In this document: positions 1 to 44,333 of the stretch, in pieces
Layout of the letters: every line of letters begins with the position of its first letter
Numbering within the stretch: the first letter of the stretch is position 1
Source of the DNA: a plasmid
Strand: one strand, 5' to 3'
Length of the DNA: 44,333 nucleotides
Sequence record: NZ_AP023325.1
Translations under genes and position numbers: made by a program
The notes under the pieces: generated by a model
What the model saw: only the letters and a program-made list of their open reading frames with translations
The model's database searches: none
Told to the model about the DNA's origin: nothing

Positions 1-2
1 GC

Positions 3-270
3 CTCGCCGAGTTCGAGCGAGAACTGATCGTCGAGCGCACGCGCGCCGGTCTGGAGTCCGCTCGGGCACGCGGTCGGCACGGCGGGCGTCCGTTCAAGAT
101 GACGCCGGCCAAACTGCGTCTCGCCAGCCGCGATGGGCAAACCGGAAACCAAGGTCGCGGAGCTATGCGCCGAACTCGGCGTGACGCGCCAAACACTCTA
201 CCGACACGTCACGCCGAAGGGCGAGATCAGGCCCGATGGTGAAAAGCTGTTGGCGCGAGGGCGCCGATAG
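3..270 (+). CDS. tnpR: Serine resolvase (TnpR of transposon 1), C-terminal part continuing from the window end. Catalytic-domain end (LAEFERELIVERTRAGLESARARG) in frame 3, then the HTH (MGKPETKVAELCAELGVTRQTLYRHVTPKGE) in frame 1, implying a 1-bp indel near 125-135.
   Basis: Own translation. Conserved resolvase motifs. The window end (…GRLIFAIFA + g) joins the window start (gc ctc gcc…) in frame to give IFAGLAEFERE. Confidence 0.8.
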
Positions 271-293
271 CAGTCGGCTGAAGCTGCTCAGGT

Positions 294-1073
294 TCAGAGC
301 GACGATGCCGTAACGTAGGTTCCTACCGCAATCACGACGGCGGCAAAGCCACGTTCGAGCAGCCCCTTACGGGTGCCGAGAACCTTGCCCAATGCAATAC
401 CGCCGATCGTTCCAGCGACGCCGCCCACGACCAGCATCGCGGTCACGCTCCAGTCGACCAGCCCCGACAGGGCGTAGGACAAGGCGGTGGTCAACCCCAG
501 CGCGCTGACGACGACCAGCGACGTGCCGATCGCGAAGGGCAGCGGCATCGCGGTCGCGAGGATCAGCCCCGGCACGATCAGGAAGCCGCCCCCGATCCCG
601 AAGAAGCCGGCGGCAAGCCCGACGCCCAGCCCGATCGGAACCAAGCGCGGCAGCAGCGTCGAGGCGCTATCGCGGGTCAGTCGCACGTCCGGCGCTTCCG
701 CCGTGCGGCGCTTGCGCAACATCGACAAACCGACGCCAATCATCAGAAGCCCGAACAGGACAAGCAGTCGCTTGCCGTCGAACGCCTTGCCCAACTCCGC
801 CCCCAGCGCCGCGCCGATCATTCCGGAGACGGCGAAGACACTGGCGCACCGCCATTTCACGCGGCCCGCTCGCGCATGGCCGACCAGGCTGGCAAGCGCA
901 TTGACGGTGACGGCGACAGCGGCCGTCCCGATCGCAGCGTGCGGTGATCCGACGCCGACAACATAGATCAGGAGTGGCACGGCGAGGATCGACCCGCCTC
1001 CGCCGACAAGGCCGAGGATCAGGCCAATCACGCCGCCCGATGCAAGCGCGGCAAGGGTGGCAGCGGTGTCCAC
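294..1073 (-). CDS. TauE/SafE (DUF81) family sulfite/anion exporter-like membrane protein, 259 aa, intact.
   Basis: ORF track. Glycine-rich multi-TM repeats (GGGGSILAVPLL…, GIGGGFLIVPGL) typical of TauE/SafE. It sits in a BigR-type operon. Confidence 0.8.
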   Translation of the reverse strand: MDTAATLAALASGGVIGLILGLVGGGGSILAVPLLIYVVGVGSPHAAIGTAAVAVTVNALASLVGHARAGRVKWRCASVFAVSGMIGAALGAELGKAFDGKRLLVLFGLLMIGVGLSMLRKRRTAEAPDVRLTRDSASTLLPRLVPIGLGVGLAAGFFGIGGGFLIVPGLILATAMPLPFAIGTSLVVVSALGLTTALSYALSGLVDWSVTAMLVVGGVAGTIGGIALGKVLGTRKGLLERGFAAVVIAVGTYVTASSL

Positions 1074-1080
1074 GATCGCC

Positions 1081-1598
1081 TCAGGCTGTCGCGCGCCGGT
1101 TCCAGGGCATGACGCGCAGCAGGTTGGCCATGCCGCACCACCCCGTCACGCCCGCGAACATCAGCCCCGCCCCGACGAACGCCGACAGCCCGAAGAAGCC
1201 GGGAGCGACGAACGTGCCGAGCAGAACGCCGATCAGCACCAGCCCACCGGCGGTAATCTGCACCTGCCGCATGATTTCCAACGGCTGCGACCGATCGGCG
1301 ACGGTGGGCTGTCCTGCCTGCCGCCACGCATCGATGCCGCCGCCCAGATATAGGCCGGCGCGCCACCCGCTGCCGCGCCGAGCTGCGCCGCATTGGCGGC
1401 GGTGCGCATCCCGGACTTGCAGTGAAAGACGACCGGACGATCGTCGCGCGGGAGATCGCCGATCCGGTCGAGCGGCACGTTCATCGCGCCGGGAATGCGT
1501 TCGCGCGCATGCTCGTCGGCACCGCGAATGTCGATCAGGCGCGCACCGGCATCGATCGCGGCACGGGTATCGTCGGGAGAAAGGGTCGCGAGCGTCAT
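1081..1598 (-). CDS. YgaP-like rhodanese (sulfurtransferase) fused to a C-terminal DUF2892 two-TM domain. The reading frame is broken by a 1-bp deletion at ~1346-1352 (…GGAPAYI / [35 protein letters not shown]…).
   Basis: Own translation of both frames. Rhodanese active-site loop [11 protein letters not shown]. The frames rejoin exactly if one c is restored in cctatatc(c)tgggc. Confidence 0.75.
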
Positions 1599-1602
1599 CG
1601 CA

Positions 1603-1899
1603 TCAATCCTTGCAGTAGAGCTGGTAGAGAGTGCCGAGCAGCGTTTCGACGCGGGCATCCGCGATGGCGTACCAGAGCGTCTGGCTCTCCCGCCGGTAGG
1701 TGACGAGACCCTCGTCGCGCATCCTCGCCGTGCTGCGAGCAGGCCGACTGCGACAAGCCGACATCACGGGCCAGATCGCCGACCGTCATCTCGCCATGCT
1801 CGACCAGCTTGCACAGCAGCATCAGCCGGCGAGCATTGCCGATCGCCTTCAGCGTGTCGGCGACCTGCCCGGCCTTCGCCTCGAATGTCGCCAGTCCAT
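1603..1899 (-). CDS. ArsR/SmtB-family (BigR-like) HTH repressor, ~99 aa, with two apparent 1-2-bp indels (~1729-1731 and ~1890).
   Basis: Own translation: …AKAGQVADTLKAIGNARRLMLLCKLVEHGEMTVGDLARDVGLSQSA | VSQHLARMRDEGLVTYRRESQTLWYAIADARVETLLGTLYQLYCKD. Classic ArsR wHTH, recovered by shifting frame. Confidence 0.65.
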
Positions 1900-1951
1900 C
1901 GGCGGTTTGAGCATCATCGCCACTCCATTAGGTGTTGCTTATGTAGCACCA

Positions 1952-1965
1952 GCTAATATATTAGC
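1952..1965. promoter_or_regulatory. Perfect 14-bp palindrome GCTAATATATTAGC in the divergent arsR/MBL intergenic region (flanked by TTGCT…AGCAA). Candidate ArsR/BigR operator.
   Basis: Seen in sequence. It sits between divergent promoters, ~20 bp upstream of the GGAGA RBS of the MBL gene. Confidence 0.5.
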
Positions 1966-1985
1966 AAGCGCTAACGGAGAAAATC

Positions 1986-2861
1986 ATGACTCAGCCCCTC
2001 ATCGAGGCGTTTTTCGACGAGCCGACCAATACGATTAGCTACCTCGTCGGCGATCCCGCGACACGGACTGCGGCGGTGATCGATCCAGTCCTCGACTTCG
2101 ACATGGCGAGCGGCGTCGCCGACACGCGCTCGGCCGAGCGGATCGTCGCCTTCGCCCGCGAGCAGGACTGGCGGATCGCGATGGTGCTGGAGACGCACGC
2201 TCATGCCGATCATCTGTCGGCCGCACCCTTCATCAAGGCGCATACAGGCGCATGGATCGGGATCGGCGCGCATATCCGCGACGTGCAGAAAATCTTCCGC
2301 CCCGTGTTCGCGATGGATGATCTGAAAACGGACGGCTCGGACTTCGACCGCCTGTTCGAGAATGGCGACCAGTTCGCGATCGGGGCGCTGGCGGTCGAGG
2401 TGCTGCATGTCCCCGGCCACACCCCGGCCGACGTGACCTATCTGATCGGCGATGCGGCGTTCGTCGGGGATACGCTGTTCATGCCCGACTATGGCACCGC
2501 CCGCGCCGACTTCCCGGGCGGGGATGCGCGGACGCTCTATCGCTCGATCCGCCGGCTATTGGCGCTGCCCGACGAGACGCGACTGTTCCTCTGCCACGAC
2601 TACAAGGCACCGGGTCGCGACGACTATCGCTGGGAGACGACGGTGGGCGAGCAGCGACGGTCGAGCGTCCACGTCCATGACGGTGTGAATGAGGACGACT
2701 TCGTCGCCATGCGCGAGCAGCGTGACGCCGGGCTATCCGTGCCCAAGCTCCTGCTGCCCTCGATCCAGGTCAACATCCGCGCGGGCCATTTCGATCAGGC
2801 GGAGGCGAACGGTGTCACCTACTTGCGTATTCCGGTAAAATGGAAAGCCGGCCATCCGTGA
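1986..2861 (+). CDS. MBL-fold metallo-hydrolase, ETHE1/Blh-like persulfide dioxygenase (291 aa, intact).
   Basis: ORF track. ETHAHADH (HxHxDH) motif. GGAGA RBS 6 nt upstream. Divergent from an ArsR gene, as in bigR-blh loci. Confidence 0.75.
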   Translation: MTQPLIEAFFDEPTNTISYLVGDPATRTAAVIDPVLDFDMASGVADTRSAERIVAFAREQDWRIAMVLETHAHADHLSAAPFIKAHTGAWIGIGAHIRDVQKIFRPVFAMDDLKTDGSDFDRLFENGDQFAIGALAVEVLHVPGHTPADVTYLIGDAAFVGDTLFMPDYGTARADFPGGDARTLYRSIRRLLALPDETRLFLCHDYKAPGRDDYRWETTVGEQRRSSVHVHDGVNEDDFVAMREQRDAGLSVPKLLLPSIQVNIRAGHFDQAEANGVTYLRIPVKWKAGHP

Positions 2862-2890
2862 TGTCATACGATCGCTGACACGGCTTTGTG

Positions 2891-2928
2891 CTTAGCGTAC
2901 GTTTTCGACCATCCTCTCACCGGTCCCC
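2891..2928. repeat. 38-bp terminal inverted repeat of Tn3-family transposon 1 (cttagcgtacgttttcgaccatcctctcaccggtcccc), followed by the TSD GTTCT (2929-2933).
   Basis: Perfect reverse-complement match to 40857-40894. Canonical GGGG…ACGCTAAG Tn3-family IR architecture. Confidence 0.85.
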
Positions 2929-4218
2929 GTTCTGGCGGCCCTTCACCGACATTCCCGATATCGACATGGACACGGCCGCGATCGTCCGCGCCTGGAGCGC
3001 GGCGCGCGACGCGGTGCTTACGATCCTACGCGCGAAAGCCGCCGCGCCCCTGGATGCGATGGAGCTGTCGCCAGAATGCATCGCCGCGATCGACGCCTAT
3101 GACGTTCATCGCGCGATGGTTGCTGACCTCTCGGACGCGCTCCTCGCCCGCAATCCATCGATCGCCATCGTCAAGGAACAGGCCGCAGTCGCCGACATAG
3201 CCACGCTGTCCGACGACCTCGCGAAGCTCACCGCTGTAAGGACGCGGCACCAGACACCCACCGCCGCGCTTTGCGATGCATACCTCGGGGAGAAAGCGGC
3301 CAAGAAGGCGACGGAAAAATTACGCGATGAGGCACGCGCCGCGCTCGACCAATATCGGGGAGGTGTCTTCCCCGCCTACGAGGCCGCGATCAACGACTAT
3401 CTGGGCCGCTTCAACGCCGGTTTTCGGCTTGGCTCCGTCACGTCGGTGAACAACCGGGGCGGATCGTCCGCCAGCTACAGCGTACTCATCAACAACGTCG
3501 CGGTCGCGCTGAGCGCCGATGGTGGCCCTTCGTTCAAGAACACGCTCAGCGCCGGTGATCGAAACGCCCTCGCCTTGGCCTTCTTCTTCGCCTCGCTCGA
3601 TCAGGACGCCCGGTTGGCGGAAAAGGTCGTGGTCATCGACGATCCCATGACAAGCCTGGATGAACATCGGCGGCTCACGACGGTCCAGAGATGCGCCGGC
3701 TATATGGCCGGGTACGTCAGATGATCGTGTTATCTCATTCCAAGGCGTTTCTCTGCGCCGTGTGGGACGGCGCGGATCGAATGGCTCGCTGCGCCCTTCA
3801 GATCGTGCGAAGCGGCGGGGGATCGACGCTCGCGCCCTGGGACGTGCGGCAAGACACGCTCACGCCGCACGATCGCCGGCACGAGCTGGTGCGGGAATAT
3901 CTCCGGACCAGCGATTCCGCGCGCGAGCGCGAGGTCGCTGCGGCGCTCCGTCCAATCCTAGAAGCGTTCATGCGGGTGGCTCACCCCGAAACCTTCCCGC
4001 CAGGCACACTGCTTGGCCCATTCATTGCCATATGCCAGCAGCGGCATGATGGACCCGGCGAGATACTATCCCCGGTTGCGACGACCGAGCTGCGCGCGCT
4101 GCTCGATTACGCCAACACCTTCCATCACGATACGAACCCGGCTTGGGAAACCGCCCTCATCAACGATCGGGAGCTGCTTGGCTTCGCTACCCGGACGATT
4201 GCCTTCGCTTCGCGGTAA
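2929..4218 (+). pseudogene. 3' half of an AAA_13/RloC-PrrC-like ABC-type ATPase gene cut by transposon 1. Carries the ABC signature LSAGDRNALALAFFFASL, Walker B/D-loop VVVIDDPMTSLDEHR and a ~170-aa C-terminal domain of unknown function. Has an additional 1-bp frameshift at ~3690.
   Basis: Own translation. Once the transposon and one TSD copy are removed it continues in frame from the 5' half at 39853-40856 (…VENREFW|RPFTDIPDID…). Confidence 0.7.
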
Positions 4219-5049
4219 CTAGACCTGACGCAGCTCGTCCAGAAGCTCGTCAGCACATGTTCGAGGTCCGGGAACACCGGATGCTCTTGGAAGTGCCGGG
4301 TCAGCTCCGTGTCGATCGTCTCTGGAGACTTGGCGTCCTCCTTCGACTTTTCAGCCCATTTCCGCCACGGGTGCAACGTGTCCCAAGGCGACCGCTTATT
4401 GGCGCGGGTGGTGGCGTCGTCGCCATGCTTGCCCAAGCCATAGAGGATGCTCGTCTCGCTGTTCCAGATCGGTCGGAACAGGTGGATCATGTAATCCTCG
4501 GCGGCCGTCTCCCATCCGCTCTGCACCACGAGCGAGCGAAACTCGAAATCCGCCAGTCCAGCGTCGTGGTGGCCGTGCCGATGTTCTTGCGGTGATCGGA
4601 CAGCCTACCACAAAGCCGCGGTCCCTGTTCCAGCGGCGTGCGCGCGTTGTTGATCGCCGGCGCGGCCGGCCGACATAGATGGGCGTCTCGCTACCGCTGA
4701 TCGGCGCGTAAAGCGGGAAGGGGCCGTTGTAATAGATGGCGTAGATGCCCGACCCGTAGAAGCGCGGTATCTCGGCCAACGGGTGCCGCTGCTGCGCGAC
4801 CAGCGCGAGCGACACGAACCGCCCTACCACCTTGGGGTTGCTCGGATCGAAGACGGCCGATGGCTGCCGGATCGGATCGAGCGTGTTCAGGAACGAACCC
4901 AGCTCCTGGATCACGGCGCGAATCTCTTTCTCAAGCGCGCGCCGCCGTGGAGCCGACAGCGTGGTCGCGGCCGTCTGCTCCATGAGACTGTCGAGATTGG
5001 CGCGCAGCTCGGCGATGGGCGACGGCGCGGGAGTAGGCTTGCGGCTCAT
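4125..5049 (-). CDS. GIY-YIG restriction endonuclease (Eco29kI-like), frameshifted. The true 3' end may be at 4219.
   Basis: GIY…YVG motif (FYGSGIYAIYYNGPFPLYAPISGSETPIYVG). Immediately downstream of, and overlapping, a C5-MTase gene. Confidence 0.5.
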
Positions 5050-6229
5050 GCGGCGACCAGATCCTCGCCACGTTCGCGCCGATCGCGTGGGCGAGTTGTA
5101 CCGGAACCGCGTTGCCGAGCTGACGCATGGATTCAGTCCATGACCCGTGAAAGCGGAAGGTATCGGGGAAGGTTTGCAGGCGGGCACTCTCCCTCACGCT
5201 GAAATACCGCACGCTGCCATCCGCCCGGCGAAGCATGTTCTCGCCACGGCACGCCATGCACGCCGGCCTTCAACGTCTTCGCCGGCTCGTCCATCGGACT
5301 GCCAGTGTGCCCGACATAGCTACGCGCGCCGCCCTGGAAGCGATGGTTGAGGCACTTGGCCGCCAGTTCCGGCGCGAGCTGGGGGTCCGGCAGGTCGCCG
5401 ATCGCGTCGCGGACCGTCAGCCAAGGTGCCGTCTCGGGCTTCTCGATCAACATGCGGCCGCGGGCAAGAAGGCGAGCGTCCAGCAGCCGATCGCGCACCG
5501 CGACCTCGTGCCGGTCCCAATACTCGCCCGATCGAACCTGGTCCCACAGCAGCGCGTCCAGCGAATGAGTATGCTCCGGGAAGGACCATTCGATGCCAAG
5601 ATCGGCGCGGAAGCCGACGAACACAACGCGCTCGCGGCGCTGTGGCACACCGTGGTTCGCCGCGTTGAGGACGCGATAAACGACGTTGTAGCGCAACTCG
5701 TCTTGGCTGCCCCTAGCCGTGTGATGCCGCTCCGGCGCACCATGTGGTCGCTCCACGCCTCGCCCGGCAGCGGCGTCAGCTCGGGATAGGTAAGCTGGTG
5801 AACGATATGGGCGAGATAGGTCGCGAAGCTCGCGCGGGTCAGCCCCTTCACGTTCTCGAACACGAATGCCCTTGGCCGCGTCTCGCGCACGACGCGTACC
5901 GCCTCCGGCCACATGTCGCGGGTATCGGCATGGGCGCGATGCTTGCCGCCAAGCGAGAAAGGCTGACAGGGCGGCCCGCCGCTCACGAGGTCGATCTTGC
6001 CCTCGTGCTTCCGAAAATCGACCTTGCGAATGTCGCCCTCGATCGGCTCCGGCCACCGTCCGATACCACCCGTCTTGGCGCGGCGGTTCTCCCGGATCGT
6101 GTCGCAGCACCAACGGTCCCACTCAACGATCTGCACCGGCTTGAAGCCGGCCTTGCTGATGCCCATGCCCAGGCCCCCGGCCCCGGCGAACAATTCAATG
6201 GCGCGCATGGTCGACTCCCTCGCCTTCAA
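5040..6229 (-). CDS. DNA cytosine-5 methyltransferase (Dcm-type) with at least 2 frameshifts.
   Basis: Motifs I ELFAGAGGLGMG, IV GGPPCQPFS, VI ENV, VIII QRRERVVFVG, X RESARLQTFPD…GNAVPV, spread over three frames. Confidence 0.8.
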
Positions 6230-6640
6230 GAAAGGCTCTAATCTTGTTCTCTAGTTGTTCCATTTGCCGACATTCGCATTCCCACACAACCATCTGACGC
6301 CAACCTTCGCTCTCCAACGTCTCGCGGACGCGCTCGTCGCGCTCCCGGTTGCCTTCAAGCTTCGGCCCCCAAAAATCCTGCCTCGATTTCGGCATCCGCG
6401 CCAGCTTGCAGTTAGGATCGGGATGCCGATGCCAGAAACAGCCATGCACGAAGATGACCTTGCGGCGGCTCCTGAATACAAGGTCAGGGCTTCCGAGGAG
6501 GCGCTTGTCGTGAAGACGATAGCGGTAGCCCATCCCATGAACCAGACGACGGACGACCATTTCTGGCTTGGTATTCTTCGCGCGCACCCGCCCCATCCGT
6601 TCCGAGCGAGCTTCGGGTGACAAAGTATCTACCACGAACA
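6195..6640 (-). CDS. vsr: Very-short-patch repair endonuclease Vsr. Its stop overlaps the MTase start.
   Basis: LSPEARSERMGRVRAKNTKPE…FVHGCFWHRH…VVWECE matches Vsr hallmarks. Confidence 0.75.
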
Positions 6641-6645
6641 GTCTA

Positions 6646-7344
6646 TCACTTCGCCGCCGATGCGATACGCACCGTGCAAGGCACCGTCTCACCCGCCTTG
6701 TTCGCGCGCTTCTGGCACGCCTCCAGCACGACGCGGTTGGCGGTAACGATCCGATCCCCCGCCGCGATGTTGGCGAAGGCATCTGGTCCAGCGGCCCGCA
6801 TCAGGCGTTGCCCGGCTTCCCATTTCGGCAGATCAAGCGTGCGCGCCGCCATCCACTCAGGCACCTGCCATCTATCCGGCAGCGCGCGGGCGACGACACC
6901 CGGCACGACCGTCCACAACAGCATTCCGCCCAGGCACGCCCCCGCCCCGACCTGCCACAGCGTCCGGCGCTGCTCGTCCGCGCGACGGGCAACACCGCCG
7001 ATCCCGTGCAACGCGGTCGTCGCCCGGTCCATCTTCTCGCCGGCGCTGGCGATCATGCGCCGATCCTCGTCGCGGGCATTGGCGCCGGCCGCGACGATGC
7101 GGTCGGCGACATGGCGCGGCGCGACATTATCCTCGGCCGCCTTCGCCAGCACGCCGACATTCTGCATAGTGGCGTTGAGCGCCTTGGCCATCCGCCCCAG
7201 CGTCTCGCTGTAATCGGGTATCTGCGGCACCTCGGCGCGCTCGGCCGCCAGTCGCTCGACGGCGCGGCGCATCAGGGCCATTTCGCCGCGAATCTGCTCA
7301 AACGCTTCCACCGCGGCATCCGGTTCGTGATCGTCGTGGCTCAT
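6646..7344 (-). CDS. Hypothetical protein (232 aa) downstream of traA on the same strand, with an acidic N-terminus.
   Basis: ORF track. Protein-like composition. No family I can recognise. Confidence 0.4.
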   Translation of the reverse strand: MSHDDHEPDAAVEAFEQIRGEMALMRRAVERLAAERAEVPQIPDYSETLGRMAKALNATMQNVGVLAKAAEDNVAPRHVADRIVAAGANARDEDRRMIASAGEKMDRATTALHGIGGVARRADEQRRTLWQVGAGACLGGMLLWTVVPGVVARALPDRWQVPEWMAARTLDLPKWEAGQRLMRAAGPDAFANIAAGDRIVTANRVVLEACQKRANKAGETVPCTVRIASAAK

Positions 7345-7401
7345 GCGGTCCCCCTTTCCCGTATGAAAGCACGAAGCCAGTCCTACCCGAAAGCACGAAC
7401 C

Positions 7402-10341
7402 CTATCGGCTCATGCCCCGGTCGCGCTGCCGATCGCCGCAGTCTATCGATGCCGCCAGCGCGTCGCCGATCGACCGCTCGCGCTGCATGTCCAGCTTCAG
7501 CTCGGGCGCGCGTCGGCGCAGTGCGGATTCGAGCTGTGGATCGCGTGCAAGCCCGCCGGCCGCCTTCTCCATGCGTGCCTGCATCCGCTCCGCGCCGGCA
7601 CTGTCGCCGTTCCGCTCCAGCCCGGCACGCTGCCGCTGCATCGTCTGCCAGCCTTCGACAAACCGATCGGCGCGCGCGTCCGGATCGAGCCGGACACGCT
7701 GTTCCTCGGCCATCGCCCGAACCGCGCCGCCCGTGTTCCCGCTCGCCGCCTGCTCGATCAGTTTGGGATCGCGCTGCATCGCGGATGCGAGGTCGCGCGC
7801 CGCATCGGGCCGGGTCGCGTCCAGCGCCTCGATCGCGCGGCGGGCCGCCGTTTCCTGATGCGGCAGCACCGGCAGTCCCTGATCCTTCATCCGCCGCACG
7901 TCGGCCGCGACGCGGGCATAGTCGCGGATCGCCCTGGCCTGGTCGGGACGGGCATCGCGCGATCCCACGCTGATCGCCGCACCCCCGCGCTCGGCCGCCG
8001 GCGCCTTCTCCGCCATAGGCTTCGGCCGGAACCCGGCGAATATGCCGCGCGCCTTGTCACGGACCTTCTCGACCACCTGGCGCGCGAGTTCCGGGAACCG
8101 GATCTCGCGCCGGTCGGCGAAGGCGCGGGCATGATCCTGTTCGCTGCGATCGGGCGCATAGTCACCGGCCATGTCCTTGCCGCGGTCGCGCGACAGCACG
8201 CGCGCGAGCTTGCCCTGATCGGCGAAGTCGTCGCGGCCGTAATGAAGCTGCACGCCGTCGCGATGCCGCGACAGCCCGACATAGCCGCTGTGCCGGTCCA
8301 TCCCCGGCGTCGCGAGGACATGGGCGCGATCGACGGTGACGCCCTGCGACTTGTGGAAGGTGGCGGCATAGCCGTGATCGACCGCGGCATAGTCCTTCGC
8401 CGCGAACGTCACCTCGCGCCCACCGTCGAGCCGCACCGTCATGCCCTCCGGCGTCACCCGCCCGATCGTTCCCAGCGTGCCGTTCTTCACCCCCAGCGAC
8501 CGCTCGTTCCGCAGGAACATCAGGCGGTCGCCCGCCGCGAAGTCGCGATGGCCCCGGTCGGACGCGAACGCCACATCCTCGCCCAGCTCGCCGTTCGCGC
8601 GAAGCCGGTCCCGCGCCTCCCCGTTCAGCTCGCGGACCTCGGCATTGGTGTGGGTGAGAATGATGCGGGTCTTGTCGGGATCGGCGCGGCGCTGGCGATC
8701 CCATCCGTCCACGAGGCTTTCCCGCGCCTGCTCGCGCGTGTCGGCCGCGTGGACCATACCGTGCGCGGCATAGGCGTCCAGCGCCTCGGCCGTGCGACCC
8801 GTGGCGAGCGCCCGCGTCGCGTCCTTCTGCCAGTCCTCGCGCTGCCGGCGAACCTCGGTGATCTCGGCCGCGCCGTGCCGCTCGGTGATCGACCGGAACG
8901 CCGCCCCCGCCTCGATCGCCTGCAACTGCTCGGGGTCGCCCACCAGCACAACTTTCGCGCCGGCGTCACGGGCATGGGACAGCACCCGCTCCATCTGGCG
9001 GGTGCCGATCATGCCCGCCTCGTCGACGACCAGTACGTCCTTCGGGCCGAGCTGATCGCGCCCCTGCGCCCAGCCATGCTCAAGGCTGGCGATGGTACGT
9101 GACCGGATGCCCGATCCGTCTTCCAGATTCTCGGCCGCGATCCCCGACAGCGCCGCCCCGCGCACCTGATAGCCCTCGCGTTCCCATGCCTCGCGCGCGA
9201 CGCCCAGCATCGCCGACTTGCCGGTGCCGGCATAGCCGACGACCGACGCCACCCCTTCGCGTCCGGTGATATGGTCGAAGGCGTCGCGCTGCTCGCCCGA
9301 CAACACCAGCCCCCGCCCCTCGGCCGCGCCGATCGCGGCGTCACGCTGCCGATCGCCGACACCATGATCGCCGCGCCGTACCAGCTCGTCGCCGGCGCGC
9401 TCCAAGCGCGCCTCTGTCGCGATCATGTCACGGGAGGTGAACCGCTCCTGGTCGCGACCGTCCTTCCCCAGCGCCACCAGCTCGGGGCTGGCGCGCACCG
9501 CCGCCATCACCCGGTCGAACTGCTCCTTGCCGTCCGAATGCCGGAACGCGAATGTCGCGAGGTCGCGGGTGGTGAACGTCGCCTGCTGCCGGGCGATACC
9601 GTCCAGCGCGTGACGCGGATCGGCGATGATCTTCTCGCCATTCTCGCGCGCGATGCGGGCGTGATCCTCGATCCGCTCCGCTTCCAACCCCTGCTCCGGT
9701 CGCCGCGACGCGGCCGGGCCGATCTTGTGCTGCGGCTCCAGCGCGATGCCTTGGTCGGCATAGGAACGGTGGTCGATCCGACCCTCCAGCCCCAGCTCCG
9801 CCATGCGCTCGTTGACATGGGCGCTCCACGCCTCGCGCCATTCCTTCAGCAGCTCGGTGCCGTTCCAGTCGCGGTTCTTCTGTCCGAATCCCTCCGGCCC
9901 CACGTCGCGCATCGACAGCATGACATGCGCGTGCGGCTTCGGGCTGCCGTCCTTCGCCTTGTCCCAATGCACGTTGAGGTCCGCGACCATCCCGCGCTTC
10001 ACGAACTGCTCTTTCACGAAGTCGCGGGCGAGCGCGATGCCCTGTTTTTCGCTCATCTCGCGCGGGATCGAGAACTCCACCTCGCGGGCGAGCTGCGCGT
10101 CCTTGCGTTTCTCCCCCGCCTCCACCTCGTTCCAGAGCGTGGTGCGGTCGTTTAAACGCTCCGGCGCGCCCTGCGGCAACATCACCTCGGAATGGATGAC
10201 GCCGGCCTTGTTCGAGAAGTCGTGCGATCGTCCAAGCCGCTGGTCGGGAAGCTCGGATGCGGAGCGATAGGCAGCGGACGCGATGGCGCTGGAGCCGTTC
10301 GCGCGGCTGATGACCTTGGCGCTGAAATGGTAGATCGCCAT
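7402..10341 (-). CDS. traA: Ti-type conjugative relaxase/helicase TraA (MobQ-type MobA/MobL relaxase N-domain plus a RecD-like helicase). No frameshift.
   Basis: MAIYHFSAKVISR…AYRSAS relaxase motif. Helicase Walker A GYAGTGKS. Start at internal Met 20 of the 998-aa ORF. Confidence 0.85.
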   Translation of the reverse strand: MAIYHFSAKVISRANGSSAIASAAYRSASELPDQRLGRSHDFSNKAGVIHSEVMLPQGAPERLNDRTTLWNEVEAGEKRKDAQLAREVEFSIPREMSEKQGIALARDFVKEQFVKRGMVADLNVHWDKAKDGSPKPHAHVMLSMRDVGPEGFGQKNRDWNGTELLKEWREAWSAHVNERMAELGLEGRIDHRSYADQGIALEPQHKIGPAASRRPEQGLEAERIEDHARIARENGEKIIADPRHALDGIARQQATFTTRDLATFAFRHSDGKEQFDRVMAAVRASPELVALGKDGRDQERFTSRDMIATEARLERAGDELVRRGDHGVGDRQRDAAIGAAEGRGLVLSGEQRDAFDHITGREGVASVVGYAGTGKSAMLGVAREAWEREGYQVRGAALSGIAAENLEDGSGIRSRTIASLEHGWAQGRDQLGPKDVLVVDEAGMIGTRQMERVLSHARDAGAKVVLVGDPEQLQAIEAGAAFRSITERHGAAEITEVRRQREDWQKDATRALATGRTAEALDAYAAHGMVHAADTREQARESLVDGWDRQRRADPDKTRIILTHTNAEVRELNGEARDRLRANGELGEDVAFASDRGHRDFAAGDRLMFLRNERSLGVKNGTLGTIGRVTPEGMTVRLDGGREVTFAAKDYAAVDHGYAATFHKSQGVTVDRAHVLATPGMDRHSGYVGLSRHRDGVQLHYGRDDFADQGKLARVLSRDRGKDMAGDYAPDRSEQDHARAFADRREIRFPELARQVVEKVRDKARGIFAGFRPKPMAEKAPAAERGGAAISVGSRDARPDQARAIRDYARVAADVRRMKDQGLPVLPHQETAARRAIEALDATRPDAARDLASAMQRDPKLIEQAASGNTGGAVRAMAEEQRVRLDPDARADRFVEGWQTMQRQRAGLERNGDSAGAERMQARMEKAAGGLARDPQLESALRRRAPELKLDMQRERSIGDALAASIDCGDRQRDRGMSR

Positions 10342-10511
10342 CGTGCTTCTGTTTCTACCATTCTGAGCGCACGTCGGCAACGACGTATAAGCGCGCACTC
10401 ACGATCTGCTGCGCATCTCCTGATTGACTTGATTGCACTTTCTGATCGTGGTTGCTCTCCCCTACCGGTTTGCTAGATTGATGCAGGTTGGATGCGGAAG
10501 ATGGAGGCACC
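10342..10511. promoter_or_regulatory. oriT: oriT region between divergent traA and traC. Contains the hairpin CGTCG-gcaa-CGACG (10372-10385) next to a nic-like sequence TATAAGCGCGCAC (10386-10398). On the other strand this reads AGTGCGCGCTTATACGTCG, resembling the Ti/RSF1010 nic core.
   Basis: Seen in sequence. Position between divergent relaxase and traCD genes. Confidence 0.55.
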
Positions 10512-10838
10512 ATGCGCAAGGTGCGGGATTACGATGCGGAACTGAAGGCGCTGGAGGACAAGGCACGCGGGCTGAAGGCGCGGCGCGTCGAACAGCTCGG
10601 GACGCTCGTCACCTCTACCGGGGCCGATGCGCTCGACCTCGAAACGCTTGCCGGCGCGCTGCTCGATGCCGTCGCGTCCAAGGATACCGGTGCGAAGGAG
10701 GCGTGGCGCGCGAAGGGTGCCGCCTTCTTTCAGCGGCGCGGGCGCAAAGGTTCACGAAAGGCTAGCAGCGACGGCGACGGCGGGATGCCGCAACCGGGCG
10801 CTGATCCTGCGCCTGGAAGCGACGCGGCGTCGAACTGA
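10512..10838 (+). CDS. traC: Conjugal transfer protein TraC (Dtr accessory).
   Basis: Small, coiled-coil and alanine-rich. GGAGG SD 7 nt before the ATG. Position and order match Ti traC. Confidence 0.6.
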   Translation: MRKVRDYDAELKALEDKARGLKARRVEQLGTLVTSTGADALDLETLAGALLDAVASKDTGAKEAWRAKGAAFFQRRGRKGSRKASSDGDGGMPQPGADPAPGSDAASN

Positions 10839-10854
10839 TACGCGGGGCTGGGTC

Positions 10855-11082
10855 GTGCAACGTCGCGAGCGTACCCGTCACCTGATCGAGCTGGGCGGCC
10901 TCGTCCAGAAGGCCGGGCTGGTCGACCTCGCCGACGACGATCGGGCGACCATCTACGGCGCGCTGCTGGAGCTGGTTGGACGTGCACGGAACGACGCTGC
11001 CGGCGATGCGCTGGCGCTCTGGAAGCGACGCGGCAGGCGGGCATTCGATGCGGAAGCGGAAGCATCGGAGACGACGGCATGA
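10855..11082 (+). CDS. traD: Conjugal transfer protein TraD (start uncertain, GTG).
   Basis: RRERTRHLIELGGLVQKAGL motif typical of Ti TraD. Confidence 0.55.
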   Translation: MQRRERTRHLIELGGLVQKAGLVDLADDDRATIYGALLELVGRARNDAAGDALALWKRRGRRAFDAEAEASETTA

Positions 11083-11462
11083 ACCGGCCGATCGTCGAGC
11101 GGATCGTCGTCGGTGTGCTGGTCGCCGGCTTCGCGATCGGCACCATCACGCACACCCTCCATCTCGTTCATGTCGGGTGGATCGTGTTCAATGACGCGCC
11201 GGTCTGGATGAACATCTATTGGACCGCATTGACCGGACTCGATCCGCTCGCCGCGGTGCTGCTGATCTGGCGGCGTCCGGTCGGGCTGGCGCTCGGCGCT
11301 GCCATCATCCTGAGCGATGTCGCGATCAACAGCCATGCCCTCTACGGGCTTGGCCTGCCCTTCGGATTCCTGTCGCTCCAGCTCCAGACCCTGTTCTGCG
11401 GATTCCTGCTCGGCGCAGCCGGGTTCCTGACAAGGAGACACCTTGATGCCGTTGGACGTTGA
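11079..11462 (+). CDS. Small 4-TM membrane protein, hypothetical.
   Basis: ORF track. Hydrophobic helices. Translationally coupled within the traCDG operon. Confidence 0.45.
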   Translation: MNRPIVERIVVGVLVAGFAIGTITHTLHLVHVGWIVFNDAPVWMNIYWTALTGLDPLAAVLLIWRRPVGLALGAAIILSDVAINSHALYGLGLPFGFLSLQLQTLFCGFLLGAAGFLTRRHLDAVGR

Positions 11463-11727
11463 GGCGGTCAGGGCGGAGGTCCGCGCGCTGAATTACGTGC
11501 GCGGCACATCGGAGGAAGCCGCCGACTGGCGTCGCGCCGATGCGGACGCGCGCCACAACAACGTCATTGAGGGGCTGGAGTTCTCGTCGGCCGAGGACGC
11601 GCTGTTCGACATGCTGCGTGACGAGGCGGTGCCGCCCGAGCTGGCTACGCGGATCGTCCTCAAACTGATGGATCATCCCGACGCCGATCGGAGCCTCGCG
11701 ATCACGTCTGTCGGAATGGGCTGGTAA
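11443..11727 (+). CDS. Hypothetical 94-aa protein. Its TAA stop overlaps the traG ATG.
   Basis: ORF track. taATG overlap. Confidence 0.4.
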   Translation: MMPLDVEAVRAEVRALNYVRGTSEEAADWRRADADARHNNVIEGLEFSSAEDALFDMLRDEAVPPELATRIVLKLMDHPDADRSLAITSVGMGW

Positions 11728-13025
11728 TGCCGCCCCGCCGGATCGGGCCGCTCTGGGCGCTGCTGATCGCCTTCGTCGTCCTGATGGCGAGCAATAACTG
11801 GCTCAAGGGCATCTTCGGCGTCGGCGAGATTGCGACCGACGTGCCGTTCCTGCTGACCGGCCTGACCCTGTTCGGCATCTGGAAGTTCAACCGCCGCGGC
11901 GGCAATCGCAACACGCTGATGGGGTCGGCTCGCTTCGGCGACCGGCGCGACCTGGCGAAGCTGGAAGGATCGGGCGACCTCATCATCGGCCGGTCGGGTC
12001 GGAACAACAAGCTGCTGCGCTACGATGGCGTGGCGCATCTGCTGACGATGGCCCCCACCCGGTCGGGTAAGGGGGTCGGCACGATCATCCCCAACCTGCT
12101 GCTGCTCGATCGCTCGGTGATCTGCATCGACCCCAAGGGCGAGAATGCCCGCGTCACGGCCCGCACGCGGGCCAGCAAGGGCGATGTGTGGTGCCCGGAC
12201 CCCTTCGGCGTTTCCGGGCGTCCTGCGGCCCGCTACAACCCGCTGGCGTGGCTCGACGCGACCAGCCCGGACCTCGCGGAAGATGCACAGACGGTCGCCG
12301 ACGCGCTGGTCCACGATGCAGCCGGACAATCGGGCGAGGCGCACTGGAACGAGGAAGCCAAGGCGCTCATCGCCGGCATCATCCTGCACACCGTTGTCCA
12401 CGAACCCATGTCCCGCGCCACGCTGGCGACGGTGCGTGACAAGCTCACGCGCGATCCCGCCGGTTTCGCCGCGCTGCTCGCCGAAATGCAGGCCAGCACC
12501 GGCGCACATGGCCTGATCGCGCGCGCCGCCAACCGCCACCTCGGCAAGTCCGATCGCGAGGCCGCCGGCGTGCTGTCGTCCGCCCAGCGCCACACCCATT
12601 TCCTCGACAGCCCGCGCATCGTGGACAGCACGTCGGCGTCCGATTTCCGGTTCGCGGACCTGAAGGAGCGGCCGGGCACCGTGTTCCTGTGCCTGCCGCC
12701 CGACCGACTCGACACCTATGCTCGCTGGCTTCGGCTGCTGGTCGCCCGTGCCGTCACCGACATGGCGCGCTCCCCTGCCCGGCCGGACAAGCCGGTGCTA
12801 TTCCTGCTCGACGAGTTCGCCGCGCTTGGCCGTCTCGATCCGGTTGAGCGCGCGATGGGGCTAATGGCGGGTTACGGGATGCAGCTCTGGCCGATCCTCC
12901 AGGACATGCACCAGCTCAAGGCCACCTATGGTGAGCGCGCCGGCACCTTCATGTCCAACGCCGGCGTGATCCAGACGTTCGGGGTCAACGATCTTGCCAC
13001 CGCCGACATGCTGTCGCGTACTATC
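11727..13025 (+). pseudogene. traG: traG/virD4 coupling-protein gene, 5' portion. Walker A-type region and LFLLDEFAALG motif. Cut at 13025 by transposon 2.
   Basis: TraG/VirD4 motifs. Reading-frame continuity with 20866-21111 once the insertion and one CTATC copy are removed (SRTI|GDTTIEYE). Confidence 0.8.
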
Positions 13026-13146
13026 GGGGCACCTCAAGGTTTGTCATATGGACAGCGGCAGTCGGAACAAATGGTCAACAAAAGCCTGAGCGTTGCCGCA
13101 AAGTATATTAAGTTTCGTGGGTTTGTGAGGTTGGACGAGTTGGAAG

Positions 13147-13770
13147 TTACCGGATCACCTCTCGTGATGTTTCACCCGCGGAGCTCGTAGTAGACGATCT
13201 GCCATCCATTCTTGGGACCGCGCCACTGGGTGATCTGAAAGCTATGGGCTTGTGCAGACCCGTCCAGACGCGGCTACTCCACCGTAGCGTTTCATCGTAA
13301 CTGCTTCCGGACGATAACGCACCCGCTATGCGCCGAATGGGCAGCTTGGCGGGGAGCCTGCGGATGCGTCGGCCATCGTTGCCGACAAAGATAACGTCTT
13401 CGGCCACGCTTCGTCTTGGAACAGCCAACCAGTCGACCTGTTTGCCGGCCTGCTCCTGTCGCAAAACAGACGCGATCTCTTTCGCATCGCTAACGGCTTG
13501 GATTTGGAGCTGTTCATTGGTGAGTTTTGCCGAGCACTCAGGTTCGATCGCTTGTAAACTTTCTGCCGCTAATGCCTTCGATCCATCCCGACGATAGTCG
13601 TCGATTTCCCAGCGCCACCCCTCAGCACTGTTCCGCCAAAGCGTCTTATATGATCCAACTCGATTTCCGCCATCGTACAGCCCGCCGATAACAACTGCCG
13701 ACCCGCTCGGATCACAGGACGGAAAGACAAGTTCGGGTCTGCGCTCGGCATGGCTCTCGACACTCATCAT
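13147..13770 (-). CDS. Hypothetical protein in the low-GC cargo segment of transposon 2 (start taken at MMSVESH).
   Basis: ORF track. GC content clearly lower than the surroundings. No recognisable family. Confidence 0.35.
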   Translation of the reverse strand: MMSVESHAERRPELVFPSCDPSGSAVVIGGLYDGGNRVGSYKTLWRNSAEGWRWEIDDYRRDGSKALAAESLQAIEPECSAKLTNEQLQIQAVSDAKEIASVLRQEQAGKQVDWLAVPRRSVAEDVIFVGNDGRRIRRLPAKLPIRRIAGALSSGSSYDETLRWSSRVWTGLHKPIAFRSPSGAVPRMDGRSSTTSSAGETSREVIR

Positions 13771-14025
13771 TGTGAGCCACCACCTTCGGCTACTCTCGGC
13801 TACTCTCGGCTGCTTGCAACATGCTGGCCACAGATGGAGAGCGCGCGGTTTCGGGCGCATGTTGTATTGGCCAGGGGTCGCTTTGTGGACCGAAACTGCG
13901 TGCCGCTGCCTGACGGCCACTGGCAAGTACAGCTTCCGAGTAGGCCCGCTCCGCCTCCAGCGCGGAATTCGGCGAACTTGCCGCTAGTAGAAGCGCGAAG
14001 ATCATGGCGAAATCCTACTCCTCAA

Positions 14026-14605
14026 TCAACGTGTCGAGCGATGTACGGGCATCTGCGCCGGATGGTTGAGCGCCCGATAGAGCGTGGCATGATGACACTT
14101 CAGCAGCTTCGCCGCTTCGCGCACCGATGTGCCTTCGCCGACGAGACGCTGTCCGAGCGCGATCTGGTCCGGAGTGAGCTTGGGCTTACGCCCGAACTTC
14201 ACGCCGCGCGCCATGGCTGCCGCGCGGCCGGAACTGGTACGCTGGTGGATCAGCTCGCGCTCGAACTCCGCGATGCCGGCGAACACGGTGAGCACCATGC
14301 GTCCCGCAGGCGTGGTCGTGTCGGCCCGTGGCTCGGCGAGCGAGCGCAGCCCCGCTCCCGCCTCGTTCAGCTTCTCGGCGATGTCGAGCAGGTCGCGCGT
14401 CGACCGCGCTAGGCGATCGAGCCGGGTGACCACAACCACGTCGTCGTCGCGCAGCTGCTCCAGCATCCGGTCGAGTTCCGGTCGGGCGCGCTTGGCGCCG
14501 GACACCTTCTCCTCGAATGTCCGCCGGCATCCGGCCGCCTTCAGTGCCGTCTTTTGAAGCGTGAGATCCTGATCGTCGGTAGATACGCGCGCATAGCCGA
14601 GGAGC
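14026..14605 (-). CDS. Serine recombinase (resolvase/invertase family), intact.
   Basis: MLLGYARVSTDDQDLTLQ…, catalytic Ser motif, C-terminal HTH. Confidence 0.8.
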
Positions 14606-14718
14606 ATGTCGCAGATGTGCATTGGAACACGGCTGATTAGCAACAGACATTTGCGACAGCGTCCGCCCTCGTGTGTAAACGCTCGCGCTAAATGGCGGCG
14701 TTCTGATCGCGCTATTTG

Positions 14719-15700
14719 TCAGTTGCCGGGTCCGATGACGAGGCAATCGCGCGCGGCCTGAACGATGTCAGCGGTGACCTCCTCGACGCGGTTGAGGGTC
14801 ATGATCCGCCGCATCTGCGCGAACAGGCGCTCCATGAGCCGGAAGTTGCCGCGCGTGATGCGGATCACGGCTGCCTGCGCTTCGATCGCGTCGAGTTGGG
14901 CCGGGTCGAAGCTGATCCCGAAATCGCCGGCGTGGGTCGCGAGCAGCAGCCGCATTTCGGTCTCGGTAAGCGGTTTGAACTCGTGGACGAAGCCGATCCG
15001 CGAGTAGAGCTGGGCATAGCGGGCGAGGCGCTTCTCCAAGCCCGGCATACCCATCAGGATCAGCCCGAAGCCGTGGCGATCGGCCATGTCGCGGAGATGT
15101 TCGAGCGACTTTATGGTCAGGCGGTCGGCCTCGTCGACGATGACGAGGGGGCAGGCGATGCGGGCGGCGTCATGGGTGATTTCGTCCTGCGAGCCGCCCG
15201 CGACCGTCAGCCGGGCATAGCCCAGCTTAATGAGGTTGAGGCCCAACACCGCGTCGATCGTCTTGGGCGTGTTGCTGACCGACACGGTGTAGAAGACGGC
15301 GCGGCAGCGAGCGACCTTTTCGCCAAGGAGCGCGGCAATGGGACGGAGCGCGGCATATTCCCCGTGTCGGGGAAGCTGGAAAACTCGCGCGCCGATCGCG
15401 TCTTTCCGACGCCCGGCCGGCCATGACACACGCCGATATAGCGGTAGTGCGCGCAGGCTTCGGCAAACTCGACGAACCGGGCATGTTCGCGGGTCGCCGG
15501 AACGGCTGCTCGACCAGGAACTCAATCGTCAGCGGCGTAGAGCCGGAGCCCTCGGTAGGTGGTGGGCCGGGAAGCCGTATCCTCTTGGTCGCCATCGAAG
15601 GTCTCCGTGGGGGCAGGCACCTGCTTGTCGCGCTCCTTCGCGCCGCGCCGGGCGCGCTGGATCGCGCGCAACGACGGGTGCCCAGCGTGCTCGGAGCTGA
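14719..15700 (-). CDS. tniB: TniB-like AAA+ transposition ATPase (Tn402/Tn5053 family), frameshifted.
   Basis: Walker A GRPGVGKTRSAREF in one frame and Walker B LVIVDEADRL in another. Confidence 0.65.
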
Positions 15701-16996
15701 GCGCACGGCAGACGAACCGGCCCTGGTAGACGTGGATCTCGGTCAGGTCGCGGGGTCATAGACCGCCTCGACCTGCTCGCCGACGAAGGCCGCGAGCGTG
15801 GGTTCGACATAGCGCCTGCCCATCAGACGGATGCCGTCGCGCAGCACTTTACGGGGCTTGGGCACGTGCACGAGCAGCATGTCGAGCTGTTCAAGGCTGT
15901 CGGGCATTGCGGGCAGGAACCCGCCCTTCTGCCAGCGCGTGATCGGCGGTTCGCCGGTGCTGCCATGCGGGCGACGATGATAGACGCCGCACACGAACGC
16001 CTCGAAGCGGGCGCGCAGCTCGTCGAGCGTGAGCACTGGCGCCGACAGCGGCTTGCCCGCGATCAGGTGGCCGGGCAGGTCGGGCAGGAACATGTCGTTG
16101 ATGGTGCGGAACAGCCGCTCGATCTTGCCGCGCCCGCGAGGACGCCCCGGCAGCGAATGGATGAGGCGGATTTTGAGGGCGATGCACGCCTGCTCGATAT
16201 GCTCGGAGATGAAATCCGAGCCGTTGTCGACGTAAAGCTGTTCGGGAATGCCGCTGACGATCCATTCGGGATTGGGCTTGCGCCAGATCGCCTGCCGCAA
16301 GGCGAGCGCCGTGTTGAGGGCACTGGGGGCATCGAGGCTGAGGAAGTAACCGGCGATGGCTCGGCTGTGATCGTCAACGATGACGGTCAGCCAAGGACGC
16401 ACCGGGGTTCCGGCATCATCGAGCACGAGAATGTCGAGAACGGTATGATCGGCCTGCCACATCTCGTTCGAGGTCGCGGCTTCGCGCCGATGCACTAGCT
16501 CGTGCTGGTCGCGGTAGACGGCCGGATCGGAGGCTGCGGCGATCTGGCTTGCCGGTATCGCCCTGACGACACGCGCGACGGCCGCATAGCTGGGGGTTCG
16601 GTGTCCATGCGCGATGGCGAGTTCCTGCACCTTTCGGTGAATGGCGGCGACCGGGGGTCGCGGGCGCTTGGTGGCGAGAGTGCGGGTCAGTTCGACCAGA
16701 TGTTCCGGCAGGTGCAGCCTGCCCCGATCGTTGCGCGGCAGACGCGCGAGACCGGCAAGTCCTTCGGCACGGTAGCGCCCGAGCCAGCGCTGCAACGTCC
16801 GCTCGCTCAGCGTGCCGGTGCGGGCGAGGTCCGCGAGCGGGATGCCATCGGCGAGGTGCGGTTCAAGGACGCGGTAGCGCTCGATCGCCAGCGGCGGGAC
16901 AAGCGCCGGATGCGTCACCGCCGACGGTCCGTGTCGCAGGTAAGGAAAACGGAGATTTGCCTGCCCATCGCCATGCGAGTCCGCTCGCGTTGCCAA
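15530..16996 (-). CDS. tniA: TniA-like DDE (Mu-type) transposase, 3' frameshift.
   Basis: DDE core WQADHTVLD…VIVDDHSRAIAGY…YVDNGSDF. Confidence 0.7.
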
Positions 16997-17109
16997 ACCG
17001 GCCTGTTCGACGTAAATCTACCCGGTAAAGAAAACTAGGGCAACATAGACCTGCCGATGACGACTTTCTTCCCAAACCGCGCCCGATCGGGGCGCCACCG
17101 GCCCTACGC

Positions 17110-17681
17110 ATGAAAATCGGTTACGCCCGCGTATCGACCGCCGAGCAGAACCTGGACCTCCAGCGTGATGCGCTGAAGGCTGCCGGCTGCGAGAAGGTCA
17201 TCACCGACAAGGCCTCCGGGGCGACTGCCGCTCGCCCCGGATTGGAAAAGGTGAAGGAGCTGCTTCGCGCCGGCGACACACTGGTGGTCTGGCGCCTCGA
17301 CAGGCTCGGCCGCTCGCTCCGTGATCTGATCGGATGGATGACCTACCTCGACGAGGAAAAGGTCGGGCTGCTGAGCCTGCACGAGGCGATCGACACGACC
17401 ACCACGTCGGGCAAGCTTACCTTCCACCTGTTCGGGGCATTGGCGGAGTTCGAGCGCAACCTGATCCGCGAGCGGACCCGGCCGGTCTCACCGCAGCCCG
17501 CGCTCGCGGCAAGAAGGGTGGCCGGCCGGCCGCACTCGGCAAGGACAAGCGCGACCTGGCCGTCAGGCTCTACCACGAGAACACGATGCCGATCGCCAAG
17601 ATTTGCTCGATGCTCGGCATCTCCAAGCCAACACTCTACGCCTATGTGCGATCGGCCGAGACCAAGCCGGTAGCCGCGTAG
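17110..17681 (+). CDS. tnpR: Serine resolvase (probable tnpR of transposon 2), 1 frameshift ~17485.
   Basis: MKIGYARVSTAEQNLDLQ… plus an HTH tail in a second frame. Confidence 0.75.
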
Positions 17682-17844
17682 CGACGCTCGCCGACAAATA
17701 GCGCGATCAGAATGCCGCCACTTAGCGCGAGCGTTTACACCTCGTGGCGTGACCGGTCAGGGCCGCTGTCACGAAACTTGAGAGTTACGCGACACCTCGC
17801 ACGTGTCGGCCATAAACTATACGCTCCCGGACAGGGGGTGATCG

Positions 17845-20798
17845 ATGGCCAGACGCGATCTGTTAACGGGCGACGAACGCCGCGCGTTGTTCGGCGTGCC
17901 CCTCGACCATGCCTCGCTCGCCAAGCATTACACGGTTGCCGATGAGGACCGGCCACTGATCGAAGCGAAGCGCGGCGACGCCAACCGGCTCGGCTTCGCG
18001 CTGCACCTCGCCCTGCTGCGTCATCCCGGCTTCGGCATACGCCACGACGATGTCGTCCCCGATTTTCTGATCCGGCACCTGGCCGCGCAACTCGACATCG
18101 CGCCCACAGCGTTCGAGGGCTACGCGCATCGCGCCCAGACCCGGCTCGAACACGCCCGGGAGGCGATGGAGCGTTTGCGCCTGCGCGCGTTCGAGGCGGC
18201 CGACGTCCCCGGCGCGCTCGGCGCAGCCACCCGCGCGGCGGAAGCGACCGAACGGGGCAAGCCGATCGCCGCGCAGTGCTGGGCCATTTGCGTGCTGCCC
18301 GGATCGTTCTGCCCGCGCCCGCCCGTATCGAGCGGATCGGGGTGGCGGGGCGCGCCATGGCGCGCCGCCTCGCGGCCGACACGCTGGTCGATGCGCTTGC
18401 TCCGGAGCAGGTGACGGGGCTGGATGCGTTGCTGATCGTGGACCAGATCGCAGCACGACGCCGCTCGCGTGGCTGCGCGACACGTCGGACAGCCCGACCG
18501 CGCGCAATCTCGCCGGCATTCTCGCCCGGCTCGCGCACGTGCGCCGGCTCGGGCTCGACCCGGGCATGGCCGGCCGCATCCACGAGCACCGCTTCGAGCA
18601 GCTCGTGCGCGAAGGCCACGTCGCGCCCGCGTTCCTCCTGTCCGACTACTCGCTCCGCAGAAGGCGCGCGACACTCGCCGCAGCCGTCATCGACCGGAAG
18701 CGCGGCTCGCGGACGCCGCGATCGAGATGTTCGGCAAGCAGACCGGCCTCCTGTTCGCCGGGCGGGCCGCGCAGAAGCGCGGCATCGAGGCGACCACACG
18801 CGACGTGAACCGGCTCATGCGGCTGCTGGGCGCCACGGTCGGCGCACTCCGGGTCGCGCGCGAGGACGGGTTGGACGTCTGGGCGGCGCTCGACGACGGG
18901 GTGGGCTGGACGAGGCTTCTGGACGCCGAGAGCGAGGCGACCGCGATCGCCGACCTGACTCGCGACGAGCCGCTGATCCGCGCGGCGGGGCGCTACATGA
19001 CGATGCGGCGCTACGCGCCCGCGTTTTTTGACGCGTTCCGGTTCAAGGCGGCAGGCTCGCGCGACGGCGTGCTCGGCGCGATCAAGGTCGTGCGCGCGCT
19101 GAACGCGACCGGGCGGCGAGACGTACCGGCCGATGCGCCCATGCCGTTTTCCAGAAAATGGAAGGCGGCGATCACCGAGGGCGGCGTCATCGACCGCCGT
19201 CGCTACGAAACCGCCACGGTCGCGACCGTGCGCGAGCGGCTCCAATCGGGCGACCTGTGGGTGGAGGGTACGCGCGAACACCTGCGCTTCGACAGCTATA
19301 TGCTCCCGCCCGGCAAAGCGGCCGAGATCGCGCTCACGCTGCCGTTCGACACCGACGTCGGCCGCTACTTGAGGGCGCGCCAGCTGCTCGACTGGCGGTT
19401 GCGCCGGTTCGCAGGCTCGCTGAAGCGCGGCACGCTCGACGGCGTGGAGCTGCGGGGCGGTAACCTCAGGGTCAGCCCGCTCGCGGCCGTAACGCCCGCT
19501 GCGGCCGACAGGCTGGACGCGGCCGTCGACCGGCTCATGCCCCGCGTGCGCATCACCGAGCTGCTCGCCGAGGTGGAAGCCCGCACCGGGTTCCTGTGCG
19601 CATTTCCGGAACTGCGCTCGGGCCGCGCCCACTCCAACCCGCAGGCCGTGCTCGCCGCGATCCTGGCAGACGCGACGAACCTCGGCATCGAGCGCATGGC
19701 CAACGCCAGCCGTGGCGTCACCTACGCCCAGCTCGCCCGACGCATGGCTGGTACGTATCGGAAGAGAATTACGCGGCAGGGCTGCGCCATCTGGTGGACG
19801 CGCAAGCCGCGCTGCCGCTCACGCGCGTGTGGGGCGACGGCACCGCGTCGAGCTCGGACGGGCAGTTCTTCCGCTCGGGCAGGCGGGCGCGGCCGGCAGC
19901 ACCAACGCGCGCTACGACCGGGAGCCGGGGCAGAAGATCTACGCCCATGTCGCCGATACCTACGCGCCCTACCATGTCCGGCTGATCTCGGCGACCGCGG
20001 CGGAGGCGCCCTATGTGCTGGACGGGCTGGTCGCGCACGGCTGCGGCATCGAACCCGCGACCCACTATGCCGATACGGGCGGCGCGTCCGACCACGTGTT
20101 CGCGCTCGCGCACCTACTCGGCTTCCGGTTCGTGCCCCGCCTGCGCGATCTAGCCGATCGCCGGCTCGGCCTGTTCCCGGGCACGGCCCGCCCCGAGGCG
20201 CTCGCGAAGCTGATCGGGCGCCCGTTCAACATCGCTGCCATCCGCGAAAGCTGGGACGAGATCGTCCGGCTCGCCGCGTCCGTGAAGGCCGGCGTGGTGC
20301 TACCGTCGGTCATGCTGAAGAAGCTGGCCGCGTACCGTCGCCAGAACCGGCTCGACTTCGCGCTCCAGAGCTGGGCCGGATCGAGCGCACCCTGTTCACG
20401 CTCGACTGGCTAGAATCCGTGGCGCTCCGCCAGCAGTGTCAGGCTGGGCTCAACAAGGGCGAGGCGCGTCACACGCTCGCCCAAGCCGTGTTCGTCCACA
20501 AACAGGGCCGCCTGCGCGATCCGCAGTTCGAGAACCGGCGCTGAAAGCGTCCGGGCTGACGCTGGTCACCGCCGCGATCGTGTACTGGAACACGCTTTAC
20601 ATGGGCCGCGCCGTCGAGCATCTGCGCGCCAGCGGCGAGCCCGCGCCCGACGAGCTGCTCGCCCATGTAGCCCCGCTAGGCTGGCGACACATCAGCCTGA
20701 CCGGCGATTACCTCTGGCAAAACGCCGCTGCCGAGCTCGATCAAGACGGCTACCGCGCACTCAACATCGCCGGCGGACCCGGAGCCAAGGTGGCCTGA
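17845..20798 (+). pseudogene. tnpA: Tn3-family transposase TnpA of transposon 2, broken into at least 4 frames.
   Basis: N-terminus MARRDLLTGDERRALFGVPLD…, central and C-terminal (…HVAPLGWRHISLTGDYLW) TnpA regions in consecutive ORF-track pieces. Confidence 0.75.
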
Positions 20799-20865
20799 GC
20801 CGCCCTGTTCGCTACCTGTTCAGCTTACCGCTGTCCGTGTCACAAACCTTGAGGTGCTCCCTATC

Positions 20866-21111
20866 GGCGACACCACTATCGAATATGAGACGTTCGGCAC
20901 GTCTCGTCCGGCGAGCATCTTCAGCGACGGTGCCCGATCGGAAAGCGCCAGCGGCCATGTCGCCGCCCGCCGGTTGGCGACGCCCGATGAAATCATGCGG
21001 ATGAACCCCGACGATCTCCTGCTGCTGCGGCAGGGTCAGCATCCGCTCGTCGTCGGCAAGATCCGCTACTATGCCGAACGCGAGTTCGCTGGCCTCTACG
21101 ATCCGGCGTGA
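20866..21111 (+). pseudogene. traG: traG/virD4 3' fragment (C-terminal ~82 aa) displaced by transposon 2.
   Basis: GDTTIEYETFGTSRP…LLLLRQGQHPLVVGKIRYYAEREFAGLYDPA, typical TraG C-terminus. Confidence 0.75.
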
Positions 21112-21299
21112 TCGCACACACCGGCGAAACTGACGACAGGCTTGGGGTATCTCCCGTCCTGCCCTCTCAACGAGCGTGACGCTGACAGGCCACACACCGC
21201 CGGATCGGCTTGGCTTCTCTCGGAAGCCTGCGGCCGGTAGGCCGCTCCTGTGACGGCGATAGCCGGCACGCAACGAAAGCGCATTGCCCAAAGGGCAAT

Positions 21300-21676
21300 T
21301 CCGCAAATCTCCCTTCCCTGTCGTTTGATCCATGCGTCTGGGGTTAAGTGATTCTGTTAAATAGGAATCGTTAAGAAGGTTAAGGGGTCAAAAAAGCGGA
21401 TTTCTCGACGTATTTTCAATGGTTTGCGAGAGCGCCCGGTGGGTGAAACCCCGTGATTCGGTGGGTGAAACCCCGATAGTGTGGTGGGTGAAACCCCGAA
21501 GCGATGGTGGGTGAAACCCCGAGTCAGACTTGCGCGAAAACCGGGTGTTCAGATCGGTTATCCACAGACTGAAAGACTGTTCGCCATCCGAAGCGGCGTG
21601 CCGGCGTCCGCTGGTCGACTCTGACAGGTGGGTGAAACCCCGATAGTTTGGCCGGCGGTGGGTGAAACCCCGATAG
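21300..21676. promoter_or_regulatory. oriV: Iteron-type oriV. Has an AT-rich stretch (~21300-21420). Six copies of GGTGGGTGAAACCCCG sit at 21438, 21460, 21483, 21506, 21627 and 21657 (the first four at 22-23-bp spacing). A perfect DnaA box TTATCCACA lies at 21558-21566.
   Basis: Seen in sequence. Immediately adjacent to repA. Confidence 0.8.
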
Positions 21677-22629
21677 TCAGCGGCGGCCTGCGAGCCGATC
21701 CATCCGGGCATCCACCTCCTCAGTGCGCCGGCGATCAGCGTCGAAGCGCGCGCGTCGCTCCTCCTCCGCCCGCATCTTCTCTGCCAGCGCCAGCGTCTCG
21801 GCCTCGCCGCGGCGTCTGAACTGGACGGCTGGACTCCTGTCGGTCGTCTCCGCCAGCTCCATCGCATAGTCGGGGAGCTGATCGGCCTCGATCACGCGCC
21901 GGAGCATCCGGTTGAACTCCTTGGGCTGGGCGTCGCTGCCGGTCTTGTCGCGCAACACCTCGACCCGGCACAACCACCCACCCTGCTGCGAGCCGACATG
22001 CTTGCGCGCGATGCGATACAGCGCCCGCTCCAGCCCCCCGGACAGGAGGAAATAGTCGGGGTGCATGGTCAGCAGCGACTTCTCGTTGACGATGCCCTCG
22101 TAAACCCAATCGGAGAGGGTCAGTGTCATACCGCGGGCTGTTCGGTGTCGGCGTCGGTATCGAACGTCCAGCTATCCAGCCAGTTGAAGCCCGCCTTCTG
22201 CCGACGCTTCGTCGCCCGGATCGAGGTCGTGATGGATGTGGTCTGGAGCCGGAGCAGCGCGGCTTGCAGCTCCTGATAGTCCCTGCCCCCGGTGCTGCGC
22301 TTGATCGCCCGCAACAGGTCGTAGGGCGTCGTCGTCAGCGTGCGCGGTAGGTCGTTCAAGCCCTGCTGCTTCATGCGGTTGAGCGTGGATGCCGCCCAGA
22401 TCAGGATATCGGCATCCCAGATCGTCGCCATGCCATAGTCGGGGATCGCCTGGACGCGCACCCACGCCTCGCCGTCCGGGCTTTTATACTCGATCGGCTT
22501 CAGCCGCTTGCGCTTCTGGAGCGAGAAGAACGGCCGCTCCATGACCTCACGCTGGTCGCGAAGCGGCAGGTCGCCCAGCGCCGGGATGAACAGGTCGAAC
22601 TCGGGGTTGGGATCGCGCCGCTTGCTCAT
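21677..22629 (-). CDS. repA: Plasmid replication initiator RepA (alphaproteobacterial RPA/PF10134-like), 1 frameshift ~22128.
   Basis: …EFDLFIPALGDLPLRDQREVMERPFFSLQKRKR…ATIWDADILIW… motif pattern. Adjacent iterons. Confidence 0.7.
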
Positions 22630-22958
22630 GGCGCGAACCTGGTGTGCCCCGCTTGACCAGATACTGGCGGAGCAGGCGTTCGGTGATGACGGTGAGCGGT
22701 TCCCCACCCTCCTCGACGCTGAGTTGACGCAACGCGCGGTGCATGTCCTCGGGGATATGGATCAGCACCGGCTTCTTGCCGATGGCTGCTGCGCTTGGCC
22801 GGCGCTGTCGACGTCGGCGCGCCGGCGTCGCGGCGCGATCGACGCGCGGGTGCAGACTGCTGAGGTATGGGGGCAGACTCGACGGCGGGTGCCGGCACCT
22901 GTTCTTCGGGCTGGTCATCGAAAATGCCGGCCAGCGCGGAAGGCTTCCTCGCCATCAT
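22626..22958 (-). CDS. parG: Small ParG/RHH-type partition DNA-binding protein (frameshifted; 3' end uncertain).
   Basis: Disordered basic N-terminus plus an RHH-like KKPVLIHIPEDMHRALRQLSVEEG. Its start overlaps the parA stop. Confidence 0.5.
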   Translation of the reverse strand: MMARKPSALAGIFDDQPEEQVPAPAVESAPIPQQSAPARRSRRDAGAPTSTAPAKRSSHRQEAGADPYPRGHAPRVASTQRRGGWGTAHRHHRTPAPPVSGQAGHTRFAP

Positions 22959-23623
22959 GCCACCTCGCTTACTTGCTTATTCGTATAGCCGCTTAGTCGC
23001 TTAGCCTCTTCATAGGCGCTTCGCAACTCGGCCGCCGCCTTGCTGTCCGGCTCCGTCTCGGCCGCTGTCCGCCCGAGCGGCGTCGCCTTGTAATAGTCCT
23101 TACGGAAGTGAAGGCGGCTGTCGAACAGCGTCACGCCCTTCGCCGCGAAACCGGCGTGGGCCTCCTGCCCCTCCCCGCCCCGGTGCGGCACTTGGGTCAG
23201 GATGACCGCGAACGGCGTCCCCGCCTGCTGGACCTGCTTCACGGTCTGCAACACCGAATGAACGTCAAGCCCGCGCGGCGCGACGGGGATGATGACGAAA
23301 TCCGCCTGCTCGGCCGCGAGCATGGCGATGTCCTTCGAGTTCGCCGGCGTGTCGATAATGATGAGGTCGATCTTGCCGCTGCTTCGCCCGCGCGAGACGT
23401 GGAGCGGCAGGCCGGCGACGCTGCTGTCCTTCACCATCACGTCGTCATCGTCGCGCCGCTCCGACCAGTAGAGTGCCGACCCCTGCCGATCGTCGGCGTC
23501 GAGGATCACGACCGATGCCCCCTCGCGCGCCGCCTCGACGGCGAAGCCGGTGGAAAGGGTTGTTTTGGATTGACCGCCTTTCTGCGCGATCACGGCCCAT
23601 ACCTGCATGACTGCTACTCCCAC
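22955..23623 (-). CDS. parA: ParA/MinD-family partition ATPase (type Ib), intact.
   Basis: Deviant Walker A AVIAQKGGQSKTTL. 222 aa. Confidence 0.8.
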   Translation of the reverse strand: MGVAVMQVWAVIAQKGGQSKTTLSTGFAVEAAREGASVVILDADDRQGSALYWSERRDDDDVMVKDSSVAGLPLHVSRGRSSGKIDLIIIDTPANSKDIAMLAAEQADFVIIPVAPRGLDVHSVLQTVKQVQQAGTPFAVILTQVPHRGGEGQEAHAGFAAKGVTLFDSRLHFRKDYYKATPLGRTAAETEPDSKAAAELRSAYEEAKRLSGYTNKQVSEVA

Positions 23624-23690
23624 TAAGCGGCTAAGCGACTTATGCCGCTTAGCCGCTTAGTCGTAAAGATGATTAGTAGCTTAGCCGTTA
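23622..23690. repeat. Centromere-like parC. A 15-bp perfect inverted repeat CTAAGCGGCTAAGCG…CGCTTAGCCGCTTAG built from the heptad CTAAGCG. Further copies at 22987-23006 and 24671-24697.
   Basis: Seen in sequence directly upstream of parA. Confidence 0.6.
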
Positions 23691-24319
23691 TCGTCAGGCT
23701 CGCTACCGCCGGCATCAAGTGGATCGTGACGCATCGGCCCATGATCGACGACCGGGCAAAGCGGCGCGCCGACCATCTCAAGCCATTTGCGCGCGGTTCG
23801 CACCGTATAGCCGCACGCCTCGCATTCGCACTTGAGCAAGCGCGCCGCCTGCTTCTTTGGCCGCGTCGTCTCGCCGCCGGTATCGAGCCGGGCATGGGGC
23901 AGGGGGCCGGCTGCGGCCAAAATCGGCGCGATCGTCGCGAGAAAGGCATCGCCGGGCGTGGTGGCGCGCATCGGCCCAACCAGCCCTAGCCCGATCGCGA
24001 TCCGTTTAAACGCCTTCCCGTGCCCGGCCGCGATCCCGACTGCGGCGTGGACCAGCTCGTGCGCGAGAATGGCGGCGATCTGTGCCGGCATCGCGTCGGC
24101 CGCGTGCGCCAAGTCCGGCCGGATGAAGATCTCGAAATGCCCGTCGCCGCTGCACCGATTGTCCCAGCACTCGCCGATCGCCTTACCCTTGGCACCGCGA
24201 CTAGTGAAGCCGATCGCGACGCGCACGCGGGAGGGCAGGGGGGCGTCCAGCGCCTCGAACAATGGGGCCATGCCGGTCGCCACCCGGTTCAGCCAGCTCT
24301 CGCGATTGTCCTGTTCCAT
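23681..24319 (-). CDS. SprT-like zinc-metallopeptidase-domain protein (HELVH) with a C-terminal CxC…C zinc ribbon.
   Basis: HELVHAAVG HExxH motif. CECEACGY. Confidence 0.45.
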   Translation of the reverse strand: MEQDNRESWLNRVATGMAPLFEALDAPLPSRVRVAIGFTSRGAKGKAIGECWDNRCSGDGHFEIFIRPDLAHAADAMPAQIAAILAHELVHAAVGIAAGHGKAFKRIAIGLGLVGPMRATTPGDAFLATIAPILAAAGPLPHARLDTGGETTRPKKQAARLLKCECEACGYTVRTARKWLEMVGAPLCPVVDHGPMRHDPLDAGGSEPDDNG

Positions 24320-24794
24320 GATCTTCTCCCGTCAAATCGCCCTTGGGCGATGGCCTCGGCCATCGGCCCTGCCTCGTGGCGAACAGCGGGGGGGTGAGGG
24401 GGCAGCGGGAATCTGCCGGGGTGGTGCGGGCGCAGCGCAGCGAGCCACGGCCCGGCTGATTGCCGTTGCTGGGAGAGGGGGGGCGGTGCCCCACTTTCCC
24501 TCTCATAAAACGACGTCGCCAGTTCGCTGGCGTCCTTCGGGCGGGCGCGCTCGCCCCGCGCGAGCGATCGTCACCCACTAGGGGCGAGACGCCGATCGGC
24601 GGCTCGATCGGAGCGCAGCGGAGATAGAGCGCGGTCCCGCACGGGACGCGCCGGCACCATCCTATGCGATTAAGCCACTAAGCGACTAAGCTGAGCCATC
24701 TTCCCAATCGGGGATGATAAAATGGGAAAGTCCGGTCGTTCCCAAAACTCGGTTCTGAAGGGGTTTCGAGAAACCTTGGGAGTCGGGATCATCC

Positions 24795-26129
24795 TTATCG
24801 ATCGCTCGCGAGCCGAATGATGACGCCGAACCCGCCTCCGCTTTCCGACAGAAACGCATTGCCGCCATGCCCGACAGCGATCGCACGGACCAGCGCGAGG
24901 CCAAGCCCGTGCCCATCGGTGGTGCGCGACGTTTCCGCGCGGGCGAAGCGCTGGAACAGGCGCTCCGCGTCGGCGTGAGAAACGCCTGGTCCGTCGTCCT
25001 TCAGCGTCACCTCGATCGCATCTCGCGTCGTTCGGGCGGACAGCGTTGCCGTTGTGCCGGCCGGGGTATGGCGCAGCGTGTTCTCCAGCAGATTCGATAG
25101 CGCCTGCGCGAGCAGGCGACGGTCGCCTTCGATGCGAAGACCGGGAGCGACATCGGTCGCGAGGTGATGACCGGTGGCTTCGAAGTCGGGGCGGTACGTC
25201 TCCGCCATATCGTCAAGCAGCGCCGACAGGTCGATCGCGGCGAACGCGCGGCGTTCCGCCAGTCCTTCCACCTCGGCGATACGGAGCAATGCGGCGAAGA
25301 TCTCCAACAGGTCGTCGGCTTGCCGGCGGGCGGCATCGATCGCCTCCGCATCGCCGGCCGCTGCGCGATCGAGCTGATTGCACAGGCGGGTGAGCGGCGT
25401 GCGCAGGTCGTGCGCAACGTCGGTCGAGACCTGCCGTAGATTGTCCATCAGCGCCGCCATGCGGTCGAGCATCCGGTTGAGCGTCGCGGCAAGGCGATCG
25501 AACTCGCTGTCGGACCTGTCGCGCGGCACTCGCTGCGTCAGGTCGCCAGCGATGATTGCCTGCGCCGTGGCATCGATCCGTGACAGGCGGCGTCGCGTCA
25601 GCCATCCGACCAGTACCGCCGCGCCAATCCCCAGCGCCAGCACCGCGCCCAGCGCTCCGGCAAACAGCGCCGCCAGCGTGCTGTCGATCGCGTTCAGGTC
25701 GCGACGATCAGCGACAACGACGAGAAGCCCACCGGCCAAGGGCGTGGCGAGGGCCGGCCGACGCCGGTGGTATCGCCGCGGCGAAAGCCGAAATGCTCCT
25801 GGTAGCCGGGTTCGGGCGGCGCGAGCGGGCGATGGTGGCGGCGACCGTACGCCCGTTGCGGTCGACCAGCAGATAGTCGAGACTGGCTTCGTTCCGCGCA
25901 TCCTCGCGCAGGCGGATGGCTTCGGCCACCCCGCCATTCCCGCTTCGCTCGCCTCCGCAGCGAGCGCGCGCGTTTCCACTGCGACGCGGTGGTCGAGCTG
26001 TTCCTCCAGCGCCTCGTGCGTCACCTCATAGGCGACCGCGCCGATCGCGAGCGTCGCCGCGGCGAAGGCCAGCGCGACCAGCACGACGATGCCGAAGGTG
26101 GATCGCCACAGGCGGCGGATCATCGTCAC
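24795..26129 (-). CDS. Two-component sensor histidine kinase (HAMP, HisKA, HATPase). Appears to have compensating frameshifts in the periplasmic domain.
   Basis: H-box HDLRTPLTRL. G-box GHGLGLALV. The alternative frame 25708-25929 reads like the true sensor domain. Confidence 0.75.
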   Translation of the reverse strand: MTMIRRLWRSTFGIVVLVALAFAAATLAIGAVAYEVTHEALEEQLDHRVAVETRALAAEASEAGMAGWPKPSACARMRGTKPVSTICWSTATGVRSPPPSPARAARTRLPGAFRLSPRRYHRRRPALATPLAGGLLVVVADRRDLNAIDSTLAALFAGALGAVLALGIGAAVLVGWLTRRRLSRIDATAQAIIAGDLTQRVPRDRSDSEFDRLAATLNRMLDRMAALMDNLRQVSTDVAHDLRTPLTRLCNQLDRAAAGDAEAIDAARRQADDLLEIFAALLRIAEVEGLAERRAFAAIDLSALLDDMAETYRPDFEATGHHLATDVAPGLRIEGDRRLLAQALSNLLENTLRHTPAGTTATLSARTTRDAIEVTLKDDGPGVSHADAERLFQRFARAETSRTTDGHGLGLALVRAIAVGHGGNAFLSESGGGFGVIIRLASDR

Positions 26130-26802
26130 GCGTCCCGGATCATGTAGCCCGCCCCGCGCACCGTCTCGATCGCGTCCACGTCGAACCCGGCGTTGAGCTT
26201 GGAGCGCAGCCGGCTCAGATGCGTCTCGACGATGTTGGTCTTCGGATCGAAGTCGAAGTCCCAGACGCGTTCGAGCAGCATGGTGCGGGTCATCACCCGA
26301 CGCGGATTGCGCATCAGCTCGGCCAGCAGCGCGAACTCGCGCGGTTGCAGGGTCACGCGCCGTCCCGCCCGCTCAACCGTGCGGCGATGCAGGTCGAGCA
26401 CGATGTCGCCGACCCGGAGCAGGTGGGCATCGTCGCCGCGCGGTGCCGGCCGGCGCGCCAGCGCATTGAGGCGCGCCGCCAGCTCGGAAAAGGCGAACGG
26501 CTTGACCAGATAGTCGTCGGCACCGCCTTCCAGTCCCTCAACCCGGTCCGCGATCCCGCCGATCGCGGTCAGCATCAGCACCGGCGTCGCGTCGCCGGCC
26601 GCGCGCAGCGCCTTGACCAGAGCGAGGCCATCAAGGCCGGGCAGCATCCGGTCGACCACGATCGCGTCAAAACCGCCGCCGGTCGCTGGAACAGCCCGTC
26701 GCGGCCATCGGCGCTGACCGCAACCTGATGTCCGGCCTGTCCCAGACCCTGCGCCACGAAGGCGCGGGTGTCGGCATCATCCTCGACGATCAATATCCGC
26801 AT
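26126..26802 (-). CDS. OmpR-family response regulator, frameshift ~26660-26700.
   Basis: Receiver MRILIVEDDADTR… in one frame, winged-helix …TVRGAGYMI in another. Confidence 0.75.
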
Positions 26803-26809
26803 CGCCCGA

Positions 26810-28185
26810 CTATCGCGTGCCGGCGTCGGTTCGCCAACCGCCGCCCAGCGCACGGAACAGCGCGACTTCGTTCTGCGACACCGCCAGATCGGACTGGACC
26901 TGTTGTAGCGTCGCCGACGCCGTGGCCCGCTGCGCGTCTACGGAGCAGGCCGGGCGCATCGCCGAGGCGGACGCGCGCACCCGTTCGCCGCGCATAAGCC
27001 TGCGCCTCGCGCGACGCGATCGCCAGATCGCGATTGCGGTGTGTCTCGGCATCATAAGCCGCCAGTGCGGTCTCGACCTCGCGCAAAGCGCGGAGCACGG
27101 CCACGTCCCATCCCGCGAGCGCCGCGCGCTCGGTCGAGCGGGCCTGCTCCAGGGCGAGCGCGGGCGGGCGCCTGATTGGGGAACGCCCAGCTGACGAGCG
27201 GCGACGCGACGGCCTTGAACCCGCCCGACAGCAATCCGAGCGCTCCGCCCAGATTGACGCGCGGGTAGAGGTCCGCCCGCGCCACCCCGATCCGCGCCGC
27301 GGCAGCGGCAAGGCGGCGCTCCGCCTCGCGGACGTCAGGGCGCCGGAGCAGCAGCGCGGTGCCGTCGCCAACGGGCGCAGCGGTGCGCAGCCGGGGTGCG
27401 GCGGTGCAGACGAAGCGATAGCCCCGTGCTTCCGCCGGGGGGCGGCCCTGCAGCGTCGCGAGCCGATACAGCGCGTTGGCGCGCTGTGCCTCGAACGGTG
27501 CGATGGCCCCTCGGGTGGCAGCAGCGATGGTCGCAACCTGCGACACCTCCAGCGGCGACACCTCGCCGGCGCGCAATTGTTCGCGCACGAGCGCGACCGA
27601 CCGCTCCTGTGCCGCCGCGACCTCGCGCGCGGTCGCGATAGCGCGGGTCGATCCGCACAGGTCGACATAGGCCAGCACCGTGTCGGCGACCACGGCGACG
27701 CGCAATCCATCGACGACCGCGGCCTGCGCCTCGGCATCTGCGCCCGCCGCGGTCGCGGCCGATCGCAGCCGGCCGAACAGGTCGAGATCCCAGCTCGCTG
27801 TCGCAGCGAAATCGTAATCCGTCGTCGGCACGTTGCCCGACGCGCTCGGTTGCGAGGCGGGGTTGTCGACTCCCAGCGCGCTCTCGATCGTCGTCTGCGG
27901 CAGCCGCGCCGCCCGTGCCTGCCGCAGCGCGGCGCGCGCGCCGTCCAGATTGGCGTAGGCGACGCGCAGATCGGCATTGGCCGCGAGGGCCGATCGCACC
28001 AGTCCGTCGAGGACAGGATCGTCGTAGAGCCGCCACCAGTCATCCGGCACCGACGCGATCGACGCGACGGGAAGCCGGGCGAACTCGCCCGTCGCGCTGG
28101 GTGGGGCGATCGTCGGCGGAGGTGCGGGCACGCTCATGCACGCGGAGGCGAGCAGCGCGACGGCGGGAGCGAGGCGACGGATCAT
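26810..28185 (-). CDS. RND efflux outer-membrane factor lipoprotein (NodT/CzcC-like), at least 2 frameshifts.
   Basis: Lipobox LLASAC. C-terminus …RALGGGW. Overlaps the RND gene stop. Confidence 0.7.
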
Positions 28186-31100
28186 GCCAGCACCTCCTTG
28201 GGAGCGGTGGCAGGCGGCACGGCGCGGTCCTCGCCATAGCGGGCATAGAGTGCGGGCAGCAGCAGCAGGTTGAGCGCGGTCGACGAGATGAGGCCCCGAG
28301 GATAACGATCGCCATCGGATGCTCGATCTCGTGCCCCGGCGCGTTGCCCGCCACGATCAGCGGCACCAGTGCCAGTCCCGCGCAGGCGGCGGTCATCAGG
28401 ATCGGCACCAGTCGCTCCTCCGCGCCGCGCAGCACCAGTTCGCGCCCGAAGGTCATGCCCTCGTGCCGTTCGAGATGCTGGTAGTGCGACAGCAGCATGA
28501 TGCCGTTGCGCGCGGCGATGCCGATGACGGTAACGAACCCGACCAACGAGCCGAGCGACAGCACCCCGCCGGTGAGCGCGACGGCGACTACCCCACCGAC
28601 CAGCGCGAACGGCAGGCTGACACCGACCAGCGCGGTGATCCGGCGCGAACGGAACTCCAGCCAGACCAGCAACAGGATGCCGACGAGGCAGAGCGCGCCG
28701 ATACTCCACAGCCGGCTGCGCGATTCCTTCAGCGCGGCATATTCGCCGAGCACCTGCGGGTGATAGCCGGTCGCGAACGGCACCTTCGCGACCGCGGCGT
28801 CGACCGCCTGCGCGACCGTGCCGAGGTCCGCGCCCGCGACGTTCATCGTCACGTCGAGCCGGCGCTGGCCGTTCTCGCGCTTCACCTCGTTGGGCGCGGG
28901 TGCGATCTCTATATCGGCGATGTCGCCGAGCCGCACCGGCGCCCCGGCGGCCGCATTGCCGGGCAAGGGCACCTGGATCATCAGGTCGCGCAAGGCGTGG
29001 ACGCTGTTGCGCACCGCCGGCTCGCCCCAGACCGCCACGTCGAAGGCGCGCTGGTCGCGGTAGATTTCGCCGACCTTGGCCTGCGCGACCAGCACCTGCG
29101 CCTGGCGGCGCACCTCGCCCGCGGTCAGGCCGAACCGCGCCAGTTCGCCCGCGCGCGGCCGGATGCGGATTTGCGGCACCAAGACCGGATTCCAGCTTCA
29201 GGTCGGAGACGCCCGGGATGCTACCGATCGCCTCGCGGACGCGGGCACCGGCCGCACGCAGCTCCGCCTGGTCCGGACCGTAGATGCGCACGACGATCGT
29301 CGCGCCGGCGCCGGTCAGCACCTCCTTGATCCGCTCGCGCAGATAGGTGAGCACGTCGCGATAGAGGCCGGGGTAGCCCTCGACCACGTCCTTGATCCGC
29401 TTCACCGACGCATCGTAATCGGCGTTCTCGTCGAGGCTGATCCAGAGTTCGGTGAAATTGGGACCGACCACCTCGTCCGCCGCTTCCGCGCGGCCGATAT
29501 GCGCCCCGAAGTTGCGGACGCCGGGGATCGCGCGCAGCTCCTTAGACGCGCGGATCGTGATCCGGTCCATCGCCTCGATCGATGTGCCCGGCTTCTCGAC
29601 GAAGTGCATCAAGAAGTCGGTTTCGCGGAAGTCGGGCAGGAACTGGTCCTTGAAGGTCGTATAGCCGACACCGGCGAGCAGCAGCCCGCCCGCGACGATC
29701 CCGACCGTCATCGCCGGCCTCGCGACCACGCGCGGCAGGAAGCCGACGTAGCGACGCTTCATCGCCGCGACGAAGCGGGTGTCACGCTCCGCCTTCAGCG
29801 GCGCGTTCGGGAGCAGGAGCAGGCACATCGCCGGCGTGACGGTCAGCGCGACTAGCAGCGACATGCCGATCGCCAGCACATAGGCAATGGCGAGTGGCTG
29901 GAAGAAGGTGCCGGCAACTCCGCCCAGGAAGAAGATGGGCACGAACACCAGCATCACGATCAGCGAGGCGAAGACGACCGCCGAGCGCACCTCCAGCGAG
30001 GCAGCCAGCACCACCGCGAAGGCCGGCTTGGGATCGGCCGCCTCGCGGTTCAGACGCAGCCGCCGTGCGATATTCTCCACGTCGATGATCGCATCGTCGA
30101 CCACCTCGCCCAGCGCGATGACGAGCCCGGCAATAATCATCACGTTGATCGTCGCGCCCGACCACAGCAGCATCAGCCCCGCGCCGAGCAGCGACAGCGG
30201 GATCGCGACGAGGCTGATCGTTGCCTGCCGCCAGTCGCGGGTGAACAGGAACAGCACCGCCGCCACCAGCGCGCAGCCGATCATCAGCGCGCGGGTGAGA
30301 TTGTCGATCGAACGCTCGATGAATGTCGCCGGGCGGAAGATGGTCGTGTCGACCTTGACGTCCTTGAGACCCGGCTTCAGCTCGGCAAACGCGGCCTCAA
30401 CCGCGCGGGTCAGCTCCAGCGTATTGGCGGTAGGCTGCTTCTCGACGATCAGCATGATGCCCGGGCCGTCGTCGATGATGGCATTGCCGATCGGGGCATT
30501 GAAGCCGTCGACCACGCGGGCGACGTCACCGATCCGGACCGGTGCTTCGCCCGCCTGCTTGACGACCGCCCGTGCAAGCTCGGCCGCGGTCTGCACCGTG
30601 CCCGTCTGCTGGACGGCGAGGCGCTGGTTGGGCGTGTCGACGAACCCGCCGCCTCCCACCAACACCGCGTCGCCAGCAGCCGCGCGCACCTCCGCCAGCG
30701 TCACGCCGGACGCGCGCAGACGATCGGGATTGACCAGCACCTGCAACTGCCGGTCGCGCTGCCCCCAAACCGCGACGTTGGCGACGCCGGGGACCGCCAT
30801 CAGCCGCGGGCGGATCGTCCAGCGCACCAGCTCGGACAATTGCATCTGGTCGAGCTTCGTCGACGACAGCCCGACCTTCATCGCCCGGCTCGTTGACGAC
30901 AAGGGGGGCATCAGGACCGGCTGACGCGCGGCAAGTGGCAGGCGTGGCTGCACCTGCGCGATGCGCTCGCCGACCATCTGGCGGGCGCGGATCACGTCGG
31001 ACCCGCGCTCGAACAGGATTTGCACCGACGACAGGCCCAGCACCGACTTCGATCGCAGCGTCATCAGGCCGGGCACGCCGTTGACCGCCGTCTCGATCGG

Positions 31101-31300
31101 CACCGTCACCGGCTTTCGACCTCCTCGGTCGACAGCCCCGGCGCCTCGGTCTGGATTTCCACCATCGGCGGTGCGAATTCGGGGAACACGTCGAGCGGCA
31201 CGTCGCGACCGGCGCGAACGCCGAGCACGACCAGCAAGGCGGCCAGCGCGAGGACGAGGACACGCTGTGCCAGCGCGAAGTGGACGAGCCGGCCGAGCAT
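28182..31300 (-). CDS. Heavy-metal-efflux RND pump (CzcA/CusA family), at least 3 frameshifts.
   Basis: Long RND TM signature ([47 protein letters not shown]) spread over several ORF-track frames. Confidence 0.75.
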
Positions 31301-32276
31301 CAGTGCGCCGCCCCGAACTCGGTGCCGAACAGCTCGGCCGCGCCATCGGTGACGACATGCGCGCCGGCCGTCAGCCCGCGCGCCAGCAGCGCCCGTCCGC
31401 CGCTTTCCGACGCCACCTCGACGCGCTGGCGCACGAAGGTGTCGGGCGCGGTCCGCTGATAGACCCACTCGCCACCGTGGATATCGCGCAGGATCGCCGC
31501 GGACGGCACCGACAGTCCCTCGGTCTGCCCGGCGAGCGGCAGGTCCACCGCGACCCGCTGGCCGACGCGGAAGGCGCGATCGCGATTGTCGATGGCGTAA
31601 TACAGGTCGACCGTGCCCGCGACGGTGTTGGCCGAAGGCGGCGCCTGAACCGGGCGCGCGGCGCGGGAGCGCCGCCATCGCCGAGCGTGCGCACCGTCGC
31701 GCTGGCCGCGCGGCGCACATCGCCCATGTCGCTGCCGAACACCGATGCGCGAACCCATAGGACGGGCTGCGAGCCGAGCGCGGCGACTGCCGGTCCGAGC
31801 AACCGTCGCTGCTGACGGGCAGCGCCGAGCGCCGCCTGCGCCGCTGCCATCGCCGCTGCGGCTTCGTCGCGGGCGCGCACGCTACCGGCCTCCTCGCGCA
31901 CCAGGCTTTCCGCCCGGTCGAGCGCGATCCTCGCCAGCCGCGCCTGCGCCGTGGCGCGGGCCAGTTCGGCGTCGGCCGCCGCCTGCTGGCTGCCGATCTG
32001 CTGGAGGTTGGTGGTCGAGTTGACCGGCACGCCATTGGCGCTGATCGGCGGCACGACGATCTCGCCGGCAACCTCGCGCGTGGCGGAGGCCGATCCTCCA
32101 CCCACCCGCGCCATTGCTATGCCAAGACGCTGCTGGGCCTGGGGGGTGAGGGTCAGCTTCAACAGCTCGCTCTCATGCGCGATCGTCTCCGCATGGGCGG
32201 GCGGCGCGGGCGGCTTCGTAGCCTTCTCGCCACAGCCGGCGAGCAGGATCGGGATCAGGAAAAGGGTTTGACGCAT
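31300..32276 (-). CDS. RND membrane-fusion protein (CzcB/CusB-like), 1 frameshift.
   Basis: Lipoprotein signal LLAGCG. Beta-barrel/hairpin MFP motifs. Its stop overlaps the RND start. Confidence 0.65.
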
Positions 32277-32479
32277 CCCGGCGACCTAGCGGCCCAAGAA
32301 TGGGCGCCGCTGGAGCCGACTATACAAAGTCCCAATGTATGCCGTCATGGGCAGGTTTTGATTTGAATTTGCCCGTGCAATCCACGACCTGAATAGCCGT
32401 GCTGTCATGCGATGGCGGCCTCAGACCGCTAAGTCGGGGCGCCGATAATCAATGAGCTGGCGTCAAAGGACGTGCGACC

Positions 32480-33247
32480 ATGCAAAGCGAAACTCTGCGA
32501 CAATACGGCAAGGTGCCTGCCGTCACGCTCGGCTTCTGGATCGTCAAGATTCTGGCGACGACGCTCGGCGAAACGGGGGGCGATACGCTCAGCATGACGA
32601 TGAACCTCGGTTATCTGGCGGCGACGGGCATTTTCGCTGTCCTGCTGATCACGCTGGTGACGGCGCAGGTCGCCGCCCGTCGGTTCCACCCGCTGCTCTA
32701 TTGGGCGACGATCATCGCCTCCACGACGGCCGGCACGACGATGGCCGACTTCGCGACGCGCTCGCTCGGGATCGGCTACACTGGCGGGTCGCTTTTATTG
32801 CTGGCACTGGTGCTGGCGTCCCTCGCAACCTGGCGTGCGGTGATGGGGCGGATCGATGCCGACGATATTCAGGACCGTCGCGCCGAACTGTTTTACTGGC
32901 TGACGATTACCTTCTCGCAGACGCTCGGAACCGCGCTCGGCGACTGGCTCGCCGATACCGGCGGGCTGGGTTATCTCGGTGCTGCGCTGGTGTTCGCGGG
33001 CGGTCTGGCGGTGCTGACGCTGCTCTACCTGCGCACATCGGTCGACCGCGTCATCTTGTTTTGGGCAGCGTTCATCCTGACCCGGCCGCTCGGCGCGGCG
33101 GTGGGGGACTTTCTCGATAAGCCGGTCGCAAAGGGCGGTTTGGACTTCAGTCGGCCAGTGGCATCGGGTGTCCTGATCGCAGCCGTCGTCCTGCTGGTCT
33201 TGCTGTTGCCTCAGCGTCCCGGTCGCCACGGTGATGCTGCCGTCTGA
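32480..33247 (+). CDS. Membrane protein with four internal T(T)xG…D repeats (COG4705-like), hypothetical.
   Basis: ORF track. Repeated LGETGGD / AGTTMAD / LGTALGD / LGAAVGD units. Confidence 0.45.
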   Translation: MQSETLRQYGKVPAVTLGFWIVKILATTLGETGGDTLSMTMNLGYLAATGIFAVLLITLVTAQVAARRFHPLLYWATIIASTTAGTTMADFATRSLGIGYTGGSLLLLALVLASLATWRAVMGRIDADDIQDRRAELFYWLTITFSQTLGTALGDWLADTGGLGYLGAALVFAGGLAVLTLLYLRTSVDRVILFWAAFILTRPLGAAVGDFLDKPVAKGGLDFSRPVASGVLIAAVVLLVLLLPQRPGRHGDAAV

Positions 33248-33354
33248 GATGGGCATTCCGCACATGGATGCCTGAGCGACTTTCCCCCAAACGAACGGGT
33301 AGCGAGACGGCCAGCGCTTTCCCACAAGGATCGAGAAACGGGAATATGCGACGA

Positions 33355-33818
33355 TTAAAGGGGTAGACCTAGAAAAGCTGTACCGGGGATCGGATTGTAG
33401 GATACGGGTTCCGCCGGCACAAAGCCGAACGCTTCGTATAGCTTCCGAGCGGACGTGAACTCCTCTAACACATCCAGTCTCATTTCGACGTAGCCAGCCT
33501 TGCGGGCCTCTAAAATCAACTGGCCTACCAAGTCTCGACCTAGCTGCGTTCCCCGTGCCCGTGGGCGGACATACAGGCGCTTCATCTCGCAAAGGCCGGG
33601 CGGACTTGGCGATAGGCGATGCAACCATCTATCTCGCCATCGTTGTCCGCTACCAACACACATCCCTTCGGCGGTGCGTACTTACCGGGCAACGTCGCGA
33701 ACTCAGCATCGTTAGCTTGATAGTCGAGGCTAACGCTTGGACTGGCGATATACTCCCGCCAGATATCCAGCACTGTGTGAAGGTCGGCCGGGAAATTAGC
33801 CCATCTGATAATCGTCAT
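33355..33818 (-). CDS. GNAT-family N-acetyltransferase, 1 frameshift.
   Basis: …CEMKRLYVRPRARGTQLGRDLV… acetyl-CoA-binding motif. Confidence 0.6.
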
Positions 33819-33964
33819 AGCTCCATGCTTCACAAAAACGTGGCGGCAATGTGAGCGCACCTACCCGGCAGGGGTATCTCGATTGGGAACAGCCAGCGAG
33901 CCGGCGCGGGCGTTCTCGAAATCGATTGAATGTCGGGAAAAGCGACCTGACCAGCGAGCAGGGC

Positions 33965-34306
33965 CTACTCGGCGTTGCGGCGCAAAGTCCTCTCGATCAG
34001 CCAAAGGTGCAGAAGCTGCACCGCGACAAGTGTGACACCGGTTCCGACCAGCACGGGGAATACAAGTGACTCCTGCCCGGCTCGGGCAGGAACATTCAAC
34101 GCCATGAATACCTGAAAGCCAAGAACGCCGATTGCCAAGATCGGTATGAAGGCAAGCGCAACGGATCGGGGCGCGGACCAATTCACTGCCCCTGTGATCC
34201 CCCACTGCATTGGAAGTCGGCTCTCGTTGCGAAAGCGTATGTTCGCGCGGTAAGCTAAGGCAGAAAGTATCACGACAAAGACTGCCGAAACGACCAGCAT
34301 ACCCAT
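33965..34306 (-). CDS. Small membrane protein (113 aa) in a lower-GC patch.
   Basis: ORF track. 3-4 TM helices. Confidence 0.4.
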   Translation of the reverse strand: MGMLVVSAVFVVILSALAYRANIRFRNESRLPMQWGITGAVNWSAPRSVALAFIPILAIGVLGFQVFMALNVPARAGQESLVFPVLVGTGVTLVAVQLLHLWLIERTLRRNAE

Positions 34307-34434
34307 AAACCGGCTCCTTCACGGATCGTCGTAGCATATTACCGACACAACGTCTCGCCTTCCCGTTTGGGATCGAATATCGGGAAACAGATATCTTTCC
34401 CAAAACCCGTCAGACGCCTCAAAATCGAGAACAC

Positions 34435-35306
34435 CTATCGCGAGGCGATCACGTTCAGCAAAGCGTCCGCAGCTTTCGTGCGGTAGCGCTCCTTGTGTCG
34501 TAATCCGAAGAAGGGGCGAGGCTCGAACGCGATCGGGGCGACGTGCAGCGCACCTGCCGCGACGGCCGGTCCCACCACCAGCGCCGACAGGACGGCGACG
34601 CCGGCACCCGCCTCGACAGCCGTGCGGACGCTCTCGTTGGAGGGCATCGTCAGCGCCACGTCGAGCATGGTCGGATCGACACTCAAGCGGCGCAGGTGGC
34701 GGTCGAACGTCGAGCGCGTGCCGGACCCCGGTTCGCGCAGCACCCAGCGCGCCTGACGCAGCCAATCGGCGTCGATCGGCGCATTCCCGAACGGGCTGGC
34801 ACTCACCAGCAACAACCGATCCTCGCCGATCGGCCAGTGCGCCAGCGCCGGATCGTCGATCTGCCCCTCGACGATCCCTAGGTCCGCTCCACCGTCATGG
34901 ACGCGGGCGGCTGCCTGCTCGCTGTTGCCGATCGCGAGGTCGATAGCGATCGCGGGGTGGCGCGTGTGGAAGGTCGCGAGGAAAGGCGGCAGCCAATAAG
35001 CAGCGATGGTCTGGCTGGCGACGACCCGGAGCGTGCCCCGCTCCAGTCCGCCCAATTCGCGCAGGACCGTCTGAGCCATGTCCGCCCGCGCGAGGACCCC
35101 GCGCGCTTCGGCCAGAACAGTCGCCCGGCCTCGGTCAGCGCAATGCCGCGCCCGACGCGGTGGAACAGCTTGATTTGATGCCGCTCCTCCAGCGCCGCAA
35201 TGGCCGCAGAGGCCGCCGACTGGGTGACGTTCAGGGCGCGGGCGGCAGCGGTCATGTGCTCCCGCTCGGCCACGGCGACGAAAATGCGAAGCTGCTCAAG
35301 CGTCAT
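34435..35306 (-). CDS. LysR-family transcriptional regulator (YeiE-like), 1 frameshift.
   Basis: N-terminal HTH MTLEQLRIFVAVAEREHMTAAARALNVTQSAAS plus a substrate-binding domain. Divergent from a YeiH-family gene. Confidence 0.7.
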
Positions 35307-35415
35307 GCTTCGCCTATAAGGCAAACGATCACATTTGACGATCGGAATGACAATATAGATGCGTTAGAACGATCAGTGGTTGCGGCATAGATGATGCGGC
35401 GGAAGGAACACCGCC

Positions 35416-36474
35416 GTGACCACCATTGCTCAATCCCACGCTGCCGCGTCGATCACCGAGTCCGACAGGCTGCTCACGCTCCTGCCGGGTATCGGTCTGT
35501 GCCTGGTCGTAACCGGCGTCGCTTATGCGCTGGAGGCAGGCGAGCGCGCCTGGCGGGAAAGGCGTGGCTGGAGGCGCTGGTGCTCGCCATTCTGATCGGT
35601 ACCGCGATCCGCAGCCTGTGGACGCCCGGCGACCGATGGCACGAGGGCATCGCATTCAGTGCCAAGTATCTCGGAAGTCGCAGTCGTCCTGCTCGGCGCT
35701 TCCGTCAGTGCCGCCACCATTTTGGCCGCTGGTGTCCCGTTGCTCGTCGGCATCGCCGGCGTGGTGGCGAGTGCGATCCTGCTCAGCTTCGGCATCGGGC
35801 GCCTGCTCGGCCTGCCGACGCGCATGGCGCTGCTGGTCGCATGCGGCAATTCGATCTGCGGCAACTCGGCCATCGCCGCGGTGGCACCGGTGATCGGGGC
35901 CGACAGCGATGACGTCGCCGCCTCCATCGCGTTCACCGCCGTGCTGGGCGTCATCGTGGTGCTGGGCCTGCCGCTGCTCGGCATCGCGCTGGGCATGAGC
36001 GGCATCGCCTTCGGGGCGCTGGCCGGACTGACCGTGTACGCGGTGCCGCAGGTGATCGCGGCCGCCTCGCCACTGGGGGCTGCGGCCGTGCAGATGGGGA
36101 CGCTGGTCAAGCTCGTCCGCGTGCTGATGCTGGGGCCTGTGTGCCTCGTCCTGTCGCTGATCGCACCACGCCTTGCCCCGCAGCAGATGCCTGCGGAAGA
36201 GGTCGTGGCGGGCACCGCGCGGGCAAAGACGTTCGATCTCGCTCATCTCGTCCCGTGGTTCATCATCGGCTTTCTCGTGATGGTCGCCTGCCGGTCGTTT
36301 GGGCTGGTGCCGACCGCTGCGATTCCGCCGATCGGCCGCATTGCCACCTTGCTGACCGTGGTGTCGATGGCGGCATTGGGGTTGGGCGTCGACGTTCGCA
36401 CCGTCGCAAAGGCAGGCGGCAAGGTGACGACTGCCGTGGTGCTGTCGCTGCTCGTCTGGGCGCGATCAGCATGA
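35416..36474 (+). CDS. YeiH/UPF0324 (COG2855) putative sulfate-exporter-family membrane protein, at least 2 frameshifts.
   Basis: Multi-TM. Classic LysR-divergent arrangement. Confidence 0.6.
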
Positions 36475-36599
36475 CCCTGCTGGCCCTGTTGCACATCGCG
36501 TGACGGCCGATCGTGGCCGAAGCGGATCGAATGACATGGGTTTATGTTGAGCCGGATGCGCGGATCGCCCGTGTCTGACCGTATGGAGTTGCCGATATC

Positions 36600-36968
36600 G
36601 TGAGAATCCCGCTCAAGACAGCGCTCGCCGCTGCCGCTCTGGTCAGCGGCACGGCGCTGGCCCAGACCAGCGACTTCGCCACCGTGATGGCCGGTGCGAT
36701 GCAGCGCATGCATCAGGCGATGGCGGTCCCATCGACCGGCGATCCCGATCGCGACTTCGCCGCGATGATGATCCCGCATCATCAGGGTGCGATCGACATG
36801 GCCGAGGCGGAACTCCGCTTCGGCAAGGACGAGCGGCTACGCCGCATGGCACAAGGCATCATCGTCGAGCAGCGGCAGGAGATTGCCGTGATGCAGGCCA
36901 TCCTGAACGAAAAGGGCGGCGCTCCCGCCGCTCCCCAGACCCACCATTCGGAAGGAACCCATCGGTGA
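36600..36968 (+). CDS. DUF305-domain periplasmic protein (associated with copper/metal resistance).
   Basis: Signal peptide. MIPHHQGAIDMA motif. Confidence 0.65.
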   Translation: MRIPLKTALAAAALVSGTALAQTSDFATVMAGAMQRMHQAMAVPSTGDPDRDFAAMMIPHHQGAIDMAEAELRFGKDERLRRMAQGIIVEQRQEIAVMQAILNEKGGAPAAPQTHHSEGTHR

Positions 36969-38103
36969 AGCAGCTGATCCTCGCAGCCCTTGCCGGCACC
37001 ATGCTGGCCCCCGTCGCGGCGACCGCGCAGCAGGTGCCGAACGCACAGCCCGACATGCCCGTCTCGTCCAGCGACCGGTTCTACACCTCGGACCAGTTTT
37101 CCAACACCGTGTCGGTCATCGATCCGTCGACCAACCGGCTTCTTGGCGTCATCAAGCTGGGCGATCCGACGCCGATGAACCTCAGCCCGCTCTATCGTGG
37201 GCAGCTGCTGGTCCACGGCATGGGCTTCTCGCCCGACCGGCGGACGCTCGCCGTCGTGTCGATTGGATCGAATGCGGTCAGCTTCATCGACACCGCCACC
37301 AACAGCGTTCGCCACACGACCTATGTCGGCCGCAGCCCGCACGAGGCCTTCTTCCGCCCCGACGGCCGGGAGGTCTGGGTCAGCGTGCGCGGCGAGGACT
37401 ATATCGCCGTCCTCGATGGTACGACCTACAAGGAGACGGGCCGCATTCCCGTCCCGAACGGTCCCGGCATGACGATCTTCTCGCCGGACGGGAAGTATGG
37501 CTATGTCTGCTCCAGCTTCTCGCCCGAAACCGTGGTGATCGACACCACGTCGAAGCAGATCGTCGGCCGGGTGAAGCAGGAAAGTCCCTTCTGCCCCGAC
37601 ATCGCCGCGACGCCCGATGGCAAGCAGGTCTGGCTGACGCTGAAGGACATCGGCAAGGTCATGGTGTTCAACGCGAAACCTCCGTTCGCGGTCCTGAAGA
37701 GCTTCGCGACAGGCGCGATCACCAATCACGTCAATATCGCGAAGACGCCGCGTGGCCAGTTCGCCTATGTGACGGTCGGCACCGAAAATGTCGTGAAGGT
37801 GTTCCGCACCGACGATTTCACCCAGGTCGCGACGGTCCCGGTTGGAGCGCTGCCGCACGGGCTATGGCCCTCGGGCGACGGCAGCCGCATCTATGTCGGC
37901 TTGAGAATGCCGATGCGGTTGCCGCGATCGACACCGCGACGAACAAGGTCATCGCGACCATCCCGATCGGGCAAGGCCCGCAAGGGGTCGCCTATGTTCC
38001 AGGCGCGGTGCCGTTAGGCACCGGCATGGCCAATCTCCAACCACTCGCCAAGGCGGGTGAGAAGGTTCAGCTGATGCTCTCCGGCACCGGACGGAGCCAG
38101 TGA
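36965..38103 (+). CDS. YVTN-family beta-propeller repeat protein, 1 frameshift ~37900.
   Basis: Repeated …NTVSVIDPSTN… / …DTATN… YVTN-like blades. Signal peptide. Confidence 0.6.
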
Positions 38104-38393
38104 CGCTGTTCGATCAGGGGCAGGTGCAGATCCTGCAAGCCGCCGTCGCGGGCCTGCCGCCGAAGATACCGTTCGTGCTGGGCCTGTCCACCAGCCCCGA
38201 TGGCAAAGGCCCGGTAGAACCGCTGGCCAAGTTCATGACCAATCCCGCAGGCGGTGCGATCGTGAATGCGGTTGGACCGCTGCGGCAGATCGTCACACAG
38301 TCTGCTCCCGCAGGGGCGCGTCGCTATCTGGTGATCGCGTCTGGTCAGCCGGACGCCGTGGGCAACGTCGTTCAACGGCAGGTCGAACAGTAA
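38100..38393 (+). CDS. Hypothetical 97-aa ORF. Its GTG overlaps the upstream stop and it may be a C-terminal extension of the propeller protein.
   Basis: ORF track only. Confidence 0.3.
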   Translation: MTLFDQGQVQILQAAVAGLPPKIPFVLGLSTSPDGKGPVEPLAKFMTNPAGGAIVNAVGPLRQIVTQSAPAGARRYLVIASGQPDAVGNVVQRQVEQ

Positions 38394-38408
38394 CGGATAC
38401 CCGTTCTT

Positions 38409-38441
38409 AAACGAGCATCGGGGACGCCCCGATGCTCGTTT
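38409..38441 (+). terminator. Perfect 15-bp stem / 3-nt loop hairpin AAACGAGCATCGGGG-ACG-CCCCGATGCTCGTTT.
   Basis: Seen in sequence after the metal cluster. No T-tract. Confidence 0.5.
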
Positions 38442-38452
38442 CCAACTATCGA

Positions 38453-38588
38453 TTCCCAAAAACGAACGTGTGACGGGAATCCGGCCACGCCGATCGCGCT
38501 GACGGACGCCTGCGGGTTCCGCTTTCCCGAAACCTGTTCCCGATTTACAATTCCCGAAACTGCCAATTTCGACGGGGAAACGGGAAAG
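38453..38588. promoter_or_regulatory. res: res-like array of TTCCC/GGGAA half-sites upstream of the resolvase at 38589. Includes ATTCCC-N17-GGGAAT, TTCCCGAAAC x2 and TTTCGACGGGGAAACGGGAAAG.
   Basis: Seen in sequence. Position and architecture typical of resolvase res subsites I-III. Confidence 0.55.
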
Positions 38589-39167
38589 ATGCTGATCGGC
38601 TATGCGCGTGTCTCGACGGCCGATCAGGATTTGACGTTGCAACTCGATGCACTGGCAAAGGCCGGGTGCGAGAAGGTGTTCACCGACAAGGCGAGCGGCG
38701 CGAAGATCAACCGGCCGGGGCTGATCGAGGCGCTGGGTTTCGCACGCGCCGGCGACACGCTGGTAATCTGGAAACTCGATCGGCTCGGTCGCTCGATCCA
38801 AGGCCTGATCGCGCTGGCGGCGGACCTGTCGGCACGGGGGATTGATTTTCGCTCGCTGACGGACGGGTTTGATACATCGACGGCATCGGGCCGGCTCCTG
38901 TTCCATATCCTCGCCTCGGTCGCGGAAATGGAGCGCGAGCTGGTCAAGGAGCGGACGATCGCCGGCTTGGCGGCTGCGCGCGAGAAGGGCAGCACGGGAG
39001 GGCGCAAGCTGGTGATGACGCCCGACAGGATCGACACGGCCTGCAAGTTGCTCGCCGTGGGCGAGAAGCCGGCGCGGATCGCGAAGCTGCTGGGCGTTGG
39101 CCTCTCGACCTTCTACCGGCAATTCCCGGCGAGCGAACGGGAGGCCGCGTCCAGCACCGAAGGGTGA
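38589..39167 (+). CDS. Serine recombinase/resolvase, intact (192 aa).
   Basis: MLIGYARVSTADQDLTLQ…, C-terminal HTH. Confidence 0.85.
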   Translation: MLIGYARVSTADQDLTLQLDALAKAGCEKVFTDKASGAKINRPGLIEALGFARAGDTLVIWKLDRLGRSIQGLIALAADLSARGIDFRSLTDGFDTSTASGRLLFHILASVAEMERELVKERTIAGLAAAREKGSTGGRKLVMTPDRIDTACKLLAVGEKPARIAKLLGVGLSTFYRQFPASEREAASSTEG

Positions 39168-39427
39168 TGCCTAGCCGCCCGCGCGTCCAACTATGCCGGC
39201 GATTGTGGGGCCACCTTCACGGTGCGAGGCCACTGAAACACCAGCGTGTCGCTCTCGTCACGAACCTCGACGCGCTCCGCCAAACCCATGTCAATGATCT
39301 CGCGGGCGTGATCTTGGACGGCGGTCAGGGATGACCTTTCCAAGTTTCACTACCATCCCAGCGGTGCCCGTTATTGAAGCGGATGATCTGGTAATCCATC
39401 GATCGGTCCTTGGGTGTAGAGGTGAAG

Positions 39428-39856
39428 ATGAACAAGCTGACCAGCGACGCCATTGAGGTCGTCAACCGCAACGCGCTCGTCACCGTCGCGCTGAACCAAG
39501 GCTATAACGCCTATCTGCCAGTCTATGACAACGGCATCGACCTGATCCTGCATAACGAGGCGTCGGGCGACACCCGACTTATTCAGCTCAAGGGGCGGTG
39601 GACGATCGACCGCAAATACATAGGCCGCGACATTTGGATCGCGTTTCCCGATCGTGGATGCTGGTATGTGGCCCCGCACGATGAGATGATGCGGCTCGGC
39701 GAGCGACACACCATGACGGAAAGCTGGGCGAGGGGCACCTATAGCAAGAGCCCGCTTAGCAAGACGGATTGCGAGGAGCTGGCCGACTATCGTTTCGGCG
39801 ATCCCGATCTTGTGATCGCGGAAGCGGAAAAGCTGGAGAGGATGGATGACGCATGA
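39428..39856 (+). CDS. Small PD-(D/E)xK-like (Hjc/restriction-endonuclease-fold-like) protein, ~142 aa. Its stop overlaps the ATG of the downstream ATPase gene.
   Basis: GAGGTG SD. Motif YDNGIDLILHN…(11)…IQLKGR (D…Q/E-x-K). Lower GC. ATGA coupling to the next gene. Confidence 0.5.
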   Translation: MNKLTSDAIEVVNRNALVTVALNQGYNAYLPVYDNGIDLILHNEASGDTRLIQLKGRWTIDRKYIGRDIWIAFPDRGCWYVAPHDEMMRLGERHTMTESWARGTYSKSPLSKTDCEELADYRFGDPDLVIAEAEKLERMDDA

Positions 39857-40856
39857 CGATCGAACGACTTCAGCTTCTTCGTAACGTCGGTCAGTTCGAT
39901 TCCGTCACCACCGGCGCGCAAACTCCGCTTACCAGGCTATCGCTAATCTATGCCGAGAACGGTCGTGGCAAGACGACACTCGCCACCATCCTGCGCTCGC
40001 TCGGCACGGGCGACACGGCGCTGATCGATGAGCGGCGGCGGCTCGGTTCCGCTCATGCGCCGCATATCGTCCTGGCTTCGGCCGGAGCGCCATTCACCTA
40101 TCAGAACGGCGCGTGGTCGGTGCTTCATCCCGACATAGCCGTGTTCGATGACGGGTTCGTCGCCGCCAACGTCTGCTCTGGCATCGCGATCGAAACGGCG
40201 CACAAGCAGAACCTGCATGAGCTGATCTTGGGAGCGCGCGGCGTCGCGCTGAACAGCGCCCTTCAAGGCCACGTCGAACGGATCGAGGAGCATAACCGCG
40301 CGCTACGCCTGAAGGGTGATGCCATACCCGCTGCGGCTCGCGGCACCCTGACCGTCGATGCTTTCTGCAAGCTCGCGGTCAATCCGGTGATTGACGCCAG
40401 AATCGCTAGGGCAGAGCAAAGCCTATCTGCGGCCTGGGCCGCCGGTGCAATCCGGGTGCGCCCGGCCTTCACGGCGCTATCCCTACCAACCTTCGATCGC
40501 GATGGCCTGAATGCCTTGCTCGCGCGCGGCTTGCCAGCGTTGGAAGCGGACGCCGCCGCGCGGGTAAAGGCTCACCTTCGTCGCCTCGGTCGGGATGGGG
40601 AGACATGGGTAGGGAGGGCATGACGCGCATTGCCGGCGCGTCGCAAGACCAACCTGGCGAGATATGCCCATTCTGTGCGCAGGATCTCGCGGCTTCCCGC
40701 TGATCCGGCATTACCAAGCCTATTTCAGCGATGCCTATGCCGAGCTGCGCAACACGATCAACCAAATCGGGAAGGGGATCAACACGACGCATGGCGGCGA
40801 CGTGCCGGCGGCATTCGAACGAGCGGTGCGCGTCGCGGTAGAAAATCGGGAGTTCT
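39853..40856 (+). pseudogene. 5' half of the AAA_13/RloC-PrrC-like ABC ATPase gene. Walker A ENGRGKTTL, coiled-coil insert, CPFCAQDL zinc-hook-like motif. 1 frameshift ~40615. Cut at 40856 by transposon 1.
   Basis: Own translation. In-frame continuation at 2934 after removing the transposon and one TSD. Confidence 0.7.
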
Positions 40857-40894
40857 GGGGACCGGTGAGAGGATGGTCGAAAACGTACGCTAAG
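40857..40894. repeat. 38-bp terminal IR of transposon 1 (GGGGACCGGTGAGAGGATGGTCGAAAACGTACGCTAAG), preceded by the TSD GTTCT (40852-40856).
   Basis: Perfect inverted match to 2891-2928. Confidence 0.85.
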
Positions 40895-43869
40895 CGTCCC
40901 GGCTTTGCTGGTGGAGGCGCAGCGGCCTGAACCGCTCGCGAGGTTTGTCGATCTCGCCCCAGAGATAGTCGCCGGTGAGGCCGATATGCTCCCAGCCCAG
41001 AGGGGCGACGTGGGCGAGCAGCTCGTCGGGCACGTCGACGCCGCTGCCGCGCAGATGACGGACAGCTCGGTCGAGATAGACGGTGTTCCAGAGCGTCATG
41101 GCCGCGGTGACGAGGGTCAGGCCGGAGGCGCGATGGCGCTGGTTCTCGAAGGTGCGGTCGCGCAGTTCGCCGAGGCGGTTGAAGAAGATGGCGCGGGCGA
41201 GCGCGTTGCGGGCCTCGCCCTTGTTGAGAATGCTGCCGGTGCGACGACGCTGGTCGGGATCATCGAACCAGTCGAGCATGAACAGGGTGCGTTCGATCCG
41301 ACCTATCTCCGCAGCGCGCGGGCGACCGAGTTCTGACGCGGGAAGCCCGCCAGCTTGCGGAGCATGACCGAGGCGCTCACCGTGCCGGCGCGGATCGAGG
41401 CGGCAAGGCGCAGGGTTTCGTCCCAGTTCTCCTCGATCGCGCGGATCTTGACCGGACCGGCGACGAGCGGGCGCAGCGTCGGCCACGAGTCGAGCGGCGA
41501 CAGGCTGTAGAGCCGGCGCTCGTTGAGGTCGCGGATGCGGGGCGCGAAGCGGAAGCCGAGCAGATGGCACAGGCCGAAGACATGATCGACCGCGCCGGCG
41601 GTATCGGTCGCATGTTCGCGGATGACCAGCTCGCTTTCATGGTCGAGCAGGCCGTCGAGGACATGCGCGGCCTCGCCGGCATTGGCGGCGATGACCTTGG
41701 TGTGGAACGGCGTGAAGCGGTCGGTGACGTGGGTGTAGAACAGCACGCCTGGTTCGGTGCCATAGCGGGCGTTGTGATCGGCGCGGGCCTCGCCCTGACC
41801 ACCGGCACGAAAGAACTGCCCGTCCGACGACGATGTATCGCCCGGTCCCCAGACCGCCGCGAGCGGATGCGCGGTATGGCAATCGACGATCGCCGCCAGC
41901 GCCGACAGATAGGTTTCGTCGCGCACATGCCATTCCGCCGTCCAGCGCAGGCGAGACAACGTCAGCCCGCGCGAGCTTTCGGCCATGCGGCCCGGCCGAG
42001 GTTGGTCGCATCGGCGAGGATCGCACCCATCAGCGCGGACTGGTCGGAGGCGGGCGCCGCTGCGCGCATGGACGAAACGGTCGGCGAATCCCGACCATGC
42101 GGCGACCTCGACCAGCAGATCGGTGATTCGGACGCGCGGCAGCATCGCGTAGAGCCGGGCCTTTAGCGCATCGGCATCGTCGGACGGGGATCGCCGGATC
42201 GACGATATGAGCAACTGCCCGCGTTCGATCGTCACATCGACCAGCTCGCCCGCTGCGGCTGCGCGCTCCACCTCCGTCATGCGCCGGGCCAACAGGGTGC
42301 GGCGTTCCTCGTACCATTTGGAAAAGTCGGTCGGCACAACCAGGCGCAGATCGCCGCTCGCGCGCATCGCTTCGAAGGCGGGCATGGGCAGCTGATAGTC
42401 GTCGAGCGTGCGATAGGCGCGGCTGCCGTCCACCCAGATGCTGCCCGAGCCGAGCCGCTCGCGCAGGTGGGCGATCACTGCGATCTCATAGGCGCGCCGG
42501 TCTATCGTCCCTTCCGCCGGCTGCACGACCTTGCGCCAGCGCGGCTTGATGAAGCTGGTCGGCACTCGCTTCGGCAGGACCGATCGACCGTCGCGGTACA
42601 TCGTGCGCAGCACCTCGATCGCGCCGAGCAGCGGATCAGCCAACCGCGCGGTGCGGAAGGTGAAAGCGGCGAGAAACGTCGGGGCGAAACGCCGCACGGC
42701 GGGATAGCGTTCGACCACTTCTTCCAGCCCGTCATCGGCCGAGCGCGTCAGATCCTCGGCAAAGCGGATGCTGCGTTCGAGCTGATCCCAGCCCATCTTC
42801 GCGTCGATCGCGCGGAAGGCATCGCGCCCGCTCGCACGAGCATCTACCAGCAGGCGACCGAGCCGGGCATGGAAACGCGCGGTGTCCTTCAGCATCCGTG
42901 CCCGGCCGAGCAGCCGATCGGAGCGGGTGCGGTCGGCACGGCGGAACAGCGCGCCCACCATCTTCTCCACCATGACCAGCGCGGCGTCGGTCAACGTCGC
43001 TTCCATCTCGATCACGGAAGCTACGAGCATGGCGAGCCGGCGCGGACGTTCGAGACGCCGCAGGTGCTGGGCGGTGACGATGCCGGCGGTCCGCGCAATG
43101 ACGGCATAGCGAGCAGCATGGATACGTCGTGCTCGATCAGCCGCGATCCCGATGCCGCGCACGGTGTCGAGCCGTTCGACGATTCCCTTCAGGTCCGCGG
43201 CCGATGGTGCTTCCGGCCATTCGCGTATCCATCCTAGCCGGGTGCGCCCATCATCGTCGGAGGCGATCATGTGTTCGAGTGCGGCTTCCTGTTCGGTCGA
43301 ACAGTCGCGGATCAGATTGAATGGGCCGCCTTGCGCGCCCGTGTCCGCACGATGAGGGCGAGCCGTTCCAGCGTCGATGTCGCCGGCAGTACGATCCGGT
43401 CCGCCCGCAAGCGATCGACCATGCCTGTGACGATCGTCTCACCTCTATCAGTCGAAGCGGCAATCTCCGATCCCAGCGCCAGCATCGCCCGTACATCCAC
43501 CCGCGCGAAGGCGCGCAGACCGAGCAGAGCTTCGATCTCGGCCCGGTGTTCGCGCAATGTCGTGGGGCGCGTGGCATAGCCGGTGAAGTCGTCGGCTACG
43601 CACCCGATCTGATCGGCGAGCAGCGCGAGCATGGCGGCGGGCACCGCATCCCCCGTCAGTAGCCTGCGACCGGGATGACGCAGGTAGCAAAGCTGCACCG
43701 CATAGCCGAGCCGGTTCGCCCCGCGCCGACGTCGCGCCACCTGTGCCAGATCGTCGGGACCGAGCGTATAGAGCCGTTCGATCGTCGCGCGATCGGCAGG
43801 CGGGTCGAAGATCAGCAGCTGCGCGGGCGACAGGATGGTCTTGGTCGGCATCGGCTTCCTGTTCGTCAC
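40890..43869 (-). CDS. tnpA: Tn3-family transposase TnpA of transposon 1, ~990 aa over 3 frames (at least 2 frameshifts). Its C-terminus ends inside the IR.
   Basis: N-terminus [22 protein letters not shown]…, central 655-aa piece, C-terminus …[18 protein letters not shown]…. Confidence 0.8.
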
Positions 43870-43979
43870 GAAACAGGAAAGCGTACCCGTTCATGGAGCA
43901 TAGACCAGAAGACGGGTTATGTGACATTATCGCGATTGATCGACGGGCAATGCCGCTCCGTCACGTGAACGGACGTATA
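43870..43979. promoter_or_regulatory. res: Probable res site between divergent tnpA and tnpR. Contains TGTGACA-type repeats (TTATGTGACATTA, TATATGTGACAACG).
   Basis: Seen in sequence. Canonical position. Confidence 0.45.
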
Positions 43980-44333
43980 TGTGACAACGCAGATCGGTTA
44001 CGCGCGGGTGTCCAAGGCGGACGGCAGCCGTCCACGACCTGCAGCACGACGCGCTGGTCGCGGCCGGCGTCGATCCCGAGCATATCTATGAGGATGCCGC
44101 ATCGGGCCGGCTCGACAAGCGACCGGGACTGGACGCCTGCCTGAAGGCGCTGCGCCGCGACGACACGCTGGTCATCTGGAAACTCGATCGGCTCGGCCGC
44201 GATTTGCGCCACCTCGTCAATACGGTTGGTGATCTGACGAAGCGTGGCATCGGGTTGAAGGTGCTGGCGGGCGAAGGCGCGTCGATTGACACAACCACCG
44301 CCAACGGTCGGCTGATCTTCGCGATTTTCGCCG
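43980..44333 (+). CDS. tnpR: Serine resolvase TnpR of transposon 1, N-terminal part (GTG start). Indel at ~44030. Runs off the window end and continues at base 3.
   Basis: VTTQIGYARVSKADGS…DTLVIWKLDRLGRDLRHLV…GRLIFAIFA. Confidence 0.8.

Follow-up and report, generated by a model that had tools for sequence, protein, structure and literature searches.

Genes and features of the window

The window, i.e. the whole 44,333-nucleotide stretch of plasmid DNA analysed here (NZ_AP023325.1), contains at 1081-4218 a rhodanese-domain gene, an ArsR/SmtB regulator gene, an MBL-fold hydrolase gene and most of an AAA_13 ATPase gene (Table 1). This interval straddles the right end of the first of two Tn3-family transposons. 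A metagenome scaffold from a different sample (ENA ERZ23491645, scaffold_144; hereafter L017) carries the same plasmid backbone without both transposons, and was used as the intact counterpart of the backbone genes.

The first transposon splits the AAA_13 ATPase gene, whose 5' part was found at 39853-40858, with the transposon between it and the 3' part. When the transposon was removed in silico and three single bases were repaired, a 763-codon open reading frame was obtained, which matches the L017 product except at one position. Judged from the sequence comparison, this split and that of the conjugative coupling-protein gene by the second transposon are the two real gene disruptions on the plasmid.

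Table 1. Features of the window, with the breaks and differences located in each
Feature	Position	Strand	Remarks
Rhodanese-domain (YgaP-like) gene, 172 codons	1084..1598	-	Very probably artificial split at 1346 (reference CCAGG, window CCAG)
ArsR/SmtB regulator gene, 105 codons	1606..1917	-	Two very probably artificial breaks (1726-1729, 1893), net -3
MBL-fold hydrolase gene	1986..2861	+	Intact; sole CCWGG site (2765) correctly called
Right terminal inverted repeat, 39 bp, of first Tn3-family transposon	2890..2928		
AAA_13 ATPase gene, 3' two-thirds	2929..4218	+	Very probably artificial break at 3688 (CCAGG to CCAG)
Eco29kI-family (GIY-YIG) restriction endonuclease gene	4219..5049	-	Breaks 4242, 4556, 4667; substitution 4367; all four are CCWGG sites
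C5 cytosine methyltransferase gene, M.Eco29kI type	5046..6208	-	Breaks 5733 (CCAGG to CCGG), 5247 (CCTGG minus two bases), 5064 (C run)
Vsr-type mismatch endonuclease gene	6195..6632	-	Intact; first gene of the vsr-methylase-nuclease cassette
Second Tn3-family composite insertion	13028..20860		Hypothetical gene, resolvase, TniB, TniA, resolvase, tnpA; splits the conjugative coupling-protein gene
Backbone segment	20861..27813		RepA, ParG, ParA, SprT, histidine kinase, response regulator, TolC; 12 differences from L017 (11 indels, one substitution), all in CCWGG or G/C runs
Backbone segment	35345..40858		YeiH, DUF305, YncE, resolvase, 5' part of AAA_13; 10 differences from L017 (9 indels, one substitution)
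First Tn3-family transposon	40859..44333 and 1..2928		Perfect inverted repeats, 5-6 bp duplication GTTCTG; absent from L017

Frame breaks in conserved genes

An earlier note on this DNA had reported frame breaks in conserved genes, and we confirmed that they exist at all four junctions cited there (1346, 1726-1729, 1893 and 3688), each of which is a CCWGG site; their frequency is far above chance. The reference for window positions 1-2929 was Sphingomonas paucimobilis CP065669, which is 99.7% identical. Insertion of one G after 1346 yielded a protein identical to WP_042469176.1. In the ArsR gene, CCTGGCCAGG has become CCTCGCCG at 1726-1729 (aligned CCTCGCC--G), while at 1893 the reference CCAGG is CCAG in the window, and the repaired translation is identical to WP_042469298.1. 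The description of these junctions as one base short in a C or G run held for the base loss at 1346, 1893 and 3688, but not at 1726-1729, where one substitution is combined with the loss of two bases; also, in the example given as ccgatgg[g]actgg the absent base is actually C, i.e. ccgatggac[c]tgg.

Through tblastn of intact reference proteins against the window, genes were found to be split across at least two frames, and both flanks of many breaks showed 100% amino-acid identity up to the junction. We counted 63 indel events in the 42.4 kb of comparable sequence of the 44-kb plasmid, 60 of which are not a multiple of three. These approximately 60 events disrupt the frame of about 22 genes compared with references, to which GNAT may be added, instead of the at least 30 genes estimated before. 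The histidine-kinase gene contains three 1-base deletions with a sum of -3, which masks the damage. The genes earlier listed as clean were confirmed as such (TauE and the MBL-fold gene with one CCWGG site each, both intact), except that three bases are lost in frame from the 38589 resolvase. The unbroken genes appear clean because they contain few CCWGG sites and those were called correctly. Programmed frameshifting or transcriptional slippage found no support, since the frame change is not conserved and the homologues in CP065669, CP117412 and L017 are single-frame at every junction.

Comparison with an intact backbone copy

All backbone genes are intact in L017, and its TraA is identical to that of the window. 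Across 22,593 aligned bases the two sequences showed 32 differences, 27 of them indels: 20 are located in CCWGG, 11 in G/C runs of at least three, and one in a GG pair. No ordinary SNP was found in these 22,593 bases, and none of the 32 differences falls in a CCGCGG site. Of the ten differences in the segment 35345..40858, five affect CCWGG, four affect runs of four to six G or C, and the tenth is the one in the GG pair (37902). No PLSDB record covers most of the window, and the matches were mosaic pieces only.

Sequence context of the errors

For the main tally, 36,856 bases of the window were compared with near-identical references, revealing 55 indel events (51 deletions and 4 insertions). 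CCWGG holds 32 of them (58%) though it comprises 1.14% of the bases (binomial p~1e-47), and homopolymers of at least three hold another 16. Substitution events in the same bases numbered 22, with 14 within CCWGG. Thus the C or G runs proposed earlier as the determinant form the second class of sites, but the chief determinant is CCWGG. An explanation by homopolymers only was discarded, as the four cited junctions and most of the indels fall within CCWGG, whose "run" comprises no more than two bases.

In an unbiased k-mer scan of the reference context of the deletions, CCAGG/CCTGG was by far the top 5-mer, with a deletion in 28 of 58 occurrences (p=9e-42); the next independent signal was CCCCC, and the k-mers ranked in between overlap CCWGG. 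The outcomes at the 58 tabulated sites were heterogeneous, including CCA-G (9), CC-GG (8), CC--G (4), CCGTG (3), CCGGG (3) and others. Altogether 49 of the 92 reference CCWGG sites were corrupted, none of them by C-to-T, the change that real deamination of 5mC would leave. The alteration depends on the strand: CCAGG on the + strand was altered at 31 of 45 sites and CCTGG at 18 of 47 (Fisher p=0.004). This orientation on the reported strand was the clearest factor in whether a CCWGG site fails, and the flanking bases showed weak tendencies only.

Other motifs (GATC, CCGG, GGCC, GCGC and CCSGG) were altered at 1.4-5.9% of their sites and GANTC at 3 of 19, counts which include real substitutions against diverged references, compared with about half or more for CCWGG. 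The errors are unevenly distributed. The highest density was found in the second Tn3-family insertion, with 18 indel events and 17 of its 24 reference CCWGG sites altered, and a 7.5-kb stretch at 5734-13266, in which 11 CCWGG sites and 44 G/C runs are present, is free of indels (P~2e-5 if the rate were uniform).

Restriction-modification cassette

The intact endonuclease in L017 has 277 aa and belongs to PF09517 (RE_Eco29kI). The plasmid methylase aligns end to end, including the target-recognition region, with the partner methylase of the Eco29kI-family nuclease of small E. coli plasmids (386 aligned residues, 47% of them identical). With E. coli Dcm the identity is 28% and limited to the N-terminal catalytic motifs; the variable target-recognition region, by which a Dcm/EcoRII-type CCWGG methylase would be recognized, does not align. 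The cassette is therefore like the Eco29kI-type systems, with a PF09517 nuclease and a methylase colinear with the E. coli plasmid partner enzyme, and the same vsr-methylase-nuclease gene order also exists on Rhizobium and Methylocaldum plasmids.

Characterised Eco29kI-family nucleases cut CCGCGG, which is also the predicted specificity of the plasmid methylase. CCGCGG was considered as an error motif and rejected, as 1 of 14 sites was altered and so no signal was given. Being of Eco29kI type, the plasmid methylase is therefore probably not the cause of the CCWGG errors. A CCWGG-type methylase was not recognized on the plasmid, so that the presumed CCWGG modification would have to have another source in the host. 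The Eco29kI-type system of this plasmid is probably a bystander, which itself carries seven CCWGG or homopolymer errors and whose predicted site is not error-prone in the assembly.

Origin of the frame breaks

About 70% of the errors in nanopore assemblies were reported to lie in Dcm motifs, followed by homopolymers (Wick, Judd & Holt 2019, Genome Biol 20:129; PMC6591954). Such CCWGG errors vanish when the model has been trained on methylated DNA, and return on retraining with amplified DNA (PMC6591954; PMC11610603), and modification-induced, strand-specific read errors have been described (Genome Res 2024, PMC11610603), which the strand dependence found here fits. The window shares with the published profile the motif, the ranking of the classes (58% in CCWGG here), the dominance of deletions over insertions, the persistence in the consensus and the strand dependence, and the errors are absent from the copy of the same backbone from another sample. 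The published cases concern Enterobacteriaceae with known dcm, whereas here the host is a Sphingomonas with no such methylase on its plasmid; different also are the proportion of about half of the sites affected and the one 7.5-kb error-free stretch.

Considering these features, the broken genes are very likely base-calling errors of an un- or partly corrected long-read assembly of a complete circular Sphingomonas plasmid, whose genes would be whole in the living cell; the platform, we infer, was almost certainly Oxford Nanopore. The motif specificity, the deletion bias and the lack of ordinary SNPs against the intact copy of the same backbone are observed directly. They support the preference of the earlier note for indel errors in a long-read assembly left unpolished, and its possible methylation-context bias can now be sharpened to CCWGG, where the errors are concentrated. 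The base-caller and consensus step would systematically misread CCAGG/CCTGG, most likely because the host methylates the inner cytosine of CCWGG (Dcm-type 5mC or another cytosine modification). The modification may move the pore current off what the model learned, the usual outcome being one or two bases lost; in a second, smaller class, runs of G or C would be shortened, and every lost base would appear as a frameshift in the gene containing the site. That methylation is the cause and that the methylase is encoded off the plasmid is inferential. Against the reading as a whole stand the escape of roughly half of the CCWGG sites, the 7.5-kb stretch free of indels, the origin of the intact copy from a different sample, and the failure to find a CCWGG-type methylase on the plasmid or a report of such methylation in Sphingomonas.

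The indels do stand in the deposited sequence, the affected genes include repA and both transposase genes, and two genes are truly disrupted by transposons; with its many interrupted frames the plasmid looks like a decaying replicon accumulating pseudogenes. Genuine decay by dozens of real frameshift mutations, raised as the alternative in the earlier note, is nevertheless rejected as scarcely credible. Natural divergence gives far more substitutions than indels, and here 27 indels were accompanied by no ordinary SNP in 22.6 kb against the intact backbone, i.e. the substitution excess usual in pseudogenisation is lacking. The indels are nearly all deletions, they are confined to one pentamer and G/C runs, while genuine pseudogenisation has no tie to a single motif, and the same pentamer gives heterogeneous outcomes, with a dependence on the reported strand. 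A real break at 22137 would inactivate the replication initiator gene, yet the full circle was recovered, and the perfect amino-acid identity up to both flanks of many breaks is hardly what decay leaves. A real mutator, arising from mismatch-repair loss or from interference by the plasmid Vsr and making frameshifts at CCWGG and homopolymers, would have a candidate agent in the Vsr homologue encoded here. Vsr overproduction is mutagenic in E. coli, and homopolymer slippage is a real class of mutation. However, such phenotypes produce mostly transitions, none of which was found outside CCWGG in 22.6 kb; no process is known to delete 1-2 bases specifically inside CCWGG; and the variety of products (CCGTG, CCGGG, CC--G) resembles mis-decoding rather than one lesion. 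As Vsr here partners an Eco29kI-type methylase, its expected context is therefore not CCWGG, and we give the mutator almost no weight.

Two further explanations accept an artefact and differ in its source. The C5-methyltransferase at 5046-6208, to which the earlier note had linked the errors, is the plasmid's sole recognized cytosine methylase and adjoins vsr as dcm does in E. coli, so that it might itself methylate CCWGG; its full-length match to the Eco29kI-partner methylase, the restricted match to Dcm, the neighbouring nuclease of the Eco29kI family and the nearly unaltered CCGCGG sites leave that link unsupported and make it quite improbable. It is also unlikely, in our opinion, that CCWGG is poorly handled by the base-caller or consensus model whatever its modification, or that another technology was used. 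This would agree with the correct calling of about half of the CCWGG sites, but we know of no other platform that gives CCWGG-specific deletions. In addition, the literature links errors of the CCWGG class to Dcm methylation (PMC6591954, PMC11610603).

Implications

It would be wrong to take the frame breaks of this plasmid for gene decay. Its genes for replication, partition, efflux, transposition and restriction-modification very probably all work, and the comparison with the intact backbone separates the two real gene disruptions from the artefacts. Any annotation of the record will list about 22 false pseudogenes, and will overlook the garbled stretch of the histidine kinase, whose three deletions cancel; polishing is needed before the record is used.

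No relevant report was found in the literature on CCWGG methylation in Sphingomonas. Were the CCWGG deletions real, a CCWGG-targeted host process, e.g. nicking at methylated CCWGG with faulty short-patch repair, would remove 1-2 bases at half of the sites and make no other mutation, to which we assign a very small probability. It is much more likely that an enzyme encoded off the plasmid modifies CCWGG cytosines in a Dcm-like manner in the Sphingomonas host and that the error pattern is an indirect footprint of this, which would be mildly novel; the footprint thus predicts that the host modifies CCWGG.

Plasmid organization and insertions

The window has a GC content of 62-72% and is of sphingomonad type. 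In the alignment, the match to plasmid record CP065669 (S. paucimobilis) runs continuously from 40857 to 44333 and on into 1-298, therefore the window is a complete circular plasmid of 44,333 bp. GAGTC/GACTC occurred 16 times in the whole window against 44 Markov-expected on both strands (0.37), which may reflect the avoidance of CcrM-type GANTC that is usual in Alphaproteobacteria.

Through lookup of the exact TraA protein, we found L017, a metagenome scaffold of 25,975 bp (ENA ERZ23491645, DONG22-1_SAMN19687755_METAG-scaffold_144) with the same backbone minus both transposons. All of its genes were called full length, the partition genes, Vsr, YncE and YeiH included, and the products comprised RepA (317 aa), coupling protein (514 aa), AAA_13 ATPase (763 aa), methylase (388 aa) and Eco29kI-family nuclease (277 aa).

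Both insertions in the window are real. The Tn3-family transposon is missing from the otherwise identical L017, and the composite insertion splits a gene that is a single ORF there (see table).

Features of the plasmid discussed in the text
Feature	Position	Strand	Remarks
Rhodanese/YgaP gene	1084-1598	minus	
ArsR gene	1606-1917	minus	
MBL-fold gene	1986-2861		Intact
Right end of Tn3-family transposon	2890-2928		Inverted repeat
AAA_13 ATPase gene, 3' two-thirds	2929-4218		
AAA_13 ATPase gene, whole	39853-40858 + 2929-4218		Interrupted by Tn3-family transposon
Tn3-family transposon	40859-44333 + 1-2928		tnpA, resolvase, TauE, rhodanese, ArsR, MBL-fold gene; perfect 39-bp inverted repeats; 5-6 bp target duplication GTTCTG
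vsr, C5 methylase and Eco29kI-family GIY-YIG nuclease cassette	4219-6632	minus	Nuclease with RE_Eco29kI domain
Indel-free stretch	5734-13266		Vsr, DUF6118, TraA, two TraD, 5' part of coupling-protein gene
Conjugative coupling-protein gene	11727-13027 + 20861-21108		Split by composite insertion
Composite insertion	13028-20860		TniA/TniB module, resolvases, Tn3-family tnpA; imperfect inverted repeats
Histidine-kinase gene	24798-26123		
Resolvase gene	38589-39167		

Comparison with intact sequences

Window segments 2929-13027, 20861-27813 and 35345-40858 were aligned to L017, 22,593 bases in total, and 32 differences were found. Twenty lay in CCAGG or CCTGG (CCWGG, a Dcm-type motif) and consisted of 14 deletions, 5 substitutions and 1 insertion; another 11 were length changes in G/C runs of at least 3, and one was a G lost from a GG pair at 37902. 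Ordinary substitutions were zero in these aligned bases.

Window 1-2929 showed 99.7% identity with CP065669, in which the five genes are all annotated intact. Base-by-base alignment gave eight differing columns, seven of them within reference CCAGG/CCTGG sites (123-126, 1346, 1726-1729 and 1893), the remaining one being an ordinary C/T difference at 2553. A further junction, placed near 3690 by the earlier note, is at 3688, where the window reads CCAGAG, against CCAGGAG in both an intact homologue and the intact copy of the same gene. The frameshifts claimed at these junctions are thus present; their common factor is the pentamer CCWGG instead of a C or G run, and in one example of the earlier note the missing base belongs three bases away. 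At 1726-1729 the break exists, though two bases were lost and one substituted, not a single base lost. With the lost bases restored, the rhodanese and ArsR proteins are identical to the reference proteins, and AAA_13, once the transposon is also excised, gives a reading frame of 763 codons.

Most of the window had near-identical references, namely CP117412 for 13026-20862 (99.4%) and CP065669 for 40857-44333 (99.6%); CP155753 covered 34371-38468 (98.2%) and CP015523 covered 24712-32339 (96.8%). In a k-mer scan around deleted bases, with no motif assumed beforehand, CCAGG/CCTGG was far ahead (deletion in 28 of 58 occurrences, p=9e-42); the next independent signal was CCCCC, all intermediate ranks overlapping CCWGG. 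In the non-redundant tally over 36,856 bases against near-identical references, deletions numbered 51 and insertions 4. Of these 55 indel events, 32 were in CCWGG, which makes up 1.14% of the compared bases (p~1e-47), 16 in homopolymers and seven elsewhere. Substitution events fell in CCWGG as well (14 of 22). Across all 42.4 kb comparable there were 63 indel events, 60 not a multiple of three. Corrupted reference CCWGG sites numbered 49 of 92, and the window holds 49 CCWGG against 128 expected under a Markov model. By reported strand, alteration affected 31 of 45 CCAGG sites versus 18 of 47 CCTGG sites (p=0.004). A 10-bp tandem duplication at 13802-13811 (ACTCTCGGCT) relative to CP117412, within a hypothetical gene, lies outside CCWGG and homopolymers and may therefore be genuine.

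Genes affected and genes spared

Against the references, about 22 genes carry frame-disrupting indels, fewer than the "at least 30" first proposed. They are the split resolvase, rhodanese, ArsR, AAA_13 ATPase, nuclease, methylase, a hypothetical gene, TniB, TniA, a second resolvase, both tnpA, RepA, ParG, histidine kinase, response regulator, TolC, RND pump, RND adaptor, LysR, YeiH and YncE. The GNAT gene lies in 2 kb without close reference, and its domain match starts mid-profile. TauE, MBL and TraA are clean as had been described, with their CCWGG sites called correctly (1/1, 1/1 and 4/4); the resolvase at 38589, also listed as clean, is three bases short in a G6 run at 38995 relative to L017, an in-frame loss of one codon. 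In the histidine-kinase gene, single-base deletions at 25755, 25826 and 25928, within 175 bases, total -3; therefore the frame stays open with about 58 codons scrambled, an error invisible to an ORF-length check.

The 7.5-kb stretch 5734-13266 contained no indels, whereas the plasmid as a whole averages 1.5 per kb (P~2e-5 at that rate). It holds 11 CCWGG sites, two of them with substitutions, and 44 G/C runs of at least 4. Site orientation explains the lack of indels in part but does not account for the missing homopolymer errors. Possible causes are read depth, strand balance and partial polishing.

Origin of the frameshifts

Programmed frameshifting was ruled out because homologues are in one frame at every junction. 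Massive decay of the plasmid, the alternative left by the earlier note, is rejected: true divergence would carry substitutions, and outside CCWGG none was found in 22.6 kb; decay would also have disrupted the gene for the replication initiator (22137), yet the plasmid was recovered whole. The corrupted CCWGG products were varied, CCAG, CCGG, CCG, CCGTG and CCGGG among them, and no mutational process is known that takes one or two bases out of CCWGG in particular and leaves so many different products. Mutations arising in a mutator background would be transitions. Genuine deamination of 5-methylcytosine gives C-to-T, and no C-to-T change occurred among the corrupted CCWGG sites.

With default base-callers, about 70% of nanopore consensus errors were in the Dcm motif CCAGG/CCTGG, followed by homopolymer-length errors, and methylation-trained models abolished the motif errors (Wick et al., PMC6591954). 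Modified bases in bacterial DNA give rise to strand-specific errors in reads, which persist into assemblies, and retraining a model on unmethylated DNA brings the CCWGG errors back (PMC11610603). The error properties of the window fit the published nanopore consensus profile, and therefore the frameshifts are almost certainly base-calling and consensus errors. The platform was very probably nanopore, methylation is likely the cause of the errors, and CCWGG most likely carries a modification in the host.

The earlier note had suspected a link between the errors and the C5-methyltransferase of the plasmid itself. The reconstructed methylase, however, shares 47% identity over its full length, target-recognition region included, with the partner methylase of an Eco29kI-family nuclease on small E. 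coli plasmids, and 28% with E. coli Dcm, in the N-terminal catalytic motifs only. The gene order of the cassette is common to Rhizobium leguminosarum pR132502 and a Methylocaldum plasmid, whose nucleases gave no tblastn match to the window at the cut-off applied. CCGCGG, the recognition site of characterised Eco29kI-family systems, was altered at one of 14 sites, with no error excess, and none of the 32 differences from L017 lay inside it. Given the Eco29kI-type affinity and the accuracy at CCGCGG, a role of the plasmid methylase is not supported, and the enzyme responsible for the CCWGG errors probably has its gene elsewhere in the host; a search of the literature yielded no account of CCWGG methylation in Sphingomonas.

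The assembly-error reading is thus supported and refined to CCWGG and homopolymers, the nanopore signature. The frameshifts would stem from a nanopore assembly polished incompletely or not at all; they are an artefact of a known kind and no biological feature of the plasmid.

Follow-up and report, generated by a model that had tools for sequence, protein, structure and literature searches.

The coupling-protein gene traG of the 44.3-kb sphingomonad plasmid NZ_AP023325.1 has been cleanly split by a Tn3-family transposon that duplicated 5 bp of its target; as an event the insertion is ordinary. The 7.8 kb of inserted DNA consist of two nested transposons, a carrier and a smaller Tn552-like element situated between the carrier's tnpR and tnpA genes. 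The best explanation, to which we give a probability of about 0.85, is that this nested composite moved into traG as a unit, that coupling was most likely lost with the insertion, and that the many frameshifts in the present sequence are consensus errors. Of this, the anatomy, the protein families, the empty sites and the error pattern are directly observed; transposition as a unit, the targeting of res, the lost mobilization and the platform are inferred. "The window" is used here for the whole stretch of DNA analyzed, 44,333 nucleotides, which is the complete plasmid circle.

The interrupted traG gene and plasmid mobilization

In the literal sequence the element spans positions 13026-20860, is bounded by Tn3-type inverted repeats (IRs) and divides traG into two fragments. 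The features of the interrupted gene and of the neighboring transfer module are the following.

7402..10398 (-): traA, Ti-type MOBQ relaxase-helicase, intact
10372..10445 (approximate): conserved oriT-like block, inverted repeat ACGTCG-GCAA-CGACGT followed by TATAAGCGCGCAC
11727..13025 (+): traG 5' fragment, codons 1-433, with Walker A (residues 109-117) and Walker B (LLDEF, residue 360)
13021..13025: left 5-bp target duplication, literally CTATC, or TATCG should a G be missing from the run at the junction
20861..20865: right 5-bp target duplication, CTATC
20866..21111 (+): traG 3' fragment, codons 434-514 and stop

The first-pass annotation had claimed that the traG frame continues from 13025 to 20866 once the element is taken out, and this proved correct: the rejoined gene is a single 514-aa ORF in which the T4SS-DNA_transf domain is complete (profile positions 36-451 of 468, 1.2e-82), and its product matches the 513-aa TraG of related plasmids over its whole length. 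The two comparisons that the annotation had proposed as checks agree with this. The fragments are contiguous on the 513-aa TraG of S. melonis (11733-13028 covers its residues 2-433 and 20863-21108 its residues 432-513, at ~95% identity), and in 12 related plasmids traG matches the reconstructed empty site in a single uninterrupted alignment. With its T4SS-DNA_transf and TraG-D_C domains, both Walker motifs and contiguous homologues, the protein belongs to the VirD4/TraG family. In the present sequence the 5' fragment runs on into the transposon as a 487-aa fusion ORF (11727-13190).

The exact limits of the insertion require a small reservation. The G-run at the left junction counts four bases in the window and at least five in all 35 other copies of the carrier; since these copies uniformly end in GGGGG...CTCCC, the window junctions are probably short of two homopolymer bases, which leaves an uncertainty of 1 bp in the boundaries and in the duplicated 5-mer. 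The proposed duplication, CTATC, is indeed literally present on both sides, but the true 5-mer may be TATCG; the reconstructed traG is the same for either. With corrected termini, the literal 5-bp duplication at the window junctions requires the two homopolymer bases to be restored.

The remainder of the transfer module is that of a mobilizable plasmid. As had been proposed, TraA is intact (MobA_MobL and AAA_30 domains, 971 aa aligned in one frame at 89.5%), a putative oriT is retained in the conserved oriT-like block, and the interrupted traG is the circle's sole coupling-protein gene. Among the sizeable ORFs of the whole circle, none matched a mating-pore (MPF) family. The earlier report of missing mating-pair-formation genes was thus accurate, but it is no sign of decay: the uninterrupted relatives are typed as MOBQ mobilizable and likewise have none, and this is the normal state of the MOBQ, Ti-type Dtr family, to which the combination of a relaxase, a putative oriT and no mating pore assigns this plasmid. 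It was never self-transmissible. Ti-plasmid Dtr regions (traA / oriT / traC-traD-traG) and MOBQ plasmids share with it the TraA of MobA_MobL-plus-helicase type, small TraD-family proteins, a TraG/VirD4 gene adjoining an oriT-like inverted repeat and, in the small plasmids, the absence of mating-pore genes; the present plasmid differs in that its coupling-protein gene is interrupted.

The insertion cuts off the last 81 residues of TraG. These form part of the conserved NTPase core: Pfam TraG-D_C spans residues 356-480, and what lies past the break can be aligned with core residues of a solved VirD4-like protein, Cag5 (8DOL). Their removal would most likely uncouple the TraA relaxosome from a helper's mating pore, and to judge from the sequence the loss of its own TraG probably blocks mobilization of the plasmid unless a related TraG can stand in for it in trans. 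The suggestion that the transfer module is probably non-functional therefore holds as regards the plasmid's own coupling protein, but self-transfer was not there to be lost and complementation in trans is conceivable.

It is somewhat unlikely, though of the alternatives the one to be taken most seriously, that the insertion is real and yet functionally unimportant, with a co-resident plasmid or helper supplying the coupling protein or the 433-aa TraG stub remaining active. A single sphingomonad strain can have homologous traA-traD-traG modules on several of its plasmids; plasmids with a homologous TraG are often co-resident (three in S. cloacae, more than one in Sphingobium sp. RSMS), and there are MOBQ plasmids, RSF1010 among them, that by nature rely on the coupling protein of a helper. 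Moreover, the Walker A, Walker B and ILQD motifs all lie upstream of the break. The stub, however, lacks the TraG-D_C residues that belong to the conserved core, and a heterologous helper protein may not substitute because coupling proteins of Ti-type systems reportedly confer relaxosome specificity.

Two nested transposons and the probable order of insertion

The first-pass annotation had treated the 7.8 kb as a single element. This must be abandoned, as 3.07 kb of it form a separate Tn552-like transposon that has ends and a target duplication of its own. The composite and its carrier comprise the following features.

13026..20860 (+): composite transposon, carrier plus nested 3.07-kb Tn552-like element
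13026..13063 (+): carrier IR-L, 38 bp; GGGG in the window, GGGGG in all other copies
13172..14005 (-): passenger ORF of the carrier, 274 aa in clean copies, its N-terminus hydrophobic and resembling a signal peptide
14026..14607 (-): carrier tnpR, unbroken here; serine resolvase of 193 aa
17845..20798 (+): carrier tnpA, 988 aa in clean copies; NF033527 925 bits
20823..20860 (-): carrier IR-R, 38 bp; inner end TAAG, numbered from the corrected terminus

In clean copies the carrier measures 4768 bp and has the order IR, passenger ORF, tnpR, predicted res, tnpA, IR; it is common and multi-copy in Sphingomonas genomes, and a search of the literature yielded no name for it. Its assignment to the Tn3 family rests on TnpA (above the NF033527 cutoff of 500 bits, with PF01526 and DUF4158 matches, all scored on an intact copy 99.4% identical to the window rather than on the window's frames), on 38-bp IRs with an initial GGGG (GGGGG/GGGAG termini in the 35 other copies) and on the 5-bp duplications of other copies, which with corrected termini are TTCCA, ATCCT and TACAT. 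IR-L (GGGGCACCTCAAGG...) and the reverse complement of IR-R (GGAGCACCTCAAGG...) are identical at 31 of 38 positions; the IRs described earlier are thus present, with seven mismatches instead of about eight. The terminus GGGGGCACCTCA presumably resembles that of Tn21. Like Tn3/Tn1000-type unit transposons, the carrier has divergent tnpR and tnpA genes with a predicted res region between them, a serine resolvase, a Tn3-family TnpA, 38-bp IRs beginning with a G-run, a 5-bp duplication and one small passenger gene; it differs in being sphingomonad-specific and in its passenger ORF, for which a family search gave no match.

The inner transposon lies in the spacer between tnpR and tnpA.

14667..14673: left inner target duplication CCTCGTG, in the spacer (res) that separates tnpR from tnpA in the carrier
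14674..17739 (-): nested Tn552-like transposon, 3066 bp here and 3073 bp in clean copies; TGT...ACA termini
14719..15595 (-): AAA_22 ATPase, p271-like, 292 aa; frame-broken in the window at CCAGG sites
15522..16918 (-): DDE transposase, 466 aa, rve, Mu-transpos_C and HTH; frame-broken near its 3' end
17110..17681 (+): serine resolvase, 190 aa; one CCAGG-site frameshift in the window
17740..17746: right inner target duplication CCTCGTG

Its 47-bp IRs each contain two direct 17-bp repeats, 24 bp apart, which may be transposase-binding motifs, and its ends (TGTAAACG...CGTTTACA) are of the TG...CA type. Its proteins fall into the Pfam families rve, Mu-transpos_C, AAA_22 and Resolvase and are homologous to p480, p271 and Bin: against the Tn552 region of S. 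aureus pSR03, identity is 41% for the transposase (p480), 31% for the ATPase (p271, partial) and 52% for the resolvase (Bin position); the inner resolvase is 46% identical to the carrier's TnpR. The duplications measure 6-7 bp (CCTCGTG, 7 bp, in the window and in S. naphthae; ACCGGT, 6 bp, in pKira_1). CCTCGTG can alternatively be read as a 5-bp duplication, CTCGT.

The probable order of the two insertions emerges from comparison with other plasmids. A 4766-bp copy of the carrier in NZ_CP144671 is free of the insert and has a single CCTCGTG at the inner element's site. In the S. naphthae plasmid NZ_CP117412 the composite is 99.4% identical over its full length, with an identical inner junction, and is located at a different target, flanked by TTCCA. 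In pKira_1 the same inner element occupies the same carrier 13 bp away, in the opposite orientation. Both inner insertions fall within the 35 bp that separate a site-I-like palindrome (12+4+12) from the tnpR-proximal half-sites (TGTCGC), subsites of res that we predict from motifs; that TnpR is a serine resolvase is clear.

We suggest, accordingly with these comparisons, that the inner element entered the res region of its carrier before the carrier's move into traG, perhaps placed next to resolvase-bound res sites in the manner of a "res hunter", and that it is now carried along inside the carrier. The composite would then have inserted as one unit, replicatively and with a 5-bp duplication, at codon 433/434 of traG. 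The converse, a bare carrier entering traG first and being invaded later at the same spot as in S. naphthae through site preference, seems distinctly improbable. The inner element does appear to target the res spacer repeatedly, which makes recurrent hits conceivable; but the one demonstrably independent hit, in pKira_1, differs in position, orientation and duplication, whereas the window and S. naphthae share all three and, error-type differences set aside, are nearly identical. The inner element also occurs in several large sphingomonad plasmids between integrase and aspartyl-protease genes, where it has neither a target duplication nor a foreign resolvase gene beside it, so that res targeting is not demonstrated for every copy.

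Frameshifts as probable consensus errors

The first-pass annotation had described tnpA as shattered into at least four frames. Taken literally this is right, since tblastn recovers the gene as eight segments in shifting frames; pseudogenization, however, does not follow, as the breaks cluster on CCWGG. Nine frameshifting indels and one 3-bp deletion account for the disruption, and six of the nine fall at CCWGG sites, the others in G-rich runs. The segments are 88-100% identical to the intact TnpA protein (five of the eight at 98-100%), and the two with the lowest identity are short pieces that overlap indel sites. The frameshifts are absent from otherwise near-identical copies.

Against the 99.4% identical copy, 17 of the 28 differences lie at CCAGG/CCTGG (p ~2.5e-24), and 18 of the 24 CCWGG sites of the reference are altered. 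The pattern recurs in three other regions of the window, among them unrelated single-copy cargo; pooled over the four regions, indels affect 23/50 CCWGG sites, compared with 1/86 CCSGG, 1/51 GGWCC and 0/244 GATC. Four of the five other genes of the composite also contain frameshifts, tnpR being intact; in the passenger ORF the frame is lost to a -1 at 13266, in a CCAGG site, and to a tandem duplication of 10 bp (13786-13795). This duplication and six SNPs do not fit the artefact pattern and may be genuine differences.

In nanopore (ONT) assemblies, ~70% of consensus errors were found in Dcm motifs, with homopolymers next (Wick et al. 2019, PMC6591954). The same concentration on CCAGG/CCTGG, with homopolymer length errors second, is seen here, in a sphingomonad instead of the Enterobacteriaceae of that study. 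Because the tnpA frameshifts sit at CCWGG sites and G-runs and are absent from near-identical copies, they are almost certainly, to judge from their positions, methylation- and homopolymer-related consensus errors and not decay. This signature suggests a nanopore-type long-read platform and a methylase responsible for 5-methylcytosine at CCWGG sites. The carrier and the inner element are both probably undamaged and have probably been active in the recent past.

It is correspondingly very improbable that the insert is one decayed 7.8-kb Tn3-family transposon, with tnpA a true pseudogene, fossilized in traG. The eight frame segments and the seven IR mismatches would be in keeping with such a history; yet the error signature extends to single-copy cargo, the segments between breaks mostly match the intact 988-aa TnpA at 98-100%, the same IR mismatches occur in all copies of the carrier, evidently active multi-copy ones included, and 3.07 kb are a discrete second transposon. 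An assembly chimera from a collapsed repeat, with traG intact in the real plasmid, can be dismissed with still greater assurance: many Sphingomonas genomes do contain the carrier in multiple copies, and the lack of polishing in the assembly is plain to see, but a repeat misjoin would link unrelated flanks, and here the flanks are the exactly adjacent halves of traG, set apart by nothing more than a 5-bp duplication.

Relation to known res-targeting transposons

Res hunters nested in Tn3-family carriers have precedents (PMC7765201), and the structure of Tn552 and its res hotspots have been described (PMC3276174). With Tn552, the staphylococcal beta-lactamase transposon (p480, p271, bin), the inner element shares homologous transposase, ATPase and resolvase, 6-7 bp duplications, TG/CA termini, two direct repeats per end and possibly a preference for resolvase res regions. 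It is nonetheless not Tn552 itself: its 3.07 kb hold three genes only, without blaI-blaR1-blaZ or other cargo, its resolvase gene is divergent from the transposase-ATPase pair (co-directional in Tn552), its IRs measure ~47 bp against ~120 bp, and its host is an alphaproteobacterium.

The nesting of Tn5053/Tn402 elements in Tn21/Tn501-type carriers (Tn6603::Tn5053, PMC7765201) has the same two-level architecture, a Mu/Tn7-superfamily element placed around resI and resII (predicted sites in the present case) of a carrier from the Tn3 family, which then moves it. Membership in the Tn5053/Tn402 group was considered and rejected: there is no tniQ in the 3.07 kb, the duplications are 6-7 bp instead of 5 bp, and matches to TniA-type transposases are weak (~30% identity over 60-70% of their length).

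The useful results of this analysis are the nesting and a warning about assembly quality. We further propose, tentatively and with the odds slightly against us, that the inner transposon is a minimal, cargo-free, TniQ-less "res hunter" of the Tn552 family native to the Alphaproteobacteria, which targets the res spacer of a prolific Sphingomonas Tn3-family carrier and rides on it, the two forming a parasite-on-parasite pair, not described before, that spreads from one sphingomonad plasmid to another. If this is true, res-site targeting in the superfamily would need a transposase, an ATPase and a resolvase only.

Interruption of traG and the state of the transfer module

The inserted element occupies 13026-20860 of the literal window sequence, its left end reading GGGGCACCTCAAGGTTTGTCATATGGACAGCGGCAGTC and its right end, in reverse complement, GGAGCACCTCAAGGTTTGTGACACGGACAGCGGTAAGC; these end repeats match at 31 of 38 positions, and the pentamer CTATC flanks the element at 13021-13025 and 20861-20865. 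When base 13025 is fused to base 20866, the traG frame resumes, as the first-pass annotation had claimed, and gives a single ORF of 514 aa that contains a complete T4SS-DNA_transf domain (E = 1.2e-82, profile positions 36-451 of 468) and also matches TraG-D_C and TrwB_AAD_bind. Both traG fragments align to a single homologue, the 513-aa TraG of the S. melonis TY plasmid, residues 2-433 of which correspond to 11733-13028 (94.7% identity) and residues 432-513 to 20863-21108 (95.1%); a length of 513 aa was found in both of the two relatives inspected in full. The empty site, reconstructed over 560 bp, similarly aligns without a break to the traG genes of 12 related sphingomonad plasmids of 20-110 kb. 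Because the ORF is restored and both the gene halves and the empty site align to these relatives, the insertion is real, precise and recent. The traG-transposon junction occurs in none of the 185,579 representative genomes searched, and the plasmid is absent from PLSDB. The record of the S. melonis TY plasmid (NZ_CP017579) has DUF6118, HWE kinase, response regulator and MCP proteins at 2522-6633 and identical ones at 33610-37721, at both ends of the record, as if the overlap had been left untrimmed when the public assembly was circularised.

Since a related locus aligns straight across the end and start of the window, its 44,333 bp make up an entire circular replicon. Its mobilization genes include:

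traA: MobA_MobL and AAA_30 domains; 971 residues aligned in a single frame; intact
oriT-like block: upstream of traA; almost invariant, with an inverted repeat

The plasmid also carries two TraD-family genes, repA, parA and cargo. The interval that separates the end of traG from repA has six exact copies of GGTGGGTGAAACCCCG, at 21438-21672, where none is expected by chance; four are spaced 22-23 bp apart and are followed by two more, and the set presumably represents replication-origin iterons.

Neither a second coupling protein nor any mating-pore family was found on the complete 44,333-bp circle, in agreement with the earlier description of an intact TraA without these partners. The uninterrupted relatives also lack mating-pair-formation genes and are typed as MOBQ mobilizable, so this absence is the norm for the plasmid family. 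What the insertion removes is more specific. The break falls after codon 433, leaving Walker A (109-117), Walker B (360) and the ILQD motif (390) in place, and the last 81 residues of TraG are swapped for 54 residues read from the inverted repeat. Because the lost residues lie inside TraG-D_C and align to the conserved core of a solved VirD4-like protein, Cag5 (8DOL), the coupling function of TraG has likely been lost. A related TraG could complement the split gene in trans, given that two or more modules of this kind occur together in several strains. Thus, of the proposal that the transfer module is non-functional, the disruption of traG stands; the claim of decay falls, and the missing mating-pore genes are no sign of damage. 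For a transposon to knock out a mobilizable plasmid's coupling protein is biologically routine.

Composition and termini of the inserted element

A megablast search with the element revealed that it consists of two transposons. A full-length match (99.4%) occurs in the S. naphthae KACC 18716 plasmid NZ_CP117412; a 4766-bp version that lacks the central 3.07 kb occurs in the Sphingomonas sp. gentR plasmid NZ_CP144671; and dozens of sphingomonad plasmids hold the central 3.07 kb alone, at 99.5% identity. The insert-free copy presents the outer Tn3-family transposon, or carrier, in the order 274-aa hypothetical ORF, 193-aa resolvase, 165-bp spacer and 988-aa Tn3-family transposase. The inner element and its products are:

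14674-17739: inner element, termini TGTAAACGCTCG...CGAGCGTTTACA
DDE transposase: 466 aa; rve, Mu-transpos_C and HTH domains
ATPase: 292 aa; AAA_22
serine resolvase: 190 aa

Its inverted repeats are 47 bp long, and each holds two direct 17-bp repeats 24 bp apart. CCTCGTG stands on both sides of the inner element and in one copy in the insert-free carrier. In the literature searched, neither the carrier nor the inner element has a name in sphingomonads.

The N-terminus of the carrier's passenger ORF is hydrophobic and resembles a signal peptide; searches of Pfam, NCBIfam, PADLOC and PHROGs gave no match for this ORF. Within it, at 13786-13795, the window has a 10-bp tandem duplication, TCGGCTACTC, that the S. 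naphthae copy lacks; this is of an unusual type for an error and may be a real frameshift.

In the window the composite lies within traG, in S. naphthae within a transposase gene, but the two copies share the inner junction, its orientation and the 7-bp duplication. The simplest reading of these sequences is that the copies are identical by descent and that the carrier then moved the whole composite by transposition, since the one demonstrably independent insertion of the inner element differs in junction, orientation and duplication.

The exact bases at the traG junction depend on the true termini of the carrier. Its left end was found in 42 copies in Sphingomonas-group genomes and reads GGGGGCACC in all 35 with a usable flank, the G-run being five Gs, or six where the flanking base is itself a G; the right end is ...GGTGCTCCC, and the unit measures 4768 bp, a length at which contigs occur on their own. 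With these corrected termini the target duplications are perfect: TTCCA in S. naphthae, ATCCT in the S. paucimobilis plasmid pKira_1 and TACAT in a third copy (L032). The left end in the window has four Gs only, and fitting the window's junctions to the true termini requires that two homopolymer bases went missing there: a G6 called as G4 would make the duplication TATCG, whereas a G5 called as G4 together with a C4 called as C3 would make it CTATC. The reconstructed traG is identical under both options, and similar under-calls occur in the window at 15751 and 42051. The first-pass annotation was therefore right about the element's position to within 1 bp and about the insertion in traG, and the junction pentamer that it gave is uncertain. 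The insert-free copy (NZ_CP144671, 3001-7766) is flanked by AATAAG and CTAAAG, which form no clean 5-bp duplication whichever terminus is chosen; a miscalled homopolymer in the record, or recombination between copies, could account for this.

Probable consensus errors at CCWGG

The carrier's tnpA (17845-20798), described earlier as shattered into at least four frames, does lie in eight pieces in the window sequence, nine indels shifting its frame and a further 3 bp being deleted; however, this is almost certainly artefact and not decay. An alignment of the element with the S. naphthae copy gives 28 difference events, 17 of them at reference CCAGG or CCTGG (CCWGG) sites, which make up 1.5% of the bases (binomial p = 2.5e-24); the reference has 24 sites of this kind, and 18 of them differ in the window. 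CCAGG typically becomes CC-GG, CCA-G or CCGTGG, CCTGG becomes CCCGG or CC-GG, and the other differences are mostly shortenings of G-runs. Six of the nine tnpA frameshifts fall at CCWGG, and the eight pieces retain 88-100% protein identity to intact TnpA (five at 98-100%), the two lowest being short and overlapping indel sites. Four other genes of the composite are frame-broken as well, and tnpR reads through. In view of the enrichment at CCWGG and the high identity of most pieces, true decay of tnpA was rejected, and the view of the element as a dead transposon cannot be upheld.

Hypermutation by deamination of 5-methylcytosine (5mC) at CCWGG was rejected too: such deamination is expected to turn CCWGG into CTWGG, whereas the sites show deletions and the rewriting of CCAGG as CCGTGG, and a biological mutational origin thus appears unlikely. 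Nor are the errors confined to unpolished repeats: the other Tn3-family element has three of five CCWGG sites altered, along with homopolymer errors, and errors of this type are also present in the RND-efflux and YncE regions, which are single-copy cargo. When the four regions are pooled, 23 of 50 reference CCWGG sites carry a window indel, against 1 of 86 for CCSGG, 1 of 51 for GGWCC and 0 of 244 for GATC; across the entire window CCWGG is depleted about two-fold (49 found, 84 expected). The window is an unpolished long-read-type assembly in which about half of the CCWGG sites (roughly 46%) have indels, as do many homopolymers, some G and C runs among them.

The 5mC behind these errors may come from a methylase of the plasmid itself, which has a restriction-modification/repair cluster at 4396-6782 (- strand):

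6195-6782, - strand: Vsr (E = 7e-28)
5133-6238, - strand: C-5 cytosine methylase, a fragment only, probably frame-broken by the same errors
4396-5187, - strand: Eco29kI-like endonuclease, a weak match

This methylase has no close kinship (33% over 134 aa) with the dcm of a related S. melonis plasmid, which adjoins an EcoRII-N-domain gene. CCGCGG, suggested as an error motif by the weak Eco29kI-like match, was rejected, with 1 of 14 sites affected.

The main practical value of these results is that frameshifts in the window should not be taken at face value, and any apparent pseudogene is to be distrusted. Split or short ORFs elsewhere may be artefacts as well; repA (22126-22707) matches positions 1-133 of a 228-position profile, and the gene of its relatives is 954 bp long. 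The other Tn3-family element spans 40857-44333 into 1 to ~2880, with its tnpA on the - strand, a resolvase across the window's end and start, and then TauE and MBL-fold cargo. This tnpA too is frame-broken by CCWGG and homopolymer errors relative to a 99.6% identical S. paucimobilis copy, and the element apparently splits an AAA_13 ATPase gene (N-terminal part 39853-40623, C-terminal part 2888-3724).

Insertion of the inner element beside predicted resolvase sites

The nearest non-sphingomonad relatives of the inner transposase are encoded on Staphylococcus, Bacillus and Enterococcus plasmids (41-44% identity over >92% of the length), whereas TniA of the Tn402 type has merely ~30% identity over 60-70%. 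The S. aureus match sits in a blaZ-blaR1-blaI-resolvase-transposase region that is Tn552, which has counterparts of all three inner proteins (resolvase 52%, transposase 41%, ATPase 31%). Tn552 comprises p271, p480 and bin, has short direct repeats and uses res sites as its insertion hotspots (PMC3276174).

In pKira_1 the inner element lies in the same carrier, 13 bp further along, reversed and flanked by ACCGGT; since position, orientation and flanking duplication all differ from those of the window, this was an independent event. The tnpR-tnpA spacer of the carrier holds TGTCGC-type half-sites, one pair of which (12+4+12 bp, 4660-4687 of the insert-free copy) has the geometry of res site I of Tn3/gamma-delta; additional half-sites are predicted nearer tnpR, and the 35 bp that separate these from the pair contain both insertion points. 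This agrees, as far as predicted subsites allow, with nested Tn6603::Tn5053 elements, whose insertions cluster between resI and resII (PMC7765201).

On several large sphingomonad plasmids (pSCLO_2, pISP0, pSHV1, pSLPG and others; loci L010, L011, L013 and L014, at ~2003-5078, and L012) the inner element, 3073 bp long, lies between genes for a site-specific integrase and an aspartyl protease. A target duplication was looked for there and is absent, and in pSLPG the left flank differs while the right is the same as in the others, suggesting that resolvase or recombination rearranged the locus once the element was in place. Because these copies show no duplication and the subsites are predicted, targeting of the res region by the inner element is supported for this carrier only.

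Another serine resolvase gene, the fourth (192 aa, 38589-39167, + strand), lies on the plasmid backbone or cargo and gives the plasmid several potential res sites for such res-hunting elements.

The events described here are a fresh case of known kinds, a Tn3-family insertion together with a Tn3 carrier that contains a nested res hunter. The carrier is a widespread Sphingomonas Tn3-family transposon with a Tn552-like element nested in its res region, and the pattern, familiar from Tn5053/Tn402 elements of Pseudomonas and enterobacteria, is thereby extended to sphingomonad plasmids with degradative and metal-resistance genes.

What the first reader, a model, noticed from the sequence alone, without database searches (positions are those of the whole stretch)
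39428..40856. Candidate two-gene defence locus (small PD-(D/E)xK-like protein plus RloC/PrrC-like ABC ATPase with a zinc-hook CPFC motif) inactivated by the transposon
Removing transposon 1 and one TSD copy fuses 39853-40856 to 2934-4218 in frame. The result is a ~760-aa protein with an ABC head (Walker A GRGKTT, signature LSAGDRNAL, Walker B VVVIDDP, D-loop SLD) and a coiled-coil insert bearing CPFCAQ. It also has a ~170-aa C-terminal domain of unknown function, which is where PrrC/RloC carry their anticodon nuclease. It is translationally coupled (ATGA) to an upstream 142-aa protein with a D-x12-QLK restriction-endonuclease-fold motif. I do not recognise this pairing as a named system. Its position on a plasmid next to a restriction-modification unit and resolvases fits a defence or abortive-infection role.
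Basis: inference. Interest (0 to 1): 0.8.

Follow-up and report, generated by a model that had tools for sequence, protein, structure and literature searches.

The report
Transposon-split RloC-type gene, unrelated small neighbour
A Tn3-type transposon has cut an RloC-family gene (a Rad50-like ATPase fused to a HEPN RNase domain, a known kind of phage-defence or suicide nuclease) on a Sphingomonas-type plasmid, and the small gene in front of it is a chance neighbour, not a partner in a new two-gene system.

Summary
The transposon insertion is real. It has perfect 39-bp inverted repeats and a 5-bp GTTCT duplication. The window is circular, and the 6405-bp element is 99.7% identical to a copy on a Sphingomonas paucimobilis plasmid. 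Removing it joins 39853-40856 to 2934-4218 in frame at the junction. The joined gene still needs three more 1-base corrections, and these match the window-wide error pattern of deletions only, at CCWGG sites and short homopolymers.

The two-gene idea fails. None of 65 genome loci with the small gene has the ATPase nearby, and none of 87 ATPase loci has the small gene. The pair occurs only in one plasmid lineage. This is a known kind of gene, and interest is low.

The parts
39428..39856 (+). Small 142-aa ORF, probably of the PD-(D/E)xK fold. It is intact and is an independent mobile gene, not a conserved partner of the ATPase.
   Evidence: 87 homologues, none with a precomputed Pfam domain; invariant E10, D34, D38, Q53 and K55; only sub-threshold Pfam hits (PDDEXK_5, DUF4365, Mrr_cat_2); no co-occurrence with the ATPase.
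39853..40856 (+). 5' part of the RloC-family gene (codons 1-336). It holds the N-lobe of the ABC head with Walker A (GRGKTT, 39961-39978), the first coiled-coil arm and the CPFC hook (40665-40676). It contains two apparent 1-base deletions at about 40612 and about 40696.
   Evidence: Homologues.
40852..40856 (.). Target-site duplication copy 1 (GTTCT)
40857..44333 (.). Tn3-family transposon, first part. It holds the 39-bp inverted repeat (40857-40895), tnpA on the minus strand (split by apparent frameshifts) and the start of the resolvase gene, which runs across the window end.
1..2928 (.). Tn3-family transposon, second part. It holds the resolvase C-terminus, the cargo genes (TauE/SafE exporter, rhodanese, ArsR, MBL-fold hydrolase) and the 39-bp inverted repeat (2890-2928).
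2929..2933 (.). Target-site duplication copy 2 (GTTCT)
2934..4218 (+). 3' part of the RloC-family gene (codons 336-763). It holds the second coiled-coil arm, the ABC signature LSAGDRNAL (3545-3571), Walker B VVVIDDP (3626-3646), the D-loop, the H-loop VLSHSK (3727-3744) and the C-terminal domain. It has one apparent 1-base deletion at about 3687, in a CCAGG site.
3838..4215 (+). C-terminal HEPN-fold domain (residues 638-763), carrying R675-x3-E679-x3-R683 (3946-3975) and N-x-F-H733-H734-D (4114-4140). This is the putative anticodon nuclease.
38589..39167 (+). Serine resolvase upstream of the small gene. It forms a conserved block with the small gene in the closest relatives.
   Evidence: Resolvase and HTH_7 domains. 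(97% and 94% identical resolvases upstream of the small gene in L013/L014 and L010/L011).
4125..6229 (-). Convergent type II restriction-modification unit: an Eco29kI-like endonuclease (4125-5187) and a C5 DNA methyltransferase (about 4931-6229). Both are split by apparent frameshifts.

Best explanation
Window 39853-40856 plus 2934-4218 is a single gene of the RloC family (Pfam AAA_13, COG4694-type, PADLOC candidate PDC-S06).

Architecture (shown): a Rad50/SMC-like ABC ATPase head is split by a helical insert of about 380 aa that carries an invariant CPFC hook. A C-terminal HEPN-fold domain of about 125 aa follows.

Mechanism (inferred by analogy with characterised RloC, Geobacillus kaustophilus; PMC2610378, PMC3458546): the hook and a DNA-responsive ATPase keep the HEPN RNase silent. 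A phage-related DNA signal switches it on. It then cuts tRNA anticodon loops, stops translation and aborts the infection. The gene often acts as a back-up to a restriction-modification system.

State in this plasmid (shown): a 6.4-kb Tn3-family transposon has inserted inside codon 336. This separates Walker A and the hook from the signature motif, Walker B and the RNase domain, so the gene is dead.

Three further frameshifts in the gene are most probably sequencing errors.

The upstream 142-aa gene is a separate small mobile gene, probably of the PD-(D/E)xK fold. In this lineage it travels with the resolvase gene, and here it merely abuts the RloC-type gene. The 4-base overlap is local to this lineage and is not the mark of a conserved operon.
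For: Insertion and reconstruction:
- Inverted repeats and target duplication.
- Full-length 99.67% match of the transposon to NZ_CP065669.1 across the window ends.
- Intact 763-aa homologues at 93-94% identity and 100% coverage; 2340 hits in all, and the 120 listed are almost all 758-782 aa.

Family:
- AAA_13, 92.1 bits against a cut-off of 36.
- PDC-S06, E 1.3e-54 over residues 3-682.
- End-to-end BLASTP with the 770-aa Rhodoferax ferrireducens T118 plasmid protein: 30% identity, E 8e-84. CPFC, LRxxLExF and YAxxFHHDTNP are conserved. I equate that protein with RloC orthologue no. 39 (YP_515976) of the founding paper by its organism, its length of 770 aa and its helicase-like flank. The accession itself was not cross-checked.
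- The landmark positions run parallel to those of the characterised GkaRloC. Walker A lysine K40 against K44; hook C272/C275 against C291; Walker B D571/D572 against D572; triad R675/E679/H733 against R692/E696/H737.

Structure:
- Full-length model, pLDDT 82; the best PDB matches are SMC and Rad50 heads with coiled coil.

Context:
- 12 of 90 related loci have hsdS immediately upstream. Eight of these have hsdM further upstream and six have hsdR immediately downstream, the prrC arrangement. Three more follow an XhoI/Eco57I-type restriction-modification unit.
- The window and L010 have convergent type II restriction-modification units.

Single-gene status:
- 0 of 65 and 0 of 87 loci show co-occurrence with the small gene.
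- DNA homology to L001 and L012 begins at the start codon (39853) and ends 3 nt after the stop (4221).
- The resolvase and small gene form a conserved block followed by different cargo.

Error signature.
Against: - No enzymatic activity has been shown for this subfamily, and PDC-S06 is only a candidate in PADLOC.
- The C-terminal domain on its own hits no Pfam or PADLOC profile, including PrrC.
- The canonical HEPN Rx4-6H motif is not obvious. The invariant motif is N730-x-F-H733-H734-D735. The Glu-to-His spacing is 53 residues, one more than the 36-52 range published for RloC.
- The ATGA overlap, and its retention in L010/L011, leaves room for a lineage-specific functional link with the small gene.
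- That the three frameshifts are errors is inferred from the error pattern. It has not been shown by re-sequencing.
Confidence: 0.75

Rival explanations
1. One reading: the 142-aa PD-(D/E)xK-like protein and the ATPase form a new, dedicated two-gene defence system. They would be translationally coupled, with the small nuclease acting as effector, DNA tether or silencer.
For: The genes overlap by 4 bases (ATGA). The same pair, with the same overlap, is intact in two metagenomic plasmid contigs, L010 and L011 (small gene 95% identical, ATPase 91%). Rad50-like ATPases often work with a nuclease partner (general knowledge of Mre11/SbcD).
Confidence: 0.06
2. The gene is an ABC-HEPN protein of the wider AAA_13 group, but it is not an anticodon nuclease. 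Its HEPN domain could cut another RNA (mRNA or rRNA), or it could be a non-catalytic binding module. Its role need not be antiviral; it could for example act in plasmid competition or addiction.
For: The C-domain has no profile hit to PrrC or any other family. The motif N-x-F-H-H-D differs from canonical Rx4-6H. PDC-S06 has no reported experimental test in the papers found. HEPN domains have many different RNA targets (PMC3710099).
Against: The protein is homologous along its full length, including the C-domain motifs, to a protein matching an entry in the RloC orthologue list, which was screened for the ACNase triad. R-x3-E...H is invariant in 48 sequences. A subset of loci has the prrC-like position inside type I restriction-modification operons.
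Confidence: 0.15
3. The three extra frameshifts are real mutations. The gene was, or has become, a decaying pseudogene, and the reconstruction overstates what the plasmid ever encoded.
For: As sequenced, the frame breaks at about 40612, about 40696 and about 3687. A gene inactivated by a transposon is free to decay.
Against: All three are single-base deletions in GGGG, CCCC or CCAGG. There are no nonsense changes, and the corrected protein is 93-94% identical to intact orthologues. The transposon copy shows the same signature against a 99.67% identical reference: 16 bases deleted, 0 inserted, and only 5 of 13 CCWGG sites left. Other 99%-identical plasmid segments are also 9-18 bases longer than the window.
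Confidence: 0.1

Closest known systems
[quoted passage not shown] 2012, PMC3458546)
   Same: The order of parts is the same: an ABC ATPase head, a helical insert with a CxxC hook, and a C-terminal RNase domain with R-x3-E...H. The size is similar (763 aa against 683-897 aa for the listed orthologues). The protein is homologous end to end with the 770-aa Rhodoferax T118 protein that fits list entry 39 (30% identity, E 8e-84). It occurs as a single gene on mobile DNA, sometimes next to or inside restriction-modification loci.
   Different: It is only distantly related to the characterised enzyme, and a direct comparison was not made. The Glu-to-His spacing is 53 residues (published range 36-52), and the His lies in an FHHD motif, not the 'Ser-His' often seen. 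No activity data exist for this subfamily. This copy is disrupted.
PrrC (E. coli anticodon nuclease embedded in the type Ic EcoprrI locus)
   Same: Both have an ABC ATPase followed by a C-terminal HEPN-type nuclease with the R-x3-E...H pattern. 12 of 90 relatives sit between hsdS and hsdR exactly as prrC does.
   Different: PrrC (about 400 aa) has no coiled-coil or hook insert. The PADLOC PrrC model matches only the signature to Walker B stretch (E 4e-7). The window copy lies next to a type II unit, not inside a type I unit.
PADLOC PDC-S06 (single-gene phage-defence candidate)
   Same: It is the best profile match (PDLC04895, E 1.3e-54, residues 3-682 on profile positions 2-704 of 784).
   Different: PDC-S06 is a computational candidate class with no described mechanism. 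The match does not cover the last 80 residues or so.
Rad50 / SbcC / SMC heads with a zinc hook
   Same: The ABC head fold and a long antiparallel helical insert with a CxxC apex (Foldseek top hits; Rad50 profile hits).
   Different: The insert is much shorter, there is no Mre11/SbcD partner, and there is an extra C-terminal HEPN domain.
Small stand-alone PD-(D/E)xK nucleases (Pfam PDDEXK_5, DUF4365, Mrr_cat_2; Hjc-like E...D...(E/Q)xK pattern). These are the comparison for the 142-aa protein.
   Same: Invariant E10, D38 and Q53-x-K55 lie in the expected order. Members of the family give sub-threshold hits to three families of that clan. UniRef names one member a 'PD(D/E)XK endonuclease domain-containing protein'.
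   Different: No hit reaches a curated threshold. There is no PDB sequence match. The structure was not predicted here. Gln replaces the usual acidic residue in the (D/E)xK motif.

Membership tests
RloC (as screened in PMC2610378: ABC ATPase motifs, CXXC, ACNase triad) | ABC ATPase motifs: Walker A, signature, Walker B/D-loop and switch His | tested here: met
   GRGKTT, LSAGDRNAL, VVVIDDP, SLDEH and VLSHSK are present and invariant in 48 homologues. AAA_13 scores 92.1 bits. The model matches SMC/Rad50 heads.
RloC | Coiled-coil insert in the ATPase domain with a CXXC hook | tested here: met
   C272-P-F-C275 is invariant. The model shows helices across residues 115-494, with the CPFC in a loop at 264-282. 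Zinc binding itself was not tested.
RloC | C-terminal Arg-X3-Glu-X36-52-His catalytic triad | tested here: inconclusive
   R675-X3-E679-X53-H733 (H734 is also invariant). The spacing is one residue beyond the published range. The same motifs align with the Rhodoferax protein that fits list entry 39.
RloC | Homology to a recognised RloC orthologue over the full length | tested here: met
   BLASTP of P0002 against the 770-aa Rhodoferax ferrireducens T118 plasmid protein gives 30% identity and E 8e-84 over residues 3-760. That protein fits Table S1 entry 39 (YP_515976, 770 aa, helicase-like flank). The match is by organism, length and flank, not by accession.
RloC | Nuclease domain is a HEPN domain (PMC3710099) | tested here: met
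   [not shown]
RloC | Excises the tRNA wobble nucleotide, with the ACNase governed by the hook and a DNA-dependent ATPase | not testable with these tools
   This is a biochemical property. It is inferred here only by family membership.
PrrC | An ABC-ACNase of about 400 aa without a coiled-coil insert, always inside a type I restriction-modification locus | tested here: not met
   The protein is 763 aa with a helical insert of about 380 aa. The PrrC model matches only residues 540-615. The window gene is flanked by a type II unit.
Pfam AAA_13 (PF13166) | Score above the gathering threshold | tested here: met
   92.1 bits against a cut-off of 36, E 4.7e-26. Precomputed PF13166 is recorded on all listed homologues.
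PADLOC PDC-S06 | Match to a PDC-S06 model; single-gene candidate | tested here: met
   PDLC04895, E 1.3e-54, plus 13 other PDC-S06 models. No conserved neighbour was found except type I restriction-modification genes in a subset of loci.
Dedicated two-gene system (small PD-(D/E)xK protein plus ATPase) | Conserved co-occurrence of the two genes across lineages | tested here: not met
   0 of 65 small-gene loci have the ATPase. 0 of 87 ATPase loci have the small gene. The only pairs are L010 and L011.
PD-(D/E)xK nuclease fold (142-aa protein) | Core motif residues in the right order, and a recognisable fold or profile match | tested here: inconclusive
   E10, D38 and Q53-x-K55 are invariant in 20 sequences. 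Pfam hits are sub-threshold only (PDDEXK_5 0.056, DUF4365 0.008, Mrr_cat_2 0.15). There is no PDB, PADLOC, NCBIfam or PHROGs hit.
Tn3-family transposon | Terminal inverted repeats of about 38 bp starting GGGG, a 5-bp target duplication, and tnpA plus a resolvase | tested here: met

The most novel reading that the evidence does not exclude
In this one plasmid lineage (the window, L010 and L011), the resolvase-linked 142-aa PD-(D/E)xK-like protein has been recruited as a working partner of the RloC-type protein. It might tether it to DNA, silence it or act as a second effector, in the way restriction enzymes silence PrrC. That would make a lineage-specific two-component variant of RloC.
Probability: 0.06. 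Interest if true: 0.45.

Novelty: new member of a known kind. Interest (0 to 1): 0.2.

Why it matters
It matters little beyond annotation. The result shows that the plasmid once carried an RloC-type abortive-infection gene next to its restriction-modification unit, and that a sulfur-metabolism Tn3-family transposon destroyed it.

The useful points are practical:
- This 763-aa RloC subfamily is large (873 clusters at 50% identity carry its C-domain), uniform in length and untested. It sometimes sits in the prrC position of type I restriction-modification operons, so an intact member would be a reasonable candidate for experimental work on RloC-type defence.
- The apparent pseudogenes throughout this window are largely base-calling artefacts at CCWGG sites and homopolymers. 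They should not be read as biology.

Tried and rejected
- Megablast of the joined locus against PLSDB plasmids found no match. Protein-level tblastn later found 39 plasmid records.
- For the 142-aa protein, Pfam, PADLOC, NCBIfam and PHROGs gave no hit. A profile search against PDB sequences gave none.
- The C-terminal domain alone gave nothing in Pfam. In PADLOC it gave only a spurious JetA hit (E 0.012).
- A profile of the whole protein against PDB sequences gave only weak Rad50 and BtuD hits on the signature to Walker B stretch.
- The afdb50 fold search of the C-domain was not available on the machine. Whether RloC/PrrC models are its nearest structural neighbours therefore could not be tested.
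- The paper search for 'AAA_13' returned unrelated hits, because the underscore is ignored. Papers that mention PDC-S06 only list it.
- I looked for the RloC orthologue listed for Shewanella ANA-3 plasmid 1 by reading 75 kb of its annotation. I did not find it and dropped the attempt once the Rhodoferax orthologue turned up.
- The promoter and terminator scan of 39100-40100 found nothing.
- I considered that the small gene might be an antitoxin or immunity gene for the HEPN domain, and rejected the idea. It does not co-occur with the ATPase, and it is not of the MNT type that pairs with HEPN toxins.
Full report
**1. What is in the sequence**

The ORF list and the raw sequence show a 142-aa ORF at 39428-39856. 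Its stop overlaps the ATG at 39853 of a second ORF (ATGA).

At 40857 a 39-bp sequence begins: GGGGACCGGTGAGAGGATGGTCGAAAACGTACGCTAAGC. Its perfect inverted copy ends at 2928. Both copies are flanked by GTTCT, at 40852-40856 and 2929-2933.

The element they delimit, 40857..44333 plus 1..2928 (6405 bp), carries these genes:
- a Tn3-family transposase;
- a resolvase, whose gene runs across the window ends;
- a TauE/SafE exporter;
- a rhodanese;
- an ArsR regulator;
- an MBL-fold hydrolase.

It aligns as one uninterrupted block with a 6421-bp copy on Sphingomonas paucimobilis plasmid NZ_CP065669.1 at 99.67% identity. The window is therefore a circular replicon and the insertion is real. Other parts of the window match Sphingomonas and Sphingobium plasmids (TraA relaxase, TraD and others).

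**2.

Removing the element and one GTTCT joins 40856 to 2934 in frame, inside codon W336 (...ENREFW|RPFTD...). The joined sequence is still not one open frame. As sequenced it uses frame 0 up to about 40612, then frame 2 for 28 codons (this stretch includes CPFC), then frame 1 up to about 3687, then frame 0 again.

Alignment with three intact relatives places the three breaks at single missing bases:
- GGGG>GGG at about 40612;
- CCCC>CCC at about 40696;
- CCAGG>CCAG at about 3687.

The same signature runs through the transposon copy. Against its 99.67% identical reference the window lacks 16 bases, has none extra and differs by only 9 substitutions. Most of the deletions lie in CCAGG sites: the reference has 13 CCWGG sites and the window copy retains 5. 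Two other 99%-identical plasmid segments are likewise 9 and 18 bases longer than the window.

A deletion-only pattern focused on a Dcm-like methylation motif and on homopolymers is what systematic long-read base-calling error looks like (my inference). I therefore treat the three extra frameshifts as artefacts, along with the split look of tnpA, the C5 methyltransferase and the Eco29kI-like gene. This has not been shown by re-sequencing.

**3. The large gene is one gene, and it is an RloC-family gene**

The corrected 763-aa protein finds intact proteins of 758-763 aa at 92-94% identity over 100% of its length. One example is Sphingomonas sp. PL-96. There are 2340 significant hits in all, and the 120 listed are almost all 758-782 aa.

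Profile matches:
- Pfam AAA_13 above threshold (92.1 bits, cut-off 36).
- PADLOC candidate family PDC-S06, E 1.3e-54.
- No NCBIfam model above its cut-off.
- JGI auto-names several members 'wobble nucleotide-excising tRNase'.

An AlphaFold model of the 93%-identical P0002 (pLDDT 82) shows an ABC head whose two lobes (residues 1-114 and 495-637) are separated by a helical insert. The invariant C272-P-F-C275 sits in a loop of that insert. A helical C-terminal domain follows. The nearest solved structures are SMC and Rad50 heads with coiled coil.

**4. The C-terminal domain**

- TTHA0636;
- the HepN toxin SO_3166;
- AF0298;
- MNT-associated HEPN toxins;
- Csm6 and Csx1;
- the sacsin HEPN domain;
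- LsoA, RnlA and Las1.

Its invariant residues include R675-x3-E679-x3-R683 on one helix and N730-x-F-H733-H734-D735 after another. The founding RloC paper defines the ACNase triad as Arg-X3-Glu-X36-52-His. Examples are GkaRloC R692/E696/H737 and EcoPrrC R320/E324/H356. Here the spacing is X53.

The other landmarks run parallel to GkaRloC:

| Landmark | This protein | GkaRloC |
|---|---|---|
| Walker A lysine | K40 | K44 |
| Hook cysteine(s) | C272/C275 | C291 |
| Walker B aspartate(s) | D571/D572 | D572 |

A tblastn against plasmids picked up the 770-aa protein of the Rhodoferax ferrireducens T118 plasmid. Its organism, its length and its helicase-like flank fit entry 39 (YP_515976) of the paper's orthologue list, which was screened for ABC motifs, CXXC and the triad. 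I did not cross-check the accession. The two proteins align end to end (30% identity, E 8e-84), with CPFC, LRxxLExF and YAxxFHHDTNP conserved.

The C-domain occurs in 873 clusters at 50% identity. In the 150 listed it always lies at the C-terminus, mostly of proteins of about 760 aa; the shorter ones look like fragments.

**5. Context of the ATPase family**

I collected 90 loci of relatives: 80 metagenomic, 7 from IMG/VR, and L001, L010 and L012. The restriction-modification context was as follows.

| Context | Loci |
|---|---|
| hsdS immediately upstream (gap 0 or overlapping) | 12 |
| ...of those, hsdM further upstream | 8 |
| ...of those, hsdR immediately downstream | 6 |
| Following an XhoI plus Eco57I-type unit | 3 |

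The hsdM-hsdS-X-hsdR order is the prrC arrangement.

In the window the gene converges on an Eco29kI-like endonuclease and a C5 methyltransferase. In L010 it converges on a BfiI-like unit. No other neighbour is conserved. This fits a single-gene module that often backs up restriction-modification, as described for RloC and PrrC.

**6. The small gene is not a partner**

Its family has 87 hits, none with a precomputed Pfam domain. Invariant residues are E10, R14, D34, D38, Q53, K55 and W58.

I searched for it in one genome per species and found 65 loci with 5-kb flanks (some cut short by contig ends). None contains a relative of the ATPase (tblastn, E 1e-5). In the other direction, none of the 87 ATPase loci contains any of 20 members of the small family, and 70 of those loci have at least 500 nt of upstream sequence.

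The two closest ATPase orthologues lack it: L001, which is chromosomal and lies between rplA/rplK and nusG/secE, and L012, which is plasmid-like. Their DNA homology to the window begins exactly at 39853 and ends at 4221.

Neighbours of the small gene are heterogeneous:
- a NotI-like restriction-modification unit plus Vsr;
- a PrimPol/AlpA/integrase island;
- phage terminase;
- tyrosine integrases;
- an SRAP peptidase upstream with its own ATGA overlap;
- a type ISP enzyme plus DUF5131;
- GIY-YIG;

Its fold is probably PD-(D/E)xK, judging from the motif order and from sub-threshold hits to PDDEXK_5, DUF4365 and Mrr_cat_2.

**7. How it most likely works**

Shown:
- the architecture;
- the HEPN fold of the C-domain;
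- the conserved residues;
- homology to an orthologue that fits the published RloC list;
- the restriction-modification-linked contexts;
- the disruption by the transposon.

Inferred from the RloC literature: dimeric heads and hook-mediated contacts keep the HEPN RNase off. ATP hydrolysis stimulated by DNA ends or by phage-induced DNA damage turns it on. It then cuts tRNA anticodon loops and shuts down translation in the infected cell.

In this plasmid the insertion at codon 336 separates Walker A and the hook from the signature motif, Walker B and the RNase domain, so no functional product is expected.

**8. Novelty and score**

The gene is a new, broken member of a known kind. The proposed new two-gene system is not supported. 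Interest is low (0.2).

The most novel reading left open is a lineage-specific recruitment of the small protein as an RloC partner. I put it at about 6%.

Noticed in passing
Whole window; examples at about 41993, 44029, 125, 1346, 1729, 1893 and 3687: The window systematically lacks single or double bases inside CCAGG/CCTGG sites and short homopolymers when compared with 99%-identical plasmid copies (16 deletions, 0 insertions in 6.4 kb; only 5 of 13 CCWGG sites survive). This looks like long-read base-calling error at a Dcm-like methylated motif. It also implies that the host methylates CCWGG. Many apparent pseudogenes in the window (tnpA, the C5 methyltransferase, the Eco29kI-like gene, the ORF at 36965-38103) are probably artefacts of this.
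   Followed up: partly
40857..44333 plus 1..2928: The Tn3-family transposon carries a sulfur-related cargo: a TauE/SafE sulfite exporter, a rhodanese, an ArsR regulator and an MBL-fold hydrolase. It is 99.67% identical to copies on two S. paucimobilis FDAARGOS_908 plasmids, so it has spread recently among Sphingomonas plasmids.
   Followed up: partly
L105, L108, L112, L113, L116, L122, L126, L128, L132, L140, L141, L163: In 12 of 90 loci, more distant members (about 50-55% identity) of the same 763-aa family lie between hsdS and hsdR of type I restriction-modification operons. This is the position prrC occupies in EcoprrI, even though these proteins have the RloC-type coiled-coil and hook insert.
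   Followed up: partly
[not shown]
   Followed up: partly
L023, L026, L028, L037, L060 (upstream ORFs ending at 5001-5004): In several Sphingomonas genomes an upstream ORF of about 200-280 aa overlaps the small gene's start or abuts it. Those in L023, L026 and L028 cluster together, and the L028 one is an SOS-response-associated peptidase (SRAP); the L037 and L060 ORFs were not identified. Elsewhere the small gene sits beside phage terminase genes or NotI-like and type ISP restriction systems. Its function is unknown.
   Followed up: partly
Window 4125-6229 (minus strand): There is an Eco29kI-like (GIY-YIG type) restriction endonuclease and a C5 cytosine methyltransferase, convergent with the RloC-type gene. 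Both appear frameshifted, probably by the same sequencing errors.
   Followed up: partly
Window about 13000-20000: A second mobile region is 98.5-99.5% identical to segments of several Sphingomonas plasmids (S. naphthae, S. paucimobilis and others). Its annotated genes include a Tn3-family transposase, a Mu-transposase C-terminal domain protein, an AAA ATPase and recombinases. I did not examine it further.
   Followed up: no
L159-L165 (IMG/VR contigs): Seven viral or proviral contigs encode relatives of the RloC-type protein (42-60% identity). This agrees with earlier reports of ABC-HEPN genes in prophages.
   Followed up: no

Follow-up and report, generated by a model that had tools for sequence, protein, structure and literature searches.

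The window, by which the whole analysed stretch of plasmid DNA (NZ_AP023325.1; 44,333 nucleotides) is meant, carries what is by its sequence a bona fide Tn3-family transposon, of ordinary kind but with an unusual cargo. It is considered highly probable that a replicative transposon of this family was inserted into an AAA_13 gene, that a persulfide module is its cargo, and that the frameshifts of the window copy are artefactual; the functions of the cargo are predicted from homology. The features of the element and its target are the following.

39853-40856 (5' part), resuming at 2934 and running to about 3724 and beyond, plus strand: interrupted target gene, AAA_13 ATPase, PADLOC candidate-defence family PDC-S06
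40890-43851, minus strand: tnpA, Tn3-family DDE transposase, 989 aa when intact, in three frames in the window
43852-43980, no strand: putative res, the 129-bp divergent intergenic region between tnpA and tnpR, assigned by position and repeats only
43981-44333 (5' part) and 1-270 (3' part), plus strand: tnpR, serine resolvase, 208 aa in all, assigned by Pfam
294-1073, minus strand: tauE/safE-family membrane protein, 259 aa, intact, putative sulfite/thiosulfate exporter (Pfam TauE PF01925, 2.8e-47)
1081-1598, minus strand: ygaP-like membrane rhodanese, 172 aa when intact (Pfam Rhodanese PF00581 and YgaP-like_TM PF11127)
1603-1917, minus strand: arsR-family repressor of the YgaV/BigR/SqrR/HlyU clade, 105 aa when intact, assigned by profile and structure matches
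1927-1975, no strand: putative operator/promoter block with three dyads, assigned by comparison
1928-1941: O1 dyad, TTAGGTGTTGCTTA
1943-1956: O2 dyad, GTAGCACCAGCTAA
1961-1974: O3 dyad, perfect, TTAGCAAGCGCTAA
1986-2861, plus strand: pdo, predicted type II persulfide dioxygenase, 291 aa, intact, assigned by PDB matches and identity to PaPDO

The element measures 6405 bp in the window, where it is joined across the window ends, in agreement with the size of about 6.4 kb given in the initial annotation. The intact form has 6421 bp, 16 bases of which are missing from the window copy. The left inverted repeat (IR-L, 40857-40894, plus strand) is a 38-bp sequence, GGGGACCGGTGAGAGGATGGTCGAAAACGTACGCTAAG, and is the exact reverse complement of IR-R (2891-2928, minus strand); both the coordinates and the perfect match were confirmed, and the match is kept in four independent public copies. 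The inverted repeats of the Tn3 family are about 38 bp long, start with GGGG and end with ...ACGNTAAG. The corresponding pattern of IR-L, GGGG...ACGCTAAG (GGGGACC...ACGCTAAG), is identical in the copies L001, L009 and L010. The alignment of the element to a 6421-bp copy on the Sphingomonas paucimobilis plasmid NZ_CP065669.1 had 99.7% identity and was unbroken at the end-to-start join of the window (transposon coordinate 3477), so the window is a circular molecule, a sphingomonad (Sphingomonas-type) plasmid. Other genes on this plasmid include metal-type resistance genes.

The pentanucleotide GTTCT is located on both outer flanks of the element, at 40852-40856 and 2929-2933. The target-site duplication that had been proposed there survived coordinate checking. 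When the element and one GTTCT were deleted in silico, the ORF of the AAA_13 ATPase was restored, which indicates that the GTTCT match is not due to chance. The restored ORF gave an ungapped one-piece alignment over 300 aa to an AAA ATPase gene that is intact in Sphingobium chlorophenolicum pSPHCH01, and the gene is uninterrupted in relatives. The restoration was judged at the protein level; a DNA match to an unoccupied site was also looked for, and nothing close was found across the insertion point in the plasmid collection.

All the genes initially named (tnpA, tnpR, TauE, rhodanese with a YgaP membrane domain, ArsR and MBL) were found. The product of the intact tnpA homolog (L001:3034-6003) scored 1007 bits against the NCBIfam model transpos_Tn3 NF033527 (cutoff 500) and contains the DDE_Tnp_Tn3 (PF01526) and DUF4158 (PF13700) domains. 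The window tnpA is 97-98% identical to this intact gene but is split by indels. TnpR of the intact copy matched Pfam Resolvase PF00239 with 9.6e-42, and the putative res contains TTCCTGTT-N8-AACAGGAA together with repeated TGTGACA/CGTCACG motifs. The transposase score, the serine resolvase, the 5-bp duplications at two sites and the existence of siblings with other cargo all uphold the assignment to the Tn3 family. The RefSeq label consists of the generic product name 'Tn3 family transposase' only.

The same transposon was detected at two other Sphingomonas sites, resulting in three insertion sites including that of the window. The copy in S. hankookensis pSHE10.2 has its own 5-bp duplication, CGTAT. 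The second public site, common to S. paucimobilis and S. sanguinis, is flanked by AATAC and GGATC without a duplication, which implies a later rearrangement. The three insertion sites demonstrate that the element moves between Sphingomonas replicons.

As read, tnpA of the window copy is spread over three frames, tnpR is shifted twice, and ygaP and arsR are shifted as well; tauE and pdo are intact. If these frameshifts were real mutations, the copy would be a decayed immobile relic, of which only TauE and PDO were functional on the plasmid. The indels of tnpA were located at about 41308, 41993, 42051 and 43318, with an additional in-frame 3-nt difference near 43817. In tnpR, a 2-nt deletion lies at CCAGG near 44029 and a frameshift at CCAGG near 125, ygaP lacks 1 nt at CCAGG near 1346, and arsR has deletions at CCTGGCCAGG (about 1726-1729) and at CCAGG (about 1893). 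Seven of the 13 differences from the intact copy fall within CCWGG, a motif that accounts for 1% of the bases (p = 2e-11), and 8 of 13 CCWGG sites are corrupted. The same pattern of defects at CCWGG and homopolymers is present outside the element, in unrelated genes of the window. Moreover, the defects are deletions of 1-2 nt and not the C>T changes that deamination of 5mC would produce; the inverted repeats are still perfect, and the remainder of the element shares more than 99.8% identity with the intact copies. Since the indels track CCWGG and homopolymers both inside and outside the element, the frameshifts are almost certainly sequencing errors, as judged from the assembled sequence. Real pseudogenisation was rejected as the main reading on account of this tracking, and a decayed relic is very unlikely indeed. 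With systematic CCWGG defects in the window assembly, gene-level readings such as pseudogene calls need prior correction.

The cargo is positioned exactly between the tnpR stop and IR-R, with arsR-ygaP-tauE divergent from pdo and a spacing of 4 nt between arsR and ygaP. Its assignment as a predicted persulfide/sulfane-sulfur sensing and oxidation module is supported by the following comparisons. The MBL protein aligned end to end with the PDB entries 9g8t (5.9e-113) and 4ysk (2.4e-100), whereas the value for the type I enzyme ETHE1 (4chl) was only 5e-20. It is 59% identical to PaPDO of P. aeruginosa, a biochemically active persulfide dioxygenase (PMC12856154). The residues expected of a persulfide dioxygenase are kept on alignment: the iron triad H71/H145/D162 corresponds to H71, H146 and D163 of PaPDO, and the motif THAHADHLS at 70-78 fits T-H-x-H-A-D-H-x-T/S (PMC12856154, PMC6060420). 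With the Blh model NF040641, the match covered positions 141-420 of 423 only, with 387 bits (cutoff 625), and the DUF442 domain is absent from the protein. By these alignments the protein is classed as a type II PDO that stands alone, corresponding to the C-terminal half of Blh minus the DUF442 sulfurtransferase.

The ArsR protein contains Cys36 and Cys103 and an extra Cys60. Over its whole length it can be aligned with YgaV, HlyU, BigR and SqrR, and both sensing cysteines are present (PMC5823870, PMC9774250, PMC12423496). The structure matches were 5.2e-21 with YgaV (3cuo) and 3.9e-17 with BigR (3pqj), HlyU and YgaV being closer than BigR. Against the BigR equivalog model NF040642 the score was 77 bits (cutoff 155), with Cys36/Cys103 as the equivalent of the Cys42/Cys108 pair. 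The rhodanese has a CKSGMRT active-site loop and the YgaP 2-TM domain, and matched the E. coli YgaP structures 2moi (rhodanese, 4.3e-21) and 2mpn (TM, 2e-24). The regulator and the rhodanese thus appear closest to E. coli YgaV/YgaP. The window TauE is 99.6% identical to that of L001. No SQR was found in the element or among the ten window ORFs scanned.

Since the PDO is stand-alone and the element lacks an SQR, the module would handle persulfide and sulfane sulfur and not H2S itself. The initial annotation had described a complete set of regulator, sulfurtransferase, dioxygenase and sulfite exporter; these assignments are supported by homology. Its description as a BigR-type H2S/persulfide operon needs refinement: a TauE exporter is present, and the regulator has the cysteine pair but scores 77 bits against a cutoff of 155. 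With neither an SQR nor a DUF442 domain, the module resembles the BigR operon but is not a strict member.

A role of the cargo other than primarily sulfide/persulfide detoxification, in sulfur metabolism or stress, was also weighed. The candidates are sulfite/thiosulfate handling in organosulfonate use, cyanide detoxification by the rhodanese, and an organotin/xenobiotic response. Two papers cite the definition of TauE as an exporter of sulfite during sulfonate metabolism and the first description of ygaVP as tributyltin-inducible (PMC12423496, PMC9774250). The physiological (in vivo) substrate of YgaP is undefined even in E. coli (PMC9774250), and the lack of an SQR in the element and the metal-type resistance genes elsewhere on the plasmid point in the same direction. 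Against such a role stand the conservation of all ligands in a central enzyme so similar to an active persulfide dioxygenase, the retention in the regulator of the two persulfide-sensing cysteines common to BigR, SqrR, YgaV and HlyU, and the combination of regulator, sulfurtransferase, PDO and TauE, which follows the same principle as the bigR and cst operons (PMC5823870, PMC7315123). A different primary role is therefore unlikely, and persulfide sensing and oxidation is the preferred reading.

The initial annotation had also pointed to a perfect palindrome in the shared promoter region. The palindrome, GCTAATATATTAGC, was found at 1952-1965 and extends from the right half of O2 through TATA into the left half of O3. 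The pdo promoter, with -35 TTGCTT (1935) and -10 TATATT (1957), was assigned by eye and is putative; a consensus sigma-70 scan of the arsR-pdo intergenic region gave no promoter match. As a perfect 14-bp AT-rich palindrome which lies in a divergent promoter region and overlaps the likely -10, GCTAATATATTAGC could itself be the repressor operator, as the initial annotation implied. However, among the 56 homologous intergenic regions only 2, those of the transposon copies L009 and L010, have this palindrome and 5 have its 12-bp core, whereas at least one perfect TTAG-N6-CTAA dyad was present in 47 (0.1 in shuffles). At least two dyads with no more than one mismatch were detected in 42 of the 56 regions (0.08 in shuffles), mostly 15 bp apart. 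The half-sites of the palindrome (CTAA-N4-TTAG) are everted relative to the conserved dyads. In the window, perfect 14-bp palindromes occur 5 times compared with 5.3 in shuffles, and the only perfect TTAG-N6-CTAA dyad of the whole window is situated in the arsR-pdo intergenic region. The E. coli ygaVP promoter lacks the palindrome and has two TTAG-N6-CTTA dyads, 16 bp apart, around the published transcription start; the footprint of YgaV at ygaVP covers the RNA-polymerase recognition and transcription-start region (PMC9774250). The palindrome was rejected as the operator on these comparative grounds, such a function being distinctly unlikely. By the same comparison, the conserved element is the tandem TTAG-N6-CTAA dyads, and the palindrome results from the juxtaposition of two of them. 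Literature on a 'BigR box' or a PigS operator was searched for operator comparison, and nothing was found.

The following mechanism is proposed. By analogy with the family, TnpA would bind the 38-bp inverted repeats and form a cointegrate, the 5-bp staggered cut giving rise to the GTTCT duplication, and TnpR would resolve the cointegrate at the putative 129-bp res between the divergent tnpA and tnpR. By analogy with its homologs, the YgaV/BigR/SqrR-type ArsR would occupy the tandem TTAG-N6-CTAA dyads, which overlap both divergent promoters. A bridge of persulfide or polysulfide between Cys36 and Cys103 would make ArsR leave the DNA, so that arsR-ygaP-tauE and the oppositely oriented pdo would both be derepressed. 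YgaP, as a membrane rhodanese, might then pass sulfane sulfur to glutathione or take it from there, while the type II PDO might convert glutathione persulfide to sulfite and TauE might export sulfite or thiosulfate. As an SQR is absent from the element, a host SQR or a chemical reaction would have to turn H2S into sulfane sulfur beforehand.

Antibiotic and mercury resistance, catabolic pathways and virulence factors are among the adaptive traits for which elements of the Tn3 family are major vehicles. A self-regulated persulfide-dioxygenase cargo would add reactive-sulfur homeostasis to them. Full-text literature searches that combined Tn3 or transposons with persulfide dioxygenase found nothing relevant. 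Recent studies connect reactive-sulfur homeostasis with biofilm formation, with antibiotic tolerance and with the ability to respire under sulfide stress (PMC5823870, PMC7315123, PMC9774250). Tentatively, and with rather more doubt than confidence, the joint reading is that this is the first described Tn3-family transposon with a persulfide sensing/detoxification passenger, and that it is at present passing from one Sphingomonas plasmid to another, plasmids of S. paucimobilis, an opportunistic pathogen, among them. If so, transfer would confer selectable tolerance to sulfide, polysulfide and sulfite, possibly with an H2S-linked change in antibiotic tolerance, and the tandem TTAG-N6-CTAA dyad would serve the YgaV-like clade as a common operator, in E. 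coli as well as in Alphaproteobacteria.

Sibling elements were found in Methylorubrum populi pMPPM01 (3798 bp), Sphingobium baderi NZ_CP128177.1 (4698 bp) and Acetobacter aceti pAACEN1 (6007 bp); the 5-bp duplications of the siblings are ACAAC, TCCTC and GAACC. They share with the present element the 38-bp GGGG...ACGCTAAG inverted repeats (0-3 mismatches), a tnpA-tnpR core of about 86.5% identity, the generation of 5-bp duplications and the cargo slot from the tnpR stop to IR-R. The sulfur module is found in the present element only; in the siblings, the cargo is a hypothetical gene, or DJ-1/PfpI with an aminotransferase-type regulator, or is lacking altogether. The cargo alone has 86-88% identity in non-transposon contexts, and the architecture TauE<-Rhd<-ArsR|->MBL was seen at 37 of 80 MBL-homolog loci, only two of which are inside the transposon. 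The cargo was probably captured from a widespread alphaproteobacterial chromosomal module.

With the type II PDOs, PaPDO (9G8T) and P. putida PDO2 (4YSK/4YSL), the dioxygenase shares a length of about 290 aa, the C-terminal extension, the triad and THxHADH. In the A. baumannii yeeE-yedE-pdo2 operon, pdo2 is controlled by a BigR-type repressor (PMC7315123); the partners in A. baumannii and Serratia are YeeE/YedE transporters, whereas here they are YgaP and TauE. The bigR operon of Xylella fastidiosa and Agrobacterium tumefaciens likewise has an ArsR-type repressor with two cysteines at the promoter, a sulfurtransferase, an Fe persulfide/sulfur dioxygenase, a TauE-type exporter and no SQR (PMC5823870). 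The present module differs from it in a dioxygenase without the N-terminal DUF442, a separate sulfurtransferase in the form of the membrane-anchored YgaP rhodanese, a pdo gene divergent from the regulator, and a regulator below the BigR equivalog cutoff. With E. coli ygaVP, in which YgaV is a sulfide-responsive repressor and YgaP a membrane rhodanese, the module has in common the order of regulator and rhodanese, a full-length YgaV match with both cysteines, both YgaP domains (PMC9774250) and tandem TTAG-N6-CT(A/T)A dyads in the promoter. In contrast to the transposon-borne module, E. coli ygaVP is chromosomal and has no adjacent PDO or TauE.

The element was bounded by two 38-bp inverted repeats (IRs), which are exact reverse complements as the initial annotation had stated. 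Read through the end-to-start junction of the window, its length was 6405 bp.

40857-40894: IR-L, 38 bp, GGGGACCGGTGAGAGGATGGTCGAAAACGTACGCTAAG
2891-2928: IR-R, 38 bp, exact reverse complement of IR-L
40852-40856 and 2929-2933: target-site copies GTTCT, directly outside each IR
39853-40856 and 2934 to ~3724 and beyond: interrupted AAA_13 ATPase gene, target of the transposon
43852-43980: putative res, tnpA-tnpR divergent intergenic region, 129 bp

Since the alignment with the 6421-bp copy of the S. paucimobilis FDAARGOS_908 plasmid NZ_CP065669.1 (99.7%) was unbroken at the end/start join, the window is a circular replicon. When the element and one GTTCT were deleted in silico, a junction-spanning ORF with AAA_13 signatures on either side appeared. 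Its 300-aa junction stretch gave a single ungapped 900-nt alignment to intact AAA ATPase genes, for example with 68% to that of Sphingobium chlorophenolicum pSPHCH01. The restored ORF is direct evidence that the GTTCT insertion, first proposed from the two flanking copies, arose by transposition and duplicated 5 bp of the target. The intact 764-aa homolog on pSPHCH01 adjoins a restriction-modification system and has a PADLOC hit to the candidate defence family PDC-S06 (4e-63); the insertion may thus have inactivated a candidate phage-defence gene of the plasmid.

The assignment to the Tn3 family was borne out by the transposase, the serine resolvase and the 5-bp duplication. The intact TnpA (989 aa, DUF4158 and DDE_Tnp_Tn3 domains) scored 1007 bits against NCBIfam transpos_Tn3, the cutoff of which is 500 bits; TnpR has 208 aa. 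The putative res, assigned by position only, holds TTCCTGTT-N8-AACAGGAA plus TGTGACA/CGTCACG motifs, repeated. TnpA would carry out replicative transposition and TnpR would then resolve at res. In its mobile-element features it is an ordinary Tn3-family transposon.

The gene set of the initial annotation was present, but four of the genes were frameshifted as read: tnpA lay in three frames, tnpR had two shifts, and the rhodanese gene and arsR were shifted. Compared with the intact copy, 13 difference events were determined in the element. Seven of these fell inside CCWGG motifs, which span 1% of the bases (binomial p = 2e-11), and three further events were homopolymer-length changes. The CCWGG sites of the element were corrupted in 8 of 13 cases. 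Outside the element, 6 of 8 indel events between window 34800-38470 and a 98% relative touched CCWGG motifs. The changes were 1-2-nt deletions and no C>T transitions. Judged against near-identical public sequences, CCWGG or homopolymer deletions or substitutions of 1-2 nt occurred systematically and window-wide, e.g. at 41993, 44029, 125, 1346, 1726-1729, 1893, 35114, 35672, 36455 and 38099. Deletions of 1-2 nt at Dcm-type methylated sites are the signature of motif-specific basecalling error in long-read sequencing. This suggests that the window comes from a long-read assembly that was left unpolished, and that the host methylates CCWGG. As the defects fit such error, tnpA, tnpR, the rhodanese gene and arsR were treated as intact, for which only reads would be proof; pseudogene calls anywhere in the window are suspect.

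The element was found at multiple insertion sites. An identical element (6421 bp, perfect IRs, 2-3 substitutions) with its own duplication, CGTAT, is present in the S. hankookensis plasmid pSHE10.2, and one site common to S. sanguinis NBRC 13937 and two S. paucimobilis plasmids also holds it. At the latter site the flanks, AATAC versus GGATC (NZ_CP065669.1, NBRC 13937), are without a target duplication and the copy lies directly beside another Tn3-type transposase gene (46% identity), suggesting later rearrangement between transposons. In one S. paucimobilis plasmid, NZ_CP065714.1, a 1504-bp IS110-family element was located in both 38-bp IRs (3036-4539 and 10895-12398), at an equal IR position (about nt 33-35) and in mirror orientation. 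This corresponds to the known IR-targeting behaviour of IS4321/IS5075-type elements, and the insertions probably immobilise that copy. Public copies carry only generic RefSeq annotation.

Sibling elements with about 86.5% identical tnpA-tnpR, near-identical IRs and 5-bp duplications differ in cargo.

Methylorubrum populi: 3798 bp, no cargo, duplication TCCTC
Sphingobium baderi: 4698 bp, one hypothetical gene, duplication ACAAC
Acetobacter aceti: 6007 bp, DJ-1/PfpI and aminotransferase-type gene, duplication GAACC

In the element and its siblings, the cargo slot always extends from the tnpR 3' end to IR-R; in the minimal sibling, IR-R contains the tnpR stop codon. The four-gene block occurs without the transposon in an S. 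parapaucimobilis plasmid (88% identity) and a Sphingomonas sp. CL5.1 plasmid (86%); the homology to these began just past the tnpR stop and ended 19 bp short of IR-R. Among the best 80 loci encoding relatives of the persulfide dioxygenase (PDO), the TauE<-Rhd<-ArsR | ->PDO arrangement was complete in 37 (Sphingomonadales, Bradyrhizobium, Hyphomicrobiales, Acetobacteraceae), and some Beta- and Gammaproteobacteria had at least the ArsR-Rhd | PDO core. Because the full arrangement is common and a Tn3-type transposase was within reach only at the element's two own copies, the cargo is a common chromosomal unit captured once by the transposon.

The plasmid itself belongs, by backbone similarity, with sphingomonad mobilisable or conjugative plasmids, since its TraA relaxase, T4 coupling protein, RepA and ParA match those of Sphingomonas and Sphingobium plasmids at 80-90%. 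A second, distant Tn3-family transposase (aligned fragments 33-69% identical) lies with several resolvase-like genes within ~13000-20900, a block 99.4% identical to Sphingomonas naphthae plasmids which themselves have a Mu-type transposase and AAA ATPase. Its tnpA-like gene is error-fragmented. A metal/ion-stress gene set occupies 24795-38470.

17845-20744, plus strand: tnpA-like gene
14050-14601, minus strand, and 17113-17532, plus strand: resolvase-like genes near the second transposase
38595-39137, plus strand: further resolvase homolog, 1.7 kb upstream of the insertion site
28182-31358, minus strand: RND efflux pump, ACR_tran
24795-26129, minus strand: sensor histidine kinase

The set also includes genes for LysR, a YeiH-family putative sulfate/sulfite exporter, DUF305 and a YncE beta-propeller, and these four are 98% identical to an S. 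parapaucimobilis plasmid. As a role of YeiH in sulfite export is discussed (PMC12423496), a second exporter of sulfur anions may be present on the plasmid.

All cargo functions were assigned by homology. In the intact copy, arsR, the rhodanese gene and tauE follow each other on the minus strand with gaps of 4 and 7 nt, and pdo is divergent from arsR on the plus strand. The 291-aa MBL-fold protein matched P. aeruginosa PaPDO (9G8T, 5.9e-113) and P. putida PDO2 (4YSK, 2.4e-100), human ETHE1 reaching just 5e-20. It is 59% identical to PaPDO, the His71/His146/Asp163 ligands of which correspond to H71/H145/D162 (PMC12856154, PMC6060420), and the T-H-x-H-A-D-H-x-S motif is intact; the suggested dioxygenase identity therefore withstood the residue comparison. 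Of the Blh model (423 positions) it covers only 141-420, and DUF442 is absent. Due to this, together with the closeness to PaPDO/PDO2 and the kept ligands, the protein is predicted to be a stand-alone type II PDO. The 172-aa rhodanese combines a CKSGMRT loop with the two-helix membrane domain of YgaP, both parts matching E. coli YgaP structures; the TauE/SafE protein has 259 aa. The 105-aa ArsR-family regulator aligned end to end with solved relatives (HlyU 2e-21, E. coli YgaV 5e-21, NolR, BigR 4e-17, SqrR 4e-16) and keeps both sensing cysteines, Cys36 and Cys103. Its third cysteine, Cys60 (window ~1738-1740), lies within the recognition helix, SQSACSQH, compared with SQSALSQH in HlyU and SASATSQH in YgaV.

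The perfect palindrome reported in the shared promoter region, GCTAATATATTAGC, is present at 1952-1965 but is not conserved. Of 56 homologous intergenic regions only 2 contained it, each in a copy of the transposon, and perfect 14-bp palindromes in the window (5) were as frequent as in shuffles (5.3); it was rejected as a conserved element. Conserved instead are TTAG-N6-CTAA dyads, three of which lie between arsR and pdo.

1928-1941: O1, dyad
1943-1956: O2, dyad
1961-1974: O3, the window's sole perfect TTAG-N6-CTAA (expectation 0.1)

The palindrome is formed by the CTAA of O2, TATA and the TTAG of O3. At least one perfect dyad was detected in 47 of the 56 arsR-pdo regions (shuffles 0.1), and at least two with at most one mismatch in 42 (shuffles 0.08), the usual spacing being 15 bp. 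The regions are proteobacterial, mainly alphaproteobacterial. The published transcription start of E. coli ygaVP, 28 nt 5' of the ATG, is flanked in the promoter by two TTAG-N6-CTTA dyads with a spacing of 16 bp (3175-3188 and 3191-3204 of the promoter sequence L090), and the YgaV footprint covers the RNA-polymerase recognition and start region (PMC9774250). The YgaV site is characterised there as SqrR-like, ATTC-N8-GAAT; written as ATTAG-N6-CTAAT, the 16-bp dyad has equal length and the outer ATT...AAT in common with it. Such dyads may serve the YgaV-like clade as its general operator. The consensus scanner called no promoter in the arsR-pdo intergenic region. TTGCTT (1935) and TATATT (1957), 16 nt apart, could form the pdo promoter, and a conserved CTTG(A/C) on the opposite strand could act as the -35 for arsR.

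A YgaV-like dimer would repress at O1-O3 and be released once a sulfane-sulfur bridge joins Cys36 to Cys103, by analogy with BigR, SqrR and YgaV (PMC5823870, PMC9774250, PMC12423496). YgaP would shuttle sulfane sulfur onto or off glutathione, PDO would oxidise GSSH to sulfite, and TauE would export sulfite or thiosulfate. Full-text literature searches combining Tn3 or transposon with persulfide dioxygenase gave nothing relevant, TnCentral and ISfinder being outside their scope. The mechanism holds nothing unexpected; for Tn3 elements the persulfide-detox cargo class is unusual, and that S. paucimobilis plasmids carry it is noteworthy.

SQR is absent from the element, so of the H2S/persulfide detoxification first proposed, the predicted persulfide/sulfane-sulfur side stands and direct action on H2S does not, a likeness to the Xylella bigR operon. 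The regulator-rhodanese pair resembles E. coli YgaV/YgaP. The label "BigR-type" holds for the bigR/cst-like logic; the element differs from a strict BigR operon in its regulator, which is below the NCBIfam BigR equivalog cutoff (77 versus 155 bits), and in having a predicted type II PDO, unlike the bifunctional Blh of that operon.

Follow-up and report, generated by a model that had tools for sequence, protein, structure and literature searches.

The two ends of the 44,333-bp stretch of DNA analyzed here (sequence record NZ_AP023325.1, 66.5% G+C; hereafter the window) very probably lie side by side on a circular plasmid of about 44.3 to 44.4 kb, a topology that we infer from the sequence. The first-pass annotation had proposed that the window is a complete circular plasmid of ~44.3 kb, and this proposal is supported by the base-perfect continuity of the ends, by the geometry of the terminal inverted repeats (IRs) and target site duplication (TSD) of a Tn3-family transposon, Tn1, by an empty Tn1 insertion site in a metagenome scaffold, and by the presence of rep, par, and tra genes. 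We propose that the record would represent a circular Sphingomonas-type plasmid linearized at an arbitrary position inside the Gly119 codon (helix E) of the Tn1 resolvase gene, tnpR. With helices assigned as in the gamma-delta resolvase structure, the break would lie toward the N terminus of helix E, a long helix with which the catalytic domain closes. Long-read assemblers emit circular contigs with an arbitrary start and trimmed ends, a behavior that would fit the window, where the start point appears to be arbitrary. The positions of the features discussed below are collected in Table 1.

Table 1. Positions, strands, and descriptions of features in the 44,333-bp window
Feature	Position	Strand	Remarks
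tnpR, 5' part	43981..44333	+	Serine resolvase of Tn1; GTG start at 43981 to first base of codon Gly119
tnpR, 3' part	1..270	+	Last two bases of codon Gly119 to TAG stop at 268-270
Tn1	40857..44333 and 1..2928		Limits from alignment of the 18 loci
Tn1 left terminal IR	40857..40895	+	39 bp; GGGGACCGGTGAGAGGATGGTCGAAAACGTACGCTAAGC, begins GGGG
Tn1 right terminal IR	2890..2928	-	39 bp; 39/39 complementary to left
TSD of Tn1, left copy	40852..40856		GTTCT, 5 bp
TSD of Tn1, right copy	2929..2933		GTTCT, 5 bp
tnpA	40890..43851	-	Tn3-family transposase of Tn1; DUF4158 + DDE_Tnp_Tn3
tnpA-tnpR divergent intergenic spacer	43852..43980		129 bp; presumed res site, position inferred from Tn3-family organization
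Tn1 cargo region	294..2861		
TauE/SafE exporter	294-1073	-	Tn1 cargo
Rhodanese	about 1081-1658	-	Tn1 cargo
ArsR/SmtB regulator	about 1600-1915	-	Tn1 cargo; reference annotation
MBL-fold hydrolase	1986-2861	+	Tn1 cargo
AAA_13 ATPase gene, 5' part	39853..40856	+	Interrupted by Tn1
AAA_13 ATPase gene, 3' part	2934..4218	+	
R-M module	4219-6596	-	Eco29kI-family endonuclease, C5-cytosine methyltransferase, overlapping vsr (very-short-patch repair)
traA	7402..10341	-	Ti-type relaxase-helicase; MobA_MobL + AAA_30
Candidate oriT	about 10372-10400		Intergenic, upstream of traA; CGTCGGCAACGACG hairpin, then TATAAGCGCG
Tn2	13027-20861		Tn3-family, 7.8 kb; TSD TATCG at 13022-13026 and 20862-20866
Serine recombinase gene	14026-14643	-	Internal
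Serine recombinase gene	17110-17673	+	Internal
Serine recombinase gene	38589-39167	+	Internal; backbone resolvase gene
Iteron-like direct repeats	21438..21681		Six, core GGTGGGTGAAACCCCG
repA	21677..22629	-	Replication initiator protein A (RPA, PF10134)
parA	22955..23608	-	ParA/MinD-type ATPase

Continuity of the resolvase gene across the window ends

The last bases of the window read GGT CGG CTG ATC TTC GCG ATT TTC GCC G (tail sequence, GGTCGGCTGATCTTCGCGATTTTCGCCG), and the first bases read GC CTC GCC GAG TTC GAG (head sequence, GCCTCGCCGAGTTCGAG). When the ends are joined, a single frame continues through the join as GRLIFAIFA-G-LAEFERELIVERTRAG, reading ANGRLIFAIFAGLAEFERELIVERTRAGLESARARGRHGGRPFKMTPAKLRLA and ANGRLIFAIFAGLAEFERELIVERTRAGLESARARGRHGGRPFKM over longer spans, and the codon for Gly119 of a 208-aa serine recombinase is split G/GC between positions 44333 and 1. 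The segment of TnpR in which the window is cut is GRLIFAIFAGLAEFERELIVERT. No direct overlap of at least 8 nt was found between the window termini.

The joined 2,133-nt junction aligned in one piece, with 100% coverage and 99.6% identity, to the Sphingomonas paucimobilis plasmids NZ_CP065714 and NZ_CP065669, where the match covers genes annotated as a Tn3-family transposase, a "recombinase family protein" of 208 aa, the TauE/SafE exporter, and the rhodanese. An exact-match scan with window bases 1 to 49, covering one genome per species among the GTDB representative genomes, gave another 17 loci, distributed among Sphingomonas, Sphingopyxis, and Novosphingobium. All 18 independent loci agreed: the sequence located 5' of the match to bases 1 to 49 was identical to the last 300 nt of the window (300/300), and the next 120 nt were identical to its start (120/120). 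The junction is therefore natural and contiguous, with zero bases lost or added there. The in-frame meeting of the window ends is far beyond what chance would produce.

These data uphold the earlier observation that a resolvase gene runs in frame across the window ends. The accompanying statement that no base is lost or extra holds at the junction, where all 18 loci are continuous, but not for the gene as a whole: compared with all reference copies, tnpR in the record lacks 2 bp at 44029/44030, where CCAGG has become CCG (GCCAGGTCC to GCC--GTCC), and another 2 bp at 125/126, where CCCAGG has become CCAG (GCCCAGGCC to GCC--AGCC). As a result of these two -2 frameshifts, tnpR is spread over three frames, one holding codons 1 to 16, one the catalytic core, and one the C-terminal part for DNA binding. 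An uninterrupted tnpR reading frame was thus not found in the record; both frameshifts are at CCAGG, and we attribute them to systematic sequencing error, as discussed below.

For profile searches, we used a reference TnpR corresponding to the window sequence with both 2-bp gaps restored. Its N-terminal catalytic domain matched Pfam PF00239 with 142.9 bits (cutoff, 23.3) over residues 5 to 144. The motif IGYARVS is of the (Y)xRVS type, and its Ser11, the nucleophile, aligns with Ser9 of Gin (4m6f; Ala in the S9A structure 3uj3). The alignment with Gin reaches residue 194 of 208 and includes the Gin DNA-binding domain; Pfam HTH_7 was not reported in the TnpR C terminus at an E value of <=0.001.

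The first-pass annotation had named an independent resolvase copy at each end as an arrangement that would speak against a circle. No such copies are present: each of the three remaining resolvase genes lies inside the window and shows no DNA-level relationship to the junction gene, with similarity limited to at most a 43-nt patch. The strongest internal repeat besides the IRs is 911 nt long at 68% identity. Since, leaving aside the short IRs, all internal repeats are at or below 70% identity, an assembler is unlikely to have collapsed any part of the window.

Tn1 and its empty insertion site

The Tn3-family characters of Tn1, namely, the transposase domains, terminal IRs of ~38 bp, and a 5-bp target duplication, were all found. 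Only when the window ends are joined do the IRs point toward each other, and GTTCT is present on both flanks, which agrees with the earlier claim that the geometry of this transposon needs a circle. The element is 6,405 bp long in the window, compared to 6,421 to 6,422 bp elsewhere, and is 99.6 to 99.7% identical to the 18 other copies. In the record, tnpA is broken by 1-bp deletions at 41308 and 43318 into three ORF fragments, which correspond to DUF4158, DDE_Tnp_Tn3 positions 1 to 274, and positions 274 to 389; there is an additional net 3-bp in-frame deletion at 43815 to 43817. The fragments are 99.6% identical to an annotated Tn3 family transposase and together span DUF4158 and DDE_Tnp_Tn3 positions 1 to 389. 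The sequence TATGTGACA occurs twice in or at the tnpA-tnpR spacer, at 43918 and 43978.

In our model, Tn1, composed of tnpA, res, tnpR, and a TauE-rhodanese-ArsR-MBL cargo, would have entered an AAA_13 ATPase gene through replicative transposition, duplicating GTTCT. The recipient would have been a mobilizable RepA/iteron/ParA/TraA backbone of roughly 30 kb, and TnpR, by analogy with the family, would resolve the cointegrate at the presumed res site in the tnpA-tnpR spacer.

Deletion of Tn1 and one GTTCT copy in silico restored a long AAA_13-type ATPase reading frame, and the 925-nt reconstruction aligned in one piece, with zero net indel, to intact "AAA family ATPase" genes of Sphingobium chlorophenolicum and of Methylocystis plasmids. 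An exact look-up of the 979-aa TraA (ATG form) gave matches in metagenome scaffolds only, including L021 (ENA ERZ27295564 k141_408882) and L022 (ENA ERZ23491645 DONG22-1_SAMN19687755 scaffold_144; 25,975 bp); an exact look-up of the longest TraA ORF (998 aa, GTG start) gave zero matches. L021 and L022 carry an identical TraA and the same backbone at 99.75 to 99.87% identity. L022 is collinear with the window from 35345 to 40858 and then directly from 2929 to 13033, with window position 40856 joined to 2929 via a single GTTCT within an intact 763-aa ATPase gene. By alignment, L022 is the true empty site of Tn1. Since L022 joins both Tn1 flanks, the flanks were adjacent before insertion, and with the other 38 kb contained in the window, the ring closes. 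The second transposon of the window, Tn2, is also absent from L022, and apart from the transposons, the scaffold is without only ~27.8 to 32 kb of the window (about 4 kb, mostly an RND pump), where the window is contiguous. The two independent short-read scaffolds are collinear with all of the backbone that they cover after the two simple insertions are subtracted.

The interrupted gene encodes a 763-aa AAA_13 (SMC-like/ABC-type) ATPase and is located directly beside the restriction-modification (R-M) module; the Tn1 insertion inactivates it. Given where the gene lies, the ATPase may have a role in defense. A 142-aa ORF (39428 to 39856) lies upstream and overlaps the start of the gene. At least two or three public metagenome assemblies contain the transposon-free backbone (~99.8% identity, identical TraA). 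It follows that this backbone is in circulation beyond the isolate that was sequenced and that Tn1 and Tn2 inserted recently.

It is unlikely that the ring is an assembly artifact or a subform, in which a larger true molecule (such as a cointegrate or multimer, or a plasmid whose repeats enclose an additional segment) has been collapsed to 44.3 kb. The low consensus quality of the record and a topology read from sequence leave some room for such a collapse, four serine recombinase genes and two transposons could mediate rearrangements, and the presence of Tn1 in multiple copies in the genus, as on three plasmids of Sphingomonas hankookensis E10, is a situation able to mislead assemblers. However, long internal repeats of near-identical sequence are absent from the window, its backbone follows the same order as L021 and L022 wherever they cover it once the two insertions are removed, and the matching TSDs indicate resolved simple insertions.

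Still less probable is that a larger replicon contributed the window as a linear segment lying between two direct copies of Tn1, so that the in-frame join is merely apparent. Tn1 is found on several replicons of related strains (three in S. hankookensis E10), and the S. paucimobilis copies sit on plasmids of 353 to 426 kb, but the cut points would need to coincide to the base within a 6.4-kb element. Independent insertions would also leave different 5-bp duplications, whereas GTTCT is found on both flanks here; moreover, the flanks together make up a single ATPase gene that is uninterrupted in an independent scaffold, and the window has its own rep/par module.

Error signature at CCWGG sites

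We compared the window with five independent reference segments totaling 36.9 kb and recorded 76 difference events, among which were 51 deletions; 45 events were at CCWGG. More than half of the CCWGG sites were damaged (45/84, 54%), compared to none or almost none of the control motifs (CCSGG, 0/130; GCWGC, 0/211; GANTC, 0/38; GATC, 1/404), and the window contains 49 CCWGG sites, versus 128 +/- 11 expected. The changes at CCWGG are 1- to 3-bp deletions, AG-to-GT miscalls, or T-to-C miscalls, with examples at 44029, 125, 41993, 1346, 1729, 1893, 13266, 15498, 17479, 18445, and 20536; homopolymer deletions are also present in the record. Within Tn1, 8 of 13 difference events were at CCWGG and 8 of 13 CCWGG sites were affected, while in Tn2, 18 of 24 CCWGG sites were affected.

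The genes interrupted in the record include tnpR, tnpA, repA, the methyltransferase gene, the AAA_13 ATPase gene, and others, and taken as given, they might be read as true pseudogenes of a decaying plasmid whose CCWGG sites have really mutated. We consider this highly improbable. The 54% of CCWGG sites hit stand against 0% at control motifs of the same composition, and the changes comprise about 21 substitutions versus 55 indels at >=99.7% identity to copies from other samples. Furthermore, deamination of 5mC would yield C-to-T changes, not 1- to 3-bp deletions and miscalls, and the replicon would not survive without a working repA. The pattern is best explained by systematic basecalling error at 5mC-modified CCWGG together with homopolymer deletions in an unpolished long-read-only assembly, and not by gene decay. 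No more credible than pseudogenes is a targeted mutation at methylated sites, e.g., through aberrant processing linked to the plasmid's own C5-methyltransferase/Vsr module, in which case the CCWGG deletions would be real and the record would have caught the plasmid while its genes were decaying at this motif.

With basecalling error as the preferred explanation, long-read assembly of CCWGG-methylated DNA would have produced small deletions at CCWGG and at homopolymers, so that the genes would only look frameshifted. The error pattern suggests nanopore as the most likely platform. The Dcm motif, CCWGG, is associated with deletions in nanopore consensus sequences. Modification-induced nanopore errors have been documented (PMC11610603); another report (PMC8495745) contains no direct statement on CCWGG consensus deletions. 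The record probably falls short of the actual plasmid by some 55 bp or more, which would put the plasmid at about 44.4 kb.

The error pattern would also reveal CCWGG methylation by the host. The plasmid itself encodes an Eco29kI-family methyltransferase, and the known specificity of this family is CCGCGG. Sites of this sequence were barely affected (2/19), so the plasmid enzyme is probably not the source of the error motif; the CCWGG methylase is probably encoded elsewhere.

Backbone genes and accessory regions

Without the two transposons, the backbone measures about 30.1 kb. We placed the genes of the window by mapping those of L022, as a GC3-based filter was too strict and was confounded by frameshifts. 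The first-pass annotation had listed RepA, iterons, parAB, and oriT-traA; RepA, six iterons, ParA, and TraA were indeed found, while "parAB" amounts to parA and a 110-aa ORF (22626 to 22955) that occupies the parB position beside parA and has zero Pfam matches. In the record, repA is broken into two ORFs that together cover PF10134; the L022 copy is undivided and encodes 317 aa. Four of the iterons are in tandem with 22- to 23-bp spacing (21438 to 21530), and the other two, at 21627 to 21681, adjoin the 3' end of repA. The candidate oriT was picked for its resemblance to nick regions of the Ti/RSF1010 type.

The backbone also encodes a SprT-like protein, two TraD proteins, and a VirD4-like coupling protein, and it carries LysR, YeiH, DUF305, and YncE genes. 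No mating-pair-formation genes were seen in the window, and thus the plasmid would be mobilizable rather than self-transmissible. In the R-M module, the C5-methyltransferase is 388 aa long in L022 and is fragmented in the window, where its gene occupies 5046 to 6208.

Genes for a two-component system (a HAMP/HisKA kinase and an OmpR-type regulator) are found beside TolC-like, RND adaptor, and AcrB-family pump genes at 24795 to 32276 on the minus strand. This region is 92 to 97% identical to parts of several large Sphingomonas/Sphingobium plasmids, and no flanking IRs were noticed. The region is accessory cargo of the backbone.

Tn2 and a nested element

In our model, a second Tn3-family element of 7.8 kb would have entered the coupling-protein gene. 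Tn2 is 99.4% identical to a copy in Sphingomonas naphthae NZ_CP117412 and sits in the VirD4-like coupling-protein gene (11727..13026 and 20867..21111), at about codon 433 of 514; in L022, the 514-aa coupling-protein gene is intact, with a single TATCG. Because the coupling-protein gene is interrupted by Tn2, mobilization of this plasmid copy may be impaired.

Within Tn2, a 3.07-kb segment (14673 to 17740) is bounded by 48-bp inverted repeats (14673 to 14720 and 17693 to 17740) that are 96% identical, and it contains genes for a Mu-type transposase (rve plus Mu-transpos_C) and an AAA_22 ATPase and the resolvase gene at 17110 to 17673. This segment looks like a nested TniA/TniB-type element beside another resolvase gene (14026 to 14643), reminiscent of the "res-hunter" transposons; no tniQ was seen in the segment. 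Compared with the S. naphthae copy of Tn2, the window has a 10-bp tandem duplication (TCGGCTACTC) at 13786 to 13795. Just four of the 76 events are of the insertion type, this duplication being one of them, and it may reflect true variation instead of a sequencing error.

Significance and comparison with known systems

Circular plasmid records routinely open partway through a gene, and the present case carries little biological weight. Its consequences are for annotation: the window should be treated as circular, as otherwise tnpR and Tn1 are miscalled as two truncated features, and the apparent pseudogenes (tnpR, tnpA, repA, the methyltransferase and ATPase genes, and others) would be methylation-motif sequencing artifacts removable by polishing. 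All parts of the plasmid are of already known kinds, namely, a near-identical annotated Tn3-family transposon, a small serine resolvase, and a mobilizable sphingomonad plasmid of the RepA/iteron/ParA/TraA type.

TnpR shares PF00239, the YARVS motif, and a long helix E, which in TnpR carries GRLIFAIFAGLAEFERELIVERT, with the small serine recombinases, including Gin (4m6f/3uj3) and the gamma-delta and Tn3 resolvases (1gdt/5cy1). Among proteins of solved structure, its best matches are the Gin invertase (4m6f; E value, 1.7e-42) and the gamma-delta resolvase (5e-21), and by sequence it is nearer to the former. Tn1 is near identical to the Tn3-family copies in S. paucimobilis NZ_CP065714 and NZ_CP065669 (TnpR, WP_082052512.1; TnpA, WP_042491074.1), with which it has in common a DDE transposase of ~990 aa with an N-terminal DUF4158, a divergent small serine resolvase, IRs of ~38 to 39 bp starting with GGGG, a 5-bp duplication, and cargo genes filling the interval from tnpR to the right IR. 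No biological difference separates Tn1 from the reference copies; the 13 difference events (12 gap openings and 16 gapped bases) are ascribed to sequencing error.

A search of PLSDB with both window halves found no record at >=80% coverage. Related sphingomonad plasmids of 24 to 46 kb in PLSDB have the traA-traD-T4CP-repA core in common with the window at 80 to 90% DNA identity, with the same gene set and local order; examples are S. naphthae NZ_CP117415 (24 kb), Sphingobium sp. RSMS NZ_CP053226 (26 kb), and Sphingomonas melonis TY NZ_CP017579 (40 kb). These small plasmids encode an RPA-type RepA, ParA, a Ti-type TraA, TraD, and a VirD4-like coupling protein. Unlike these relatives, the plasmid described here carries two acquired Tn3-family transposons, of 6.4 and 7.8 kb, one of which interrupts the coupling-protein gene.
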